Positions 1 to 64,000 of a stretch of 64,000 bases of DNA are shown one piece after another. Below the pieces are notes generated by a model. It did no database searches, was not told the origin of the DNA, and saw only the letters and a program-made list of their open reading frames with translations. The DNA comes from an uncultured Verrucomicrobiae bacterium (lineage in GTDB: Bacteria; Verrucomicrobiota; Verrucomicrobiia; Limisphaerales; JAFGQR01). Position 1 is the first letter of the stretch; each line of letters begins with the position of its first letter. Position numbers and translations under genes: made by a program. The stretch is from assembly GCA_963788655.1 (NCBI GenBank), contig CAWBHS010000081.1:64001-128000 (forward strand), in the 5' to 3' direction.

Positions 1-3000
1 GGGAATGGCCGCCAGGATGCCACTGATATTGCTGATGCTCACCACTTGGTTATTGACCGTGCTATAACGATCGCCAATCAACAGGTCAATCCCGGCGTGG
101 CCGTTCAAAAGGTCGTTGCCATCGCCACCAATCAACAGATCGTTGCCCGAGCCGCCGTACAATTCGTCGTCGCCATCGCCGCCATCAAGGATGTCATCAT
201 CCCGACTGCCGCGGAGAATGTCGCGACCCGCACCCCCGATCAAATAGTCAATGCCGGCACCACCTTCGATGGTGTCGTTGCCGGCGCCGCCTTCGACATA
301 GTCATTACCTTTGCCCGCATCGATGGTGTCGTCACCCTCGTCGCCGTAAAGCTCGTCGTCGAGCGCGCTACCGGTGATTGTATCCCGCCCCGCACCGCCG
401 TAAATCGTGATACCCGCCGCCCCGGCCACCAGCGTGTCGTTGCCGGCGTCACCGTAAATCGTCACATTTGTCGCCGCATCGCTGGTGCTGGCGGTAATGG
501 TATCGTTGCCATCATTGCCATGCACAATCGAGCCGGTGCCGTCGCTCAGGAAGATCGTGTCATTGCCCACGCCCCCGTCGATTTCCACGGGGCTCTGCAC
601 GCCGCGGAGGTCAATGTAATCATCGCCTTGACCACCATCGGCTACGATCTTCGCCACGTGCTCGTAGGTGTCCTTGTAGTCACCCCAGCGGACTTCCACA
701 GTCTCATCCCCCGCCGTGCCATCCACGTGCGCCACGATGAAGGTTTCGGAACCGTCGCTGGTGTCAATCGCGCCGCGAGCACCCGCGTTCGGCCCCATGT
801 TCAACGTCAGGCTCGCGCCTTCGGTGGCCAGTTCGGGCTCAGGGCAGGTGATGTCAAACGAGAACAAGGTGATCTCAGCGAAACGCCAGGTTTTATCGAT
901 GCTGAAGAAGAAGAGATCCACACTCAGGAACGCTTCGAGGAAGAGTCCCAGTTCGCCGTGGATGTTAAAGATGCAGCGTGGATCGGTCTGGGCCAGGGCA
1001 ATGATTTCGCTGACGCGCACCTTACCGTCGTCATCCACGTCGTTCAGGTCGAAATCGATGGTGGCAAAGATGCCGCCGCGCACACCGGCTTCGACGATGA
1101 GCAAGTCAATCGAAGCGCCGGCGAAGATTTCCCCGCTCAGGGAAAGTTCCGGCTGGTCGTTGCCATTGGCGTCGAAGTCCAGCACATAGAACCCGTCGAG
1201 CAGATCGAGCACATTCTTGTCTTCGGACGCGATGAATTTCTGAATGCCGAAGGTATCGTAGCCAAACCCAATGTTGATGGTGGCGCCAATCCGGCCGCCA
1301 AACTGGGCGTAGAGCGGCGGGTAGATGGGAATCTTCTGGATGTAGGTGAACTCGAACTTGAAGGTCGGCATCCGCCATTCGATCAGCCGAACGGTGCCGC
1401 CGGTGAAGAGATTAAACAGCTCGGCCGGATTCTTGAAGATCGGAATGCTGAAATTGTCGAGACTGTTAACATCGCCCACAAATCCCGAGGTCTTGCTCTT
1501 GTAAGTCGAACTGGCGCCGGGGCCCCCGGCATTGTTGATGGCGTTGTTAAGCTCATCCGCGGTCTGGGCGGCAACCTCCTGGATGACCTGGATTTTGTTG
1601 CGGTTGCCGGTGCCGTCATCATTGAGCGTGAAGGAACCGAACGGAATCAGGATGCTGCCTTCGCCGATGCCATCCAATTCGTTGATGATGTTGATGACCT
1701 GGATCACGCTGTCGATGAACTTGACCGTGGACGGTTCCAACAAGCCGAAGGCTGCGGCCAGATCGAGCAACGTGATGGTTTCGCCAGCCAGATCGGACAG
1801 CACCGGCAGCCGGGCGGTGACGATATCAACGATCGGCTGAAGCGGTTCGGTGACCTTGCGGATTTGCTCCAGGATCGGACCCATGAAATCGGAGATGAAT
1901 GTCCCGAGATCAAGAGCCACATTGGTGAAAGCCACCGTGGGCGCACCCGCGCCGTTCTGCAGGTCCCAGGCCCAGTCGAGATGGAACTCCGCCACTACCC
2001 GCGGGAAGGAGGTGTTGCCGCCGAAGCTGGCAGCAAGATCAAGGTTAATGTCCGCGACCGCCTCGAGGTTCGCGTCCACGATGTCCTTGAAGGTCGTTCC
2101 GCTGGAAGTCATTTCGGCGAAGGTCAACTTGCCATCGCCGTTGGGATCACGCAGGTCCACCACAAATTGACCGGTGAAATGGCTGGGATCATCCGGATTG
2201 TCCGCCACGTCCAATTGGAGGAAGGCCAGGGTGCCTTTGGCCGCCAAGCCCGGAATGGTCGCTTCCAGATAGACGCGCAACTCGGGGTCAGCCGCGGTGG
2301 CCGATGAATCGAAGAAGAAACCGTCTTCCTTATTCAAGCCAAAGCCGAACTTGAGGTCAAAGCCCAACGCGAGGATCACGTTGCCTTCGACCGCCAGCCC
2401 GAAGCCCGGCACGCCAATGTCGAAATCAATGGGATTGGCAGAAGTATCCACCAGCGCCATGGACTTGGCCAGCCGCAGATTGACCACGAGTCCGGTATCG
2501 CAATCAAGGGTTACATCCAGTTGCTGGTAACCGAGCGACGGATCCAGGGCGTTGCTGGTAGCCGGATCCACCAGGATGTCCAGACCGTCCGGACCGAGCG
2601 TGTTCCAGAAGGCCTGCTTAATGGCGTTCTCGATGGCGGCAGTAGCGCTGCCGGCGGAATTGACCGCGTCGCGCAGATCGCGCAACAGACCGCTGCGGAA
2701 GTCACTGATGAAATTGGCGGCGCCGGCAAAGCCATTGCCAATCAGCGGCAACGAGGTGGAGTAAGCGACGTCTTCCAAACCGTCCTGAATGGTGCCGAGT
2801 AAGCTGTCGAGACCGTCAAGCAACACCCCCGCATGCTGGTCAATGATGTCGCAAACGCCCACGTCCTCGAACAGGCTGCTGATATCGGGCGCGATGAGAA
2901 TCAGCTTGGAAACCGTTACCGTGCCGGAGCCGTTGTTCGAGCCGCTGGGATCGTCATCAAGGAAGGAAACGGTCCAGTCACCACCACCGCCCAGGGCTTC

Positions 3001-6000
3001 CACCGCACTCTTGATCGAGGTGGCGGTGGAGGAACCGCTGTTGATTTGGATGGTCAGCGTGTTGTTGGCAAAGGCGGCATTGGCTGAGCTACCCACGCTG
3101 CCGTTCTGCTCGAATACGACTTTGAAGTTATCGGAGTCGCCGGCAACGTTGATGATTTCCAGATTGTTCAGCCCGCCCGGAATCCGCACGTCGGCCACGC
3201 CCATGTCTGCCTGGGTATCAACGAAAAGTCGCACCAAGTCGGGAATGTCGATAACGAGGTAGTTATCCGGGTAACCGTCGCCGTTTCCATCCGTCTCGTT
3301 ACCCAACGCGATTTCACTGGGACCAATTTTCGTGAAGACCGGCAGCACCGCGGAAACGCCGCCTTCCATGTGCAGGTCAATGTTGTCGAAATCAAACCAG
3401 TTTTCGGAGAAATAGTGGCGGCCATCGCCATTGTTGTCCCGCAGGCCCAACCGGAACAGGGCGCCTTTGTCACCGTCGCCGGCATCTGTCTCCGGATTGC
3501 CGTCCTGATCAATCGTCACACTGCCGTCGTGAACTACGATGCCCACAATGGCGCCCACCGCCGCACTGAACTCGATGTTGGAACCGAGCACCTTGGCCGT
3601 CAGCACCACACCGGTCGAGTCATAGAAAAACGGACGAGCCGTACTCGGATTGGTGAGGTCCAAGCCGAAGTCGAGCGTCAAAGCCGCACTGGCGCTAACC
3701 GTCAATTGCGCTTCGCCTTCTACCTGAATAAACGTAGTGACCGCATCGAGAAAATCGGCAATGCCGGAATCTTGTCCCGCCAGTTGCTTGACCAGTTTGT
3801 TCAAGTCGAGTTGCAGCGGGAACGTGTTGGCGTACGCGGTTGTGAAATCGAACGCAAATTTGAGCGAGGTCGTGGTAAACGTCCCGTCCCCGGTGTTACT
3901 GCCAAGCGTATTGTCATTGGTCACCTTGGTCGCCGTCCAAGGGTGGCCGGAAAGACCATTGATGGCAGTGATGACGGTGTTCGTGGTGGTGGTGCTGCCG
4001 TTGATCTCGATCTTCAGAATCTTATTGGTATCGTCCCAGGTAACCGTGGCGTTGTCGCCGGTGATCGTGGGGCTGCCGACGATCTGAATGTTCGTGGCGT
4101 TGAAGTCTTCCGCATCGGCCAGGTTGGTGTTGCTGATAATGAAGCCATTGTTCTCGCCGTCCGGATTGATCGTAGTGGTCGAGGCTGCGGAATTATTGAC
4201 GCCGCCGGTGGTGGTCAGGACTGTGGAGGCAATGCCGCCGTCGTCCAGCGAAATAGTCAGGATGTCAGGATTGAGATTGAACAGTTGCTCGATCTGCGTC
4301 TCCAGGTCATCGATCATGCTCTGCAACGACTGCGAGTTGGAATGGGCGGCGGCATCGATGAGATCGGCGAACTTGGACGCATAATCGATCATGTCATTGA
4401 TGCTGATATCAATGATCGGCAGGCGTTCATCGAGGAAGCTGAAGGCGCTCAATTGGCCGAGGTTGTCCGCGATGACCTTCAACGCCTGGATGATTTGAGC
4501 AAAGCTGATGTTCTGGAAATTATTCAGGTTCCCGAAGTCCGGATAGGTTAGGAAAATGCCGGTGTTCGTGCCGTCATAGGGATCCGAATTGTAGTCCAGA
4601 TGATTGATGTCCGGAATCCAGAGAGATACTTCCGGGTTGCTGCCCAGCGGGAACGAGAAGCCGAGGCCGCCAACGGAGATGTTGGGCAGGCGGGCCAGGA
4701 AACTGCCTTCGAAATTGGGACCCTCGATGAAGTTGCCGAGATTGGCGCTCTCAATGCCGTTCATCAGGTCGGCAATGTAGAACCGCGAGTCGCCGGTGGT
4801 TTGGTCAGCCAATCCGATACTGACGCTGATCGGGGCCGGCGTGGTGCCGTCATAGTCCAACGTGCCCAAACTGCCACCAGTGGTGGAGATTTCCACGAAG
4901 CCGAACCGCAGCGAACCGTTGATCGGCGTGGTGGTGGTGACTTCCAGCGAACCGGTCATTTGAACGTCCTCGACAAACAAGCCTTTGACGGTCGATTTCG
5001 CGGTAGTCTGAAAATAACTGGTGCCACCAATCTCCAGCGCCTCGGCGCCGAAGCCCAATTCGGTGGCGAAAATGTCGTCCTGCTCGGAGCGGATGGTGAG
5101 CTTGTTGATCAATCCCAGTTGATTGTCGAGGTTGCCATCGCCGTTCAGGTCTTCCACCCGGTCCAGCACGCCATCGCCATCCAGATCCTCCCCGGTGTCC
5201 AAGCGACCGTTGCCGTTGGTGTCTTCGTTCACCGTACCGAGCATGCCGTCGCCATCGTAGTCCTCATTGATCACGGAGATGGCCAGCCCGGTGCCAGCTT
5301 TTTGCGCGTAAAGCAACTGGTCAATGGCCGTGCTGTTGTAAGTGTTTTCTTTGAAGACTCGGTTCAGGTCCTTCGCCAAATCTACGAGGTTGTTGTTTGG
5401 CGTGAGATCCATCGGATCGGTGCCGTCCGTATAGGACTTGGGTAGCGTCAGGGCCACGGGCGTCAGGGCATTGTCAAAGAAGACTTCAAAGTGGGCATCT
5501 TCACTGATACGCCCGTTGGCCGGGGCCGGAATCAGGCTCGACGAGATGACGCGCGGCACTTCGCCGGCGCCGAGGTCAAAGCCCAAAGTGAACTGGAAGC
5601 TGACGGTGGCGGCAATGTTGAGTTCTCCACTCAAATCAGCACCAGCGATCGAGCCCAAGTCGCCACCGAAATCAAAGGGAAGCGTTGTCGAGTAGGTGGC
5701 GCCCTTATCCACCATGTAGGTGTAAACCTGCTGGGCTTCGTTATAAACCACCGACAGGCCAAGCAAATTGCCCAATTCCTCGAAGAACCCCGGCGTGTCG
5801 TAACGCTCGGTCACGATGCCCACCTGGTCCACCGTAGTATCGTCCGCATCGCCCGGTCCAAAGCCCAGCGCGTTGAATTCGGTATTGCCGGTAACCAGGC
5901 TCAACGTGGTATCGGTGGCGATCAGCGTCGGGGTCAGCGCCAGGACAAACAGGTCGTCATCCGGATTGGTCGTGTCACGTTCATTGATGCGCGCCACCAC

Positions 6001-9000
6001 ACTTCCGGCCAAGCCGGCGGTCATCAACGCGGTGTTGAACCGGGTGACGAGATCATTCCAGTCGCCATAGGCGCCGCTGACCGACACCGGCACCGGTGGA
6101 TCATCGCCGATTTTGAGTTGGAAGTCCGCGCTGCTCAGCGTGCCACTGCTGGTCGCGGTGAGACTGCGCGACTGCAACTCCACGCTGATCATGTTGCTGT
6201 AAATCTCGTCCAGGAACAGTTGTGACCAGTCCAGGAAATCGCCGACTGTCGAGCCACCGGTGAAGGGGATTTCGACGTTGAACACGTCGGCGCCCTTGAA
6301 AATGTCCATCCAGTTGAGCAGTTGCCGGAGCATCCCCACGAACTCGAACGGACCGGGAGCGGCAAAGTCGTCAAAGGACAAGCCGGTGGTGATGTTGCCG
6401 CTCGCATCAATCGAGAGCAGCAAAGAATTGTCGCCTTGGTTGCGGAATTCAACCGTACCGCTGCCGGTATCGACTTCCACCGTGAAGTTAAACGGCAAGG
6501 CCACCGAACCAATGTGCAGGTAGCCGTTGACGTAAATGCGCAGGTATTCGGTTTCGGTCAGATTGATGACGGTCGAACCGCTGGGGGTCGTCACCGTGGT
6601 GTTCACCGCGGCAGTGGTGGTATTCACTTCGAGGCTAATGTCGCCGCTCATACCCACCAATCCGACTTCAAACTCGACATCCGCTACCCCAGCCAGTCCT
6701 CCGTTGGAAATGACAAACGCGCCCGTGCCGTTGTTGAATGAGGCAACGGTCAGCGAACTCACCTTCAAATCGAACGTCAAATCCTCCGCTGCCACTTTGA
6801 AGGTGTTTGGATCGGCATCCGATTTCTCGAACCGGAACACACCGCTCAAGACGACAAATCCGGCCAGATCAATGTCCGCCGCACCAGCCACGGCAAGGTA
6901 ATCGTGATAGTAGGCGCCGGTAAATTCGATGGTCACGTCGTCTGCCGCATCGTCCGAGATGCTGACCGACAGCGGCCCCACATCCGCGCCCGTGCCATTG
7001 AATTCAATTCGCAACTCAGTCGCCGTGACGCTGATGCCCGTGGCGCCGCTCAGGCTGGCGGAATTCACCGTGACCACTCCGGCCACGCCGGCGGGGTAAA
7101 TCACCAAAGCTCCGGTGCCGCCGCTGACATCCAAACTCAGCACCCCAGCCGACAGCGTGCTGCTCAATCCGGCAACGCCGACGGTGATGTAATCCGGGTC
7201 CGGATCGGCATCCACCAAGGTCAGAACAATGGAATCCATCATGAAGGACTGCATCTGTCCCCCAATGTTGATGTCGATGCCAAACGGCGATCCAGGATCG
7301 TAACTCAGGCGATTGAACGGACCAGCAGGCAGGTCCAGTTGTTCGAGCAACTCATCGACCAGCGGCAAGGCCATGGTTTCCAGGCCATCGCCACCCGTCA
7401 GCGGCGCGGGACTGGTCGTGCCCGAACCGGGTCCCGGACCGGCGCCCACTTCCTCGTCAATGGGACTACCAGTGTTGTTGAACGACCAACTGAACGGCTG
7501 CGTGAAACTATTGTTAAAGGCTGAAACCGTGACATCAATGGATCCCTGACCAGCCATGCCCAGATCCGTGAACACGAACAGCGCCGTTCCGTTATTCGCG
7601 GTCAACAGGCTGGTGCCAAAGTCGAAGGCCACATTGCCGGCCCGGACGACTACCAATTGCGTGCCGCCGGTGCTCTCCCGCTGTTCGAAACTGAAATCGC
7701 CCGTAATGCTCACGCCAAACACGTCGAGCGTCACGCCGGTGCCTTGCACTTGGAGATACGGACCCGCCGGCACATCAAGGTGAATAGTGCTGCCGCCGAC
7801 ATCGACCATTTCGTCCACCGCATCCTCCGTGTCGTTAATGCGCACGGTAAACGAGCCGGAAAGAGATACGCCCGTCACATTGAGGGTCACGTCGGCCGAA
7901 GCCTGACCCGCAATGCCATCGCTGGTAATGATGAAGGCGCCCGCAACGTTGCTGATATTCAAGAGGTCGTTGGCAAGCGTACCGAGATCGAATTGGACGT
8001 TGCTGGCCGCCACGGTGACGACCTCCAAGCCGCCAGGACTGGTCGTTTTGCTCTCGAACACGAAATCGCCGGTCAACCCAATCCCGAGAACTGTCAACTG
8101 CGCTCCCGTGGCTTCCACTCGCAGGTACGGGCCGGCCGGCAGCGTTGGAATGCTCACCGACATACCGTTTACGTCCACCGTGCGCGCGGAAAAGATGGTG
8201 TTGGTGTCATTGAGCCGAACATGGAAGGTGCCGGTCAGGTTGAGCGCGGAGACATTCAACGCCACGGTCGCGGTGGTCGAACCGGCAACGCCTGCATCGG
8301 TGAAAACAAACGCGCCTGAACCATTGGTAACGGTCAGCAGTGCCGACGCGCCTTCGTCGAAAGTGAACTGCAAGTTGGCCACGCCCAGCAGAAATTCTTC
8401 GTCGCCGTTGGCGGGATTCGCATCGGTGTCGTTGGGTTCGAACACAAAATCGCCCGTTAAAGTCGCATTGGGCGTGGTCAAGACGATGCTGGCATTGCCG
8501 GAAAGACGGTAATACGGGCCGGCGGGCAAACTCACCGTTTCGCCGTCAATTGTCGAAACCGCTGTCGGTGAGGTGTTGAAGGCCAAGTTCAAGGTGGTGC
8601 CCGAAATATCGATGTTCGGCAGGTCCGGACCGGCGGTGATGGTCAAAGTGGCGGTTCCAGCCAGTTCATCGCCGAGAATGAGGAATTTGCCGCTGCCATT
8701 CTCCACCCGGAGGATGCGCGTGGAACTGCCGCCCACACCCAAGGTGGCTTCATACACCACGTCTTCCGCGAGGACGACGGTTTCAGTTGCCGTCTTCTTG
8801 AGCGTAAACACGCCTTCGAGCGTTTGGCCCAGGATTTCCATTGAGCCATCCACTTCAATCGTTAGATCCGGGTCGGTGCCGCTGAACAAATCGTCGGACT
8901 GGATGCGAACCGTGTGCGTTCCAGTGTAATTCACTACGAAGCCGGTCAACGCGCCGTCCAATACGAAGGAGGCATCCACCGTGCCGGCGTGAGTGAGGTT

Positions 9001-10596
9001 GAAAGCATCGCCGACATTGATGGTGCCGCTGGCGATGTCCGTAAGTGTTGATCGGGTAATTCGCCCGCTGGTGAGGACACTATCATCCGGGGTCGCCGTC
9101 ACCGAGGCATCAAAGGCCACCGACCAACTTGTAACGTCCAGGTTCAGCGGGGCGCCCGGCGGCGTGAGGTCGAAGGCAAACCCGCCCGTCCCGCTGGCGT
9201 CCACCGTGGCCCGAGCAGTCAGGTCTTGAATCTCGACGTAAGCGTCGGCGTCGTAGCCCAAGGTAAATTGAAATTCCAAGGTGCCCTTAATGTCCACCAT
9301 CGGGCTGGGATCAAACGCCGCATCCAAGACTGCGCCGGCGACATCGCTGAGCGCTTGGTTGAGGTGGGTCTGGGTCAGTTGCAGGTTGATGTCCCAGGAA
9401 AAAGGATCGGAGGCGTTCGTGCCATAATGGCCCAGGACACCGAGGATGGTAATTTCGAAACCAGCGACGGTCGTCCCGTCCCAACTTTCGATTTCACTGG
9501 TGACCTGTGATTGGTTCGGTAACAGAGCCAGAAGCGAGTTCAGTTGACCGCGAATGGCATCGTTGATTCCCTGGCCGGCATCGGCCCAAGCGCCAATCGT
9601 CGAGCCGATCAGTGGCAGGTCTTCAGCCAGTTCGCCGATCCCGTCCAAGCCATTGGCAATCTGCTGCAATTTGACCAACCCGTCTTGCAATGCCGTCTCT
9701 GCGGTCGGGACAATCGTGTGGGTGGAGACAACTTGAAGGGTTAGATCATTGGCGTTATAGACCGGAACAAAAGCCAATTCCGGATGGCCAGGGATACTGG
9801 TAGTGCCACGCCAATTGGCAAATTCACCGGTGCGTGAGCCCCAAGTGAAAATAACAAAAGTATCTCCGGCGGAAAGTGTTGGGCTGCCAATGACTTGAAT
9901 TTGAAGAGTGCCGTCAAGTTCGGCCAGACCGCTAATAACAAATTGATCGTGTCCCGTCGGGTCAATCCCGGGACCGTCCGTTCCTCCAATGCGAATCGTA
10001 GTAGTTTCACCAAGCTCCTGGCTGAAGGTCGTCAGATTTGTGACCGTAATGCCAACCGGGGCGCCTTGAGTTTCCAGAGCTGCTTCCAAGAGAGGGGAGG
10101 CAGACTCAAGCAGTCCGTCAGCAGGAGGTCCGTTGGCGCTGCGTAACGTCTGGGTCAATTGACCCGCCATGGAATCGGAAACGGGATTGAAATCGGGTTT
10201 GATCGTCGGCGGCAGTTCGTCCGCCTCGAACGGTTCGCTTGGCGACTGTTCGGTCTGGTTTTCAGTCGCTTCGTGTTCCGCATTTACCTTTTGCTCGAAT
10301 GTTCCAGGCTGTGACTCATTGTCACTCTCTGGTGCGGACGAGGATTCGCTGGAAGCAGGAGAGGAATCGGAAGAAACATCTTCAAAGATGTTCCCCAAAC
10401 TAGAGGCCGGATCGTAGTCAAGTTGCTCCTCATCAGCGTCAGAATTGGCAGGAGATTGCTCAGTCGTTTCGACGGGATCAAGGAGTTGGTCGGCCAGAAT
10501 GGCACCGGCACATGCGCCGGCAACGTCTGCGGAAAGCATGATTCGCGGCTCCAGAGCCTCGAGTTCGAATCGTCGTTTTGAGGTTTCGTGCTTCAC
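1..10596 (-). CDS. Giant LEPR-XLL-domain secreted protein with RTX (hemolysin-type Ca-binding) repeats, >3,500 aa, 3' end outside window
   Basis: GTG at 10596 gives MKHETSKRRFELEALEPRIMLSADVAG. No minus-strand ORF in the track ends in this frame, so it has no stop down to position 1. The long + strand ORFs at 46, 3370, 4600, 5491 etc. share its codon register (antisense shadows). GGxGxD repeats near 70-640. Confidence 0.93.
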   Translation of the reverse strand, partial: MKHETSKRRFELEALEPRIMLSADVAGACAGAILADQLLDPVETTEQSPANSDADEEQLDYDPASSLGNIFEDVSSDSSPASSESSSAPESDNESQPGTFEQKVNAEHEATENQTEQSPSEPFEADELPPTIKPDFNPVSDSMAGQLTQTLRSANGPPADGLLESASPLLEAALETQGAPVGITVTNLTTFSQELGETTTIRIGGTDGPGIDPTGHDQFVISGLAELDGTLQIQVIGSPTLSAGDTFVIFTWGSRTGEFANWRGTTSIPGHPELAFVPVYNANDLTLQVVSTHTIVPTAETALQDGLVKLQQIANGLDGIGELAEDLPLIGSTIGAWADAGQGINDAIRGQLNSLLALLPNQSQVTSEIESWDGTTVAGFEITILGVLGHYGTNASDPFSWDINLQLTQTHLNQALSDVAGAVLDAAFDPSPMVDIKGTLEFQFTLGYDADAYVEIQDLTARATVDASGTGGFAFDLTPPGAPLNLDVTSWSVAFDASVTATPDDSVLTSGRITRSTLTDIASGTINVGDAFNLTHAGTVDASFVLDGALTGFVVNYTGTHTVRIQSDDLFSGTDPDLTIEVDGSMEILGQTLEGVFTLKKTATETVVLAEDVVYEATLGVGGSSTRILRVENGSGKFLILGDELAGTATLTITAGPDLPNIDISGTTLNLAFNTSPTAVSTIDGETVSLPAGPYYRLSGNASIVLTTPNATLTGDFVFEPNDTDANPANGDEEFLLGVANLQFTFDEGASALLTVTNGSGAFVFTDAGVAGSTTATVALNVSALNLTGTFHVRLNDTNTIFSARTVDVNGMSVSIPTLPAGPYLRVEATGAQLTVLGIGLTGDFVFESKTTSPGGLEVVTVAASNVQFDLGTLANDLLNISNVAGAFIITSDGIAGQASADVTLNVTGVSLSGSFTVRINDTEDAVDEMVDVGGSTIHLDVPAGPYLQVQGTGVTLDVFGVSITGDFSFEQRESTGGTQLVVVRAGNVAFDFGTSLLTANNGTALFVFTDLGMAGQGSIDVTVSAFNNSFTQPFSWSFNNTGSPIDEEVGAGPGPGSGTTSPAPLTGGDGLETMALPLVDELLEQLDLPAGPFNRLSYDPGSPFGIDINIGGQMQSFMMDSIVLTLVDADPDPDYITVGVAGLSSTLSAGVLSLDVSGGTGALVIYPAGVAGVVTVNSASLSGATGISVTATELRIEFNGTGADVGPLSVSISDDAADDVTIEFTGAYYHDYLAVAGAADIDLAGFVVLSGVFRFEKSDADPNTFKVAAEDLTFDLKVSSLTVASFNNGTGAFVISNGGLAGVADVEFEVGLVGMSGDISLEVNTTTAAVNTTVTTPSGSTVINLTETEYLRIYVNGYLHIGSVALPFNFTVEVDTGSGTVEFRNQGDNSLLLSIDASGNITTGLSFDDFAAPGPFEFVGMLRQLLNWMDIFKGADVFNVEIPFTGGSTVGDFLDWSQLFLDEIYSNMISVELQSRSLTATSSGTLSSADFQLKIGDDPPVPVSVSGAYGDWNDLVTRFNTALMTAGLAGSVVARINERDTTNPDDDLFVLALTPTLIATDTTLSLVTGNTEFNALGFGPGDADDTTVDQVGIVTERYDTPGFFEELGNLLGLSVVYNEAQQVYTYMVDKGATYSTTLPFDFGGDLGSIAGADLSGELNIAATVSFQFTLGFDLGAGEVPRVISSSLIPAPANGRISEDAHFEVFFDNALTPVALTLPKSYTDGTDPMDLTPNNNLVDLAKDLNRVFKENTYNSTAIDQLLYAQKAGTGLAISVINEDYDGDGMLGTVNEDTNGNGRLDTGEDLDGDGVLDRVEDLNGDGNLDNQLGLINKLTIRSEQDDIFATELGFGAEALEIGGTSYFQTTAKSTVKGLFVEDVQMTGSLEVTTTTPINGSLRFGFVEISTTGGSLGTLDYDGTTPAPISVSIGLADQTTGDSRFYIADLMNGIESANLGNFIEGPNFEGSFLARLPNISVGGLGFSFPLGSNPEVSLWIPDINHLDYNSDPYDGTNTGIFLTYPDFGNLNNFQNISFAQIIQALKVIADNLGQLSAFSFLDERLPIIDISINDMIDYASKFADLIDAAAHSNSQSLQSMIDDLETQIEQLFNLNPDILTISLDDGGIASTVLTTTGGVNNSAASTTTINPDGENNGFIISNTNLADAEDFNATNIQIVGSPTITGDNATVTWDDTNKILKIEINGSTTTTNTVITAINGLSGHPWTATKVTNDNTLGSNTGDGTFTTTSLKFAFDFTTAYANTFPLQLDLNKLVKQLAGQDSGIADFLDAVTTFIQVEGEAQLTVSASAALTLDFGLDLTNPSTARPFFYDSTGVVLTAKVLGSNIEFSAAVGAIVGIVVHDGSVTIDQDGNPETDAGDGDKGALFRLGLRDNNGDGRHYFSENWFDFDNIDLHMEGGVSAVLPVFTKIGPSEIALGNETDGNGDGYPDNYLVIDIPDLVRLFVDTQADMGVADVRIPGGLNNLEIINVAGDSDNFKVVFEQNGSVGSSANAAFANNTLTIQINSGSSTATSIKSAVEALGGGGDWTVSFLDDDPSGSNNGSGTVTVSKLILIAPDISSLFEDVGVCDIIDQHAGVLLDGLDSLLGTIQDGLEDVAYSTSLPLIGNGFAGAANFISDFRSGLLRDLRDAVNSAGSATAAIENAIKQAFWNTLGPDGLDILVDPATSNALDPSLGYQQLDVTLDCDTGLVVNLRLAKSMALVDTSANPIDFDIGVPGFGLAVEGNVILALGFDLKFGFGLNKEDGFFFDSSATAADPELRVYLEATIPGLAAKGTLAFLQLDVADNPDDPSHFTGQFVVDLRDPNGDGKLTFAEMTSSGTTFKDIVDANLEAVADINLDLAASFGGNTSFPRVVAEFHLDWAWDLQNGAGAPTVAFTNVALDLGTFISDFMGPILEQIRKVTEPLQPIVDIVTARLPVLSDLAGETITLLDLAAAFGLLEPSTVKFIDSVIQVINIINELDGIGEGSILIPFGSFTLNDDGTGNRNKIQVIQEVAAQTADELNNAINNAGGPGASSTYKSKTSGFVGDVNSLDNFSIPIFKNPAELFNLFTGGTVRLIEWRMPTFKFEFTYIQKIPIYPPLYAQFGGRIGATINIGFGYDTFGIQKFIASEDKNVLDLLDGFYVLDFDANGNDQPELSLSGEIFAGASIDLLIVEAGVRGGIFATIDFDLNDVDDDGKVRVSEIIALAQTDPRCIFNIHGELGLFLEAFLSVDLFFFSIDKTWRFAEITLFSFDITCPEPELATEGASLTLNMGPNAGARGAIDTSDGSETFIVAHVDGTAGDETVEVRWGDYKDTYEHVAKIVADGGQGDDYIDLRGVQSPVEIDGGVGNDTIFLSDGTGSIVHGNDGNDTITASTSDAATNVTIYGDAGNDTLVAGAAGITIYGGAGRDTITGSALDDELYGDEGDDTIDAGKGNDYVEGGAGNDTIEGGAGIDYLIGGAGRDILRGSRDDDILDGGDGDDELYGGSGNDLLIGGDGNDLLNGHAGIDLLIGDRYSTVNNQVVSISNISGILAAIP
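70..640 (-). repeat. RTX nonapeptide repeat block inside the giant protein
   Basis: Translation reads GGQGDDYI, GGVGNDTI, GDAGNDTL, GGAGRDTI, GDEGDDTI, GGAGNDTI, GGAGIDYL, GGDGDDEL, GGSGNDLL, GGDGNDL. Confidence 0.9.
5115..5275 (-). repeat. Tandem DxDGDG-type Ca-binding loops inside the giant protein
   Basis: NEDYDGDGMLG, NEDTNGNGRLD, GEDLDGDGVLD, VEDLNGDGNLD (four copies). Confidence 0.8.
7680..8530 (-). repeat. About 125-130-aa tandem beta-rich modules inside the giant protein
   Basis: PAGPYYRLSG..LTGDFVFEP, PAGPYLRVEATG..LTGDFVFES and PAGPYLQVQGTG..ITGDFSFEQ spaced roughly 365-390 nt apart. Confidence 0.75.
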
Positions 10597-10700
10597 TGCT
10601 GATCCAATCAGTCAGGCCGTTCCACCCGCAGACTTGGCCACTTAAACTCAGTGAACAAATCATGTCCAGGGTAAACTTTATTTTTCCGCGAACGGGGAAA

Positions 10701-10729
10701 CCTATAATAAAGGATGGTTACTTTGTCAA
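10701..10729 (-). promoter_or_regulatory. Candidate sigma70 promoter for the giant gene
   Basis: Minus strand TTGACA-N17-TATAGG in an AT-rich tract about 105 nt upstream of the GTG; the -10 element is imperfect. Confidence 0.45.
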
Positions 10730-10943
10730 TAGGAATATTTTATTGATCATCACTTTTTGCCCCTCGCCCGACCCCGCATGGACGCCAACGAGATCGCATA
10801 CCTTTTTCTCCACCGCACACTGATGCGCGTTTACGCTAGATTTCCCAGGAACCTTGTTCTGCTTTGTTACAAAGTCCCTGCATCCTCACAAGCTCCCCTG
10901 CCCTGTCTTTCAACGTTACAATCCTTCACGTTTCAAGCAGTCG

Positions 10944-12557
10944 TCACCGTTTCCGCCCCTCCGCCCGCCAGACGTAAAACCGAAAATGCGTGAGCGCGCG
11001 CTTGCGGGCAATGACCACAAAAACAATGTCCACGGCAAGCGCCAAGGCGCCGGCAATGAGCGGCGCAATCCAAATCCCCCACTTGCCGAAGGCGACCATG
11101 AAGAAGAAGATTCCCTGTGAAAAGCTGAGCGCAAACCAGGGGAGCACTTTGACGAAAGCAATGGTTTTGAGCAATGCGACGCTTGGGCTTTTCGAGGTCA
11201 ACCCCATCCAGATGCCGAACCATCCCACCGCCAGCAGTCCGACGACGAATTTGGCCACGCCCGCGACCAAGGAGACGAGTTGCATCATCTGGTAATCCGG
11301 TTGGTTGGGCATGCTGGAGGAAACGCCGGACGTGCCGACAACCGCGACGATACTGACAAATACCTGCAAGGCCAGGAATAACAGCCCGGGCATTAAGAAC
11401 AAGTCCAACAACATCCGCCAGTGGCCCCGCACAATCTGCCGGGGAGTCAAAGGCGTCGCCAGCAACAGTTCCATCATGCCGTTGTGCCGCGCATCCACCA
11501 GGAAGCGGCTGGACTGCGACGCAAACCACAACGTGAAAATCACCCCCGCCAAAAGAATGACCCCACTGCTGATTTGCATCAGGCCGAGCCCGCCCTTGCT
11601 CTCCCACACTGTTAAGAAGATGACCGCCGCCGCCCCGTACATGACCGCGCGCAATCCCCACGCCAGCCAGCGGTCCCGCCCTGCAAGCCACAGCACGGGA
11701 TTTCGGTCCAGCAATTTTCGTCGCCGTAGCGCGCGTTTGCTCGGCGCGGTTGTGGGCGACTGGCGCCGACGGAAACGGAATCGTGACCCGACGGCTTTTT
11801 CCTGCCAGTTGCGCGGCGCCACTCGGCAGGCCAATGCCAGGAAACTCCAGCCGATAATATGGATCAATCCCAAGCTGGGCCAGAACTCGGCGGATCGGTC
11901 GTTGCCGGCCTGGAGGAAGGAACAGAGCGAACTCACCAGACTAAAACGGGGCACAAACAGACTTTGATCCCCGCCCGCAATGGCCCAATCGACCACCCAG
12001 GGTAACAATAGAAATCCCAGCCCCGCCAGCAAGGTAGCACTCATGGCCTTCTGCGAATCACGGCTGAGCGACGAAATGCCAACCCCCAGGGCTAGTGAAA
12101 AAAACAACGTGTTGCACCACACCAGCATCAACCGCCAAAACTCGCTGCCGGTCACGCCCCCCACCAGGAAGACCAGCCCCATGATGGGAAACACGGCCAG
12201 TACGCCATAGACGGCCCGCAGCGACGTGGCCAGCAACTTCCCCAACACCACGTCGTAACCCCGCAAATCGGTGAGGAACAACAAGCCCAGCGTGCCTTGG
12301 CGTTTTTCCTCACTGAGACAGTCCGAAGTCAAAAACACACCCGCCAGACTTACCGCCACAAAACCAAGCCATTTGAGAATGCTGAAGAGGATGGAACCCA
12401 GTTGCGAAAGCCACATACCCTGTTGCAGTCCGGCGATAATCAAAACGCCAGCAGTGATCAGCGCAGCGAGCAATGCCGCCCCTACACGGGTCCAGTGGGT
12501 TACGGTCTTCCGTGCCGCCACCCGCAATTCCCGATCCACGATGGGGAGAAACGTCAT
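10944..12557 (-). CDS. ABC-2 type transporter permease (multi-TM)
   Basis: MTFLPIVDRELRVAARK start; two copies of the E..GTL.LL..T.L-like motif (SEEKRQGTLGLLFLTDL, ARHNGMMELLLATPL); many hydrophobic helices. No ATPase gene adjacent. Confidence 0.8.
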   Translation of the reverse strand: MTFLPIVDRELRVAARKTVTHWTRVGAALLAALITAGVLIIAGLQQGMWLSQLGSILFSILKWLGFVAVSLAGVFLTSDCLSEEKRQGTLGLLFLTDLRGYDVVLGKLLATSLRAVYGVLAVFPIMGLVFLVGGVTGSEFWRLMLVWCNTLFFSLALGVGISSLSRDSQKAMSATLLAGLGFLLLPWVVDWAIAGGDQSLFVPRFSLVSSLCSFLQAGNDRSAEFWPSLGLIHIIGWSFLALACRVAPRNWQEKAVGSRFRFRRRQSPTTAPSKRALRRRKLLDRNPVLWLAGRDRWLAWGLRAVMYGAAAVIFLTVWESKGGLGLMQISSGVILLAGVIFTLWFASQSSRFLVDARHNGMMELLLATPLTPRQIVRGHWRMLLDLFLMPGLLFLALQVFVSIVAVVGTSGVSSSMPNQPDYQMMQLVSLVAGVAKFVVGLLAVGWFGIWMGLTSKSPSVALLKTIAFVKVLPWFALSFSQGIFFFMVAFGKWGIWIAPLIAGALALAVDIVFVVIARKRALTHFRFYVWRAEGRKR

Positions 12558-12822
12558 GACGTTGGCTAGTCAATCGCCAAACCGCCGGCATGAAAAGTTA
12601 AAAGCGTCACTCGCGAGCTGCCGATTTGGAACAAACAAGAATGAACCCAGCGCGGCGGAGCCGTATCCAAACTTGAAGTGTGAAAGGATTGAAGCGTGAA
12701 AAATTCGCGCGGCCCGCGCAATACTTGAAAGTTAGCAGGACGAACCAGCCGCCGATGGTAGGGCTCTGCCGGTTACACCACGGTTCAAAGCTAGGCGAAC
12801 CGCAAGATTTTGGACGGCTCTG

Positions 12823-12892
12823 TTCACCGCCAAGTCACGAAGTGCGCAAAGATCAACAACATCCTTTGCGCGCTTCGTGCCTTGGCGGTGAA
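12823..12892. repeat. Palindromic REP-like element (TTCACCG...CGGTGAA family), copy 1
   Basis: 29-nt arms ttcaccgccaagtcacgaagtgcgcaaag / ctttgcgcgcttcgtgccttggcggtgaa with 2 mismatches; related copy at 25844-25916. Confidence 0.8.
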
Positions 12893-13169
12893 ACAAGCCC
12901 TTCGCACGGAGTCATGACGTTCGAAATCACTATTTTGGAGCCACTTGGTTTGCGACACCCCCCGCCCTTCCCCACCAACTCTTAAACCTTGCGCAACTCC
13001 CGCCAATGTCTCCTACTGCTTCAACTCTTCGCCCCTGTAAACTTTGTCGTCTTAACGCTCCGATGCACTGCTCCGCGCAGCTGAAAGGAGTCGCCCAATC
13101 TCTTACTGCGGCAGTCGAGCACGTCGCCCAAGTTGCCAACGACGGCCGGCGTACTTTCTGGCCCTCCGG

Positions 13170-14142
13170 TGCGACGTGCTTTTGCACGCCACCGAAAAGG
13201 TCCACCGAACGGGAAATCGGAAAGTAAACGTTGCCGGCGACAAATCCACCAAGCAGCACATCGCTGTCGCGGCCACTGCCTTTCCAAGTGATGGGAAGGC
13301 CAGCAACGGTGGTGGTTTCGTTGAAGCTGACTTCGCTGTCCACGACCGCCAAGGCCAAGCCGACACTGAGCGAACACGACAACCGGCGAGCCAAAGACAT
13401 CTCCACGTACGGACCCAGCCGAAAACCATAAATGAACGCGTTGAACCGCCGTTCCCCGGTGGTGACTGCGGAAGCCGTCATGGGAGGCTGCGGGATCGGC
13501 ACGTCGCTGATGAGCGCGCCCGGCCCATAAAACGTGCCTCGATACGCCCAACCCGGAGGCGGCCCGGACGGCGGAATGATTCCGCCCAAATCATAGGCAT
13601 CCACCAGGCGAGTCACACTTCCCGAGACAGGCCGGTCATCGCGAATCTCGATGTCGGTGCCATGAACGCCGCTTCAATTCATCACGGTCTCGCGCCTGCC
13701 GAGGTTTAGTTGACGCTGATAAACCAGTCCAAAGCCATGATGCGGATTGCCGTCGCAAGTCTTGCTGTCGGCGAAGCCATTGGCGGCCGACCGGCTCAAT
13801 AAAAGAGAGTCGCCTGAAATCTGGCTCGGACTGATATACCCCCAATTCCAAGTCAAACCGTCGCCCACGGTGCTGTCACGGCGGACATAGCCGTCGTCGT
13901 AATCTCGATCCATGTCTCCTCCCGGCATTCCGGGTGGCAGGCTGGTGGCGAAACCGCCCCGGCCTTTGAACTTGGCCGAGACGTTGAATGCCATTCGGTA
14001 GCCCAAACCGAAACGGTTGCGCGAATCCGGCTGCACGGGCACGGTCGTCGAGCTCAGCGTTTGGGGTTCCCCTAGCCTCCGACGGCGTGAGCGAAGTCCA
14101 GAGCAAGAACGCCAATAGCAAAGTGCGGGAGAGGGTATTCAT
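13170..14142 (-). pseudogene. Fragmented hypothetical secreted/outer-membrane beta-barrel-like protein
   Basis: Signal peptide MNTLSRTLLLAFLLW from 14142. Coding continues across three frames (NRFGLGYRMAFNVSAKF; YDDGYV; YGFRLGPYVE..LSVGLALAVVDS) with several indels and a scrambled C-terminus. Left boundary approximate. Confidence 0.6.
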
Positions 14143-14152
14143 GGGGATGGCC

Positions 14153-15837
14153 TTAAGGTAACAACACAACGCGATAGAACCGGACGGCGGGGCGGCTTTG
14201 GGTTTTGGGCGGACCGCTATCGATCCATTGCACCTGACTGCCGTTTCCCTGAATGGGCGGCAGGGCGGTCAGCCATGTTGCCCCGGCGGTCAAGTTGCTG
14301 CTGTATTGCACGTAATAATTACGGTTGGAGAGCGTGCTGAATTCCACCAGGCATGTGCCGTTGGTCAAGGCAACCTTCGGCGCCGGCATGGAGGTGGTGA
14401 CTGGCAGATCCACGCGGGCAACCGGCGCGATAAGCGTGTGATATCCCGGATTGAAGATGCTGGCTGCATTGGTGAACGCGGCTAATTTGCAGCCGGTTGG
14501 TGAGGTAATATTCGAGGTGGAACTCCACCGTATCGCCGGGCGCCAGGGCCGGATTGTGTTGCACGTACAGCAAAGCGCCATTGGTCCCGGAGACGTTCCA
14601 CCAAACGCCGCCGGCAGGGGGGTGGTGGCCGCTAATTGCACCGCCGCAATGGGGACTTGGCTCGAATTCTTCACGATCACCGTTTGCTCGAACAACCCGG
14701 TTTGCCGATTGAGAACCAACGGCCCGATGTAATTGAGCGCTGGTCCGCCCAGAATGGTGATGCGCTGCTCACAAGCGGCGGTATTGCCGCAGGTATCGAT
14801 CGCCGTCACCTGCGGACCAATGTGTCTATAAATGTATTGGTGTCGATCACCTGGATGTCTACGATGGTGAGAACGGGACGGATCAACATTAAAGGGCACC
14901 AAGGGCAGCCAAAGGCAAACGGCTGATTCCAGTTCACCGTCAGATCCGCCGGAAATTGGAGGACTGGAGCGGTGCCATCGTTGAGGGTAAAGACTTGGGT
15001 GTCGCTGACGGAATTGCTCTCGCAATCCGTCATAGTATAAGTGCGCATGAAAAGTGCCGGACAGTTGGTGTTGATGAGCTCGTCCTGGTGGGTCAATATC
15101 AAGTCAGTGCATGAGCAGTTGGCGACGCGTCCGCCCAACGTGAGAAACTCCTCGATGGTCGTGGCCGCCGGCGGGATGTCCGCCACGTTGGCGACATTCG
15201 TGCCGGGCGGGGTGGTGATGGCATTGGAGGCGCACAAATCCAACGCAAAGCTGCTGGCGATACCGGTTCCGCTGGGAGGATGGGTAATGACCGCTTCGAG
15301 CGTGATCGAATACGGCGTCGTCACTGTGGCTCCAGCGGTGGATGTCCTGTCAAAGGCCCCGCCCGCAAAAGGCCCCAACTGAAGCCAGGCCGTTCCGGAA
15401 GTGTCCAGTGGTTGATTGGACGCATTGGCATAGAGCCGGAACGTCCCGTTCGCGGATTGCGCGAGTGTGCCGCCCACGGCGGTGATAAATTCGAAGGGCG
15501 GCACCGCTTCAAAATCCGTCTCCGAAAATTGCAGGGTCAGCGTGCCGCCAGGGTGCTCGCGTGGATAGAACTCAACGTCTATCCGAGGTGACCACGGTTG
15601 CCCGACATTGGGCTTGGTCCGTCCCGAAGTGACGGTGACATTAAAAGCACCGATGCCGCCGACATAGGTAATGATTCCGGGCACGGGACTCGAATCCAGC
15701 GGATCGCCGTCCTGGACCGTGACGGTCGTGCCGCCGGAACGAAGTTGAAGGACGGGAACAGCGGTGATCCTCAATGGTGCCAATAGACAAGCTAAAGCAA
15801 ACAAGATACCGCTCCATACCGCGAGTCGCGTTTTCAT
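14153..15837 (-). pseudogene. Multiply frameshifted secreted protein with HYR/Ig-like segments and C-terminal RFYRV motif
   Basis: Signal peptide MKTRLAVWSGILFALAC; segments RTYTMTDC..QVFTLND.TAPVL.FPADLTV and TAIDTCGNTAACEQRITI; at least 3 frame changes; ends PAVRFYRVVLLP. Confidence 0.6.
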
Positions 15838-16258
15838 TGTAATCCATTACTAAAGCCTGTTCGAATGCCGCCATTTCGCAGACACAGCGTCAAGCGAGCA
15901 AGCGCGCATCCAATAACATGCCGATCCGACGACTAATCCGGTTACTTCCGCCATCGAACGATCCACCGGGCCTTGGATGGGCACATGAGCCCGCTGGACC
16001 AATCCGAACCTGTTCCGATGCACATTTGCCTCGTCATTGCCGGCGAACGCACACCAATCCAGGGTTCTAACGTATGCGATGCTAACAAGAATGGTGAACC
16101 ACACAAATAAAAAACACACCTTATCCGTATTTTCACAGACAGTAATGTCCCATAGCAGGGGGGCAGGGAAATTTCGCTTGGTCTTGAGTCAGTTCACCAA
16201 CGTGTGCCGGCACCCCATTGGTAAGCGTTGCGCACTCCAGTCCAAGGTCTGCACTGTC

Positions 16259-16336
16259 TCCCATCCGCAATCCTGCCGCAATCCACTTCACCGTCATCGC
16301 CGTTTCCACGCGTAAACGCCCCGCGACCACAACTTC
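16259..16336 (-). mobile_element. Remnant of a RAYT/IS200-like (Y1) transposase C-terminus
   Basis: EVVVAGRLRVETAMTVKWIAAGLRMG resembles the KV.LARRLR.ETTMTLKWIA.RL.MG tail of verrucomicrobial Y1 transposases (recalled from memory, not searched). Confidence 0.55.
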
Positions 16337-16561
16337 TCCGGTACGAACTCTGGGCAACGTCCAGCAGACTGGACAAGGGCTCCCTGGTCGGCTTTAAACG
16401 AGGCCGTCCGAAGTTGCAGAGTCATGATCCAACGCCCTGACACAAGCAGCACGGCGTTCGAGGCGACCAATGCCCGGGCAAGCATTATCGAGAACCGACC
16501 GGGACAGACGCACGCGGGTTTGCCTTGCTTGCGCTGCCAAGTTGCTTCACAAAAGAGCAAA

Positions 16562-17107
16562 ATGCGTAAGCAAGATACCAAAACGCTTAATGCCAAATTG
16601 GCGCGAGTGAAGTTGCTGTTGTGCGACGTGGACGGCGTGTTGACCAATGCCACCGTCTTCCTGGGCAATGGACGCGAGTTCAAGCAGTTCAACATCCTGG
16701 ACGGCTTGGGCATGCGCATCCTGCAGCGCGAAGGTATCAAGGTGGGTTGGTTGTCCAATCGCCCGTCCGCCGCCACCAAACAGCGGGCCGAGGAATTGAA
16801 AATCGATTTTCTCTATCAGGCCGACGGCAACAAAATCACGGCCGTCGAAGCGATTCTGGCCAAAACCGACTTGGACTGGGCGGATGTTTGTTTCATGGGG
16901 GACGACGTGGTTGATCTGGGCGCGCTAAAACGAGCCGGCGTGCCTGTCACCGTGGCCAACGGCATCCCGGAAGCCAAACAGTTGGCGGCCTACGTGACTC
17001 GCGCCGAGGGCGGCCACGGCGCCGTCCGGGAAGTCGTTCGCCTGATTCTCAAAGCGCAGAAGAAATGGGACAAGGTCGTCGCCCGATACATCCAAGAAGG
17101 CAAGTGA
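16562..17107 (+). CDS. kdsC: 3-deoxy-D-manno-octulosonate 8-phosphate phosphatase (HAD family)
   Basis: LLLCDVDGVLT, FNILDGLG, GDDVVD, GGHGAVRE motifs; upstream of lpt genes. Confidence 0.92.
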   Translation: MRKQDTKTLNAKLARVKLLLCDVDGVLTNATVFLGNGREFKQFNILDGLGMRILQREGIKVGWLSNRPSAATKQRAEELKIDFLYQADGNKITAVEAILAKTDLDWADVCFMGDDVVDLGALKRAGVPVTVANGIPEAKQLAAYVTRAEGGHGAVREVVRLILKAQKKWDKVVARYIQEGK

Positions 17108-19171
17108 ACGTCTGCCCCCGCCATAATTTGTTTTTTGGCCTGGCCGTCGGGATGATTGGGATGGCGATGCTCGTGGGATTAGATCAATCATTGTCCGCGC
17201 AGAATTTCAACCTGGGACGGATGAAGGATTTTCGATTTCCCCAGTTTTATGATTCCGCCGACGTTCCCGCCGGCCAAACCACGCGCCTGCGCACCTTGAT
17301 CACCGGCGCCGTAGCGACCCCGCAATCGAACGGACTGGTTCTGGTAACAAGTGCCCGCATCCTGAGCTACGCCCGCAACGGCACCACCAATGCCATCACC
17401 GAGGCGCCGGAATGCCTGGTGAATACCACCCGTCGCGAAGTGTTCTCCCCCGGACCGATCCAACTGCAGACCGGCGATGGTCAGTTCCAGACCGAGGGTC
17501 AGGGGTTTCTCTGCCGGCTGACGAATTTTAATATTTTCATTTCCAACAACGTTCGAACGGTGATCAAACAGGTAGCGAGCAACCGGTTCTCCGGCCTGGC
17601 ACTTGGTGATCTGGCCCAATCCGGCCAATCCAAATCCAACACCGCCACCACGGTCCAAGCCCCAATCACCGTCGAGTCCAAGCAACTCAAGTTCAATCGG
17701 GAAGCCAACGAGGTGCTCTACGAGCGCATCGTAAGAGTCAACAACGCCCAATTGGGTATCGCCTGCGATCGGCTGCGGTTGCAATTGGATACCAACGGTA
17801 CCATTGAAGAAATTGTGGCCGACCAGGAGGTGCGGATCACCAGCAAAACCGATTCGAGCCGGGCCGAAGCGGACCGGGCGATTTACACGGCGGCTCCAGA
17901 TCACGCCGGGTTGCAACTCCTCGGCCATGCCCGGTGGAACGACGGCGCCCGATCCGGCGCGGCGGAAACCATGACGTTCGATCCTGCGCGCAACATCCTG
18001 GTGGCCCACCATGATGCCCTGCTGCAACTGCCCCGGACCGCGGTGAGGCAGTTCAGTAGCCTCTCCGGCCCGACCAATGCGCGAACAAATCAACCGCCGG
18101 CGGGTTTCACCACACTCTCAAATCAATTCGTGGATGTCCGTGCGGAATGGCTCACCATCGAGCTTCCCGCTGCGGACCGGCCGTTCCGTTCAGTACCGGG
18201 CGCAAACCAATGTGGTGATCCTGAGTCCCGCCGACCACAGCCAGGCCACGGGCGACGAGGCGACTTACCACGAAGCCACGGGGCGATTGGCACTCACCGG
18301 CCAAGCCCAATGGCAGGACGACGAACTGCTCATGAAGGCCCGGACACTCGAATATGACCGCACGAACAATGTCTTCAGTGCCCAGGACGACGCCTATTTG
18401 AAAATGCGCCTCTCGGCGGTCGGTCGGCCCAAAGCGTTAGGCGGTTCTACCGGCAACTCAGCTTCGGCGTCGGCGCTGACCAACCAATTCATCGAGGTGA
18501 ATTGCCAAGGTTACGACTACAAGAACGAATGGCTGACGTTTCGACATGACGTCAAAGGACGATTACTCGAAGGCGACACGTTGCAAGGCACGGTCAATTG
18601 TGAGTCCGTGGGCTTGAAGTTCCACAGCAACCGACTCGAACGCGTCGAGTTGCATCAGAAGGTGCGGGCGGACCAGTTACCGCTGGGGCCGCGCAACCAA
18701 GCGCGGGTGGGCCGCACGCTGACCTGCGAAAGCCTCGAAGCTGATCTTTCACCCGACGGCTATATCCGCCATCTCGTCGTCCGCACGAATGTTCTGGCCC
18801 GGCAAATGGATTGGCTGGCCGGCAGCTTGGTCAGCACAGAAACCACGTTTGCCGCCAACATCGTGACCGCGGACTTCTTCCCGCACACCAATGCGGTGGC
18901 GGTCGCCGTGGCGGACGGAAACGTGGTGGCGCAGCAGGACCATCGAACCGCCAGTGGCAACCAGGCCGTGTACACCGCTACCAACGACCTGCTCGTCCTG
19001 CACGGAGACGCCAGACTGGTATTGGATTTGGGAGTCGTGTTCACGAGCCCCAGCTTCAACCTGCGACCGTTTCAACGCTGGCTGCGCGAAGGAGAGGTGG
19101 GGGCTTTCGGTCTGCCCGTGTTGCCCCCGCGCAAAACCGAATCGGCCTCCACCCGTCCGCCCCATGACTGA
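17104..19171 (+). CDS. LptC/LptA(OstA)-like multi-domain LPS export protein, about 690 aa, with one +1 frameshift near 18196
   Basis: GTG overlaps the kdsC stop. N-terminal TM plus LptC-like segment, then repeated OstA-like motifs (AEADRAIY, ATGDEATY, ASGNQAVY..LVLHG). Removing one C in gtaccgg joins both ORFs. Lies between kdsC and lptB. Confidence 0.75.
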
Positions 19172-19198
19172 CCACAAGCCGCGCCGACATCTCCACGC

Positions 19199-19921
19199 AT
19201 GAGCCTGATCAAAACCGACCAACTCGTTAAAGAATACCGTGGCCGTCGGGTGGTAAACGGAGTTTCGATCACGGTGAATGCCGGGCAGATTGTTGGATTG
19301 CTGGGGCCGAACGGCGCCGGCAAGACCACCACCTTCAACATGGTGGTGGGCGTCGTGAAACCGGACCGCGGGCAGGTCATTTTCCAGGACCGCACCATCA
19401 CCACGGAGCCAATGCACTTGCGCGCCCGGTTGGGCATCGGTTACTTGACCCAGGAGCCATCCGTGTTCCGCAAGCTCACCGTCGAGCAAAACATCCTGGC
19501 TATTCTCGAAACCTGCCGGATGAGTCGCGAGGAACGCCGGGTGCGGTTGCGCTATCTGTTGGACGAGTTGGACCTCACGCCGCTGGCCGCCAACAAGGCC
19601 TACACCCTCAGCGGCGGAGAGAAGCGCCGGCTGGAAATCACCCGCTCGCTCGTGACCCACCCGAAGCTCATGCTGCTGGACGAACCGTTCAGCGGCATCG
19701 ACCCGATTGCCGTTTACGAGGTCCAGAAGATCCTGCGCCGTCTCAAGGAACGCGGCCTGGGCATTTTGATCACTGACCACAACGTGCGGGAAACATTGAA
19801 GCTGGTGGACCGGGCTTATTTGATCCACAAAGGCGAAGTGCTCCGGGAAGGCAGCGCTGAGTTCCTGGTCAACGATCCGAAATCCCGAGAGATTTACCTG
19901 GGACCGGAATTTAACTTGTAA
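19199..19921 (+). CDS. lptB: LPS export ABC transporter ATP-binding protein
   Basis: GLLGPNGAGKTT, QEPSVFRKLTV, LSGGEKRRLEI, LDEPFSGIDP, ITDHNVRETL, YLG.EF. Confidence 0.97.
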   Translation: MSLIKTDQLVKEYRGRRVVNGVSITVNAGQIVGLLGPNGAGKTTTFNMVVGVVKPDRGQVIFQDRTITTEPMHLRARLGIGYLTQEPSVFRKLTVEQNILAILETCRMSREERRVRLRYLLDELDLTPLAANKAYTLSGGEKRRLEITRSLVTHPKLMLLDEPFSGIDPIAVYEVQKILRRLKERGLGILITDHNVRETLKLVDRAYLIHKGEVLREGSAEFLVNDPKSREIYLGPEFNL

Positions 19922-19928
19922 CCGCAAC

Positions 19929-19945
19929 TTGGCACTGGTTTTGCA
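19929..19945 (+). promoter_or_regulatory. Sigma54 (-24/-12) promoter upstream of hprK
   Basis: TTGGCACTGGTTTTGCA matches TGGCAC-N5-TTGC(A/T) with exact spacing, about 70 nt before the hprK ATG. Confidence 0.7.
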
Positions 19946-20015
19946 TGCGCAAGACCACTTAGATTGGCGCCGGCACAACTGATGAGTTCACCAACTAAAC
20001 CCACCCTAATCTGCT

Positions 20016-20963
20016 ATGCCTCGTGATGTCGTCACCGTCGAACGGTTCGCCAAAGAAAAAAGCAAAAGCCTTGGACTGAAGTTGCACTCCGGCGGCCATG
20101 GAATGTCCCGCGTCATTCGCGAGCCCACCGTAAACCGCCCCGGACTGGCTCTGGCGGGATTCACCAAATACTTCGCCAGCCGGCGGATTCAGGTGATGGG
20201 CAACGCGGAAGCTTCCTTCCTCCAGTCACTCACGTCCAAGGAACGCCTCCGCCGTTACTCCCATTTGCTGGGCTACCGCATTCCCTGTGTGGTCTTCTGT
20301 CGCAATCTTCTGCCCGACGACGATTTTACCCGGGCGGCGGAGAAGGTCAGTGTGCCGATTTTCACCTGCCCGCTCATCACCATGAAATTCATCAACCTGG
20401 CCACGCTGGCGCTCGAAGCCATGTTTGCTCCCCGCGGCACCGAAATGGGCAGCATGGTGGACATTCTGGGCATCGGCGTCATGATCCGGGGTGAAAGCGG
20501 CATCGGCAAAAGCGAGTGCGCCTTGAACCTGATCGAACGCGGCTACAGCCTGGTTTCCGATGACGTCACCAAGGTCACGCTGCTGGACGGGCGCGAGGTC
20601 ATGGGCTCCAGTTCGGAAGTCACCCGCAACCACATGGAAGTCCGCGGCATCGGCATCATTAACGTCGCCTCGATGTTCGGCGTGCGGAGCATCCGCCGCG
20701 AAAAGCGCCTCGACTTGGTCGTTTCGCTAAAACCCTGGAACCAGGTGAACGACGTGGACCGGCTGGGCATGGAAGAGGAATTCGTCAAAATCCTCGGCAT
20801 CAACATCCCGCATATCACCATCCCGGTCCGCCCGGGACGCGATCTGGCCCGCTTGATCGAGGTCGCCGCGTTCCAAATCAAGCTGCGCCTGGCCGGGTAC
20901 AATGCGGCCAAGGAACTGGACGAACGTTTGATTTCCATGATGAGCCGGCCGGCGGAAGATTAA
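20016..20963 (+). CDS. hprK: HPr(Ser) kinase/phosphorylase
   Basis: NRPGLALAGF, Walker A GESGIGKSE, LVSDD, MEVRGIGIIN, IPVRPGR.LA..IEVAA. Confidence 0.96.
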   Translation: MPRDVVTVERFAKEKSKSLGLKLHSGGHGMSRVIREPTVNRPGLALAGFTKYFASRRIQVMGNAEASFLQSLTSKERLRRYSHLLGYRIPCVVFCRNLLPDDDFTRAAEKVSVPIFTCPLITMKFINLATLALEAMFAPRGTEMGSMVDILGIGVMIRGESGIGKSECALNLIERGYSLVSDDVTKVTLLDGREVMGSSSEVTRNHMEVRGIGIINVASMFGVRSIRREKRLDLVVSLKPWNQVNDVDRLGMEEEFVKILGINIPHITIPVRPGRDLARLIEVAAFQIKLRLAGYNAAKELDERLISMMSRPAED

Positions 20964-21043
20964 TTATTCGATTGGCAAACACCATCGCTTCCGCCTAGAC
21001 TGGTCGGGAAATGAGTGGCGCGCGTCGAGCAACTGAAGATGAA

Positions 21044-21313
21044 ATGAAGGTAACGAAAGATATGTTGGTTACCAACAAACTGGGCATCCACGCCCGGCCC
21101 GCCGCCCTGTTCGTCAAAACCGCCAACCGATTCGTCAGCGATATTTACGTGGAAAAAGACGGCGAACGCGTCAACGGCAAAAGCATCATGGGGTTGATGA
21201 TGCTGGCCGCCGGTCCGGGCAGTAAACTCACCGTCCATGCCGAAGGCGGCGACGCCTCGCGGGCCTTGACGGAACTGGAAGAGTTGCTCAACCGCAAGTT
21301 TGACGAAGATTGA
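21044..21313 (+). CDS. ptsH: Phosphocarrier protein HPr
   Basis: GIHARPAA (His15) and GKSIMGLMML (Ser46); alternative start at 21011. Confidence 0.95.
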   Translation: MKVTKDMLVTNKLGIHARPAALFVKTANRFVSDIYVEKDGERVNGKSIMGLMMLAAGPGSKLTVHAEGGDASRALTELEELLNRKFDED

Positions 21314-21472
21314 GCGTTGCCGAGCCGCAACGTTCCCAGGGGCTTGTCGGGGATTTTGAGGTGGCGGCAGGGATGGCGCCCACAACGTTCGAAGCGGTCG
21401 CGCCCCCCTCAACGCCCGCCCTCATTGGACCAAGGGAGTTTCATCGCAAACACTAATTAATCTTTCAACCAA

Positions 21473-22243
21473 TCACATCCCCATAATTTGGTACCCGCAA
21501 TCCACGTAAAGCACCTGTCCGGTAATGGCCGCGGCCCCGTCGCTGGCGAGGAACAGTCCCGTGGCGCCGAGTTCGTCCGGAACGACGTTGCGTTTGAGCG
21601 GGGCGTGTTCCTCGTAATGCTTGAGCATAGCGCTGAAGCCGGAAATACCCCGGGCAGCCAGCGTGTTCACCGGTCCGGCACTGATACAGTTCACCCGGAT
21701 CTTCTGCGGTCCCAGGTCGTAAGCCAGGTAACGAGTGCTGGCTTCCAGCGAGGCTTTGGCCACGCCCATAACGTTGTAATGGGGCACCACCTTCTCCGCG
21801 CCGTAATAACTCATGGCCACGATGCTGCCACCGTCGGTCATCAATGGAGCCGCGGCGCGCCCCAGGGCGATCAGCGAATAGGCGCTGACATCGTGCGCAA
21901 TGCGAAAGGCCTCGCGGCTGGTGTTGACAAACTGGCCTTCCAGCGCGTCCTTCGGCGCAAACGCCACCGAGTGCAGCAGCAGATGCAGCTTGCCGAATTT
22001 TTGTCCAACCTCGGCGAACACGCGGGCAATCTCGTCGTCTTTGGTCACGTCGCACGGCAGGATCAACGTATCGGCGCCAAACGTACCGGCCAGCTCTTCG
22101 ACATTATCCTTGAGCCGCTCGCCTTGATAGGTGAACGCCAGCCGGGCACCGGCCTGGGCCCAGGCTTGCGCGATGGCCCAGGCGATGGAGCGTTTGTTGG
22201 CGACGCCAAAGACAATTCCCAGTTTTCCTTCGAGTAATGACAT
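21473..22243 (-). CDS. fabI: Enoyl-ACP reductase
   Basis: GVANKRSIAW, HSVAFAP, YNVMGVAKASLE, RVNCISAGP..TLAA.GI. Confidence 0.96.
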   Translation of the reverse strand: MSLLEGKLGIVFGVANKRSIAWAIAQAWAQAGARLAFTYQGERLKDNVEELAGTFGADTLILPCDVTKDDEIARVFAEVGQKFGKLHLLLHSVAFAPKDALEGQFVNTSREAFRIAHDVSAYSLIALGRAAAPLMTDGGSIVAMSYYGAEKVVPHYNVMGVAKASLEASTRYLAYDLGPQKIRVNCISAGPVNTLAARGISGFSAMLKHYEEHAPLKRNVVPDELGATGLFLASDGAAAITGQVLYVDCGYQIMGM

Positions 22244-22302
22244 AGTTCGATTTTTCTTGTTGGCGCTGAGCATGCCGGCAAAACGGGGGAAGGATCAAGT
22301 AT

Positions 22303-23682
22303 TCAACTGCGCCGCCCGTTGCGCCGCAGCCAGAAGAGGCCGGCCAATCCCACCACCAACAAGCCACTGACCGCCAGCGTGCTTACGTTGGGCTGTCCGG
22401 AAAAATAACGCAGCACCGCCGCACCGAGCGCCGGCCCGGCGAAGATCCCGAAGCCGATGGCGGACTCGTGAATCCCGCCGTGGACGCCTTTGGTCTCCGT
22501 GGTATCCATTGAATAGAAAAGTGATGAGTAGTAAATCAGCCCGATGGCCCAACCAAAAAAGAGTTGGGCGATCACCACCGCCCACAACTGCGGCACCAGG
22601 AACACAGCGAGGAAACTGCCGATCAGCGCCAGGTACGCACTCAGCAGCCAGCCAAAGTGGTAATGCCATCGTGTCCATTGCCAGTGCAGCACGAACGCCC
22701 CCAGCCGGGCAAAGAGCCAGATCGAACAAAAAAATCCGGCGTACATTGGGGTCAGTTCGTAGCGGCGGGCCAGCGCCGGGATCAGCGGAATCACGGTGCT
22801 GATGGCGATGTAGGCAAACGGATTGGCGAGCCAGGCCATGCGTTGGAACGTGGCTGCGGTCGCGGGAACTGCGTTGCTCGGATCGACATCCGAAGGCCAG
22901 TCCGCAGTGGTCGCGGAGTCCAATGATTGAAGCGGGACCGAATCGGGATTAGGTGCGAAACGGGCGCCGTCCAATTCAGGGGTAGCGTTTGGCAACGCTG
23001 CTTCGGAAATACGACTGGAAGCGGCGACGTGGGCGAGGTCGGAAGCGGGGGCAACCGTGACGCGGGAAAGTTGTTGTTCGAAATGATAACGTCGTTCGAG
23101 CCAAAAGGTGAGTCCCCACTGCACTGCGTGGAGTATCGCCGGAATCCAGAACACGCTCGCCGATCCCAGGAACGTAAACAATGCCCCACCCGCAAACGAT
23201 GCGATCCCACCACCGCTGGCCCACACCACGTTGTAAATGCCGACCATCCGGGTAACACCCGCCCGGTCTTCGTCTTCGCTCGCCAGCGCTTCGAGCGTGG
23301 GCCAGGTGAAACACATGCCAACCGTCCAGAGCAGAATGCCGGCGACTTGTGCCGCGCTGCCGCCGACCAGCAGACCAGTCAGCATGCCCAATCCCATGAT
23401 GGCGAAGCCAACTTTGAGGCTTGTGAAATAACCGTAAGTCTGGCCGAACCGTCCGCCGTACCAGGCGGACAAGCAATAGACCAGTCCGCTGGTCGCGGCC
23501 ATCGCGAGGTTGCTCAAATTGCTAAATCCGAACCGAAGCTGAAGGTAGAAAAACAGGTAGGTGAAATAATAAACCGTGGCCAAGGCGTTGAGGGCCTCCA
23601 ACGTGAAATATCCCAGCTTGAGTTTGCGATGCGTCATTGGCAGCGATGAATCGGGCCCCGCCGATCGGGCGGTGGCCGTCAT
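22303..23682 (-). CDS. MFS transporter
   Basis: Two bundles of about 6 hydrophobic helices separated by a long Ala/Pro/Ser-rich loop; GIHESAIGFGIFAGPALG; start could be at MTHRK. Confidence 0.8.
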   Translation of the reverse strand: MTATARSAGPDSSLPMTHRKLKLGYFTLEALNALATVYYFTYLFFYLQLRFGFSNLSNLAMAATSGLVYCLSAWYGGRFGQTYGYFTSLKVGFAIMGLGMLTGLLVGGSAAQVAGILLWTVGMCFTWPTLEALASEDEDRAGVTRMVGIYNVVWASGGGIASFAGGALFTFLGSASVFWIPAILHAVQWGLTFWLERRYHFEQQLSRVTVAPASDLAHVAASSRISEAALPNATPELDGARFAPNPDSVPLQSLDSATTADWPSDVDPSNAVPATAATFQRMAWLANPFAYIAISTVIPLIPALARRYELTPMYAGFFCSIWLFARLGAFVLHWQWTRWHYHFGWLLSAYLALIGSFLAVFLVPQLWAVVIAQLFFGWAIGLIYYSSLFYSMDTTETKGVHGGIHESAIGFGIFAGPALGAAVLRYFSGQPNVSTLAVSGLLVVGLAGLFWLRRNGRRS

Positions 23683-23714
23683 AGCATGACGGACTCTTTA
23701 GCCAAGGGGCATGA

Positions 23715-23860
23715 AATGACCAATGGCCAAGGACCAATGACCAGAGAATGACCAATGCCCAAGGACCAGTTAAGCAGAGTGAGGCCGTGTGATTGGCGAT
23801 TGGAACTTGGGAATTGGAGCATTCTTTGGGACTCGGTCATTGGACATTGGTCATTGCCAT
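23715..23860. repeat. Heptamer-based (AATGACC / GGTCATT) inverted tandem repeat element, copy 1
   Basis: aatgaccaatggccaaggaccaatgaccagagaatgaccaatgccc followed by the complementary ggaattgg..ggtcattggacattggtcatt arm; similar copy at 52530-52640. Confidence 0.75.
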
Positions 23861-23956
23861 TGCAAGCAATCCTCGACCTGCCCAGAATGCCACAATTCCT
23901 CTGGCGTGTTCGCCTTTCGTTCGTTCGGCTTTCGAATTTCCGTCGCTCCTTCCTCG

Positions 23957-24472
23957 CTAATAATCGTACAGCCCGCTGTCGTGGCTGTAAGCACCGCCAC
24001 CGCCGCCCATACCGTCTTCATCGCCTGGTCCGCCCATGAAATCGCCCAACACGTCGCCCATGTCCTCTTCGATCTTCTCAGGATCTTCGCCCGCCTCGAG
24101 CCGTTTGATGGCCACGTCCATTTCCTTGGGCATGGTGCCGGCGGGCATGAGATCCTTCATCTTCTTCATCAGATGCGCCATGTGCTTGGGATTATTTTCA
24201 TCCAAATGTTCCATGTCGCGCTCCAATTCGCCCATGGCCCGCATCACGCGCGGATCGTCCATGTCCGGCATCGACGGACCGCCTTCGTCGTCCATCTCCG
24301 GTTTGGCGGCGGGTTCCTTGATCCCCTTGGTCATGGCGAACCGGCTCATTTGGCGGACCATTTTCTTATTGCCGCATTTGGGGCACTTCGGCTGGCGCTC
24401 CGGGTTGACTCGCTGCGAAAGGAAATTAAAAATCACCCGGCACTTCGGGCAGGCAAATTCGTAGATCGGCAT
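23957..24472 (-). CDS. FmdB-family zinc-ribbon protein
   Basis: MPIYEFACPKC...CPKCG; acidic Met/Gly-rich C-terminus. Confidence 0.85.
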   Translation of the reverse strand: MPIYEFACPKCRVIFNFLSQRVNPERQPKCPKCGNKKMVRQMSRFAMTKGIKEPAAKPEMDDEGGPSMPDMDDPRVMRAMGELERDMEHLDENNPKHMAHLMKKMKDLMPAGTMPKEMDVAIKRLEAGEDPEKIEEDMGDVLGDFMGGPGDEDGMGGGGGAYSHDSGLYDY

Positions 24473-24607
24473 AGTTCGTTACACAATTCCATTGTTCCAA
24501 CACCGTGGAGAATGAACAAAGGAACCTTCCCGCGTCAAGCGCCGGACACAATTCAATTCCTGCGCGCCGGCGATCTTTTCACCCCTTCTCCGCTCCAGAA
24601 CCATCGA

Positions 24608-24693
24608 GGTGGGGCGCTCAGTCCTCTGCGCCGCGAACGTTGCCGACTGCGCCCTGGGACAAAGCGGCGGGCACGGAGTGGCGCGCCCGACCA
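24608..24693. repeat. REP-like imperfect inverted repeat
   Basis: ggtggggcgctcagtcctctgcgccgc ... gcggcgggcacggagtggcgcgcccgacc, intergenic. Confidence 0.55.
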
Positions 24694-24709
24694 GCCCCCT
24701 GAATGACAA

Positions 24710-25774
24710 TTACCACGATCCCCCTCCCGCAGCAGCGCCACGCGTGTCAACCCACTTCGGAAAACGGGAGCTGGCGATCTTCCGAATTTGGCCGTCGGCT
24801 TCACGAACGATGAACAGCGCGGAAGCCTTGGGATGTTGTTCGATCCAACGCAGTCCTTCCTTTTCTCCCAACACAAACAGGGTGGTGGCCACGCCATCCG
24901 CCCGAAGGCAAGTGTCGGCCACCACCGAGACGCTGTGGAGGCGGTGATGAACGGGCGTGCCGGTGCGCGGATCGATGATGTGCGAATACAAACGCCCTTG
25001 CGCATCCTCGTAAAACCGCCGGTAATCGCCCGACGTGGCAATGGCTTGGTTGCTCACCGAAATGATGGCCGCGAGATCATCGCCACCGAACGCAGCGGGA
25101 TTGGGCGCTTCCACGCCGACGCGCCAGGGTTGTTGCCGCGGGCTCAGGCCATAAGCAACCACTTCACCGCCGATCTCGACGAACACATTGGTGATCCCAT
25201 GATCGCGGATGACGCGCGCAACTTCATCGACGCCAAACCCTTTAGCCACGGCGCTAAGGTTCAATTGCAACTGCGGCAAATCCTTTTGTAATTCGCCAGT
25301 CTCAGTAACGCGGAGATGCTGGCAGCCACAAACTTTGCGCGCTTGGGCCACTTGCTCCGCTGGCGGTGGTGTGAACCGGTCGCCTTGCTGGCCGAACCCC
25401 CAGACGTTGATGAGCGGTCCCAGCGTGGGATCGAACACGCCGTCGGAAGCCCGATTCAATTCAATAGCAAAACGCGTCACCATGGCAAAACCCGCTGCGA
25501 CTTTGAAGGGCGCCGTGGACGTCAAGTTGTTGAACTGCGAGAGTTCGCTGTTGGTCTGGTAGTGCGACATTTGCCGGTTGACCTCTATAAGGCGATTTTC
25601 CACTTCGACTTTGAGTTGCTCGAATTTCGAATCGGTCAGCGCGGTGCGGGCGATCTTAATCGAGTAAGTAGTGCCCATCGTTTCGCCCTGCCAGGCGAAG
25701 TCGCGAGTGGGTGCTTCCGCGCCAATCGCGCCGCGGATGCAAAGCGTGATCAAGACTATCGTCAAAAGCCGCAT
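24710..25774 (-). CDS. apbE: FAD:protein FMN transferase
   Basis: GETMGTTY, FDPTLGPLINVWGF, LSAVAKGFGVD, EIGGE, ATSGDYRR, HIIDPRTG, ADGVAT; signal peptide from MRLLTIV. Confidence 0.93.
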   Translation of the reverse strand: MRLLTIVLITLCIRGAIGAEAPTRDFAWQGETMGTTYSIKIARTALTDSKFEQLKVEVENRLIEVNRQMSHYQTNSELSQFNNLTSTAPFKVAAGFAMVTRFAIELNRASDGVFDPTLGPLINVWGFGQQGDRFTPPPAEQVAQARKVCGCQHLRVTETGELQKDLPQLQLNLSAVAKGFGVDEVARVIRDHGITNVFVEIGGEVVAYGLSPRQQPWRVGVEAPNPAAFGGDDLAAIISVSNQAIATSGDYRRFYEDAQGRLYSHIIDPRTGTPVHHRLHSVSVVADTCLRADGVATTLFVLGEKEGLRWIEQHPKASALFIVREADGQIRKIASSRFPKWVDTRGAAAGGGSW

Positions 25775-25843
25775 GCTCCAGTGTGGGGGAGCCGAGGCGG
25801 TCCGGTGCAAGCGAAAAAGCAGTGACTCAGAGTGGCAGCCCGA

Positions 25844-25916
25844 TTCACCGTAAAGACGCGAAGCGCGCAAAGAACGTCGCTGAGTAACTTTGCGCCCTTC
25901 GTGACTTTGCGGTGAA
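25844..25916. repeat. Palindromic REP-like element (TTCACCG...CGGTGAA family), copy 2
   Basis: ttcaccgtaaagacgcgaagcgcgcaaag / ctttgcgcccttcgtgactttgcggtgaa. Confidence 0.75.
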
Positions 25917-26059
25917 ATGGAGCCGTCCAAGCCCTTTGCGGGCAACCGTTCCGGTTCGCGCGGGACGATGCGCCCCTCATCAAATTCAACTTAGGTCGGC
26001 GGCTACGGCGGCCGCGAAATATCCTGGCCAATGTGTCCGCTGATGCTTGCGGGCCTCAA

Positions 26060-28057
26060 TCACGTTCCCCCCGCGTCCCCGCCGGCAAAGGAAAGGGCCT
26101 CCTCCAGCCACGTGTCGGTGCGCAACACAGTCTTGCGTTGTTTGAAGGTGTGATGTTGGGAGTTGTGTTGCGCCAACACGAAGGCGGCTTGGGCAATTCT
26201 CCGGCGGCCGGGCACGCCGTTGCGAAGGCTGCGCCGCAAGGCATGTTGCAACGATCGCGGCAGGTAGCGGCGGATGAGTTCGTCCTCGGCGCTGACAAAT
26301 GCTTGCGCGCTGCCGGGATCTCCCTGCCGGGCAGAACGACCAAAGAGCTGCCGGTCCACCCGCCCGGACTCGTGGCGTTCGGTGGACAGCACGTGCAATC
26401 CGCCGTTGATCGCCACACCGGCGCCCAGTTTTATGTCCGTACCGCGTCCGGCCATGTTGGTGGCAATGGTGATGCATCCGGGTTCCCCGGCCAGGGCCAC
26501 GATGGCGGCTTCTTCCTGATGGCGCACCGCGTTGAGCAAGCGGAACTCCAGCTTCCGCTCGTGGAGCAAGGTGGCGAGCTTTTCACTGGCCGCCACACTG
26601 CGCGAGCCGACCAGGATTGGGCGACCGACGGTGTGCAGCCGTTCGATTTCCTCGACAATAGCCGTCCATTTGGAATCTTCATCCGCAAACACCCGGTCCG
26701 GCCAATGCTCGCGGATGCACGGCTTGTTGGTCGGGATGGCAACCACTGGGAGCTTGTAGATTTGCCAAAATTCCCCCGCCGCCTCGCGGGCCGTGCCCGA
26801 CATGCCGGCCAAGCGATGAAAGCACCGGAAGAACCGTTGAAAGCTGAGCCGGGCGATGGTTTCGGAGGGATTGGAAATGGTCAATTCTTCCTTGGCTTCG
26901 ATGGCCTGGTGTAAACCCTGACGCCAGGTGCGCTGGGGCATTTGCCGGCCGGTGAATTCATCGACGATGACGATCTTCTCGCTGTCCGCAATGATGTATT
27001 GCTTATCACGATGAAAGAATTCGCGCGCCACCAATGCCTGCCGGATTAATTCGTCCCGCCGGTCCCGGCCCTGCCAAAGCCCGGGCAACGACGCGCAAGC
27101 CGCCGCCACCTTTTCGCGCCCCGGCCGGGTCAATTCGATTTCCCGGTAACGTTGATTGAGCTGGTAGTCCGTTCCGGTTGCCAGGGAGTCCGCAATCTGT
27201 TGGGCGATGGTAACGGCTTGTTCGAGGTTCTCATTTTTCTGCGCCGCGGAGATGATGAGCGGCGTCACCGCTTCGTCCACCAATACGCTGTCCGCTTCGT
27301 CCACAATGGCGGTATATAGGCCCCGCATCACCAAGCCGTCGCGCACCGCCAATTGCGGACGTAGCAACTGACGGATCAATCGGCGTGACGGATGATTCAG
27401 CGTGCCGAGCCGCAACCGGTCGCGCAGAAAGTCCGCCAGCAACTCTTTACTGGTCACGTACGTGATGTCCGCCGCGTAACCCTTCTGGCGGTCTGGCGGC
27501 TCCATCGCACCAGTAACGCAGCCTTCGCGAACGCCGCAAAAGGTGTAGAGCGGCCGCATCCATTTCGCGTCACGCTGAACGAGGTAATCGTTCACCGTCA
27601 CGATGTGGCAGGGGCGCCGGGTCCATCCCGCCAGCACCGCCGCCAGACTGGCCGTCAGCGTCTTGCCTTCGCCGGTGGCCATTTCCGCCAGGTAACCTCG
27701 GTGCAACGCCAACGCCCCCATCAGTTGCACGACGAACGGCCGCAATCCCAGGAGCCGCGCGGCCGCTTCCCGAACGGCCGCCAGCGCCGGCACGACGCAA
27801 TCTTCAACATCTTTCCCGCCCCGACGGAATTGCGCGCGAAACTCCATGAGTTTCTCGTGCAATTGATGATTGGGCAGATCCTGCCAGTGGCCGGCATGCG
27901 CGTCGATGGTTTCGGCGAGGCGGCGCAGGTCCGTCAGAATGTGCGGGCGACGATGGTAATGTCCCGCCACGCTGTGGACCGCCGCGTCCAATCCCTTGAG
28001 CAAACGCGGCGGCGTGCGGTGACTAAAGCGGCGGAATTGCTGAGTGGGCGTGATCAC
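26060..28057 (-). CDS. Secondary SecA-like ATPase (SecA_DEAD + preprotein cross-link + helicase C; no wing/scaffold C-terminus), about 665 aa
   Basis: EMATGEGKT, VTVNDYL, DEADSVLVDEAVTPLIIS, VDEFTGR, GLHQAIEAKE, ATNMAGRGTDIKL, HESGRVDRQLFGRSARQGDPGS. Ends far short of canonical SecA. GTG start 7 nt after the M50 gene stop. Confidence 0.9.
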   Translation of the reverse strand: MITPTQQFRRFSHRTPPRLLKGLDAAVHSVAGHYHRRPHILTDLRRLAETIDAHAGHWQDLPNHQLHEKLMEFRAQFRRGGKDVEDCVVPALAAVREAAARLLGLRPFVVQLMGALALHRGYLAEMATGEGKTLTASLAAVLAGWTRRPCHIVTVNDYLVQRDAKWMRPLYTFCGVREGCVTGAMEPPDRQKGYAADITYVTSKELLADFLRDRLRLGTLNHPSRRLIRQLLRPQLAVRDGLVMRGLYTAIVDEADSVLVDEAVTPLIISAAQKNENLEQAVTIAQQIADSLATGTDYQLNQRYREIELTRPGREKVAAACASLPGLWQGRDRRDELIRQALVAREFFHRDKQYIIADSEKIVIVDEFTGRQMPQRTWRQGLHQAIEAKEELTISNPSETIARLSFQRFFRCFHRLAGMSGTAREAAGEFWQIYKLPVVAIPTNKPCIREHWPDRVFADEDSKWTAIVEEIERLHTVGRPILVGSRSVAASEKLATLLHERKLEFRLLNAVRHQEEAAIVALAGEPGCITIATNMAGRGTDIKLGAGVAINGGLHVLSTERHESGRVDRQLFGRSARQGDPGSAQAFVSAEDELIRRYLPRSLQHALRRSLRNGVPGRRRIAQAAFVLAQHNSQHHTFKQRKTVLRTDTWLEEALSFAGGDAGGT

Positions 28058-28064
28058 GCGGCGT

Positions 28065-30215
28065 TCACATTTGATACCGCTTTTGCAGAAGTTGGTACAG
28101 ACGACGCATCCAGCGAGGCAGCAGCGGCTCGGGATCGAGATCAAAACGAATCTTGCCGGCGCGTCCATGGACATAGGCGACTTCCGGATCCGTCGGCAAA
28201 TCGGCATGAACTTCAAAAAACGGCTCCGCCGCCTTCGACGGATCCTTCGGCGTGACGGCAACCTCGCCACCCGCGGCCCAGCCCAATGCGGGCGAGGGTA
28301 ATTGCTGTTTGCCGCCAGGAATGACTTCCCAACTTTTGGCGCGAATCATTTCTCCTGCCTGGCCGTACAACCGAATTTCCGCGCCATGAATGTGCCGGGC
28401 AAAAATGGCATCGACATCCGCCTGTTCGACCGTAGCCGTGAACTCAAACGTGGCCGGTTCAACCAACAACCCCAGAGGCGTGCCACGTTCCAACCGCCGT
28501 CCCAGGTAATCCTGAATGCCGGGCGCCACCCAGACGCCGGGCTGCCGAGCCCGAACTACCAAAGACGCGTGATCGGCTTTCAATTTGCGCAAACGCTGCG
28601 TCACGGTTTCCATCCGGCTTTGGAGCGGTTTCAGATTGGCGGTGGCCTCTTTCATGGCCTGACGGAGACGCGCTTCAATTTCCTGGTAACGTGCCTGCGC
28701 GTTGACCAAATCCAGTTCGAGCTCCGGATTGCTCAATTGCACGAGCGCATCATTCGGTCGCACGCGACTGCCTGGCTGGGCCAGCACGGTTTGGACGGTG
28801 CCCGCGACCTCATTCAATACCAACGACCGATCATGCGCCTGAAGAATGCCCGGCGCACGGAAATGGCTGGGAAAGGGAATGACCGCCAGCAATACCAGGA
28901 GCGCTGCCGCCAGGCCCACCGTGGCAGCCACGGCCCGCGGACGGTTCCGATCGAGACGGGGACTGGACGCGAGGTAATGGATGAACTTGCCAACCGGCAC
29001 AATCACCCAGGAGATCAGACAGACGACCGCCATGATGATGCCCAGAATAAAAAAACGGTCGGCGACCAGCAGCAAGATGCCGCCGAAGACAATCACCCGA
29101 TAAATCCCGCTGGCAATGCCGAAGACCACCAGCCAGACGGCCTCGCGGCGATTGTTCGCCGGGCTGTCCTCTTTCTTTAAACCAAACAACCAGCGTTCGG
29201 CATAAAAGCGCAGTTGCCGCATGGCGCGCTGGGAGAGGTTCGGGATTTCGAGCAGGTCGGACAAAATGTAGTAACCATCAAACCGCAGCAACGGATTGAC
29301 GTTGAACACGACCGTGGACACTGACGCGACAAACAACATGTTGTACGCCAGGCTGTGGATGGTGCCGGGCCCAGTGTTTGCCCAGACAAAAACCGCCAGC
29401 GCGGCCACGAACAACTCGACGATCATGCCCGCGCATCCGACCAGGATGCGTTTCCAGCGGCTGCGGAAGGCCCAACTTGAAGTGGCATCCACGTACGGCA
29501 CCGGCGTGAAGATCATGAACAGGATGCCCATGGTGTGAACTTCGCCGCCGAACCGACGGCAGAAAAAGGCATGGCCGAACTCGTGCAGCGTCTTGATGAT
29601 CACCAATCCCGCGTACAGCAGGAACAAGTTGTCCGGCGCCAGCACCGCCTGCGAATGTTCGCGCAGCGTGGAAAAATTGTCGGCTACAACCTTCAATCCC
29701 CACCCGACCACCACCAGCCAGATCAAGGCGCCAATCGGATTGAGCAGCTTGCCCACCAGCGGCATTGCGCGCACCAGAAACCGGTCGGGATCCAGCAGCG
29801 GGATGCGCATGAACATGATGTTCATCAATCGCGCCGCAGTTTCGCGTTGTTTGCGTTTCTTGTACCGGTCGAACAATTGGGCGCTGTCAGCGGCCAGATC
29901 GTATTGCAGCAGGTTGGCGAAATACAATTGGGACAACAACTGGATTACGGCTTCCTGGCCGGGGGCTTCATCGGGGAACCGGTTGAGGCACTGCTGCCAG
30001 GCCTCCTGCACCGTGCAGTCCGGCCGCAAGCGCGCGACGAACTCGTACGCCGCGGGCCGGAGCCGGAAGAACTGGTTGCTGAAGGGATTCTCCAGGACGA
30101 TCCACCGATCCCCTCGATAATTTTGGCGCCGCACCTTGATGCCAGGGCGCAGGTGAATGCGCTGGTTGGCAATGCGGTACCACGACTCACTAAAAGTTGG
30201 AAGACTTTCAGCCAT
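28065..30215 (-). CDS. PqqD/RRE-like + M50 (site-2) zinc metalloprotease + HlyD-type membrane-fusion protein
   Basis: HEFGH and NVNPLLRFDGYY M50 motifs within TM segments. N-terminal winged-helix-like region (WIVLENP..NQFFRL..TVQEAW..VIQLLSQL). C-terminal lipoyl halves (EVAGTVQTVLAQPGSRV; ARQPGVW) flanking a coiled coil. Confidence 0.88.
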   Translation of the reverse strand: MAESLPTFSESWYRIANQRIHLRPGIKVRRQNYRGDRWIVLENPFSNQFFRLRPAAYEFVARLRPDCTVQEAWQQCLNRFPDEAPGQEAVIQLLSQLYFANLLQYDLAADSAQLFDRYKKRKQRETAARLMNIMFMRIPLLDPDRFLVRAMPLVGKLLNPIGALIWLVVVGWGLKVVADNFSTLREHSQAVLAPDNLFLLYAGLVIIKTLHEFGHAFFCRRFGGEVHTMGILFMIFTPVPYVDATSSWAFRSRWKRILVGCAGMIVELFVAALAVFVWANTGPGTIHSLAYNMLFVASVSTVVFNVNPLLRFDGYYILSDLLEIPNLSQRAMRQLRFYAERWLFGLKKEDSPANNRREAVWLVVFGIASGIYRVIVFGGILLLVADRFFILGIIMAVVCLISWVIVPVGKFIHYLASSPRLDRNRPRAVAATVGLAAALLVLLAVIPFPSHFRAPGILQAHDRSLVLNEVAGTVQTVLAQPGSRVRPNDALVQLSNPELELDLVNAQARYQEIEARLRQAMKEATANLKPLQSRMETVTQRLRKLKADHASLVVRARQPGVWVAPGIQDYLGRRLERGTPLGLLVEPATFEFTATVEQADVDAIFARHIHGAEIRLYGQAGEMIRAKSWEVIPGGKQQLPSPALGWAAGGEVAVTPKDPSKAAEPFFEVHADLPTDPEVAYVHGRAGKIRFDLDPEPLLPRWMRRLYQLLQKRYQM

Positions 30216-30323
30216 GCATTGTTCGAATGGACTTTAGGCTAATTGCGCCGCCGATGCAACCTTGCTGCTGCGCGGGCATTGGAAGACCTCAAGAACTATG
30301 AGACTAGTACCGGAAGTAGCATT

Positions 30324-30459
30324 AACCACGGATTTCATGGATTTCACGGATACAAAACCTTGGACGCCCGAGGCGTCGCCAAGTTGCCTCACAATACAGG
30401 TGACCACTCTTCTTCAGGAAAGTTCTTCGCCATCTGTGTAATCCGGGCGATCCGTGGTT
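30324..30459. repeat. Long imperfect inverted repeat (AACCACGGAT...ATCCGTGGTT)
   Basis: aaccacggatttcatggatttcacggat ... atctgtgtaatccgggcgatccgtggtt, with 9-nt internal periodicity in the arms. Confidence 0.7.
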
Positions 30460-30469
30460 CCAACTGCTT

Positions 30470-30762
30470 TGAGGTTCAAGTGGTGCGACGGCAGGGGTGC
30501 TGTGGGAAGAAGGCATTTTGAAAAATATTGCTCGCCGAGTTCGCTGACGGTTTGGGGGAAGGAGCATTATGGGGAAGAACGCCGGGCGAGTAAGTGGGAG
30601 CGAGTCGAGCGCACTGTGTCCGCCGAACCGCGCCGTTCGGGCTGCAAAAAGTTGCGCTTGGCGCAGACGCCGACGGAGCAGCGGGTGAAGGTATGGCTGG
30701 CGAATGGTGACCGGTCAGCCATCTCTAACTTGGCGTGTGCGCGAAAATTTTGGAAAAAGTGA
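30470..30762 (+). mobile_element. Degenerate RAYT/IS200-like transposase C-terminal remnant
   Basis: VRRQGCCGKKAF*KILLAE then GKEHYGEERRAS..ERVERTV..RLAQ..KVWLANG..ISNL, resembling Y1-transposase tails (recalled). 30621-30777 aligns at roughly 75% with 33019-33174. Confidence 0.6.
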
Positions 30763-31069
30763 GAACATACTCTTTCAAAAGAACCTTCCAATAACCGGGA
30801 CCGCCCCCTTCACCTTTACGGTGGGATGTGCGCCGACGCGGCGGCAGACGGCCGGGAACCCGCTGTAAACTGGTCACAGGGAGGGGCTGCGTCGGTGCCC
30901 GGGGCCAACCGCCCGCCCAAAACCCAAACCCCAAAAAACACTGCTTGCCTCGCCGGCGTGCGCGCCTAAAATCCACAAAAATGAACCTTTATGGAAAAGC
31001 AATTCTCCGTGAACCGCGGAGCGTCCAAAAAGCAAATTCCTATCAATTTAATGGAGCGAAGGAGGCAGA

Positions 31070-31179
31070 GTAGGGCCGGCGTCCCGCCGGCCTCAAACGG
31101 AGTTGCTCTCTTCCTGCACCCGGACATGCTGCGTTCCGATCGTGCCCACTCAGTCAACGCTGGGGGACGTCGGCCCTAC
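31070..31179. repeat. GTAG-footed REP doublet (REPIN-like)
   Basis: GTAG-GGCCGGCG-TCC-CGCCGGCC hairpin, with inverted partner ggacgtcggccCTAC; same architecture at 42765. Confidence 0.7.
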
Positions 31180-31196
31180 TTTGAGGGAGTGACCGC

Positions 31197-32393
31197 ATGA
31201 GCCTCCATCTGCGACGCGTGGTGATTATTGCAGGCGCGGCGTTCGTGGCCGTCCTGGGACTGATCCTCGTGCTGGGCGGCAACGGGTCGGAAATCACTCT
31301 GGCCGACGGCACGCGCCTCCGCCTGGTCGGCGTGAGCGTGGGCACGAATGAGTTTACGACGGAGCGTCCGTGGTCCCGTGCGGCCCGGCAGATCCTGCCA
31401 CGACGCTTTCAAGAACGGCTTCCACGATCCACCCATGGCGCCTGTTACTCGACGAATGGCATCGCCATCTGGCTGGAGGACTTGGCTCCCGGGTCCCGCA
31501 CTAACGTGGTCCGCAAGTGGGGCTCGGTAGAAACTGTCAGCCGCAACGGAGACGTGCTCACGAGCCAAGACGCTCCGGGACACTATAGCGGCGGCGGTCG
31601 ATGCCAGCCGGTCTTCCTGTCGAAGTTTCCCCGTCGGCAGAAAAGTTTCCTGCTCCGGCTCTACGACCAGAAAGGCCAACTAGCCGGCGAACTAACGGTG
31701 GTAAATCCGTGCCGGGGACCATTCCCCCAATGGAAGGCGGAGACGCCGCCCGTGACCAAGACGAACGGCGATCTGACGGCGACATTCAAAGGGTGGAAGC
31801 GGCTGCTTGAGGAGAGTCCGCCAGGGCGGACCAACCAGAACTTGAAGGCCGATTTTGAGTTCAAATGGGCCGGCGCCCCCACGACCGAATGGGAGCTCGG
31901 CCCGTGTCGGCTCGATGATGCCACGGGCAATTCCGTTGGCGGGCTGTGTCCGGAACTCCCGCTCAGCGAGCCGGTCTGGAGATTGCACGGCTGGTTCGAG
32001 CGGCGTCGTGAGGCGGTCTTCGCTCCAGACGAACATTTTGTCTTTACCAACCTGAACGTCTTGTCGGCCGGCTCCTTCACCAATCTCAACCTCGCCACGA
32101 ATCTTCAAGGCGTGGGCCTGTGGATTCTCTGGTGGTCTGGTCCGGCCACGCTCACGCTCAGCAACGGTTTCCCCGTGCGCGCCGAGCCGACGCAAGGCAC
32201 CAACGCCTACCGCCAGTTGTCGCTGAAATGGGCCAATGGAACTTGGCGAGAGGTCATCACCGTCGGACGGAGCACGCTGCTCATCGCACAGACGCCCGCT
32301 GGCCTGGACGTGCAAGTGGATTGTATGATGCGCGATTCGAACGGGCGCGCAACCGCCCCTTCCCCGGACGTGGAATCACCCCAGCTTTGTTGA
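31197..32393 (+). CDS. Hypothetical membrane-anchored/secreted protein
   Basis: 398-aa ORF, RBS-like gggag upstream, N-terminal TM (VVIIAGAAFVAVLGLILVL) then beta-rich body; no family recognised; C-terminus may be frameshifted. Confidence 0.65.
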   Translation: MSLHLRRVVIIAGAAFVAVLGLILVLGGNGSEITLADGTRLRLVGVSVGTNEFTTERPWSRAARQILPRRFQERLPRSTHGACYSTNGIAIWLEDLAPGSRTNVVRKWGSVETVSRNGDVLTSQDAPGHYSGGGRCQPVFLSKFPRRQKSFLLRLYDQKGQLAGELTVVNPCRGPFPQWKAETPPVTKTNGDLTATFKGWKRLLEESPPGRTNQNLKADFEFKWAGAPTTEWELGPCRLDDATGNSVGGLCPELPLSEPVWRLHGWFERRREAVFAPDEHFVFTNLNVLSAGSFTNLNLATNLQGVGLWILWWSGPATLTLSNGFPVRAEPTQGTNAYRQLSLKWANGTWREVITVGRSTLLIAQTPAGLDVQVDCMMRDSNGRATAPSPDVESPQLC

Positions 32394-32643
32394 TCCGGGT
32401 AAGGGCCAGCGACGGCAGTATTCGGTTCTTCAACCAGACGTTCCAGTTGGCGAGCAGAAACTGTCGGTGGAATTCCGTGTGCAACGACGGCGGCTGATCG
32501 AGTTTTGCCTCGCGCCACCGCGTGCCGCGGAATGGATTGGAAACCGGCGCCAGCCATAGCGGGAGCCGCGTCTCTCTTCCCCCAAAGAGAGGGTCATCCA
32601 TTAAAGGTTTCAACAGTAATCGCAACTCCAATCGCCTTTCTCC

Positions 32644-33140
32644 ATGGCCCGCAAGCTCCTACCAGCACGAACGCGCCATCTACCTTTTGATGAGCCGGGA
32701 GAGCGTGCGCGAGGCGATCCCCCATGAGGATCACGATCGAAAAGCGTTCATCCACCCGCCGAGCCAATGCTGTAAACGCAACCGCTGGCAGGTGCATACG
32801 CTGTGCCTAAAGTTGCGTATTGCGACAACAACTGGATCACGGCTTCCTGGCCGGGGGCTTCATCGGGGAACCGGTTGAGGCACTGCTGCCAGGCCTCCTG
32901 CACGGTGCAGTCCGGCCGCAAGCGCGCGACGAATTCGTAAGCCGCGGGCCGGAGCCGGAAGAACTGGTTGCTGAAGGGATTCTCCAGGACGATCCACCGT
33001 TCGCCCCGGTAATTCTGGCGCCGCACTGCACCGTTCGAACTGCGAAGAGTGCGCTCGGCGCAGATGCCGAAGGGGCACCGGGCGAAGGGGTGGTTGGCGA
33101 TGGGTAACCGGTCAACCATCTCCAACTTGGTGTGTGAGTA
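32644..33140 (+). mobile_element. Degenerate RAYT/IS200-like transposase interrupted by an antisense M50-gene fragment
   Basis: ATG 32644 MARKL, frameshift, then AIYLLMSRESVREAI.HEDHDRKAF...CC....WQVHTLCL (Y1 N-terminus, stops just before the HUH motif). AQMPKGHRAKGWLAMGNRSTISNL tail after 33027. Confidence 0.65.
32819..33026 (-). repeat. 208-bp direct copy of 29927-30134 (5' region of the M50 gene)
   Basis: Ungapped alignment at offset 2892; I count 10 mismatches, all at codon third positions. Confidence 0.95.
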
Positions 33141-33236
33141 AGCAAAATGGAAAAAGTTTGAACTGACACTTTCACGCTACTGGAAAAACAGCCTCCCGAA
33201 AAGCAAGCCGCGAAATTATGCGCCATTCCGAACCGG

Positions 33237-33818
33237 TTACTGTTTGGTCACCGGGCCGCTGGTCGGGCTGGCGCTCAATTGGCGCACGCCATCAAAGAAA
33301 TAAATCAAGCCGGAAATTCCGGTGAATGCCGTAGCGCCGGCCGACCAGATCAATAACCATGGATCGGGCCATCTCAGCAACGCCCACACCACGCAGACCA
33401 TTTGCAGGACGGTGGCGACTTTACCCACCAGCACGGGCCGCACCTTCACTTTGCCGCACGTGTAGTGAATGACGGTCATCCCAATGAGCAACATAACATC
33501 GCGGCTGAGAATCATCGCCACCAGCCACAAGGGCAGCCGGGGCAAATAGGGCGTGTGGTCGAAGCTCAACAGGATAACGCCGGACACGAGCAGGAGCTTG
33601 TCCGCCAACGGATCGAGAATGGCGCCGAGTTCGCTGCGCTGATTATACCGGCGCGCGATGAAGCCATCAATACCATCGCTCACGGACGCCAGGAAGAACG
33701 CCCCCAGCGCCAGCCAACGATGATACGCGATCCCTTCCTGCACATAATAGATCACCTGGGTGATGAAGAACGGCACGAAGAGAATGCGAAAGATCGTTAT
33801 CTTGTTGGCCGTGGTCAT
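33237..33818 (-). CDS. pgsA: CDP-alcohol phosphatidyltransferase (PgsA-like)
   Basis: MTTANKITIFRI, SDGIDGFIARRYNQRSELGAILDPLADK, GKVATVLQ. Confidence 0.8.
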   Translation of the reverse strand: MTTANKITIFRILFVPFFITQVIYYVQEGIAYHRWLALGAFFLASVSDGIDGFIARRYNQRSELGAILDPLADKLLLVSGVILLSFDHTPYLPRLPLWLVAMILSRDVMLLIGMTVIHYTCGKVKVRPVLVGKVATVLQMVCVVWALLRWPDPWLLIWSAGATAFTGISGLIYFFDGVRQLSASPTSGPVTKQ

Positions 33819-34035
33819 GCCTTCGGGTGGGAGTGTTGCGCGGGCGGGCGGCGGCGTCAATCTTTTCGCAATACGGTGTTGAACGGTTTTTTCCGACCTT
33901 GGTGGCGCGCTGTCGGCGCCAAGTAAGACAGTCATCTCGCCTGCCTCGAATTAGCCAATGAAGCTCATTCTTCCCGGGAACACCCGATAATCCATGGACA
34001 CCCTTGGGACCTTCGGGACAGCCGGGACGGCTATC

Positions 34036-35058
34036 CTACGTGGTGGCGACCAAGGGCGCGATTTGGGCGAGCGTGGCAGTGCCGGTGGTTCCCAATTGGT
34101 GGAGGACCACCGAAGCAGCGGCGTTGGCAAGCTCGAGCGCTTCGCCCAGCGTGGCACCCGCCGCGAAGGCTGCGGTGAGATTGGCCATGACGGCATCTCC
34201 GGCCCCGACGACATCAATGGCCCCGCGCACCGGCAAGGCGGGCATGTAGTCAACGGTCCCGTCCGGAGCGGCGCCCACGATGCCTTGTTCCGCCAGCGTC
34301 ACGATCACCTCCCGCCCGCGGCTTTGGGCCAGCGCGGCGCAGCGGTGTTTAATTTCCTCAAGACCCATCGGGTGCTTGTTTCCGGTCAACACGCCCAGTT
34401 CGGTGGTATTCATTTTGAAGGTCACCGGCGGATACGCGCGCAAGCTGCGCCGACTGTCGGCCACAATCGGCAGTTCCGGATCGTGCTTGGCCAGTTGGCG
34501 CACGGCCTCGAGAAGCTTGCCGCCGATCACGCCGGTTTCCGGCTTGTCCACCTGGTCGAGCAGGATGAGGGCGTCCACCTGCGCCGCCAGGAACTGCACC
34601 GAATCGATCAATTGGGTTTGCAGGGCCGACGGGGTAGGCGTCCAGTTCTTGCTGTCCAGGCGGTTCAATTCCTGGGGCGCTTTGCCCGGTTGGATCATCA
34701 GCGGCTTGCAATACGTGAACGTCCGGCGCTCGGGCGTCTGGACAAAGTGCTCCAGGTTGACGCCCGGTTTGGCTCCGAGCGCACGGATGAGCTCGAAGCC
34801 TTCGCCGTCTTCGCCCGCGAAGCCGACCGGACAAATCTCCCCGATGCCCAGGGCCACAAGGTTGTTCAAAACGGTGCCAGCCGCTCCGGGTTGACTGCGC
34901 ACCTTGACGACGTTGTGGACGGGCAATCCGGTTTCAAGCGACACCTCCTGCCGGGCCGGATCAATTTCCAGATAACGGTCCAGACAAAAGTCGCCCACGA
35001 CCGCGAGGCGCAGGCGGGAATATTTTTCACTGATGGATTGAAAGCGAGCCGCATTCAT
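34036..35058 (-). CDS. PfkB-family carbohydrate kinase, RfaE/HldA-like
   Basis: VVGDFCLDRY, GAAGTV, VTLAEQG, DVVGAGD, ANAAASVV. Confidence 0.85.
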   Translation of the reverse strand: MNAARFQSISEKYSRLRLAVVGDFCLDRYLEIDPARQEVSLETGLPVHNVVKVRSQPGAAGTVLNNLVALGIGEICPVGFAGEDGEGFELIRALGAKPGVNLEHFVQTPERRTFTYCKPLMIQPGKAPQELNRLDSKNWTPTPSALQTQLIDSVQFLAAQVDALILLDQVDKPETGVIGGKLLEAVRQLAKHDPELPIVADSRRSLRAYPPVTFKMNTTELGVLTGNKHPMGLEEIKHRCAALAQSRGREVIVTLAEQGIVGAAPDGTVDYMPALPVRGAIDVVGAGDAVMANLTAAFAAGATLGEALELANAAASVVLHQLGTTGTATLAQIAPLVATT

Positions 35059-35093
35059 CACGGCGGGCATTGCAGCGGATCAAGGGATTGTTT

Positions 35094-36224
35094 TCAAGGG
35101 CTGACTTGAGGGGAGCCCGCCATTAATTCGTGGAGCAATCGGTGGAGGAACACCACGTTGTCGCACTGAACGTAGTGCATGCCACCGCCCATACGGGAAT
35201 AACTTTTGCAGAACCGCAGGTAGTACGCCGGATTGTCTTTGGGCGGTTCGCCAGCGGTCCAATCCCAGCGACCGCCCGCCTGCAAGTCCACCACATAAAT
35301 GTCGTGGCCGCTGACAATTGGCCGCCCGGCCTGCAACCGCAGATTGTTCACGCAGCTCATACTCTTTTCGAATACTTGCGGTCCCATGATGGCGGAACCG
35401 ATGGACAGCACCACCCCGCCGTCCAGACCTTCGACCGCCCCGCAAAACGCGCGGAAGTCCACCGCCCCCGCCCGGCCGATGACCGCACCATTGAACAGCG
35501 GATGCACTGTGATGATGTCATAACCGATGCCCGGATGAACGGTCAAGGGCACGCCGTGCCGGGTTGCCTGCGCGAGCACGCTCGCGTTGCGCCAGCGATG
35601 GACGACGGTTTGCCGCCCCGGTTTCAGTTGATGGATGCGCAGGGCTTGCAACAAATCCGCGCGGGCCGGCGTTAGCGGGTGCGTGGGCTCCTGGCGCAAC
35701 TGGGCTTCCAACGATTCCGGCGTCGGCAAGGCAACGCCATCTTCATAGATGAACCGCCCCAGGGAGGCGCCATAGCCTTCGCCGCGCAACCCACCAGCGA
35801 GCAGGGCCAGGTGAATGTTGCGCCCGGTTTCGTCCCAGGCGCCGAAGTTCCCGGCCGCCACGTTCTCGCGCACGCTTTCGGTGGAGCGGCCGAGAAACGC
35901 AAATTCCCAGTCATGAATCGTGCCGGCGCCATTGGTCGCCAGGTGGGTGACCAGGCCGCGATCCATGAATTGATTCAACAGCAACTGACCACCGTTCTTG
36001 ATCAGGTGCGCGCCGTAAATCAGCATCACGCTGGCCTGACGTTGGCGGGCTTCACGAATCCGAGCGGCACATTGTTGAATGGTGCGCGCCACCGTCGTCT
36101 CGCATGGCGGCGGATCATCCGAGGGTTCAATCAGGATGTCCTCCAACCGGGCGAGACTGCGTCGGGATTCCAACGGATACACTTTCAGTCGAGTCAAATC
36201 CACCGGGTATTGGGATTGGGTCAT
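35094..36224 (-). CDS. Conserved hypothetical protein, possibly deoxyhypusine-synthase-like fold
   Basis: YGAHLIKNG, ATNGAGTIHDWE, HPGIGYDII..HP, GSAIMGPQVFEK; tightly packed between the HAD and kinase genes. Fold call is inference. Confidence 0.65.
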   Translation of the reverse strand: MTQSQYPVDLTRLKVYPLESRRSLARLEDILIEPSDDPPPCETTVARTIQQCAARIREARQRQASVMLIYGAHLIKNGGQLLLNQFMDRGLVTHLATNGAGTIHDWEFAFLGRSTESVRENVAAGNFGAWDETGRNIHLALLAGGLRGEGYGASLGRFIYEDGVALPTPESLEAQLRQEPTHPLTPARADLLQALRIHQLKPGRQTVVHRWRNASVLAQATRHGVPLTVHPGIGYDIITVHPLFNGAVIGRAGAVDFRAFCGAVEGLDGGVVLSIGSAIMGPQVFEKSMSCVNNLRLQAGRPIVSGHDIYVVDLQAGGRWDWTAGEPPKDNPAYYLRFCKSYSRMGGGMHYVQCDNVVFLHRLLHELMAGSPQVSP

Positions 36225-36244
36225 TGGTGAAACACTAAACCGAG

Positions 36245-37093
36245 TCAGTTACCCAAGATCAAATCCAGGAGCGCCGCGCCATCCCGGAAGTCGGGAATGA
36301 CCACGTCGGCGCCCACGCCGAGCAAGCGCCGGCGTTTCCATTCGTCGAACTTGCCGGAGCCGTTATGGGCTTCGTCGCTGGCCACCGCCACGGCTAGGCC
36401 ACCGGCTTCCTTGGTATTCTCGATTTCCACGTAGCCATCACCCACGGCCAGCAATTGTACTCCCGGAATCTGGTTCTCCCGGAGAATCCGTTCGATGACC
36501 ATCTTTTTCGAGAACACCTGGTAATTGTCCTGCGCCCCGTACAGGTGAGGTTCAAAGTAGCGCGCCACGTCCAGCCACTGGGCTTCCTGCCGGACAAACG
36601 TTTCATCCGTGCCGCTGGCCAGGTAAAGGGTCAGCCCCCGACGGCGTAAATTTTCCAGAAACGGTCGGGCTTGGTGGACTAACAAATCATCCGGCTGAAT
36701 GCTCCCCCGGCGCAGACCTTCGATCCGAGACTGAATGCGTTCGTCCAAGCGGCGCAGGTATTCCTTTTTGTACCACAGCGGTTCGCGGGGAATTCCGCCG
36801 CGGGCCTGGACACGTTCGGCAAATTGGATCATCTGGTAAATGGTCTGTTTACCGTTGAGCCGCATGATATCATCGGTCATCAACTGCCGGATTGCGGCGT
36901 CCGTCTCGCCCGGTTGGCGCGGCAACATTTCCATGAACATGGGCACCATGACTTCGGGCCAACCTTCCCGAATCAGGGACAAGGTGCCGTCGAAATCCAA
37001 CAACACGTGACTGATCTGTGGCCGGGGCGCAAACCCCGGCGCAAACTCGACCAACCCACGAAATGACGTGGCTGCTTGCATCTGGCGAAGCAT
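36245..37093 (-). CDS. HAD-family hydrolase (phosphatase)
   Basis: LLDFDGTLS, LASGTD, K..VI, AVGDGYVE motifs; start uncertain (37093 or 37081). Confidence 0.85.
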   Translation of the reverse strand: MLRQMQAATSFRGLVEFAPGFAPRPQISHVLLDFDGTLSLIREGWPEVMVPMFMEMLPRQPGETDAAIRQLMTDDIMRLNGKQTIYQMIQFAERVQARGGIPREPLWYKKEYLRRLDERIQSRIEGLRRGSIQPDDLLVHQARPFLENLRRRGLTLYLASGTDETFVRQEAQWLDVARYFEPHLYGAQDNYQVFSKKMVIERILRENQIPGVQLLAVGDGYVEIENTKEAGGLAVAVASDEAHNGSGKFDEWKRRRLLGVGADVVIPDFRDGAALLDLILGN

Positions 37094-37375
37094 TGAATCG
37101 GTTCGGGCGAAAATTGCAATGCAGGATACTGCGCGGCCGGCGGCAAACGCAACGCCGGTAGATAGCTGGACGTTGATGTTGCCCCTCACCCAGTCCCTGT
37201 CGCTTGGGGTCCTGGGGAGAGCGGGGTTGTTGGGCAGCTTGCATTTTGCCCGGACGAGGCGGCCAACTCGCTACCTGAGGTGGCGGGTGGCGCCGAGGTG
37301 AAATCGTTCGTTCGGAGTCGCCGCGCGGGATGGGGGGATGCGCATCGTGGCCCCTTGTGCGAACATTAAGGCGAC

Positions 37376-37985
37376 GTGTCATCGCAGACAACGAAGCAGA
37401 GAAAACCGGACGTCGCCAACCTGGAGCAATTGCTCGAACGGTTGGGGGAGGCGACCCGGCGCGACGAGCCCATAACGCTCAGGTTGATGGTGACGGTGGT
37501 GGGCCGGCGATCCTTCGGCCCGCTCTTGCTGGTGGCGGGCCTGATCGCCTTCTCGCCGCTGAGCGCGATACCCGGCGTGCCCACGATGGTGGCGCTGCTG
37601 GTGTTGCTGGTCGCGGGCCAGTTCCTGTTCCGGCGCCGTCATTTTTGGCTGCCGGCGTGGTTGCTCAACCGGTCGCTCCCGCGGCGCCGAGTCGAGCAGG
37701 GCTTGCGGTTCCTGCGCAAACCGGCGCGGTGGATCGACCGCTGGTTGCACCCGCGCCTCGAGGTATTGACCCACGAAGTCGGTGTCTATGTGATCGCGGT
37801 GTTGTGCGCGGTGATCGCCGCCTGCATGCCGGCGTTGGAATTAGTACCCTATGAGCGCCACTGCCGCCGGCGCGGCGCTGACGGCCTTTGGCCTCTCGCT
37901 CATTGCGCGGGATGGCCTCCTGGCGCTGATCGCCTTGACGCTAACCGGCACGACGGCCGCCTTGGTGGCTCACGCGTTGATCTGA
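37376..37985 (+). CDS. exoD: Exopolysaccharide synthesis protein ExoD, +1 frameshift near 37850
   Basis: GRRSFGPLLL, PLSAIPG, WLP.WL..R, PRL. The shifted frame gives the expected SATAAGAALTAFGLSLIARDGLL ending at TGA 37983-37985. Confidence 0.8.
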
Positions 37986-38074
37986 GCCGCGCGCGTGAAC
38001 TCCGTCAGCGGTCGGTTGATCCCCACCGCAAAGCCGTGAAGAACGAAAGACAGGCAACATGATGTTTCCAGGGA

Positions 38075-41000
38075 TCAATCGGCAAACAGATAGTGCAGGT
38101 CATCCAGCGTGAGGCTCTGGGCGAATTTCTCCTCGCCCAACACGTCTTCGGCCAGGGCCTTCTTCTGCTTTTGCAGCGCGCGGATTTTCTCTTCGATGCT
38201 GTCTTTGATGAGGAGGCGGTACGCAATCACCTTGTTCTCCTGGCCGATGCGATGGGTGCGGTCAATGGCTTGGTTTTCGACGGCCGGATTCCACCAGGGA
38301 TCGAACAACACGACGTAACTGGCGGCCGTCAGGTTCAGGCCGAAGCCGCCCGCTTTAAGCGAAATGAGAAAGACCGCCGGACCCTTCGCCGCCTGAAATT
38401 TCTGCACCAACTCGCCGCGGTTCTCGGTTTCGCCCGCGAGGTAAAACGTCGGCCAGCGCCGCCGCGCCATCGCTTGTTTCAACAACGCCAACATTTCGAC
38501 GAACTGGGAGAACACCAGCACCTTGTTGCCTTCGTCCATGAGTGGTTCGAGTTGCTCGAGCAGCGCGTTGAGCTTGGCACTTTCCGCCTTCGAACCGGAT
38601 TTGACCAAGGCCGGGTGACAGCAGATTTGCCGCAGCCGCAACAGCGAGGTGAGGAAATGAAACCGTTCCTTGGCCAGTTGTTTCTGGGTCGTCACTTTGA
38701 GAAGCATCTGCTGGGCGGCTTTCAATTCGGCGCGATAAAGCGTCTTTTGTTCGCCTTCGATTTCGCAAAACAAATCCTCCTCGATGCGGTCGGGCAAATC
38801 CTTGGCGACCTGCGTCTTGGTGCGCCGCAGCAGGAATGGGCGCACGCGCGCGGCGAGCCGCCGGCGGGCAAACGGATCGTCCTTGGCATCGAACAACCGC
38901 GCGAACTGACTCCGGCTGCTGAGCACTCCGGGCATCGCAAAGGCCATCAAACTCCACAGGTCCAACAGGCGGTTCTCGATGGGTGTGCCGGTGAGCACCA
39001 GTCGATGTTCCGCCCGCAGCGCCCGCGCCACCTGGGCGGTTTGTGAGTTGGGATTCTTGATGTACTGGCCTTCGTCGAGAATCACCACCTGCCATTGCAC
39101 GGGCACGAGGCTTTCGCCGGCGAGGCGCAGTTGACTGTAATTCAACACGTGCAAATCGGCTTCGCCCAACCGGCCCACCAACGTGTGCAGTTCGCTCGCC
39201 GGCCAAAGCTTGACGCGTAGCTCCGATGTGAACCGCGCCGCTTCCGCGTGCCAGTTGTCCATCACCGATTTGGGGCACACCACCAGGGACGGTTTCGGAG
39301 CAGGCACGGGATTGGCGCCGTCCGCGGCTTCGGCTTCCGTAGCCGGTTCGCGCAACCACAACAGCCAGGCCAGCGTTTGCAGCGTTTTACCCAAGCCCAT
39401 GTCGTCCGCCAGGATGCCGCCGAAATGGTTCGTGGCCAGGTAGGCGAGAAAATGAAATCCGTCCCGCTGGTACGGACGCAACTCCGCGGTGACCCCGGCC
39501 GGCATCGGGGGCGTCACGCGCGCTTTGATTTCATCGGCGCGGCGCTGGATGCGTTCGACCTGCGGTTCGGGCAGGAATTTTTTCGCTGCGTCATCCGCCA
39601 GTTGGAGGGCGTGCAACCGTTGCGGTTCAGCGGTCAACTCGTGCGGGATTGAGCCCCAGCCGCGCGAGCCGTTCGTCCTCCTCGCTGTCGAGGTTGAATT
39701 GCAACCGGCGCCAGCCTTTGTTTTCGAGCCGGACGTAACTGCCTTTGGCGTTGAGCAGTAGTTTGATTTCCGCCGGGGTGAGCGTGGTATCTTCCACGTC
39801 CAACACCACCTGCAAATCGAACCAGTCAATGGTCGTCTCCGTAACGTCGAGCCGCACCTTGCCCGCAACGGCATCCTCGGCCAGCGAGGCCAGGTCACCG
39901 GCCAATTGCACGTGAATGTGCGGAGGCAGCGACTTCAACCACGGCACAAACAGTTCCGGAAATTTCTTCTTCACCCGGAGCGACAGGGCGTCGGCGTAAT
40001 TGTCGTATTTCAATCCCAGCGGTTCAAGCAGCCGGGGCACTTCGTATTGGGTGGACCGGTCATACACCACAATGGTCCCGTCCGCTGTTTTCTTTCGAGG
40101 CGACCTCGGCGCGCGATAATTCGGGTCGAACCAATTCTGGCCATCCCAACTTTCTTTCAGCCGGCCATCGCCGGATTCGGCGGCGATGCGCACGACGCAT
40201 TGTTCGGTCTTACTGCCGGGATAAATGGGTTTGAGTTCGCACTGAATGGCCACCTCCATCGGTACGTGGCGCACCTGTTGGGCAATGCTCGGGGGCAACT
40301 CAATTTGCAGCGCCTGAAGAAACTCCACCCCCGACTGGGACTCGAGGGCGGGACCGGGAATCCGGTTTTCCTGATGGGGAGCCAACACGTTCCGGCAGAC
40401 GGCCGGCCCCGAAAAGATCGTATGGCGGCTGACGTAAAGCGGCGCATGACCGTCCAGCATGAACAGCAGCGGCGGTGCCGGCGTGTCGTCGGCCTTGACC
40501 AGACGGACCCGATAATCGCCGGAGCCGTCCTCGGTGGGCTCCAGCTTCCATCGCAGCGGCCCGGCGCGCAGCATCGGCTGGCCATCCTCGTTGACGACAC
40601 GATTTTCGAGCGCCTTCGTGTGCAGGACCCGGCCCAAAGTGCCCAATCCTTGGTAAGCCTGGTAAAAGATTTCCGGACCGCGGCCGTAATCGACTCGTTC
40701 CTCCCACATCTGCCACAACATCTCGGCTTCGGTGGTGAATTCGATCCGCCCATTCTCGTAGTCCCCGGCCAACTGTTTGAACTGTTTGGTCTTTAGCGTC
40801 TCAAACGCTTCCTGGCCGGGACGCAGCCATTGCAGCGCAGCGAACTGATCAAAGATGATGAGGCGCAAGTCGAACACGCCCCGGCTCGCCCCGGCTCCCG
40901 ACAGAAGCTGGTTGCCGAAGGTGGAAAAGGTTTGCTGCCACCGCATCACCTCCTGCTCCCGGCGCCATTCGGCGACTTGCTCCCGAAAGCCGTCCAGATC

Positions 41001-41666
41001 CGTCACCGGCTCGAGGAATTTCGGGATGCGCAAACCATGCTCCTGGGCCGCGTTGGCCACGCCGAGCCAGAACTGGTGTTCGTCTTTGGGGAATGACGGC
41101 CAGATGCTGATCGGGTCCCAACTATTGCCCGGCAACGGCAGCCCCAGATCGCTGAAATCCCAGCGGGTTATCCGTTGGGCCGCGCGACAGCGGTCATAGA
41201 CCTGTTTGAACTTGCGCAAAAACGTCGCTTCCTGCGGCTGCAAGTCCCGTCCGATTGCGGCGGTCAACAGAGAAACCAGTTGGCTCTCTGGCGGCGGTTT
41301 CGGTTGCCAGGGCGACCGAACCTTCTTCCGCTTGCTGGCCAACGTGGAGCTTAGTCCCCGCACCTCGGCCACACTGTTCTCCGCCAGCAGGGCTTTCATG
41401 GCCGCATAGACATGTTCGCAGTCGAATTCGGCCGGACAGGAACACTCGCCCATCCAACCCTCGAACTCGTCATAATACAGCGCGACTTGAAACGTCTCCT
41501 GCGCCTCGACCACCGCTTCGTATTCCCAGCCCGGCTCGATGGCGGTCCAGGAACCTACCCGGCTTTCGCGAAACAGGACTTCGCCCTTCCGGCGGGTTGG
41601 AGCATCGAATCGCTCCAAGTACTTCAGCGCGTTGTGGGGCGCATGCATCTCAAACGTCTCGTTCAT
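38075..41666 (-). CDS. SWIM zinc-finger + SNF2/SWI2 helicase, +1 frameshift near 39645
   Basis: CSCPAEFDCEH (SWIM), LRPYQ, LADDMGLGKT, LDEGQYIKN, LTGTPIEN, FSQF, LKAGGFGLNL, DPWWNP, QAIDRTHRIGQ. Deleting one base gives GLNPHEL and joins the ORFs. Confidence 0.88.
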
Positions 41667-41793
41667 TGTGAATCCTCACTGTAAACAGAAAATGCGCCGC
41701 GACAAGTGACGAATTGGGGGAGGGGCGAATTCGGATCCTGGCGTGCGACCGTCTCGGGCGGATCGACAGGCGTGGAACGGTTGGAGCCGGCGT

Positions 41794-41992
41794 TTCCCCT
41801 CACCCTGGCCCTCTCCCCCAGCAGAGGGAACAGCAGGCGGCCGCTACGAGACATTAGGAAGCACCAGTTCCAGTCTCCGCGCTTGGTCGATTCACCCCAG
41901 AGCCATACAGCGAATCCAACACTTCCAAGGTTTCAGACCAGCGGAGCGCAATTCTCCCTCTCCCCAAGGAAGAGGGCCGGGGTGAGGGGGAA
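41794..41992. repeat. REPIN-like inverted pair (CCCTCACCC..CCCTCTCCC family)
   Basis: ttcccctcaccctggccctctccccc ... ctctccccaaggaagagggccggggtgagggggaa; partial copies near 42038 and 32572. Confidence 0.75.
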
Positions 41993-42060
41993 CAGGATTC
42001 TCGAACCGCCAGGCCGCCATCGTTTCTCCGCGGCGCTTCCCTCACCCTGGCCCGCTCACG

Positions 42061-42687
42061 TCAACGACGCGCCGGCGAAGGCTCACTGACTGCCGAAGCC
42101 CCCTTGTTTTTGCGGCCTGCCCAGGCCGCCTGCCAGCGCCGCAGGACTTGCACAAACACCCGGTCGGCGCGCCGATTGAAGACCCCCACCACCGAATGGC
42201 CGAGTCGCAAAGGCAGAACCAGGCAGGCGAACATGAGCACGACGGAGATCAACCGGTTGGGCCAACCGTCCAGTTGCCATTGACCCGACCAGACCCACAT
42301 CGGTGTTTTGGTCCAAGGCGCAAGGTAGTAAATGGGCCACAAATCACTCGGTGAAGGACCACGCGAACCGATCAGATCGCAGAACAGGTGAACGTGAAAC
42401 ACCGCCAGCGCCATCAAGCCCACGCGCCAGTGCTTTCGGGCCAGCAAACCAAATAGCACGGCCATGGCCAGTCCGCCCAGGATGCCGTGCAGCAGGAAAT
42501 GATGGTATTGACCGTAATACCAGGTTTCCTCGCGGCCCAACGCGCGGTTGGTCAGATCGACGAGCAACCCGGCGCCATCGAGATCGGGCAGCACGCCGGC
42601 CAAGGTCACCAACCGGCAATCGCGGGGATTGTCGGTCGTCTTGGCAGCGATCAGCCAACTGGCAAAGAGATGGGTCACGGGCGACAT
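42061..42687 (-). CDS. Membrane-bound metal-dependent hydrolase (YdjM-like)
   Basis: MSPVTH, LPDLD, HH..LH, HVHLFCD motifs with TM helices. Confidence 0.8.
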   Translation of the reverse strand: MSPVTHLFASWLIAAKTTDNPRDCRLVTLAGVLPDLDGAGLLVDLTNRALGREETWYYGQYHHFLLHGILGGLAMAVLFGLLARKHWRVGLMALAVFHVHLFCDLIGSRGPSPSDLWPIYYLAPWTKTPMWVWSGQWQLDGWPNRLISVVLMFACLVLPLRLGHSVVGVFNRRADRVFVQVLRRWQAAWAGRKNKGASAVSEPSPARR

Positions 42688-42730
42688 CTGCGTAGAGCAT
42701 CGGCCGCCACCAACCGGGAATCAAGCGGGC

Positions 42731-42904
42731 GGTTCGGAGTCCCGCCTTTGAGCGTGACTATTCAGTAGGACAGGCGTCCCGCCTGTCTCGGACGACCGCA
42801 AACCATCGACTTGTACGGCGCCGCCTCATCGATGCACCAGTCACTGCACACATACGGTTTAGGCGGTTTGGGCGCCGGGCCGCCTAAAGGCGGGACTCCA
42901 AACG
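42731..42904. repeat. Nested REP-like elements
   Basis: Outer arms ttcggagtcccgccttt / aaaggcgggactccaaa enclose a GTAG-GACAGGCG-TCC-CGCCTGTC hairpin at 42765-42787. Confidence 0.7.
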
Positions 42905-43021
42905 AGTGTTTCAAGCCGCCGATTAGAGGGCCGCCACCCACCTCAGACCAAGTGAGTTAAAAATCGCACATTCAGTTTTACAGCGCCGCCGCAATTCGTT
43001 ACACATCGCACCCCATTGACA

Positions 43022-45301
43022 ATGCACGAAAAATACGTAGCCAAAATCGCCGCCGAACTGAAGGTGCAGCCGCACCAAGTCGCCGCCACAGCGCGGTTGT
43101 TTGCCGATGGCGCCACGGTTCCTTTCATTGCCCGCTACCGCAAGGAAGCCACCGGCTCGTTGGACGAAGTCGCCATCACGACCATTCGCGAACGCCTGCT
43201 GAGCCTAACCGAATTGGACCAGCGCCGGGAGGCCATCCTCAAGTCCCTCGAGGAACGCAACCTTTTGACCGATGCCTTGAAAGCCGCAATCACCAAGGCC
43301 GAAACCCTGACCGCGCTCGAAGACATTTACCAACCGTATCGCCCCAAGCGCCGCACCCGTGCAACGATCGCCCGGGAGCAAGGACTGGAACCGCTGGCGG
43401 ACTTGCTGTTCAACCACCAGAACACCACGGATCTGGCCGGCGAAGCACAAAAATTTGTAAACACGGAAAAGGGCGTCGAGTCGTGGGAAAAGGCGTTGGC
43501 CGGCGCGCGCGACATCATCGCCGAACGCGTGAGCGACGATGCCCGGGCCCGCAAGCAACTGCGCGAGTTGTTGTGGGCGCAGGGCGCGGCCCGCTCGAAG
43601 GTGGTGCCGGGCAAGGAGGAGGAAGGCGCCAAGTTCAAGGACTACTTCGAATGGAATGAACCCGTGAGCAAGATGCCAAGCCATCGCCTGCTGGCCATTC
43701 GCCGGGGCGAAGCCGAAGGGGTGTTGATGCTGCGGATCAGCGCTCCCGAAGACGAAGCGCTATCCAGGATCGAGCCGTTGTTTGTCACCGGCCAAGGTCC
43801 GGCGGCGGAACAAGTGCGGCTGGCAGTGCAGGACAGTTACAAGCGGCTTTTGGGACCGGCCATCGAAGTCGAAGTGCGACTCGAATCCAAGAAACGCGCC
43901 GATGCCGAGGCCATCCGGGTATTCGCCGAGAATATCCGGGAATTGCTGCTGACGCCGCCGTTGGGCCGCAAGAACGTGCTGGCCATTGATCCGGGTTTTC
44001 GCACCGGCTGCAAAGTGGTTTGTCTCGACCGCCAGAGTAAGCTGTTGCAGCACGAGGTGGTTTATCCGTCCGGATCGGTCAACGAAATGCGCGAAGCGGC
44101 GGAGACACTGAAGGGATTGGTCCGCCAGTTCAATATCGAGGCCATCGCGATCGGCAACGGTACCGCCAGCCGCGAAACCGAAACCTTCGTTCGCCAGATC
44201 GGCATTCCGTCCACCATTCCCGTCGTGATGGTCAACGAGAGTGGCGCGTCGATCTACTCCGCTTCCGAGGTTGCGCGCGAAGAATTCCCCACCCATGACC
44301 TCACCGTGCGCGGCGCGGTGTCGATTGGCCGCCGGCTCATGGATCCGTTGGCGGAACTGGTAAAACTCGATCCCAAGTCGATTGGCGTCGGGCAGTACCA
44401 GCATGATGTCGATCAACCCGCGCTCAAACGGAGTCTCGATGACGTGGTCGTCAGTTGTGTCAACGGCGTGGGGGTGGAACTCAACACCGCCAGCAAACAA
44501 TTGCTCAGTTACGTCTCTGGACTCGGACCGGTACTGGCGGGCAACATTGTGGCGTACCGAAATGAAAACGGGCCGTTCCGTTCGCGCGCCGAATTAAAAA
44601 AGGTGCCGCGTCTCGGTCCCAAGGCCTTCGAGCAGGCAGCCGGTTTCCTGCGTCTGCGCGACGGCAAACAACCGCTCGACGCCAGCGCGGTGCATCCGGA
44701 AAGCTACGGTCTTGTGGACGCCATGGCCCGGGATTTGAACTGCACGGTCACCGATTTGATGCGCGACGGTGACCTGCGTCAAAAAATTCAGTTGCAATCC
44801 TACGTCACCAACGCCGTCGGGATGCCCACGCTGAACGACATTATGGCGGAGCTGGCCAAACCGGGCCGGGATCCGCGCCAGCAATTCGAAGTGTTCACCT
44901 TCCAGGAAGGCGTGGCGAAGATGGACGATCTCAAGCCCGGCATGAAACTGCCCGGCATTGTTACCAATGTTACTGCCTTCGGTGCCTTTGTCGATATTGG
45001 CGTCCACCAGGATGGTCTGGTGCATGTCAGCCAGCTTGCCGACCGTTTTGTAAAGAACCCGGCCGAAGTGGTGAAGGTTCATCAAAAGGTCATGGTGACG
45101 GTGACGGACGTGGACATTCCACGCAAACGCATCGCGCTTTCGATGCGGACCAATCCCGAACTTGGACCCAGCGCCACTGGGAAAACGTCGCCCGCCGCCA
45201 CTGGACGCCCGGGGCCTAAACCGCCTGACCGTTCCGCCGCTGCCAAACCCGTGGATTGGTTCACCGAGGCGCTGAATCGTTCGCAGAAGGGGCGGAACTG
45301 A
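43022..45301 (+). CDS. tex: Tex RNA-binding transcriptional accessory protein
   Basis: GATVPFIARYRKEATG, AIDPGFRTGCK, IGNGTASRET, VNESGASIYSAS, IGVGQYQHDV, C-terminal S1 domain (FGAFVDIGVHQDGLVH). Confidence 0.96.
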   Translation: MHEKYVAKIAAELKVQPHQVAATARLFADGATVPFIARYRKEATGSLDEVAITTIRERLLSLTELDQRREAILKSLEERNLLTDALKAAITKAETLTALEDIYQPYRPKRRTRATIAREQGLEPLADLLFNHQNTTDLAGEAQKFVNTEKGVESWEKALAGARDIIAERVSDDARARKQLRELLWAQGAARSKVVPGKEEEGAKFKDYFEWNEPVSKMPSHRLLAIRRGEAEGVLMLRISAPEDEALSRIEPLFVTGQGPAAEQVRLAVQDSYKRLLGPAIEVEVRLESKKRADAEAIRVFAENIRELLLTPPLGRKNVLAIDPGFRTGCKVVCLDRQSKLLQHEVVYPSGSVNEMREAAETLKGLVRQFNIEAIAIGNGTASRETETFVRQIGIPSTIPVVMVNESGASIYSASEVAREEFPTHDLTVRGAVSIGRRLMDPLAELVKLDPKSIGVGQYQHDVDQPALKRSLDDVVVSCVNGVGVELNTASKQLLSYVSGLGPVLAGNIVAYRNENGPFRSRAELKKVPRLGPKAFEQAAGFLRLRDGKQPLDASAVHPESYGLVDAMARDLNCTVTDLMRDGDLRQKIQLQSYVTNAVGMPTLNDIMAELAKPGRDPRQQFEVFTFQEGVAKMDDLKPGMKLPGIVTNVTAFGAFVDIGVHQDGLVHVSQLADRFVKNPAEVVKVHQKVMVTVTDVDIPRKRIALSMRTNPELGPSATGKTSPAATGRPGPKPPDRSAAAKPVDWFTEALNRSQKGRN

Positions 45302-45482
45302 GCCAAGCCAGCCCGACTTTCTCTCCGCAAACACGATTGGCCGCCAGGGCGTGGGGAACGCGGATGCCGTCGTCCGCATGGGGAAACGACCCTCAGGATT
45401 GAACGCGCCAAGAATGAAGGACGGTGTTTCCACCGTCCTTCCTCAGGAAGCGCCGCCAGTGGCGCGGTTGGGGGTTGGCAGC

Positions 45483-48400
45483 TTAAAGCGGCTTGTGCAG
45501 CCGATAGAATTTCTGACCAGTTGCCGGCGTCACCATGGCCGGGCTGGTGGTCGAGACTGTGCGCCATTCCGTGGCGGGTAAGGTCGTCGGCTTCTTCGAG
45601 CACAAACGCGCTGTCGCCCCAGGCCAGGACGAGTTGTCCCTCAAATTGCGCGTGGTAAAGCGATTGTGGTGCGGACACCGGTGCCGCGATGCCGATCAGT
45701 TGCAGGTCGAAACTGATGTCCGAACTGCCGCCTTCATCTTGATGAACCTCCACCGCCACCACGTTGTCGCCCGACTGCAAGGCCTCGGGCGAGAGGCTGG
45801 TTTGCAGCGTGTAGTTGTCGCCCAGGCCCGCGAGCGACGGGGTGGTGTAGGTGATCGTTCCCCCCGGCATGTTGCACCGAAAGACGTCACTCCCGTTGAG
45901 GTACACCACCGCTCCGTCGTCGAATAAAACCGACAATTCCAAAGAACTGTATCTGGTTATATCGCTTACCGTCAGTGCGCTTCGAAAGTAGGTCGTGATG
46001 TATTTGGCGTTGGAATTGCCGCCGTAGGAGACGACCGTGGCCTCGTCGCCGTCGCCATAACCCAACTGGGCCGGGCCGCTGGCCCAACCGCTGTCATTGA
46101 AGCCAAGCTGCTGCCAGGCGGTGCCCTGGTTCGAGCCGTTGTCCAGGTATTTCCAGCGCGAGCCCCAGGCAACCAACGTCTCGTCCGGACCTGGCGGCAA
46201 CGTTGGAATGACGCGCACCAACCACATGGTCGTCTCACCGGTCAGGGGCGCGCCGACGGGATTGCTCAACTGGAGGCGCAACAGGTCGTATTGTCCCACA
46301 GCCACGGTAGGCAGAGCCAGCAGCGCCGAAGTCTGGCCTTCAGGAAACTCGAACGTGCCATTGGTAAGCACGCCGTTGGCGTCGGCGAGTTCAAACTCCA
46401 CACTGATGCCGGCTGGGGCCGGGCTACCCAAGGCAAGGGCAATGCCGTTCGTCAAATTGTCCACGTCCTGTTGGTTGCCGCTGCCCGCAAAGCTCAGCGC
46501 CAGGGGTGGATTGGTGAAACTGATTATGGTGGTGCCGGTCCAGGTAGCGCCGACGGGATTGCTGAGGGTGACGTCCACCTGATCGTAGTCGAAGGGGTTG
46601 ATGTTCTGGGGCAGAAGCGAGTGCCAGGTTTCCGGTGGGTCGAATACAAAGGTGCCGGTTTCCAGGACCTCGCCGCCGGCGGCATATTCATAGTCCACCC
46701 TCACCAGACCGGCGGACGGCTGGTTGAGCCAAATGAACACCCCTTGCGTTAGACGACGACCCGGCTCCACCGCGCCGGTGACGCCCCCCAACAACATTTG
46801 TGGCGTACTGACACTGCCTTGGAAGGTGACAGTATCCAGGCCGGTTAATTCGCTATGAATCGGATTACTCAAGGCGAGATGAATGGTCGGGTAATTGGGC
46901 ACTAGAAAGCCGGTCGGGTAAATGCGTTTCACCGTTTCGCCCGGATCGAACGTCAGCGTGCCGGTGGCCAAGAGGTTGGCGCTGTCGTCGGTGAACGCAT
47001 AGTCCACGCTGACGACGTTCGTCGTAAATGAACTCAACCGGACCGGGACACCGTCCCGCAGCGTGCTCATGGCCATGGGATCGCTCCATATTGCCAGGGC
47101 CATGCCGACGGGGGCATCGAGCGGTATGTTCATGAAATTCGTCAATCGCCAGGCATCCGTCTCGGCGTTCCAGACGAGGTTGCTGGGATGATACGGCGTC
47201 GGGACGCTGAGCCAGTTGCTGCGGATGTCCATCTGGTTGGTGCGCCAGATCCAGCCGGTCGAACCGCTCTGCCAGTTCAGGCCCCAGACGTCATGCAGGT
47301 TGTGAATCAGAATGCTGTTCGAGGCCCACATAAAGCCGTTGTACGTCCAGTCGTAATTGTCGCCGAACCGCACGCCGACCAGGTTGCCCGTCGCCAGACA
47401 GCGATCTACGCGTCCGGTTGGGGCGTCATAGCCGTCCTCAATACCCTGACCGCAGTTGAGGAACACACTGCCGTAGTGATGCACGTCCTTGCCGGTGCCG
47501 GAAAGCGAATTGCCTTCGTGAAGAATCGAATCAAACCAGCAATCCTGGAAGTTCAGCCGGCCGGAGCCGCCGCCGCCCGAATCGACCCCATCATCCTTGG
47601 TCCAGCCAAACAACGTGTTGGTGAAGCCGTGCGCCTGTCCCGGCAGCGCCTCGGTGATGTACAGGCCGTCATTGTCGCCATCGACAAAATCCGGCGATTC
47701 ATCGCGCGTCAAGTCATCGCCAAACTCGATGAAAGCGCTGTCATGCACGTTGAAGTTGGCCTGGGAATATTCACCTCCCGTTATGCACCGCTGCACCAGG
47801 GTACGAGTCAGGGTGATCTGATACGAATAGCTGCCGCCGTCGGCGCCATGGCTGAATTGGCCGTGGAGGTACATCGCGGCACAGTCGGTGAGCGACAGGT
47901 CGCAATTGGCGCCTTGGAGTGAAATCAAGGCCTGCTGGCCGCGATGGCTGCCAATGTTGTAAAGGCCGCTCGAACATTCATGCCCATTGAACCAGCAATC
48001 CCGATAGCCGCTGCCGGTGAAAATAGCGCCGGTGGCGGTGAAACTGGCGTTGTCGGCGTGCTGGATAAAGCCGCCCCAGTATTGACCGACGGCCGCGGGC
48101 ATGAAGACCACTGGACGATCGGCGGTGCCGTTGATCACGATGTGCCCGGCATTGTTGATGTCCTGGGCCGAGTTAATGATCACAATGGTTCCGGCGCCGA
48201 TGGTGAGCGTGCCGCCCGCGGAGATGCTCAAGCTGGAAATGACGTGGATGCGCGAATTCTCCGGCCAGACGGTGCTCGCCGCCAGGCTGCCGGAGATCAG
48301 CGTCCAGGCAGGGGCATTTTCCAACGTGATCGTTTTGCTGGCAGGCAGCCCGCCGACCTGCGGGCTGTACTCGAGGGAACCCGCCGCCGGGACGGCATCC

Positions 48401-48960
48401 AGAAACCCGGAGCCAACCCCGCGTCGGATGTTAATGTCGGGATGACCGGCAGCCGTCAACACGCCATTGGCCCGCACGGCATGACCTTCACCGTTTTCCA
48501 TCCACGCCACCACCGGGATCGGGTAGCCGGTCGGAAAATCCTGTGGGGCGATCAATCGCACATGCGTCCCGGCAAACTCAGCCGGCGTGCTCGCGATGGT
48601 TGGATACGGTGTCCAGGGTGGCAAACCATTTTCACTGCCATTGCGGGCGGTGGCTTCCACGATGAACCGAATGGGCGGATTGGTTACGTTGCCGGAAGCG
48701 GCGCTGGAGGCCCGGACATTCAGTTCGTGATACCCTGGCTCGTTGACCGTGATCGGGACATCGGTGGGAATCGGGTTGGTGTCCAGCAGCGTCCAATAAC
48801 TGTAACCGGGTTGGGCGTTGACCGTGAAGGTCACGCTATTGGCATAATTGTAATGCCGGTCTTGCAAGCCCGTGATGTTGAACTGGGCGCGTCCGTTTGA
48901 CACGCCCGCCAGCATCGCGAGCCCGAGCACGGTGGTAAAACGACATTTCAGGTGCTTCAT
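45483..48960 (-). CDS. Large secreted protein (beta-helix-like core, C-terminal jelly-roll module, KFYRL tail), paralog A; +1 frameshift near 45580
   Basis: Signal peptide MKHLKCRFTTVLGLAMLAG; DDGVDSG, RFGDNYDW; WKYLDNGSNQGTAW..GPAQLGYGDGDE..AVEVHQ..SSDISFD module. Alignment with paralog B restores QKFYRLHKPL* ending at 45483. Confidence 0.8.
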
Positions 48961-49002
48961 AAATCGAGTCTTCGAGCTGCGAAGGGCGGCTCTCACCTGC
49001 GG

Positions 49003-52000
49003 TTACTGTTTGTGTAGTCGGTAAAACTTTTGGCCGGGCGCAGCAGTCACCATGGCTGGACTGGTGGCCGAGACGGTGCGCCACTCGGTGGCGGGTAGCT
49101 CGTCAGCCTCTTCGAGAGCGTAGGTCACATCGCCCCAGGCCAGAACGAGTTGACCGTCGAATTGCGCGTGGTAAAGCGATTGCGGTGCGGACACCGGTGC
49201 CGCGATGCCGATCAGTTGTAGATCAAAACTAATGTCCGAACTGCCGCCTTCGTCTTGATGCACCTCGACGGCCACGACATTGTCGCCCGGCTGCAACGCC
49301 TGTGGCGACAGACTGGTTTGCAGCGTGTAGTTGTCGCCCAGGCCCGCGAGCGACGGGGTGGTGTAGGTGATCGTTCCCCCCGGCATGTTGCACCGAAAGA
49401 CGTCATTCCCGTTGAGGTACACCACCGCTCCGTCGTCGAATAAAACCGACAATTCCAAAGAACTGTATCTGGTTATATCGCTTACCGTCAGTGCGCTTCG
49501 AAAGTAGGTCGTAATGTATTTGGCGTTGGAATTGCCGCCGTAGGAGACGACCGTGGCCTCGTCGCCGTCGCCATAACCCAACTGGGCCGGGCCGCTGGCC
49601 CAACCGCTGTCATTGAAGCCAAGCTGCTGCCAGGCGGTGCCCTGGTTCGAGCCGTTGTCCAGGTATTTCCAGCGCGAGCCCCAGGCAACCAACGTCTCGT
49701 CCGGACCTGGCGGCAACGTTGGAATGACGCGCACCAACCACATGGTCGTCTCACCGGTCAGGGGCGCGCCGACGGGATTGCTCAACTGGAGGCGCAACAG
49801 GTCGTATTGTCCCACAGCCACGGTAGGCAGGGCCAGCAGTGCGCTGAGTTTGCCCTTCAGGAAACTCGAACGTGCCGTTGGTGAGCACGCCGTTGGCGTC
49901 GGCGAGTTGGAAGTCCACAGTGACGCCGCTGGGGGCCGGACTGGACAAAGTCAGGGCCATGCCGTTGGTAAGGTTGTCCAGATCTTGTTGGTTGCCACTG
50001 GCGGCAAAGCTCAACCCCAAAGGCGGATTGGTGAAACTGATTATGGTGGTGCCGGTCCAGGTGGCGCCGACGGGATTGCTGAGGGTCACATCGACCTGGT
50101 CGTAATCAAACGGATTGATCGTTTGGGGCAGAAGTGAGTGCCAGGTTTCCGGTGGGTTGAATACGAAGGTGCCGGTTTCCAAGATCTCGCCGCCGGCGGC
50201 ATATTCATAGTCCACACTCACCAGACCGGCGGATGGTTGGCTGAGCCAGAGGAACACGCCTTGCGTTAGACGACGACCCGGCTCCACCGCGCCGGTGACA
50301 CCGCCCAACTGCATTTGCGGGGTGCTGACGCTGCCTTGATAGGTGACGGTGTCCAATCCGGTCAGTTCCCCATTTACCGGGCTGCTCAAAACGACGCGCA
50401 CGAAATTAGCGGACGGGAGAATGAAATCCGTGGCATAGATTCGTTTAACGGTTTCACCGGGAGCAAACGTCAGCGTGCCGGAAGCCAGCGGCGTATCGCC
50501 TGCATCCACCAGCGCGTAGCCCACGCTGACGGGGTTTGTGGTAAAGGAACTCAGGCGCACCGGCACGCCATCCACCAAGTCCGTCATGGAAAACTGGTTG
50601 GTCCATACGGCCAAGCCGATGCCCACCGGGGCGTTGGGCGAGGTGGTCATGAATTGGGCCAATTGCCAACCATCATCATCCGGATTCCAGACGGTGTTAT
50701 TGGGGAAGATCGGATCCGGGGCGGTCAGATAGTTGTCATGAAGGTCCATTTGATTGGAACGGTAGGTCCAGTCCGCCCAATTGCGGCCGAAAATATCCCG
50801 ATGATTGTAGAGCAGGAACGAATTGCTGACCTGCAGAAAACCGTTGTAGGTCCAGTCGTAATTATCCCCAAAGCGCGCCCCAACGGAATTGGCGAGGCTG
50901 AGCAGATTGCTCGCATAACAGAGGGGACTGTTGTTGCCTTCGCTCCAACCGCACTCGATGCCCTGCCCACAATTGATCAGCACCGAATCGTAATTCTCCA
51001 TGACGTGCGCCCCGCCGGACCAAGCGAGGGCTTCGTGCAGGGCGGCTTCGATCCAGCAATTACTGACCAGCACCGTTCCCGGGTCGGCGGAGGATCCGCA
51101 ATCGATCGCATCATCTTTTGAGAAACCGATCAAGCTGTTGACGAGGACATGAGTGCCGCCCGTGAAGTAAATGGTGTCGTAATCAGCGTCCGCGATGGCG
51201 GCGTCAATGTAGTAACTGTTCTCGTCCGGGTATTCAATAAGAGCCGAATGATTGATAATGTGAGTGCCCCCGGAATACTCGCCCGCCGTGATTGCTCGTT
51301 GCAGCAAACAGTGATCGTAAACCACGGTGCAATTGTGACCATTGCCCACCTGACCGGCCGTGTTGATGATGGCGCAATTGGTCAGGTACGCCTCGGCGCC
51401 GTTATAGATGAACAGTAGCGGTTGTTCGCTCCGGTGGTGCTCGCTGCTTTGGAAATTGAAACTCGTGGCGCCGCCCCCGCCAAACATAATTGTGCCGTTG
51501 GCCACCAACCGCGCCGCCGACCCCTCCAAAAGAAAACCACCCCACGCATACGTGGGTTGCTCCGGGGCCACCGGCCCGGTGGCCGCGAACACCACGGGTT
51601 GCGCCTGAGTTCCATTGATCACGACCTGGGCACTGGAATTGACATTAATATCAACGAGCGGGTTGAGCTTCACCACGGTTCCCGCCCCGATGGTCAAAGT
51701 CGATCCCGTGGGGATGGTAATATCGCCGGTCAAATAGATCCGCGAATTATCAGGCCAGGTGGTTTGGCCGGACAGTGTTCCGGAAACCAACGTCCAAGTT
51801 GTGCTCAGATCGGTATTCAAGGGCCGGTTAAACTGGGTCGAGTTCAGGTGGAACGTCAACGAGATCGGGTCGTTATCGGTAGCGGCTTTCAAGAGCACCG
51901 AGCCATGCCCACGCAGGAAGCGCAGAGTGTGCGTGGAGTAACCGGTAATGGTGGCGTCTCCATTGACGCGCTGTTCCACGCCCTGCCCATCGTCCAGCCA

Positions 52001-52447
52001 GCCGATGACCGGAATCTCCAATCCCTGGGGGTAGTTTTCCGGCATCATGAGGTGGACTTGAACGCCCGCAAACTCGCTTTCCGTGGAATTGATGAGGGGA
52101 TACGGGGTCCACTTGATAAGCCCCTTTTCCGGATTCCCGCGGTTGGACTGGATGATAAACCGGACCAATTGCGGCGTGGCTTCAGTGCCGGTGCTGGTCA
52201 CCACCCGGCGGATATAGATCTCGTGGTAATCTACCTTGCTAACGGTCACCGATACGTCGATGGGCACCGGATCGCCATCCAGCCAGGCCTCCAATTGATA
52301 TCCCGCCTGGGGCGGAACGCGGAAGGTAACAGGATTGCTGGTGGTGGTGCGGTCACTCACGCCAGTAACCTGGGCCGAAAGGGAAACGGCTGAAGCCGTG
52401 AGAATCAGACAAGACAACGCCAAACGAACTACTTTTTGGTGGAACAT
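49003..52447 (-). CDS. Large secreted protein, paralog B; +1 frameshift near 49846
   Basis: Signal peptide MFHQKVVRLALSCLIL; same domain order as paralog A; the two track ORFs join when one base is removed (PEGQTSALL); ends QKFYRLHKQ. Confidence 0.8.
49313..49836. repeat. Near-identical copy of 45797-46320
   Basis: Offset 3516; about 520 bp with about 3 mismatches, inside a roughly 1.3-kb high-identity block. Confidence 0.92.
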
Positions 52448-52529
52448 AGTAAGGGATTGATACCACTTATCCGCCCATTTGCACAGCAAAATATTGTGCC
52501 CGGAGAGGTTCGGGGGGGTATGTCGAGCA

Positions 52530-52640
52530 AATGCCCAATGACCAAACCCCAAGGACCAGAGAATGACCAATTCCCAATGCCCGGTTGCCGAGCCATTAGC
52601 GGATCTCGCTCTGAATGGGGCTTGGAATTTGGTCATTCGT
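52530..52640. repeat. Heptamer-based (AATGACC) inverted repeat element, copy 2
   Basis: aatgcccaatgaccaaaccccaaggaccagagaatgaccaattccc ... ggaatttggtcatt. Confidence 0.7.
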
Positions 52641-52661
52641 CGCTGGCCCTCGCATCCGATT

Positions 52662-52755
52662 CTGCCGGCAGGATGCCGGCAGGAGCCGTTGGCAAATCGG
52701 ACGCGACACGTTAATGAGACGTGCTGTCGGTAACTTCAGGACGCCGGCAGCACGT
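52662..52755. repeat. Two GC-rich REP-like hairpins
   Basis: ctgccggcaggatgccggcag and acgtgctgtcgg...gccggcagcacgt just downstream of the M28 gene stop. Confidence 0.55.
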
Positions 52756-52767
52756 TGGAGCAATCCG

Positions 52768-55083
52768 CTACCGCGCCTTCACCTCTTCCAACCGGTCGCA
52801 ATAGGCGTTGAGCACCCCGGCGATGATCTTCATTTGTCCGTCCACTTCAGCCCAGTGGCGTTGTTCGATGGCTTCGCGTACGCCCGGCAGCGTCTTCACA
52901 CCGTAACCCGTTTCAAGGCCGGGGGCATAAATGCTGTGCCGATACCATTCGCGACCGGGCAAACCCTCGGGGAGGAGCAGGATTTGTTCGAGGCTTTGGA
53001 GCCGGTCATTCAAACGGGCAAGCTGGGCGCCGTCCAATTTCCTATCCGGATTGGTGGCGGCCACCAGCGCTTCATCACACGTTCGGGCGCAATGCTTGAG
53101 CCGAGCCACGGCGTTATCAAGCGGGGCGAAGTTTAGAAACGGCACATCGGATTCGCGTTTTGGCGGCAAGTTGGTTTTCGTGGGATCCGCCGCCAATTCG
53201 AAGGCGCGTTCGTCAAGCAACCGGTGCTGCTGTTGGGTGCGCTGGCGCAAGGCGTCGGCGAGTTGGTGCAGTTCCTTCGCGTAATGCTCGACGGCTTCGG
53301 CAAAATCACTGATCCGCATCGGCAGCACGTCGGCCTCTACCACCCGCAACACAACGCGACCGTCGGTCTTGGCCAACGCCACGCCGTAGGCAAAATCCGG
53401 ATCACCGAACCGCAGGAAATGGTCGAACGAATCGTAAATCGAATGGTAAATGCCGCCGTCCTCGTCCTCGCCGCCGTAATCCATATCCAGCGCGGCGATG
53501 CCCAGGTGCTGGAGGAACGGCGTGTAATCCGAGCCGGAGCCGAGCGCGTGAATGGGAATGATCGAACTGGTGGTCAACCGTTGGGCCAATTGGCGCGCTT
53601 CCGTGGATGCGCCATTCTGGCTGCCGGCCACCAGGAGTTTTGCCCGCAGCCGTTTCCGGACGGAGACACCGGTTTGCGGATCGCGCACGGTGGCAGCGAC
53701 CTGATTCACGAGCGTTTGGAAGGTTTGACTGCCTCCCGCGCTCAGGAAGCCGCGAGCATTGCTGTCCGAATTCACGTATAACACTGCTTTGCGCTGCAGT
53801 TCCTCCGCATGGGCCTCGGCCCATTCCGTCGAACCGAGCAAGCCGGGTTCTTCGCCATCCCAACTGGCATAAACCAGCGTGCGCTTCGGCCGCCAGCCAT
53901 CCTTGACCAGCGCGCCAATGGCCTTGGCTTCCGCCATCAAAGCCACATTGGCCGAAAGCGGATCCCAGGCGCCAAACACCCAACCGTCATGGTGATTGCC
54001 CCGGATGACCCATTGGTCCGGATAGTCGCTTCCGCGGATCATCGCGATCACGTCGTAAATCGGTTTCAGGCTCCAATCCGAACTGACCGTCAGATGCACC
54101 TTGGCCGGACCCGGCCCGAGGTGGTACGTGATCGGCAACGTCCCACGCCAATTCGCCGGGGCGACCGGACCGCCCAGCGCCGCGAGCAGCGGTTGGGCGT
54201 TGGCGTAGGAAATGGGCATCACGGGAAGCTTAAGCACGGTCTTCGCCTCGGCCACCGTCAATCGTTTGGCGTCTTTGTTGGCGCCGATGCCGGGTGTCAA
54301 CGGATCGCCCGGATAAACCGGCATGTCGGCAACGGATCCGCGTTGGACGCCCTCGGCCGGACGCCAACCGCCCTGGGGATAAACATCGCCCGCGGTATAA
54401 CCGTCGTCACGCGGATCGGAATAAACGATGCAGCCGATGGCGCCGTGTTGGTGGGCCAGCTTGGGTTTAAGGCCGCGCCAGCCTCCGCCGTAACGCGCAA
54501 TGACAATCCGGCCCTTCACGTCGAGCCCGTGCCGGGCCAGCTCCTGGTAGTCGTCCGGCATGCCGTGGTTCACATAAACCAATTCGGCCGTCACGTCGCC
54601 ATCGCCGCCGTACGCATGATACGGCGGCAGCGCGTCAGTGGTCTTGTCCGAGGTGCGGTCGCCGTCCACGGCGGGTTCGTGCAATCGCGCGGTGAACCGG
54701 GTTGGCGCGACCATTTCCAACTGGAGCTTCTTGGGCGTGGGGAACAGCACTTCAAACGTTTCAAGGTGGGTATCCCAGCCCCACGCGCGAAACTGTTCGA
54801 GCATGAATTCGGCATTGGCCCGGTTGTGCGGAGCGCCAACGTGGTTCGGAGCCGACGACATTCGCTCGAGCCAGGCGCGCTGATCGGCGGCGTTCAAGTG
54901 GGTATCGAATTTCTGTTCCAAGTCCTTTTGGGCGGCGGCGTGTGCGGCGGTAAAACCGAGCATGCCCTTGGGCGCTTGACTCGGAGCCGCGATGAGAGTG
55001 GTGCCTGTGAACAATGACCAGGCGAGGTTGGCGCAAAGCAGTGACGTTCCCCACAAGGCTGGCGAATGGTGATTTCTTTTCAT
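52768..55083 (-). CDS. M28 family peptidase, glutamate carboxypeptidase II-like (PA domain + TfR-like dimerisation domain)
   Basis: YSDP.DDG, VQRGSV, PGDPLTPG, GNHHDGW, WDGEEPGLLGSTEW, GSGSDY, YHSIYD, WYRH.IYAPG; signal peptide. Confidence 0.93.
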   Translation of the reverse strand: MKRNHHSPALWGTSLLCANLAWSLFTGTTLIAAPSQAPKGMLGFTAAHAAAQKDLEQKFDTHLNAADQRAWLERMSSAPNHVGAPHNRANAEFMLEQFRAWGWDTHLETFEVLFPTPKKLQLEMVAPTRFTARLHEPAVDGDRTSDKTTDALPPYHAYGGDGDVTAELVYVNHGMPDDYQELARHGLDVKGRIVIARYGGGWRGLKPKLAHQHGAIGCIVYSDPRDDGYTAGDVYPQGGWRPAEGVQRGSVADMPVYPGDPLTPGIGANKDAKRLTVAEAKTVLKLPVMPISYANAQPLLAALGGPVAPANWRGTLPITYHLGPGPAKVHLTVSSDWSLKPIYDVIAMIRGSDYPDQWVIRGNHHDGWVFGAWDPLSANVALMAEAKAIGALVKDGWRPKRTLVYASWDGEEPGLLGSTEWAEAHAEELQRKAVLYVNSDSNARGFLSAGGSQTFQTLVNQVAATVRDPQTGVSVRKRLRAKLLVAGSQNGASTEARQLAQRLTTSSIIPIHALGSGSDYTPFLQHLGIAALDMDYGGEDEDGGIYHSIYDSFDHFLRFGDPDFAYGVALAKTDGRVVLRVVEADVLPMRISDFAEAVEHYAKELHQLADALRQRTQQQHRLLDERAFELAADPTKTNLPPKRESDVPFLNFAPLDNAVARLKHCARTCDEALVAATNPDRKLDGAQLARLNDRLQSLEQILLLPEGLPGREWYRHSIYAPGLETGYGVKTLPGVREAIEQRHWAEVDGQMKIIAGVLNAYCDRLEEVKAR

Positions 55084-55218
55084 GTCATTTAATACTGGCA
55101 GTTTCAACGGTCAGCCTGCCCGCGTAAACCGGGTTTGACGACGATTTTTTCTGCAGCGGATTGGATTTGCCTTTGACGCGGTTCGTGTGTTTGGTGGTAG
55201 CAACATTGGCCGTATCCT

Positions 55219-55737
55219 ATGAAATCAAATCGCATTGAAATCATCGAAGGCGACATCACCCGGTTGGAGGTGGATGCCATCGTCAATGCTGCCAACACCA
55301 CGCTGCTGGGTGGTGGCGGCGTGGATGGCGCCATTCATCGCGCGGCGGGTCCGGAACTGCTCACGGAATGTCGCACGCTGAACGGTTGTCCCACCGGCGA
55401 AGCCCGCCTCACCAAAGGCTATCGGCTGCCGGCCCGTTGGGTCATTCATACGGTTGGGCCCGTGTGGCGTGATGGCCAACATCGCGAGGACGAATTGCTG
55501 GCCAATTGCTACCGCCACAGCCTCGCGCTCGCGTTGGAGAACCAGGTTCGCAGCATCGCGTTTCCCGCCATCAGCACGGGCGCCTACGGTTTTCCCCTGG
55601 AACGGGCCACCAAGATTGCCTTGACCGAAACGCGGCAATTTCTCGAGCAAACTCCCACGTTCGAAAAAGTCATCTTCGCCTGCTTTGGCCAAACCGCCTT
55701 TCAATGTTACTCGAGACTCCTGGAGGCGACCGCGTGA
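55219..55737 (+). CDS. ymdB: Macro-domain O-acetyl-ADP-ribose deacetylase
   Basis: [45 protein letters not shown]. Confidence 0.93.
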
Positions 55738-55766
55738 GACGGCCACCAGCGATAAAATCCCAATCG

Positions 55767-57131
55767 ATGCAAAAACATTCCGGAGGTAAGCCGTTCGTTC
55801 GCGTTACCAATTCCTCGACTGACCCGGCGGCGGATTCAGCCGGCCACAATCCCGGCCTGGCCTGGACCCGGCGCCGGTTTCTCGGAGCGCTGGGTTTGGG
55901 TTCATTGGCGGTGGCCGCCCCGGCGATAGGTGCCGACGACCAGGCCGCCACCCAAGCGGTCGCGGATTCATTCGATCGCGAAGTAAAGGCCTTCATGCGC
56001 GAGCGCAAAATTCCCGGCGGCGCGCTGGCCGTGGTCAAGGACCACCGTCTGGTTTATACCAGCGGTTATGGCTGGGCGGACAGGGAAAACGAGGTGCCGG
56101 TCAAGCCCGATTCACTGTTCCGCATTGCCAGTGTTTCCAAACCCATCACCGCCGTGGCCATCATGAAACTGGTTGAAAACGGTAAACTGCAGTTAGACGC
56201 AAAAGCTTTTGACGTGGTGAAACTGCCGCCCGCGTTGGAACCGGACGCCAAAGCCGATCCGCGTTTACAAACCATCACCATTCGCCAACTCCTTCACCAC
56301 ACGGCGGGTTGGGACAATCGCAAGACGCCCGACCCCATGTTTCGGTCGCGGGAGATTGCGAATATCGTGGGCGTGATCTGTCCCCCCGAACCGCGCGACA
56401 TCATTCGTTACATGCTGGGCCGGCCCCTGGACTTTGATCCGGGCACCGAATATGCCTACTCGAATTTCGGTTACTGCGTGCTCGGGCGCGTAATCGAAGA
56501 GGCCAGCGGGATGGGTTACGAAGAATTCGTGCAACAACAAATCCTGAAGCCCATGGACATCACGCGCATGCGGATCGGGGCCACCCTGCCGGAAAAATGC
56601 GCCGAGGGCGAAGTCCATTATTACATGACGCGCAACACCAAAGCCCACAGTGTCTTCGGCGCCGCCTCCCAGAAAGTGCCCTGGCCTTACGGCGGGTTTT
56701 GTCTCGAATCAATGGACGCCCACGGCGGCTGGATTGCTTCGGCGGTGGATCTGGCCCGGTTGGCCGCGGCGTTGGTGGATCCGCGCCGTTGTCCCGTGTT
56801 GGACAGCGGCACCCTTCGTTCGATGTACGAGCCGCCGGCGCCCCCGGTGTCCCGCAACCGGAAGGATGAACTGGACGATGCGTATTATGGATTGGGCTGG
56901 ATGGTCCGGCCCGTCGGTATCACCCGTAGCGCGAATTACTGGCACAGCGGCAGCCTGCCGGGAACGTTTACTTTGCTGGTGCGCCGCTGGGACGGCCTGA
57001 GCTGGGCCGCGCTGTTTAATCAACGGTCCGAAAACCTCAAACTGCCCGATGCGGCCATTGACATCGCCCTGCATCGCGCCGCGGATCGGGTGCAGGAATG
57101 GCCGCCGGCGAATCTGTTTGAACAATGGTAG
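55767..57131 (+). CDS. Tat-exported serine hydrolase (beta-lactamase/class C-like family)
   Basis: TRRRFLGALGLG Tat motif; FRIASVSK (SxxK), YSNFGY, LLHHTAG, WHSGSLPG. Confidence 0.88.
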   Translation: MQKHSGGKPFVRVTNSSTDPAADSAGHNPGLAWTRRRFLGALGLGSLAVAAPAIGADDQAATQAVADSFDREVKAFMRERKIPGGALAVVKDHRLVYTSGYGWADRENEVPVKPDSLFRIASVSKPITAVAIMKLVENGKLQLDAKAFDVVKLPPALEPDAKADPRLQTITIRQLLHHTAGWDNRKTPDPMFRSREIANIVGVICPPEPRDIIRYMLGRPLDFDPGTEYAYSNFGYCVLGRVIEEASGMGYEEFVQQQILKPMDITRMRIGATLPEKCAEGEVHYYMTRNTKAHSVFGAASQKVPWPYGGFCLESMDAHGGWIASAVDLARLAAALVDPRRCPVLDSGTLRSMYEPPAPPVSRNRKDELDDAYYGLGWMVRPVGITRSANYWHSGSLPGTFTLLVRRWDGLSWAALFNQRSENLKLPDAAIDIALHRAADRVQEWPPANLFEQW

Positions 57132-57211
57132 GGTCGCGCAAAAGTTCGTGGAATTACCTTGGAAAATCGTTGCACCCACGGGCGGGCTGCTTCAAATTAC
57201 TGCCGCGCGGC

Positions 57212-57302
57212 GGAGAGATGGCTGAGCGGTTTAAAGCACACGCCTGGAAAGCGTGAGTGGGCTTATACCCCACCGGGAGTTCGAATCTCCCTCTCTCCGC
57301 CA
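57212..57302 (+). tRNA. tRNA-Ser (anticodon GGA)
   Basis: GGAGAGA acceptor pairs with TCTCTCC-G-CCA; anticodon arm CACGC-CTGGAAA-GCGTG; long variable arm; GTTCGAATC T-loop; encoded CCA. Confidence 0.97.
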
Positions 57303-57385
57303 GTTCACTTTCTGGCAATCAAATAACCCTCGAATGCATCCCCGCGGTTCTTTGCGGTAGGCTTTTAAGCGAACAACCAGTTCGA

Positions 57386-59119
57386 TCAATCCACAATCGC
57401 TTTCTGGCTCGTGATCACGGAAGCGCCGGTGCCGTTGATGACGTGCCGGATGCCACTGTTGCGTTGGCCGGACAACCGAATCGCCACCAGATGGTGCATT
57501 TTGACTCCAGGCGCCGTCGGCGTTTCAATGGCATTCTCAGCGATCACCGGCGCCGCATAGAACACGCAATAGACGCCCACCCCCCAGGCTTCATGGCTGG
57601 TAACCTTGTCGGCCACTTTGTACGAGGCGTAACCGGTAACACCCTCGTGCTGCCATGCTTCCTGACTCGGCGGATCGTAGGGCATTTCAGATTGGTAGAA
57701 ATAGACGCGACCGCCGTTGCCGTTCCACACCGTTTGGTATTCCTGGCAATGTTCCACGAACAAACCGTAGAGAGTGACGTGGTCGCCGTTGACGATCAGT
57801 CCGTGTTTGTTGGGGTTGGAAGTCCAGCCCGCGCCCCGGCCATGGTCAGCGCGCCAGAGCCAGAAGTTGTCCCCGACCACATCGTGGCTGTTGATCGTGA
57901 CCATACAGGTCGCGCTTCCCGCCTGCGCCCCGCCCGCACGGCAGAAGATGTCCCAAAGAAATATGGGATCGGCTGCGTGAGTATTACGGCTGCCCGGCTC
58001 GCCAATTTGCACCAACGTTTCTGAGTTGTTGGTGCCGGCTTCGATCAGGAGGCCGCCCAATTTCACGCCATCCACGTCGGCGAGGGAGAGCGCGGAAGTC
58101 CCGTTAAGCGGTTGCAGCGTCGCGTAACCCAGCCCCATGACGATGGTGTCGGATCGCGTTACGCGGAGACAATCATCCAACGGATAAATACCCGGCGTGA
58201 AAATCAAGTGTTTCCCCTGATTCAACGCGGCGTTGAGGCTGGCGGCAGTGTCCGTACCGGGATGTGCCAGGTAGAACTGGTCGATGGGGATGGAATCTCC
58301 CGGCGTGGTGCCAGTGGACCAGGTAGTTCCCTGCGTGCCGTTGGTAGCGAGGCTGGGAACCCGGACAAAGTAGCGACCCACTTCGTCAATGAACAAATAC
58401 GGCTTCTCCCGGACCACCGGCGTTTTTTCAATCACGGTGTACGGCGGCTGCGGCCACGTGCCCGCCGGCGGATTGACCGTACCAACAAACACCATGTTCC
58501 AATTCCCGCCGCTCCAACGGCCCCATTCGGCGTTGCGCGAGAACCATTGCTGCTGGGAGCCGGAATTGATTTGGCCGTCAATCTTGCAGTCCGCAATGAA
58601 GCCGCCACTGGACCAACCGCCGTCCCACAGGTTCATGTCGCCCTTCACGTGGACCCGCCGCAGCGCGGTGGCCTGCGACACAGCCCATATATTGATGTTC
58701 CGGTCCTGCGTCGGCGTGACCGACAGGTTCTCGACGCAGCGCCAGAAATTGCACGTGGCGTTATTGTTCCTCATCCAGCGGGCCTGGCACCGCACCGCGC
58801 CGGTGATGGCTACCTCGTCGGGCGATTCTCCCAATCCGAGCACCTGCGTGTAAAAACCCACTTGCACGTCGAGGTCGTATTTCCCCGGCTTGAAAAAATA
58901 CGCATAACGATTGGGACCGAACTGGGCGCGTTCCTGCTGACTGAAGACCGCGTCGAGCCGATTCTGAATGTTCGTCATGGACGGATCGAAGATCAGCACG
59001 TTCGGGCCAAAATCCGGAACGGTGCTGCCCGGCCGGGAGGGTTCGGCTCCCAAGCCGGAAACGGAGACGATCGTGGAGGCAAGCAACAAGATGGCAAGAA
59101 CGCTTCGTCGAGTTTTCAT
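57386..59119 (-). CDS. Secreted GH55-like beta-1,3-glucanase
   Basis: PDFGPNV, QFG..RYA.FFKPG.Y, NATCNFWR..ENL, WAVSQA, SGSQQQW, WLWRADHG, GLFVEH, FYQSEMPYDPP as in bacterial GH55; signal peptide. Confidence 0.85.
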   Translation of the reverse strand: MKTRRSVLAILLLASTIVSVSGLGAEPSRPGSTVPDFGPNVLIFDPSMTNIQNRLDAVFSQQERAQFGPNRYAYFFKPGKYDLDVQVGFYTQVLGLGESPDEVAITGAVRCQARWMRNNNATCNFWRCVENLSVTPTQDRNINIWAVSQATALRRVHVKGDMNLWDGGWSSGGFIADCKIDGQINSGSQQQWFSRNAEWGRWSGGNWNMVFVGTVNPPAGTWPQPPYTVIEKTPVVREKPYLFIDEVGRYFVRVPSLATNGTQGTTWSTGTTPGDSIPIDQFYLAHPGTDTAASLNAALNQGKHLIFTPGIYPLDDCLRVTRSDTIVMGLGYATLQPLNGTSALSLADVDGVKLGGLLIEAGTNNSETLVQIGEPGSRNTHAADPIFLWDIFCRAGGAQAGSATCMVTINSHDVVGDNFWLWRADHGRGAGWTSNPNKHGLIVNGDHVTLYGLFVEHCQEYQTVWNGNGGRVYFYQSEMPYDPPSQEAWQHEGVTGYASYKVADKVTSHEAWGVGVYCVFYAAPVIAENAIETPTAPGVKMHHLVAIRLSGQRNSGIRHVINGTGASVITSQKAIVD

Positions 59120-59136
59120 GGTGATTAGCAAAGGAT

Positions 59137-59412
59137 TCAATTGGCTGATTCCAGATGCGTGCGAGTGGCGACGTAAAGCTCTTCAACTTGAGGATCAGGC
59201 CAGGCGACGCTAAACGGGGAAAGGAACGCGATAACACGCTCCTTACTTTGCTGGGGATGCGCGCTCTTGGCCGCCCCGACGAGCAGTTCGGCATGGACTT
59301 GAAGGGGCACATGCACGTCAGTCGTCGGCACTGCATGGAGCCGGCGCATCGCTAACGGGGACTTGCCACGCAGGCAAAACACCACCGTGTTGGTGTCGAG
59401 GAAATAAGTCAC
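59137..59412 (-). pseudogene. vapC: Truncated VapC/PIN toxin (91 aa)
   Basis: YFLDTN..ELLVGAAKS present; stops before the IG..D..IAA.A and LVT.N segments. Confidence 0.75.
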
Positions 59413-59421
59413 AAGCGAGTC

Positions 59422-59697
59422 TTAATTAGCGCTGTGACAATCAAGCGGTCGTATCGTACCGCGAGGGGGAGCGGCGAAAGTATCGTCGTCCGCCAGCGAA
59501 CCGAATAACGTCAACCATCCGGGCGGGTAACCATTGGCCACCGCACATGCCTCCATCGCCGCGATTGCGGCGGCGCGGTCAGCCTCGGGCTTGACGCGCT
59601 CCTCGATCCATTCGGAAATGGACTTGTGCTCGCGACGCGCGGATTCCTCCACGTGCCGGACGAGGTCGGCTTTTAAATTGATGGTCAGGGTTGCCAT
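59422..59697 (-). CDS. Putative CopG/RHH antitoxin (VapB-like)
   Basis: MATLTINL..ARREHKSISEWI RHH pattern; YPPGWLTLFGS tail; immediately upstream of the PIN gene. Confidence 0.7.
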   Translation of the reverse strand: MATLTINLKADLVRHVEESARREHKSISEWIEERVKPEADRAAAIAAMEACAVANGYPPGWLTLFGSLADDDTFAAPPRGTIRPLDCHSAN

Positions 59698-59838
59698 GAC
59701 AAAACCGTACTCGACGGCACGGCAGCGCGCAATCGAAGAAACGTGATAGAACAACGTAATTCTCGAGCCGTTGGCTTAAAGTGGCTTTGGCGCCGACCAG
59801 TCTGGCGCTCCTACGGATTTCGGACTTGGCTCGCAGCC

Positions 59839-61218
59839 TTATTTTTTCGGAAACGGCAACTTGTCCGGGATCGTCTCCGACAAGGGTGTCTCGCCGCGGA
59901 TCATCTGCGTGGCGGCACCGGTCAGTTTCAAATACCAGTCCGAGGGCAGGCCTTCGTACGTGACAAAGTACTGGCCCACGGGGATTTCGTTGGAGACTTT
60001 GTAGATCGCCGTTCCTTCATTGACTTCGTCAAACATCCCGACGAACACGGTCCGAATTCCCAAGCTCTTAAAGATGGCAAATTGCCGCCAATAGAATTCG
60101 CCTTTGCGCCGCGGAATCATGGTGGTGCCGGGGGCGGTGCGACGCAGGTTGTCCCAAGAGAAACCGGGAAAGGCGGTTGGCATGTAACCGATTCCCAACC
60201 CTTTCAACTCAGCCAGGTCACCCTCCCACACGTCATGACGCAGTCGGTCCATGCTCGCGTTGTTCCGATAGCGCCCGGCGTCCCAGGGACTGATGGCGTC
60301 GAACATCCGATAGACCTTGGCCCATCCCGGATCCGGACGTGCTTCGCCGCGCTGCGTCCGCCAGTGGGGATCGATTCCGCCGATCAAATAGATGCCTCCG
60401 TATTGCGGGTCGTTCTTGAAAAACTTGATCAATTCCTCACCTTGCTCCGACGTCCAGGGGCGGTCCCGAAAACCCAATCCCCACAGCAAGACCACGGGCT
60501 TGCCCTGATGATGAAGGTAGCGTGAATCATCGCGAAGCTTTACCTGGTCACACAGGAATTTCCAGTCGTCCATGACCATCGAGGTCCGGCCGTTGCGCCC
60601 CATCGAAAGGTCGAGCATCATTGCCCAGACGCGTCCCTCGCGGTGACAGCCCTCGCGCACGTTGGCCAACACCATGTTGACATGACGCCGGCGAGCGGGA
60701 TTCGTGGTTTCGGAGACGAACCGGCTCAAGAACACGCCGTCGATGCCATACTCACGCATCCATTGGCAGTGCAACAGCACGGGGCCTTTGCGGAAGGCGC
60801 TGTAAAGCCGGGCGGGCGAGCCATCGGGCATTTTGAGCCCCGGCACGTCGCATAAATCGTCCGGGGCATATTGGGATACCTCGGGCCACATATCGACGAC
60901 GAACCGTCCGCCACCAGCGCGATCCAGTCGGCTTCCCCAATGGGAGAAACCGAATCGCGTACCATCGCCGGGTGTGTTGAACCATCCCTGGTAACCGCAG
61001 AGAACCTTCCCGTCCAAGGTCGTAGCGTCAATGTCCGTGCGCGTGGGGCCGGTGTATGGACGAAGCCACGGTTCGTCTGGCGGTTCGCTGGAAGTTTCGG
61101 CGGCACCGGCACCAACGCCGAGCAACAGCAGGAGGACCAGCGGAAAGCAGCCGGCAATCAGGGAGACAATGGTGACGCGGGAACACTTCAGTATGCTTCG
61201 GAGGAATAGGTGTGACAT
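59839..61218 (-). CDS. Secreted glycoside hydrolase family 71/99-like protein
   Basis: GKVLCGYQGWF.TPGDG..HW, WMREYGIDGVF, YLHHQGKPVV.LWG.GF, PGFSW.NL, MFDEVNEGTAI.K, LPSDWYL. Confidence 0.82.
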   Translation of the reverse strand: MSHLFLRSILKCSRVTIVSLIAGCFPLVLLLLLGVGAGAAETSSEPPDEPWLRPYTGPTRTDIDATTLDGKVLCGYQGWFNTPGDGTRFGFSHWGSRLDRAGGGRFVVDMWPEVSQYAPDDLCDVPGLKMPDGSPARLYSAFRKGPVLLHCQWMREYGIDGVFLSRFVSETTNPARRRHVNMVLANVREGCHREGRVWAMMLDLSMGRNGRTSMVMDDWKFLCDQVKLRDDSRYLHHQGKPVVLLWGLGFRDRPWTSEQGEELIKFFKNDPQYGGIYLIGGIDPHWRTQRGEARPDPGWAKVYRMFDAISPWDAGRYRNNASMDRLRHDVWEGDLAELKGLGIGYMPTAFPGFSWDNLRRTAPGTTMIPRRKGEFYWRQFAIFKSLGIRTVFVGMFDEVNEGTAIYKVSNEIPVGQYFVTYEGLPSDWYLKLTGAATQMIRGETPLSETIPDKLPFPKK

Positions 61219-61257
61219 GATTGGAATTCTAGTAAAATTGTCTGGCAGCAGTATATC

Positions 61258-62568
61258 TCAAAAGTTCTTTCCGTCATCGCGAGTCGTTTCCGCTGAATCA
61301 TGATTACGGTCCGCCGCCCAGATGGCACGAATGGCGTCCTCGTCGCCCAAGCCCTCAGGCACGGTTGGACTCCGGTTGTTGGCGTAGTACCAGCGCATGC
61401 TGTCTCGCGGTGAGCGCAAGGTACGGCTGCCAGGCATTTCGAGATGGCCGTTGGGGTCGGTCCGCCGCAACCAGTTCCAGGCGTATTGCAGCCAGTTGCT
61501 GCGATACTGCCGGCTCTGGTGCGCAAACCACGTGATTTCATCGTAACCCCAAATCCAAATGCTGCCGGCGCGAGCTTGTCCCGGCGTCCGACTCACACCC
61601 CAGTTGTCGATCTCCACCAGGTAAGGCAGATGTTCGCACGTCCAACCACTGTAGGTTCTGCCGCCTTTGCTTCGGCCATAGATGCCGTCGGAAAAGCCCA
61701 CCTTCAAGATGGCTTCCTGCGGCTTGTCCGGCACCTCCATGATCCGCAAGGGGAACGAATGGAAATCCATCAGCAATTGTCCGTCACGAACCAAGCCGCC
61801 GCTGGGAACGTGCGAATCGATTAGCACGAGATGCCGACGGGCGTGTTTCGCGGCATAAGCCCGAATGAGCGAAAGCACCTGCGCATAATGATCCAGATGA
61901 CGGTCGTTATGGTTCATCAGTTCGGTCTGGCCCAAATGGATCGCTTCGCAGCCCACGTCGATGAACGAGGCCCCCAGGTAATAGAACCAGCGCTTGGTTT
62001 CGGGCTGGCTCACATCGGGAACTGAGTTGCCCGATCGCCAATGGTCTTTGAACTGCCCATCCGGATAAAGCATGTCCGCGTACCGGAAATTCCGTTTTTC
62101 CACCGGCTCTCCGAAGGCACCAAACACCCAATCCGGCACCGGCACTTGATCCACCTGCCGGGTTACGATTTCGAAGATGCAGGCTTGCAAAATCATGTCC
62201 GGGTCAGCGGCAAGGACCTGCGGCAACTGTTGCTTCGCTCGTTCGAGATTGCGCAGCAGATTGGCTTCGCCGCCCCACAGGCATAGGCTGCGTCCAATGA
62301 ACTTCGCGCCCGTGCGCTTGAGCATCCGGATGTTGTCCTCGAGGTCGCCCCGGCCGTTGAGCAGGCCCTCCATGGTAATTGATCGCGATAGATAGTTCTC
62401 CAACACCTCCCGCGAGATCGTCTTATCAAACTGATAGTTGGGGGTATCCGAAACCGACGGTTCGCCCGCAGCGTCCAGTCGGATTTCACTAAACAAGCAG
62501 CCGATGACCAGGTAAACAACGGTCCAGCAGCCAGCTTTCCGCGCGCTTTGAAGAAAGGAACTTTTCAT
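61258..62568 (-). CDS. Secreted hypothetical protein, possibly carbohydrate-active
   Basis: 436-aa ORF with signal peptide; aromatic/acidic motifs (QACIFEIVT, VEIDNWG, WGYDEITWF); co-oriented with GH genes. Confidence 0.65.
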   Translation of the reverse strand: MKSSFLQSARKAGCWTVVYLVIGCLFSEIRLDAAGEPSVSDTPNYQFDKTISREVLENYLSRSITMEGLLNGRGDLEDNIRMLKRTGAKFIGRSLCLWGGEANLLRNLERAKQQLPQVLAADPDMILQACIFEIVTRQVDQVPVPDWVFGAFGEPVEKRNFRYADMLYPDGQFKDHWRSGNSVPDVSQPETKRWFYYLGASFIDVGCEAIHLGQTELMNHNDRHLDHYAQVLSLIRAYAAKHARRHLVLIDSHVPSGGLVRDGQLLMDFHSFPLRIMEVPDKPQEAILKVGFSDGIYGRSKGGRTYSGWTCEHLPYLVEIDNWGVSRTPGQARAGSIWIWGYDEITWFAHQSRQYRSNWLQYAWNWLRRTDPNGHLEMPGSRTLRSPRDSMRWYYANNRSPTVPEGLGDEDAIRAIWAADRNHDSAETTRDDGKNF

Positions 62569-62650
62569 GTCAGTGATTTATGACACGATCATGGCAAGTG
62601 GGATCCGCGTTGCCGAGTCTTATTTACATTCCACCGCCAGTGGTTTTGCT

Positions 62651-62679
62651 TTGACTATTCGCCGTTCGTCTGGTCTAAT
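62651..62679 (+). promoter_or_regulatory. Candidate sigma70 promoter
   Basis: TTGACT-N17-TCTAAT with TG extension, just upstream of ATG 62696. Confidence 0.55.
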
Positions 62680-62695
62680 CTTATCGGAATTCACA

Positions 62696-64000
62696 ATGAG
62701 TAAACCAATTGATAGCCAAGTTGCCATGCGCTTTTCAAAACAGGCGGTACGGGGTTTTCAGTCGCCGTTCTTCATTGTTAATGCAAACCGATTGCTGCTG
62801 CTGTTACTAATCGGCTTGAGTGCTCCCCAGTGCCTTCGGGCCGATTTTGTGGTGTTCGCGGGCGCGGGCAAACCAGTGCCAACGGAATTTTCCCTGGTGA
62901 CCACCAACCGGGAACTGGTCTATGGCGTCTCGGTGGGACAGTCACCGGTAGCGGGAACACCGGCCTATGAGACGTTTTCCGGGAACGTAAGCTTCGGCAT
63001 TCCGACGACGTACCTGTTACAGGAAGATCCTGCCGGCAGCGTACTCGCCCACGTTTTGACCGGGCTGAACCCCAATCGACGATACGCATTGAAAGGGACC
63101 ACGATTCGAGGCGGTTATCCCGACCGCTGGACCTTGTTCGAGTTGCTCGGGGCGCAATCGATTCGTAGCGCGCACACCACCAATTGCCTAACGACCGCGC
63201 AAGTTCCGGATTCTGGCCGCCAACCAGGTCGCCCTCAACACCGGGGCCAACAACACGGCGGACACCGGTGATTGTTTCGAGTGGCAGGACGTGCAATGCA
63301 GTCCGGAAGGCACGCTGGTGATTTACAGCCGTCAATACACCGGGCCGGTACCGGGGGGAACTGCGGCGGGCGTTTATGCTTACGCTTTGACCTTTCTGCG
63401 GGTCGAGGAGTTCGGGGACGCTGCGGGGCCCGTCATCATCAGCCAACAACCCCAAAGCCGAACAGTGTTATATGGAGGCCAGGCCACATTTTCGGTGAGC
63501 GCTTTTGCTTCGGGCGCGCCGGTCTCTTATCAGTGGCTAAAGGACGGAGCAGCCATCCCCAACGCTACCGGCAGCCTCTATCGAATTCTCTATGCCACTT
63601 CGCCGGATGCGGGCGTTTATTCGGTGGTAGTCAGTAATACGGTTAACGCGGTGACCAGTGCGCCGGTGGCGTTGGTAGTGGGCTCGCCAGCGCCCTTCAT
63701 TGTCGCCCATCCGGTCAGCCAGTTGTTCGCAACGGGAGCCGATTACGTGTTTGCCGTGCAGGTCGCGGGAGCACTGCCGCTGCACTACCAATGGCAGTTT
63801 GAGGAAGTGGATCTGCCGGGGGCCACTGCCCACGAACTGTTAGTAGCGGGAGCGCAGCTTGAAAACACAGGCCGTTATCGGGTGCTCGTTTCCAACGGTT
63901 ACGGAACGGCGATCAGTTCCAACGCCCTCCTGACTCCGTTCACGATTGACGGCGCGTTGAATTCTCCGAACTTAGATTGGACGATTTCGTACTTTGATGA
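62696..64000 (+). CDS. Secreted immunoglobulin-domain protein (partial), +1 frameshift near 63210
   Basis: Hydrophobic leader. After the frameshift: IISQQPQS..GQATFSV..YQWLKDG.AIPNAT..DAGVYSVVVSN and a second Ig domain (YQWQF..LPGAT..GRYRVLVSN). Runs off the right edge. Confidence 0.78.

What the first reader, a model, noticed from the sequence alone, without database searches (positions are those of the whole stretch)
10520..10596. LEPR-XLL motif as the possible leader read by the RRE-M50 fusion about 17 kb away
Seen: a short basic N-terminus followed by FELEALEPRIMLSAD, then a disordered acidic linker. Inference: this resembles a leader peptide presented on a flexible tether, and the window also encodes a putative leader-binding protease/adaptor and a spare motor. 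The genes are not adjacent, so the link is a hypothesis.
Basis: inference. Interest (0 to 1): 0.75.

Follow-up and report, generated by a model that had tools for sequence, protein, structure and literature searches.

The report
Export leader of giant surface proteins
The short LEPR-XLL motif at the start of a giant protein is probably the address tag for a widespread, apparently undescribed export machine built from a leader-binding protease-adaptor fusion, a SecA-like motor and a TolC-type channel.

Summary
A minus-strand ORF (1..10596, at least 3532 aa, RTX repeats near its far end) starts MKHETSKRRFELEALEPRIMLSAD. It matches NCBIfam NF012209 (LEPR-XLL) at 31.3 bits, cut-off 17. An acidic stretch follows.

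The suspected partner genes, an RRE-like/M50/HlyD fusion (28065..30215) and a C-terminally truncated SecA-like ATPase (26060..28057), lie 15.5 kb away with housekeeping genes between. The window alone therefore shows no link. Other genomes do.

- I fetched 80 loci holding this fusion, from at least 8 phyla. In them, 16 LEPR-type ORFs lie in 15 loci.
- NF012209 confirms 13 of the 16. Ten of those 13 start within 1.2 kb downstream of the SecA-like gene on the same strand.
- All 8 alphaproteobacterial plasmids I examined carry a 4,000 to 12,700-aa LEPR-type gene immediately upstream of DUF3467, HlyD adaptors, the M50-HlyD fusion and usually the SecA-like gene and TolC.
- No ABC exporter is among the conserved neighbours.

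The functional link is therefore well supported. That the RRE binds the motif and M50 cleaves it remains inference, because co-folding was unavailable. I found no paper describing this system.

The parts
1..10596 (-). Giant ORF, at least 3532 aa. Its C-terminal end runs off the window. It is the putative cargo.
10570..10596 (-). Residues 1-9, a short basic N-terminus (MKHETSKRR).
   Evidence: In 18 of 21 LEPR-type proteins the stretch just upstream of the motif is net positive.
10513..10569 (-). LEPR-XLL motif, residues 10-28 (FELEALEPRIMLSADVAGA). This is the proposed targeting leader.
   Evidence: NF012209 at 31.3 bits against cut-off 17. E13, E16, R18 and L21 are invariant in the 16-sequence alignment A3.
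10174..10533 (-). Acidic, K/R-poor stretch after the motif, residues 22-141.
   Evidence: Net charge -27. 20 of 21 LEPR-type proteins are net negative here, mean -13.8.
76..441 (-). RTX calcium-binding repeats, residues 3386-3507 of the giant ORF.
   Evidence: HemolysinCabind 81 bits. Hits to RTX family models are below their cut-offs.
28065..30215 (-). RRE-like / M50 (site-2 protease type) / HlyD-like fusion, 716 aa (P0001).
29826..30215 (-). N-terminal RRE/PqqD-like domain of the fusion, residues 1-130.
   Evidence: AF2 model pLDDT 81.6 with beta3-alpha3 topology. The top Foldseek hits are mostly RRE-bearing RiPP enzymes, though none reaches E 0.001. PqqD scores 18.1 bits, below the cut-off of 23.4.
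29571..29585 (-). HEFGH zinc-binding motif of the M50 domain, residues 211-215.
   Evidence: H211 and E212 are invariant and H215 at least 90% conserved in 25 diverse homologues. N305, N307, P308, L309 and D313 of NVNPLLRFDGY are also invariant.
28068..28865 (-). HlyD-like periplasmic adaptor part of the fusion, residues 451-716.
   Evidence: HlyD_D23 and HlyD_3 hits are below their cut-offs. TIGR01730 scores 34.2, below 94.9.
26060..28057 (-). SecA-like ATPase, about 665 aa. It has the DEAD motor, the preprotein cross-linking domain and NBD2, and lacks the C-terminal third of SecA.
   Evidence: It matches solved B. subtilis SecA chains only over their residues 16-604 of 778-841.

Best explanation
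The LEPR-XLL motif is the N-terminal targeting signal (leader) of cargo proteins, mostly giant RTX-, Calx-beta- or Ig-rich surface proteins. A dedicated trans-envelope export apparatus handles them. Its conserved parts are a TolC-like outer-membrane channel, a small HlyD adaptor, a GAF-HlyD adaptor, the RRE-like/M50/HlyD fusion and a SecA-like ATPase, often with DUF3467 and in Proteobacteria SapC. Proposed mechanism, all inferred: the cytoplasmic RRE-like domain captures the leader as it emerges; the SecA-like motor feeds the unfolded chain N-terminus-first into an adaptor/TolC conduit; the M50 site removes or releases the leader; and calcium-driven folding of the RTX repeats outside prevents back-sliding. 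An N-terminal signal would let export of a 4,000-12,000-residue chain begin before translation ends. Shown here: the motif, its conserved basic / motif / acidic anatomy, the conserved operon, and the recurrent adjacency of LEPR-type genes to that operon. In this window only the fusion and the SecA-like gene are present, 15.5 kb from the cargo gene. The link here is by family membership, not position.
For: (1) The module is a conserved operon. The fusion family is very large: 13153 representatives at E<=1e-3 and 4541 at E<=1e-30, and most of the 150 best listed are about 710-740 aa. The SecA-like ORF follows it in 59 of 71 loci with room by the strict criterion, plus 6 with offset ORF calls, and in 66 of 80 loci overall. 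HlyD-type neighbours occur in 75 of 80 loci and TolC-like in 30 of 80.
(2) My own HMM finds 16 LEPR-type ORFs at 21.5 bits or more in 15 of 80 loci. The next real hit scores 5.8 bits and the best hit on reversed sequences 6.1. The curated NF012209 model confirms 13 of the 16.
(3) Position: 10 of those 13 start within 1.2 kb downstream of the SecA-like stop on the same strand. P is about 2e-8 under an assumed null of 0.1 per ORF.
(4) The loci with LEPR-type neighbours span Verrucomicrobiota, Comamonadaceae, Vreelandella, another gammaproteobacterium, Nitrospira and Planctomycetota.
(5) Plasmids: all 8 records examined have a LEPR-type giant ORF directly upstream on the same strand. Two of them are independently annotated 'LEPR-XLL domain-containing protein' in the records.
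(6) Thirteen more loci have 5'-truncated ORFs of at least 1200 aa running into the operon. Of 11 tested, 7 have RTX, Calx-beta, FG-GAP or PKD hits.
(7) The RRE-like fold is supported. The record annotation names these homologues 'PqqD family peptide modification chaperone'. The closest curated model is a RiPP leader protease, NF041824, at 178 bits.
(8) No ABC exporter appears among clusters found in 5 or more loci.
(9) A preprint reports N-terminal LEPRxLL on the Chlorobium chlorochromatii giant proteins, flanked by sapC and tolC. It says they lack known transport signals and that a recently acquired secA is co-expressed with them (10.64898/2026.03.19.712371, passages seen).
Against: In the window the two are not adjacent, and the TolC, small HlyD and GAF-HlyD genes are absent from the 64 kb (tblastn found nothing). 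Only 10 of 51 loci with at least 1.5 kb after the SecA-like gene have a downstream LEPR ORF, so most loci show no visible cargo within 10 kb. Six of 71 loci with room, and the Thalassospira plasmid, have no SecA-like gene nearby. All sampling was conditional on the M50-HlyD fusion, so I never asked whether LEPR-XLL proteins occur in genomes lacking it. The Foldseek hits to RRE structures have E 0.012-0.1, none at or below 0.001, and are mixed with GdmN and NO66 hits. PqqD and the HlyD Pfam models are below their cut-offs in the window's protein. Binding, cleavage and direction of transport are untested. C-terminal RTX repeats elsewhere mark C-terminus-first type 1 secretion, which would fit a different role for the N-terminus.
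Confidence: 0.68

Rival explanations
1. The cargo-machine link is real, but a different component reads the motif. Candidates are the preprotein cross-linking domain of the SecA-like ATPase (which binds signal peptides in canonical SecA), DUF3467, the GAF domain or SapC. The RRE-like domain would then do something else.
For: The SecA-like protein keeps SecA_PP_bind at 89 bits. DUF3467 sits directly after the cargo gene in 7 of the 8 plasmid operons examined. It occurs in 17 of 80 loci.
Against: RRE domains fused to proteases are leader readers in RiPP systems (established knowledge). The Thalassospira operon and 6 loci lack a nearby SecA-like gene. DUF3467 and SapC are absent from many loci.
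Confidence: 0.2
2. The N-terminus is a retention and release element rather than a targeting leader. The protein leaves C-terminus-first, as RTX adhesins do. The motif stays held at the inner membrane with the acidic stretch spanning the conduit, and M50 cleavage, perhaps gated by the GAF adaptor, releases the adhesin. This is analogous to LapA, LapG and LapD.
For: C-terminal RTX repeats occur in the window's protein and in 5 of 11 neighbouring giants tested. An acidic spacer follows the motif in 20 of 21 proteins. A protease and a GAF sensor domain are built into the adaptors.
Against: No ABC exporter is among the conserved neighbours to drive C-first export. SecA-type motors act from the N-terminal side (established knowledge). 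Small LEPR-type ORFs of 264-467 aa also occur.
Confidence: 0.1
3. The module has another job, such as export of a small ribosomal peptide or regulated intramembrane proteolysis. The giant proteins would use ordinary type 1 or Sec/Tat export, and the adjacency would reflect co-regulation or co-transfer only.
For: The closest curated models are RiPP proteases, NF041824 and NF058609, both below their cut-offs. The motif begins with RR-F, faintly like a twin-arginine signal.
Against: The operons are tightly packed, with the giant gene overlapping or abutting DUF3467 and the adaptors. I made no search for conserved small precursor ORFs. The RR pair is not conserved in the 16 leaders. The motif is too charged to be a Sec hydrophobic core.
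Confidence: 0.07

Closest known systems
Peptidase-containing ABC transporter (PCAT) type 1 secretion of leader-bearing bacteriocins, such as CvaA/CvaB/TolC for colicin V (recalled knowledge)
   Same: An N-terminal leader is recognised and probably removed by a protease built into the inner-membrane exporter, which works with an HlyD-type adaptor and TolC.
   Different: There is no ABC transporter and no C39 peptidase. The leader has no double-glycine site. Recognition would be by an RRE-like domain, cleavage by an M50 metalloprotease and energy from a SecA-like ATPase. There are three different HlyD-type proteins, and the cargo is thousands of residues long.
RRE-dependent RiPP leader proteases of family M50 (NCBIfam NF041824 daptide protease; NF058609 YydH/LiaK)
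   Same: The N-terminal RRE-like domain plus M50 core aligns over residues 22-406 with 364 of the 379 positions of NF041824.
   Different: The score of 178 is below the cut-off of 300. This protein carries a C-terminal HlyD-like adaptor and sits with SecA-like and TolC genes. The neighbouring gene is a giant protein, not a short precursor peptide.
RTX adhesin type 1 secretion with an N-terminal retention module (LapA/LapG/LapD, recalled knowledge)
   Same: Giant repetitive proteins with C-terminal RTX repeats, a functionally special N-terminus, a dedicated protease and a TolC-type channel.
   Different: The Lap retention module is a folded domain of about 100 residues, cut by a periplasmic cysteine protease. 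Here the element is a 20-residue motif and the protease is an intramembrane metalloprotease. No ABC transporter is in the operon.
Accessory SecA2 systems and canonical SecA
   Same: The DEAD motor, the preprotein cross-linking domain and NBD2 are all present.
   Different: All SecA and SecA2 equivalog cut-offs are missed. The C-terminal third, which in SecA holds the wing domain and the helices that dock on SecY (recalled), is absent. The gene is coupled to an M50-HlyD fusion rather than to SecY2 or glycosylation genes.
Giant Omnitrophota proteins with embedded SecA_DEAD and preprotein-binding domains (bioRxiv 10.1101/2023.11.21.568195, passages seen)
   Same: A SecA-like motor lacking the scaffold and wing domains is associated with giant proteins and proposed to export them.
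   Different: There the motor is part of the giant protein itself. That text does not mention M50, HlyD, TolC or LEPR (0 occurrences each).
'sap-like' type 1 system proposed for the Chlorobium chlorochromatii giant proteins (bioRxiv 10.64898/2026.03.19.712371, passages seen)
   Same: LEPRxLL-bearing giant proteins flanked by sapC and tolC. SapC also neighbours the module in 6 proteobacterial loci and one plasmid here.
   Different: The preprint proposes SapC, TolC and one HlyD and says the proteins lack known signals. It does not mention M50 (0 occurrences) and does not treat LEPRxLL as the signal.

Membership tests
NCBIfam NF012209 LEPR-XLL domain | HMM score at or above the curated cut-off of 17 bits | tested here: met
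   31.3 bits for the first 200 aa and 26.7 bits for the whole ORF.
NCBIfam NF012209 LEPR-XLL domain | Motif at the extreme N-terminus of a very large protein (the model's short name is LEPR-8K) | tested here: met
   Residues 10-28 of an ORF of at least 3532 aa.
RRE / PqqD-like leader-recognition domain (PF05402) | Pfam gathering score | tested here: not met
   18.1 bits against a cut-off of 23.4. PF05402 is precomputed on 3 of the 120 listed close homologues.
RRE / PqqD-like leader-recognition domain (PF05402) | Winged-helix fold: a three-stranded sheet followed by three helices | tested here: met
   The AF2 model has strands at 27-33, 36-43 and 48-52 and helices at 54-61, 69-79 and 87-99, with pLDDT 81.6. 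Stand-alone RREs 6jx3_B and 5v1v_A align with target-normalised TM-score 0.68-0.69, but E is 0.025-0.036.
RRE / PqqD-like leader-recognition domain (PF05402) | Binds the leader of its substrate | not testable with these tools
Peptidase M50 (site-2 protease family, PF02163) | Pfam score, an HExxH motif and a second conserved motif carrying the aspartate ligand | tested here: met
   36.2 bits against 27.2. H211, E212, N305, N307, P308 and D313 are invariant in 25 homologues.
HlyD-type membrane fusion protein | Pfam or TIGRFAM score | tested here: inconclusive
   HlyD_D23 scores 21 against 30, HlyD_3 18.5 against 22.2 and TIGR01730 34.2 against 94.9. Some close homologues carry PF25973, PF25919 or PF00364. 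I did not look up what PF25973 and PF25919 are.
SecA / SecA2 translocase | Equivalog score and full domain set, including the C-terminal scaffold and wing | tested here: not met
   Best equivalog score 609 against 814. Solved SecA chains are covered only over residues 16-604.
Type 1 secretion system | An ABC exporter together with an adaptor and a TolC-like channel | tested here: not met
   Adaptors and TolC-like genes are conserved neighbours. No ABC exporter is among clusters present in 5 or more of the 80 loci. None of the three is next to the module in the window.
Double-glycine (PCAT) leader | A GG, GA or GS cleavage motif at the end of the leader | tested here: not met
   There is no conserved glycine pair in the 16-leader alignment.
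Twin-arginine (Tat) signal | A conserved RR pair followed by a hydrophobic core | tested here: not met
   RR is present in the window (SKRRFELE) but not conserved in A3. The invariant residues are E, E, R and L.

The most novel reading that the evidence does not exclude
This is a previously unrecognised, phylogenetically widespread protein secretion system. It has a SecA-like ATPase instead of an ABC transporter, an RRE/site-2-protease/adaptor fusion, a GAF-adaptor, a third adaptor and TolC. It is dedicated to N-terminal-leader-guided, possibly co-translational, export of some of the largest bacterial proteins, and LEPR-XLL is its secretion signal.
Probability: 0.45. Interest if true: 0.92.

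Novelty: new variant of a known kind. Interest (0 to 1): 0.8.

Why it matters
How bacteria export proteins of 4,000 to more than 12,000 residues is poorly understood. The only paper I found that discusses LEPRxLL-bearing giants says they lack known transport signals. If LEPR-XLL is the signal for this module, three things follow.

- Thousands of unannotated 'PqqD family', 'peptidase M50', 'DEAD/DEAH box helicase' and 'translocase' genes gain a function.
- The cargo set of each genome becomes predictable from a 20-residue motif. That includes giants whose annotated starts hide the motif, as in 2 of the 8 plasmid records here.
- A secretion route powered by a SecA-like motor through a TolC conduit becomes directly testable in cultivable, harmless hosts such as Vreelandella, Thalassospira and Rhizobium plasmids.

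Tried and rejected
- **Word-indexed search.** A search with the 45-aa N-terminus against longer proteins gave 104 candidates, none with E<=10. It is uninformative because only proteins of 80-2000 aa were searched.
- **Co-folding.** Complex prediction on the RRE-like domain (A2) with the leader (A3) was not available and nothing was folded. I made no substitute attempt.
- **DUF3467 as a SecB-like chaperone.** The AF2 model has pLDDT 69.3. Foldseek gave no hit at E<=0.001 and SecB was not among the listed hits. The idea is unsupported and I dropped it.
- **ESM Atlas look-alikes of the first 200 aa.** The best score was 0.82, for an unnamed Planctomycetota-rich cluster. That is below the level at which such a hit means anything.
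- **Sequence search of the fusion against solved structures.** Only a chance-level hit, E 0.33.
- **tblastn of the L001 TolC, small HlyD and GAF-HlyD proteins against the window.** Nothing at E<=1e-3.
- **Tat-signal reading of SKRRF.** Rejected, because RR is not conserved among leaders.
- **L060.** The large ORF after its fusion starts with no LEPR-type motif. On recall it looks like an RNA-helicase N-terminus; I ran no family search.
- **Literature.** 'LEPR-XLL' occurs in 2 papers, both passing mentions. 'LEPRxLL' occurs in 1. 'DUF3467' occurs in 1 unrelated paper. The combinations of M50, HlyD, SecA or SecA-like, TolC, PqqD, giant and Planctomycetes returned nothing relevant.
- **Not checked.** bioRxiv supplements were closed; Table S4 of 10.64898/2026.03.19.712371 could show whether its 'secA' and 'hlyD' genes belong to this module. 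Plasmid hits H4-H7 and H11 were not examined. I made no search for small precursor ORFs.


Full report
**Observation.** The window's minus strand holds an ORF from 10596 down to 1. It is at least 3532 aa and still open at the window edge. It starts with GTG five codons after an in-frame stop and reads MKHETSKRRFELEALEPRIMLSADVAGACAGAILADQLLDPVETTEQSPANSDADEEQ... The curated NCBIfam model NF012209 (LEPR-8K, 'LEPR-XLL domain-containing protein') matches residues 10-28 at 31.3 bits against a cut-off of 17. A six-frame scan of the window finds no other N-terminal motif of this kind. The 120 residues after the motif carry net charge -27. Residues 3386-3507 are RTX calcium-binding repeats. Only 'disordered' was not tested.

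**The supposed partner.** At 28065..30215 (-) lies a 716-aa protein, P0001. It has an M50 metalloprotease core (PF02163, 36.2 bits against 27.2, with an HEFGH motif at 211-215). It also has weak PqqD and HlyD hits, all below their cut-offs. The closest curated model is the daptide RiPP protease NF041824, at 178 bits against a cut-off of 300.

Directly downstream is a SecA-like gene, listed as 26060..28270 with a probable GTG start at 28057, 8 nt after the fusion's stop. It has the DEAD motor, the preprotein cross-linking domain and NBD2. It misses every SecA and SecA2 equivalog cut-off. It covers solved B. subtilis SecA chains only over their residues 16-604 of 778-841.

Between this pair and the giant gene lie an ABC-2 permease, HAD hydrolase, LptA-like and ABC ATPase genes, HPr kinase, an enoyl-ACP reductase-type SDR, an MFS transporter and ApbE. 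The window itself therefore gives no positional link.

**The fusion family.** It is very large and uniform. A full HMMER scan found 13153 representatives at E<=1e-3 and 4541 at E<=1e-30, and most of the 150 best listed are about 710-740 aa. In 25 diverse members, W12, R51, W73, H211, E212 and the N305-D313 motif are invariant.

Of these, 541 were confirmed and the best 80 were kept with up to 10 kb of flank. They come from Verrucomicrobiota, Planctomycetota, Desulfobacterota, Gamma- and Betaproteobacteria, Nitrospirota, Methylomirabilia, Rokuibacteriota, Myxococcota and an acidobacterial class.

**A conserved operon.**
- The SecA-like ORF follows the fusion in 59 of 71 loci with at least 600 nt of room by a strict criterion. 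Six more have it with offset ORF calls. It is present in 66 of 80 loci overall.
- Six loci with room have none by tblastn.
- Clustering of all ORFs and Pfam show upstream HlyD-type genes in 75 of 80 loci. They are a small adaptor of about 270 aa and a GAF-HlyD protein of about 620 aa.
- A TolC-like OEP gene occurs in 30 loci, DUF3467 in 17 and SapC in 6 proteobacterial loci.
- No ABC exporter is among clusters present in 5 or more loci.
- The window is atypical. tblastn with the TolC, small HlyD and GAF-HlyD proteins of locus L001 finds nothing in the 64 kb. About 1 kb without an ORF precedes the fusion.

**The key result.** Scanning the 80 loci for LE.R-type motifs near ORF starts gave 21 regular-expression matches. 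By eye, 14 had the full F-x-L-E-x-L-E-x-R-x-L-L-S-A-D pattern. An HMM built from those 14 plus the window then found 16 ORFs at 21.5 bits or more, in 15 loci. Two of the 16, in L072 and L011, were not in the seed. The next real hit scored 5.8 bits and the best hit on reversed sequences 6.1.

The independent curated model NF012209 confirms 13 of the 16. The three misses, L039, L042 and L067, are all Planctomycetota variants.

Ten of the 13 confirmed ORFs, in 9 loci, start within 1.2 kb downstream of the SecA-like stop on the same strand: L002 (two), L004, L011, L028, L058, L070, L072, L077 and L079. One, in Nitrospira locus L031, lies upstream on the same strand, ahead of DUF3467. Two, in L012 and L013, lie upstream and divergent. 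Under an assumed null of 0.1 per ORF, the chance of 10 or more of 13 is about 2e-8. The null value is my assumption.

Against this, only 10 of 51 loci with at least 1.5 kb after the SecA-like gene show such an ORF.

Thirteen further loci have ORFs of at least 1200 aa on the operon strand that run in from the locus edge, so their N-termini are out of view. Of the 11 sent to Pfam, 7 have RTX, Calx-beta, FG-GAP or PKD hits and 4 have none.

**Independent check on annotated plasmids.** tblastn of P0001 found 65 plasmid records, 23 of them covering at least 80% of the query. I examined 8 of the 13 best-ranked. All 8 have a giant gene directly upstream on the same strand. It is followed by DUF3467 (not annotated in the Alisedimentitalea record), one or two HlyD-type adaptors and the fusion. 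A SecA-like gene usually follows, annotated 'DEAD/DEAH box helicase', 'translocase', 'preprotein translocase subunit SecA', 'prepilin peptidase' or 'hypothetical protein'. An adaptor and TolC sometimes come after that.

| Host of plasmid | Giant gene length |
|---|---|
| Pontibrevibacter | 10,603 aa |
| Thalassospira | 4,033 aa |
| Methylosinus | 8,847 aa |
| Pseudosulfitobacter | 12,737 aa |
| Mesorhizobium | 10,518 aa |
| Alisedimentitalea | 8,148 aa as annotated |
| Rhizobium johnstonii | 10,051 aa as annotated |
| Pseudohalocynthiibacter | about 11,600 codons, crossing the record origin |

- The records themselves annotate the Pontibrevibacter and Thalassospira genes as 'LEPR-XLL domain-containing protein'.
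- All eight have the motif by my HMM, at 12.9-29.0 bits, with the noise in those loci at or below 5.6.
- In Alisedimentitalea and R. johnstonii the motif lies in frame upstream of the annotated start.
- The Thalassospira operon has no SecA-like gene.

**Leader anatomy.** Across 21 LEPR-type proteins, the stretch just before the motif is net positive in 18. The stretch of up to 120 aa after it is net negative in 20, with a mean of -13.8. In the 16-leader alignment, E13, E16, R18 and L21 are invariant and conservation ends after LLSAD(P).

**The reader domain.** The first 130 residues of the fusion model at pLDDT 81.6 as three strands followed by three helices. That is the RRE/PqqD topology. Foldseek gives no hit at E<=0.001. 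The best hits, at E 0.012-0.1, are mostly RRE-bearing RiPP enzymes: LynD, TruD, lasso-peptide B1 proteins bound to their leaders, TbtB, MibB and ThcOx. They are mixed with GdmN and NO66. The basic linker after the domain, and the basic loop before the last membrane helix, fit a cytoplasmic RRE and a periplasmic HlyD part. That is inference from the positive-inside rule. The invariant glutamates of the leader facing invariant or near-invariant arginines of the domain (R51, R30, R34) is a suggestive complementarity, nothing more.

**Interpretation.** The recurrent, position-specific adjacency across unrelated phyla and replicons makes a functional cargo-machine link much the best reading. I put it at about 0.68 in the specific form 'LEPR-XLL is the targeting signal of this apparatus'. 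Which part reads the motif, whether it is cleaved, and the direction of transport are all inferred.

Two rivals keep the link but change the mechanism. One has another component as reader (0.2). The other is Lap-like retention and release (0.1). A reading in which the module has an unrelated job gets 0.07. Chance is effectively excluded.

**Comparison and novelty.** The motif is a known, curated domain with no assigned function. In the searchable literature it appears only in passing. The one paper that discusses it, on the Chlorobium chlorochromatii giant proteins, notes flanking sapC and tolC, states that the proteins lack known transport signals and never mentions M50. A preprint on Omnitrophota giants reports SecA-like domains without scaffold and wing inside giant proteins. 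I found no description of the M50-HlyD/SecA-like operon.

The system works most like a peptidase-coupled type 1 exporter, but it fails the defining type 1 feature, an ABC transporter. It also fails the SecA, double-glycine and Tat membership tests. I rate it a new variant of a known kind. There is a substantial chance it deserves to be called a new secretion system.

**Limits.**
- All sampling was conditional on the fusion. The reverse question, whether LEPR-XLL proteins occur without the module, is open.
- Co-folding was unavailable.
- The metagenome and viral collections and bioRxiv supplements were closed.
- In this window the apparatus is incomplete and not adjacent to the cargo.

Noticed in passing
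window 30216-31196, and L001 5579-9998 for comparison: The window's M50-HlyD/SecA-like pair lacks the TolC-like, small HlyD and GAF-HlyD genes that precede the fusion in related loci (HlyD-type neighbours occur in 75 of 80). About 1 kb without a long ORF lies upstream instead, then a divergent gene. This may be a rearrangement breakpoint, with the missing parts elsewhere in the genome.
   Followed up: partly
L091 1-478 (Alisedimentitalea plasmid NZ_CP123586.1) and L095 5535-5826 (Rhizobium johnstonii plasmid NZ_CP140822.1): The annotated starts of two giant genes lie downstream of an in-frame LEPR-type motif. The record annotation therefore hides the leader, and the products are named 'calcium-binding protein' and 'Ig-like domain-containing protein'.
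   Followed up: yes
plasmid hits H36-H40 and others: Seventeen Escherichia and 8 Citrobacter plasmid records hold a relative of the fusion. In the 5 Escherichia records listed, the match covers only query residues 130-665 at about 27% identity, so it lacks the RRE-like domain. It is annotated as an HlyD family adaptor. Its context was not examined.
   Followed up: no
L090 (Thalassospira marina plasmid), and loci L017, L030, L032, L036, L060, L061: These operons or loci have the fusion but no SecA-like gene within reach. In Thalassospira the fusion is followed directly by an adaptor and TolC. The motor is therefore either dispensable or encoded elsewhere.
   Followed up: partly
L021 4801-5544, L091 658-1455, and 5 other proteobacterial loci: A SapC family gene (PF07277) accompanies the system in Proteobacteria. 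It matches the sapC next to the LEPRxLL giants of Chlorobium chlorochromatii reported in a 2026 preprint.
   Followed up: partly
L023 1455-1838 and 16 other loci; 7 of the 8 plasmid operons: A DUF3467 gene of about 100 aa sits directly after the giant gene and before the GAF-HlyD gene. Its model (pLDDT 69) gave no convincing structural match.
   Followed up: yes
window 10944-12557 (-): An ABC-2 type permease (537 aa, Pfam hits near or below the cut-offs) lies directly upstream of the giant gene on the same strand. No equivalent was seen next to LEPR-type genes elsewhere.
   Followed up: no
window 45082-48996 (-), 49751-52636 (-), 57386-59140 (-), 59839-62568 (-): Several long ORFs (1304, 961, 584, 459 and 436 aa) have no Pfam match at E<=0.001.
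   Followed up: no
window 63291-63998 (+): An ORF with Ig and PKD-like domains starts here and runs off the right end of the window. It may be another large surface protein. Its start has no LEPR-type motif by the regular-expression scan.
   Followed up: no
L002 14318-15112 and 15301-21209: Two LEPR-type ORFs lie in tandem after the SecA-like gene. The first is only 264 aa and, unlike all the others, is strongly basic after the motif (net +22). It may be a fragment or a different kind of cargo.
   Followed up: no

Follow-up and report, generated by a model that had tools for sequence, protein, structure and literature searches.

Two adjacent minus-strand genes in a 64,000-nucleotide stretch of DNA from an uncultured Verrucomicrobiae bacterium (hereafter the window) encode an RRE-like/M50/HlyD fusion protein and a SecA paralog. 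With a probability of roughly 0.55, we propose that this pair would form one half, at the cytoplasmic membrane, of a module encoded by five genes that would span the envelope and export giant surface proteins. The five parts would be a TolC-like OEP, a small HlyD adaptor, a GAF-HlyD protein, the RRE-M50-HlyD fusion and the SecA-like ATPase. The pair is the core of a module already described by Kamneva, Poudel and Ward in 2015 and is not new. To judge from the sequences, the likely cargo of the module consists of giant RTX-type proteins that carry an N-terminal LEPR-XLL tag.

The fusion gene occupies 28065..30215 (minus strand; 716 aa, ATG start) and was assigned from its ORF and translation together with Pfam and NCBIfam matches. 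The SecA paralog gene lies immediately downstream at 26060..28057 (minus strand; 665 aa, GTG start), its assignment resting on Pfam and NCBIfam matches, alignment with B. subtilis SecA and motif conservation. An initial annotation of this DNA had placed the genes 7 nt apart, and this gap can be read directly from the junction of the two minus-strand ORFs, ...ATG TGA acgccgc GTG.... The neighbourhood is conserved in the 80 loci retained out of 563 relatives: the fusion is followed immediately downstream, on the same strand, by the SecA-like gene in 64 of the 70 loci where this could be tested (at least 1.5 kb of flank), with a median projected gap of 6.5 nt (68 loci) and many gaps at -4 or +4. 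GAF-HlyD sits immediately upstream of the fusion in 62/66 loci. Five of the genomes that break the adjacency were checked, and four of them carry the SecA-like gene elsewhere.

Full-length relatives of the fusion are about 716 aa long and 32-55% identical to it. The initial annotation had read a PqqD-like region, an intact M50 protease and a HlyD-type adaptor in this one protein, and the domain matches and catalytic motifs agree. The N-terminal PqqD/RRE-fold domain (29901..30188, minus strand; residues about 10-105) matches Pfam PqqD (PF05402) over residues 42-102 below the cut-off (3.5e-3; 18.1 bits against 23.4), whereas 30 out of 59 relatives give the match at E<=0.01, with a lowest E-value of 3.4e-8. 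Its fold is that expected from the annotation, a winged helix-turn-helix with a three-stranded sheet followed by three helices, as in RRE/PqqD domains. A leader peptide bound by such a domain lies against strand 3 and helix 3. In the RRE-like domain, residues W12, W38, W73, P85 and Q87 hardly vary within the SecA-linked subfamily but are substituted in all four paralogs that lack both the SecA paralog and the tag; the invariant R51, on strand 3, is common to the SecA-linked subfamily and the SecA-less paralogs.

The M50 membrane domain, of the site-2-protease type (28866..29768, minus strand; residues about 150-450), scores above the Peptidase_M50 cut-off (5.3e-9; 36.2 bits against 27.2), and Peptidase_M50 is matched in 55/59 relatives. 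Both zinc-site motifs, HExxH and NxxPxxxxDG, are present: HEFGH at 29571-29585 (minus strand; residues 211-215) and NPLLRFDG at 29274-29297 (minus strand; residues 307-314). H211, E212, N305, N307, P308 and D313 do not vary across 116 aligned family members, and H215 hardly does. A crude hydropathy scan, the sole basis of the topology, gives about 7-8 membrane segments in the M50 domain and zero in the RRE-like domain and the SecA paralog, both of which we take to be cytoplasmic. The C-terminal HlyD-type periplasmic adaptor domain (28068..28877, minus strand; residues about 447-716) matches HlyD_D23 (2.2e-4), HlyD_3 (3.5e-3) and RND_mfp, the first two under their Pfam cut-offs; HlyD_3 is matched in 35/59 relatives.

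The SecA paralog matches SecA_DEAD (5.8e-96), SecA_PP_bind (3.1e-25) and P-loop_SecA (3.9e-56), and the 665-aa protein has no Pfam match to SecA_SW. It can be aligned only to residues 16-604 of B. subtilis SecA and thus comprises NBD1, PPXD and NBD2, followed by the beginning of the scaffold helix, without the wing, two-helix finger or C-tail. The description of a SecA motor that keeps its ATPase motifs and lacks the wing/scaffold is borne out by motif conservation and by the missing SecA_SW match. Scores against the canonical SecA models TIGR00963 and NF009538 (607-610 bits) fall short of the cut-offs of 800-814, and every SecA2 NCBIfam cut-off is missed. The Walker A sequence GEGKT is kept in all 62 orthologues, at lengths of 609-676 aa, so the shortening is a family trait, not breakage. 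A broken gene is ruled out by this conservation of length and motifs. Nor is this the sole copy: the canonical secA, with SecA_SW wing/scaffold and SEC-C, lies on another contig (C38), frame-shifted in this assembly. Like the accessory SecA2 proteins of Gram-positives and mycobacteria, the paralog would be a second SecA dedicated to special cargo. SecA2 proteins retain the scaffold and act together with SecY or SecY2, whereas the paralog stops after NBD2 and pairs with M50, HlyD and TolC.

The remaining parts of the module lie away from the window. A Pfam scan of 20-36 kb of the window found no TolC or other adaptor, as the annotation had said, and the whole-genome OEP matches all fall outside the window's contig. 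The search elsewhere in the genome recovered them: contig C60 carries a TolC-like OEP, a HlyD protein (372 aa) and a GAF-HlyD protein (622 aa) together, each single copy in the genome and 48-62% identical to its counterpart beside the fusion in the closest loci, L023, L024 and L047. The module is here divided over two contigs, with fusion and SecA-like gene on one and OEP, HlyD and GAF-HlyD on the other. A 125-aa ORF at 32748..33125 (minus strand) encodes the RRE-like domain in truncated form and contains a 208-nt repeat (32819-33026) that is 95% identical to 29927-30134 at the fusion 5' end. This ORF was probably left behind when a rearrangement divided the operon.

In the available text of the 2015 study (PLoS One, PMC4452313) a secondary SecA_DEAD gene beside genes related to type I secretion forms a conserved module, recognised from genomes. 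In Verrucomicrobia, Planctomycetes, Proteobacteria and Nitrospirae the wing/scaffold-less SecA_DEAD paralog adjoins a Peptidase_M50/HlyD protein and is accompanied by HlyD/biotin-lipoyl and GAF-HlyD genes, in some cases also by OEP; the paralog was proposed as ATPase and M50 as membrane component. The same features recur here as an extra short SecA_DEAD beside canonical SecA, an adjacent M50/HlyD gene, and HlyD, GAF-HlyD and OEP on C60. PqqD has no occurrence in that paper, and its available text names no cargo or N-terminal tag; the present genome has the module on two separate contigs and a tagged giant 15.5 kb from the pair. The window thus adds a natural case of the machine divided into two loci with cargo genes dispersed, and the link from tag to module supplies a concrete, testable cargo for a module in print since 2015. 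In the portions of the SecA_DEAD literature available to us only Kamneva 2015 treats the module, and the passages available from a T1SS review do not mention it. No literature was found combining daptide with M50, or peptidase M50 with HlyD and giant. A giant-gene preprint (10.1101/2023.11.21.568195) describes, in its accessible part, SecA domains fused inside giant proteins, which differs from the module.

The candidate cargo was recognised through NF012209, which matches three ORFs; at 6112, 5413 and 3631 aa, they rank first, second and seventh by length in the genome. The 5' part of the second (3532 of 5413 codons) fills 1..10596 of the window on the minus strand and continues beyond the window start; its N-terminal LEPR-XLL tag lies at 10513-10569 (minus strand). 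The gene starts 15.5 kb downstream of the pair on the same strand, separated from it by unrelated housekeeping genes. The 5413-aa protein is acidic and Cys-poor and contains RTX, Calx-beta and SdrD_B domains. The tag consensus is basic, of the type [FY]xLExLE[PDEQ]RxLLSA, and is not a hydrophobic Sec signal peptide. A LEPR-type motif begins a large ORF in 15 of the 80 loci, and in four of them (L024, L027, L040 and L082) this ORF is directly downstream of the SecA-like gene. Literature naming LEPR-XLL mentions it, in the text available, as an annotation only. For the N-terminal leader that, in the initial annotation, the fusion would bind and clip during export, there is now a plausible candidate, on giant RTX-type proteins and not on a small RiPP-like peptide.

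Across genomes, the tag and the SecA paralog tend to occur together. Of 151 genomes sampled from the phylum, 11, belonging to 11 genera, match NF012209 (E<=0.001), and precisely these 11 also have the SecA paralog (E<=1e-100); the other 140 have neither, and fusion matches of at least 869 bits are confined to the 11. In other phyla the tag is present in 5/5 module genomes against 0/14 control genomes. Within a gammaproteobacterial order sample it occurs in nine of ten genomes with the short SecA paralog against 9/111 without; given these nine genomes with the tag and no paralog, and one with the paralog and no tag, the link there is strong yet imperfect. All these counts overstate the support because related genomes are not independent.

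How the parts might work can be proposed tentatively. Leader binding, tag cleavage and ATP-driven transport by the module are what we infer from its domains. The cytoplasmic RRE-like domain would bind the N-terminal tag of an unfolded giant. The SecA-like motor would then hold the chain in its PPXD/NBD2 clamp and, spending ATP, feed it N-terminus first through a portal made of the M50 membrane domains and adaptor anchors. Three HlyD-type adaptors would provide a periplasmic tunnel to the TolC-like channel, the M50 active site would remove the tag, and the RTX repeats would fold with calcium outside the cell. We regard such a distinct, one-step, TolC-linked and ABC-less pathway, in which a truncated SecA threads giants, an RRE reads their tag and an M50 protease cuts it, as possible rather than probable. 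We know of RRE domains so far only from RiPP biosynthesis and, to our knowledge, M50 proteases are not known as export pores. If the proposal is true, many Gram-negative phyla would export their largest surface proteins by a machine that is neither classical type I nor Sec, RRE-type leader recognition would apply not just to small natural-product peptides but also to proteins 5,000-20,000 residues long, and SecA paralogs would have a function in diderm bacteria.

Classical T1SSs for RTX proteins and giant adhesins include HlyB-HlyD-TolC and LapBCE; their substrates bear C-terminal RTX repeats and are exported C-terminus first. The module resembles them in its HlyD-type adaptors, its TolC-type channel and its acidic, Cys-poor giant RTX candidate cargo. 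It differs in having three different adaptors, a SecA-like motor and a membrane metalloprotease fused to an adaptor, with no ABC transporter; its candidate signal is N-terminal, whereas the classical signal is C-terminal. RTX repeats lie near the C-terminus of the giants, whose C-terminal end is possibly affected by assembly errors; this placement, as in C-terminus-first T1SS cargo, counts against the N-terminus-first proposal. PCATs combine a C39 cysteine protease with ABC domains and act on the double-glycine leaders of small peptides. The module would share with them leader recognition and proteolytic removal within an export machine, but would use an RRE, an M50 metalloprotease and a SecA-like motor.

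A paralogous cassette consists of DUF3467, GAF-HlyD, HlyD and M50-HlyD, with or without OEP, and has no SecA paralog; the four such genomes checked have canonical SecA only. A dedicated motor may thus be dispensable for the apparatus. This bears on the earlier idea that the SecA paralog replaces the ABC ATPase. The RRE fold, the separate canonical secA and the conserved adjacency all leave that idea standing, but it was already published and is weakened by the motor-less cassette.

That cassette also fits a reading in which the module does not translocate giant adhesins at all but processes, retains or releases them, as LapG/LapD act on LapA, while export takes another route; the M50 protease and GAF domain would control the giants' N-terminal anchor. 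The C-terminal RTX repeats, a usual mark of classical T1SS cargo, the GAF sensor domain and the REC-GGDEF-EAL proteins that recur in 9/80 loci point the same way. The module, however, encodes its own conduit in the TolC-like channel and three adaptors, and the presumed cytoplasmic RRE-like domain and SecA paralog are ill-suited to a periplasmic release switch. Furthermore, no HlyB-type ABC protein reaches the cut-off in this 86% complete genome (best TIGR01846 score 375.8 bits against 725.55), and the recurrent gene families of the 80 loci include no HlyB/PrtD-type transporter. We consider adhesin control unlikely.

Alternatively, the SecA paralog could pass tagged giants to SecYEG, with the adaptors and TolC then carrying a periplasmic intermediate across the outer membrane. 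The motor is indeed a SecA homologue with a preprotein-binding domain, and the module shows no evident dedicated channel protein for the inner membrane. Yet the paralog lacks SecA_SW, the region (wing, scaffold and two-helix finger) that couples SecA to SecY, translational coupling links its gene with the M50 fusion instead of sec genes, and the tag is unlike a Sec signal peptide. Export in two such steps appears quite unlikely.

The module might also be decaying or inactive in this genome. The 208-nt repeat and 125-aa remnant ORF, as a truncated duplicate of the fusion 5' end, would fit this, as would the split operon, in which GAF-HlyD is not upstream as it is elsewhere, and the OEP gene, present as two frame-shifted ORFs. 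These frameshifts look like assembly errors, because the canonical, essential secA is frame-shifted in the same assembly. The fusion and SecA-like genes of the window are themselves undamaged and keep every invariant residue, and in four of the five exception genomes checked the SecA-like gene likewise sits elsewhere. We find decay improbable.

Maturation and export of a small RiPP-like peptide, with RRE and M50 removing its leader as in daptide/epipeptide pathways, is highly improbable: the RRE fold and the NCBIfam matches to daptide_HExxH (NF041824, 2.3e-52) and YydH/LiaK (NF058609, 2.1e-9) favour it, but both scores are far under their equivalog or family cut-offs (178.4 bits against 300; 37 against 225), the co-occurrence partner is a giant protein, and the recurrent families examined across the 80 loci include no modifying enzyme and only one small ORF family, DUF3467. 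The daptide match (residues 22-406) takes in the M50 core as well as the RRE-like N-terminal stretch, but the fusion differs from both families in its HlyD domain and secretion-gene neighbours, with no RiPP genes near.

An Rfam scan of 24-36 kb returned nothing, scans for promoters and terminators did no better on the real sequence than on shuffled versions, and Foldseek taken alone gave no match at E<=0.001. Comparison of DUF3467 with PDB sequences gave nothing useful, and a literature search likewise nothing relevant. Neither DUF3467 nor SapC was found in this genome; among the 80 loci they occur in 13 and 11, respectively.

The fusion gene (28065..30215, minus strand; 716 aa, ATG start) and the SecA paralog gene (26060..28057, minus strand; 665 aa, GTG start) were both read as open reading frames, and their junction, TGA-acgccgc-GTG, leaves the gap of 7 nt given by the initial annotation. 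The pair nearly certainly belongs to the module of Kamneva, Poudel and Ward 2015 (PMC4452313), whose link between secondary SecA_DEAD proteins and T1SS-like genes the initial annotation had already cited. In its sections on the module, that paper reports secondary SecA_DEAD proteins lacking the wing and scaffold, with three partner clusters (Peptidase_M50, HlyD/biotin-lipoyl, and GAF with HlyD) and at times an OEP, and treats M50 as a possible membrane component; these sections name no cargo, and PqqD has 0 occurrences in the paper. The same sections already propose that ATPase activity comes from the SecA paralog instead of an ABC transporter, so this part of the initial annotation stands as a published idea, and its leader-reading and clipping steps are what we infer. 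Giant proteins with a LEPR-XLL tag (NCBIfam NF012209) are the probable cargo of the module. The tag would be read by the RRE-like domain of the fusion and cut off at the M50 site, and export would proceed N-terminus first through three adaptors and TolC, driven by the SecA-like motor.

The Peptidase_M50 match in the fusion lies above the Pfam cut-off, and those to HlyD_D23, HlyD_3 and PqqD (residues 42-102) all lie below theirs. Among 1.84 billion representative proteins scanned, 13,153 relatives reached E<=0.001 and 4,541 of them E<=1e-30; judged by sequence similarity, the family is very large. Among the best 150 of the 13,153, the majority are of about 716 aa and match nearly the whole query. 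Alignment of 116 members shows no variation at H211, E212, N305, N307, P308 or D313 and almost none at H215. From this conservation the M50 protease, annotated as intact, is expected to be active. Domain matches at E<=0.01 were obtained to M50 in 55, HlyD_3 in 35, HlyD_D23 in 31 and PqqD in 30 of the 59 members scanned, all drawn from the 116 aligned. That the module serves for processing or release only is unlikely, if the best placed of the alternatives to the export reading given above.

Folded with the family alignment, fusion residues 1-130 gave a confident model (pLDDT 89.3, pTM 0.79) with strands at 20-22, 27-33, 36-43 and 48-52 and helices at 54-61, 69-79 and 87-99. Foldseek on its own found no match to it at E<=0.001. 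The structure matches include TbiB1 (score 8.9), PqqD (8.5), TigE (8.3), ThcOx (7.9), MibB (7.5) and the PbtF RRE (7.2), as well as MccB, LynD, TbtB, MadB, CteB, NisB and SuiB; the non-RRE winged helices Rv2067c, NovN/GdmN and MINA53 reach similar scores. The modelled fold is RRE-like, as the annotation of a PqqD-like N-terminus had anticipated from a region whose Pfam PqqD score is sub-cut-off; such a fold is not in itself proof that a peptide is bound.

Pfam identified SecA_DEAD, the preprotein cross-linking domain and the SecA P-loop domain in the SecA paralog; SecA_SW was not found. The protein aligns to B. subtilis SecA residues 16-604, so that the wing, the two-helix finger, the C-tail and most of the scaffold are absent, with boundaries and roles that we take to be those of SecA in general. 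Walker A (GEGKT) is present in 62/62 sequences (61 orthologues and the window SecA paralog), conservation extends to the DE[AV]D box and the TNMAGRGTDI motif, and orthologue lengths run from 609 to 676 aa across the 62. Uniform length and retained motifs thus mark the truncation, by sequence, as a family trait, in line with the motor described initially. Canonical secA was found elsewhere, at C38:173682-176781 of the source genome, with SecA_SW and SEC-C. Cooperation of the module with SecYEG is somewhat less likely again than a role in processing or release alone.

Synteny was examined in the best 80 loci of 563 fusion relatives in species-representative genomes, by searching six-frame ORFs with the source genome's own proteins. 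Fusion and SecA-like gene proved to be conserved neighbours: the latter lies directly 3' on the same strand in 64/70 loci with >=1.5 kb downstream, at a median projected gap of 6.5 nt (68 loci). The exceptions are L036, L049, L066, L067, L085 and L095, and a SecA-like match (full-length or partial, E<=1e-119) occurs elsewhere in 4/5 of the exception genomes checked, that of L036 being the unclear one. GAF-HlyD precedes the fusion in 62/66 loci; small HlyD is present in at least 33/42 and OEP in at least 17/42 loci with long flanks, both lower bounds because only BLAST with source-genome proteins was used. By their record titles, the loci span Verrucomicrobiota, Planctomycetota, Nitrospirota, Desulfobacterota, Beta- and Gammaproteobacteria, Fibrobacter, Spirochaetota and Myxococcota. 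DUF3467 proteins lie 5' of the GAF-HlyD gene, mostly directly, in 13/80 loci (L045-L101, e.g. L084:3441-3794), SapC-family proteins occur in 11/80 (L038-L102, e.g. L064:4690-5463) and REC-GGDEF-EAL proteins in 9/80; neither DUF3467 nor SapC was found in the source genome.

The upstream genes (OEP, HlyD, GAF-HlyD) are not in the window; a search of the genome located them side by side on contig C60. The OEP (C60:324946-326785) is in two overlapping ORFs matching TolC model positions 73-195 and 221-404, followed in the row by a HlyD/biotin-lipoyl protein (372 aa) and a GAF-HlyD protein (622 aa). Each is single-copy in the genome and 48-62% identical to its counterpart in the closest full operons (L023, L024, L047). 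As C60 holds the remaining three genes, the module in the source genome is, by gene content, complete but split. The assembly, of 86% completeness, bears signs of indel errors. Canonical secA is divided into four or more frame-shifted ORFs, and the OEP into two, which suggests assembly indel errors rather than pseudogenes. We regard local decay of the module in the source genome as improbable, more so than either alternative already named. A 208-nt direct repeat, 95% identical, links 29927-30134, in the RRE-coding 5' part of the fusion gene, with 32819-33026, 2.9 kb upstream, and may be a scar of the rearrangement that split the operon. The 125-aa ORF holding the second copy (32748..33125, minus strand) could itself be a free-standing RRE-like gene, a relic of that rearrangement or an artefact of assembly. 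Between the copies lies a 398-aa ORF (31197..32393, plus strand) with no family match. Two stretches 5' of the fusion gene, 30309-30468 and 30968-31052, have copies of 70-89% identity on other contigs (C114, C50, C80 and C110; C2, C49 and C57) and have no Rfam match. An 834-aa ORF 5 kb 3' of GAF-HlyD (C60:335007-337511) shows weak RHS-repeat and Peptidase_C39 matches.

NF012209 matches three source-genome ORFs, of 6112 aa (C22), 5413 aa (C81, the window's contig) and 3631 aa (C23), which are the 1st, 2nd and 7th longest in the genome. A small-peptide system is the least likely reading, although the top NCBIfam match of the fusion is a daptide intramembrane metalloprotease (residues 22-406, E 2.3e-52; 178 bits, under the 300-bit cut-off). 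The C22 and C23 genes may be much longer and frameshift-broken. Further huge ORFs follow 3' in the same direction, of 4096 aa on C23 (run at C23:9367-20262 and 20294-32584) and of 897, 2135 and 1247 aa on C22 (C22:82948-113919). The C81 giant gene (start at window 10596, minus strand) lies 15.5 kb 3' of the SecA-like gene, beyond ABC-2, HAD, Lpt-like, HprK, FabI-like, MFS and ApbE genes; an ordinary HAD hydrolase, two LptA/LptC-like genes and an LptB-like ABC ATPase occupy 16424-19921. Its product carries RTX nonapeptide repeats, Calx-beta and SdrD_B, with 14.2% D+E and 3.9% K+R; its 5413 residues include 8 Cys (Cys is 1.0% in the genome's long ORFs). No HlyB-type ABC protein was found at cut-off in the source genome, at its 86% completeness. 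The 17 aligned leaders share the consensus [FY]xLExLE[PDEQ]RxLLSA[DE]P, which follows a basic segment that varies in length, with E13, L15, E16, R18 and L21 invariant. A second short motif, YDPxxQxxxIF, stands about 60-75 residues into several giants of different genomes in the same alignment (LDYDPASSLGNIF in the window giant). A large ORF opens with a LEPR-type motif in 15/80 loci, a few of which, by rough estimate, may be chance matches; a tagged large ORF lies directly 3' of the SecA-like gene in L024, L027, L040 and L082.

In a phylum sample of 151 genomes, NF012209 (E<=0.001) and the SecA paralog (E<=1e-100) each occurred in 11, and the two sets of 11 are identical, with 11 genera represented. 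The fusion profile reaches >=869 bits only in those 11, with 28 more at <=500 bits, a split drawn after the fact. In 3/10 of the other tag-bearing phylum genomes a tagged ORF lies directly 3' of the SecA-like gene, and the tag occurs in 5/5 module-bearing genomes of other phyla against 0/14 controls. In a gammaproteobacterial order sampled at 121 genomes, the tag was found in 18 and the short paralog, for which ORF length and query coverage served after the fact as the distinction from canonical SecA, in 10 (one weak, 260 bits): both in 9, paralog without tag in 1 and tag without paralog in 9, several of these last at the end of a contig or matched with weak E-values. The samples include related genomes and are not independent.

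Fusion matches of the weaker group come from a paralogous cassette made up of DUF3467, GAF-HlyD, HlyD and M50-HlyD, in which an OEP may be present or absent, found at L110, L111, L112 and L113 (genomes G005, G108, G132 and G006). The SecA paralog was not found in these four genomes, which have only canonical SecA of ~1000 aa, and the neighbouring ORFs scanned held no ABC gene beyond a Wzt-type ATPase ~1.8 kb off in L111. The gene content shows that an adaptor-protease apparatus can exist without a dedicated SecA. LEPR-XLL had no match in any of the four genomes. The cassette fusions (n=4) keep the catalytic residues and R51 and have W12, W38, W73, P85 and Q87 replaced, which fits an N-domain that would act as a specificity module.
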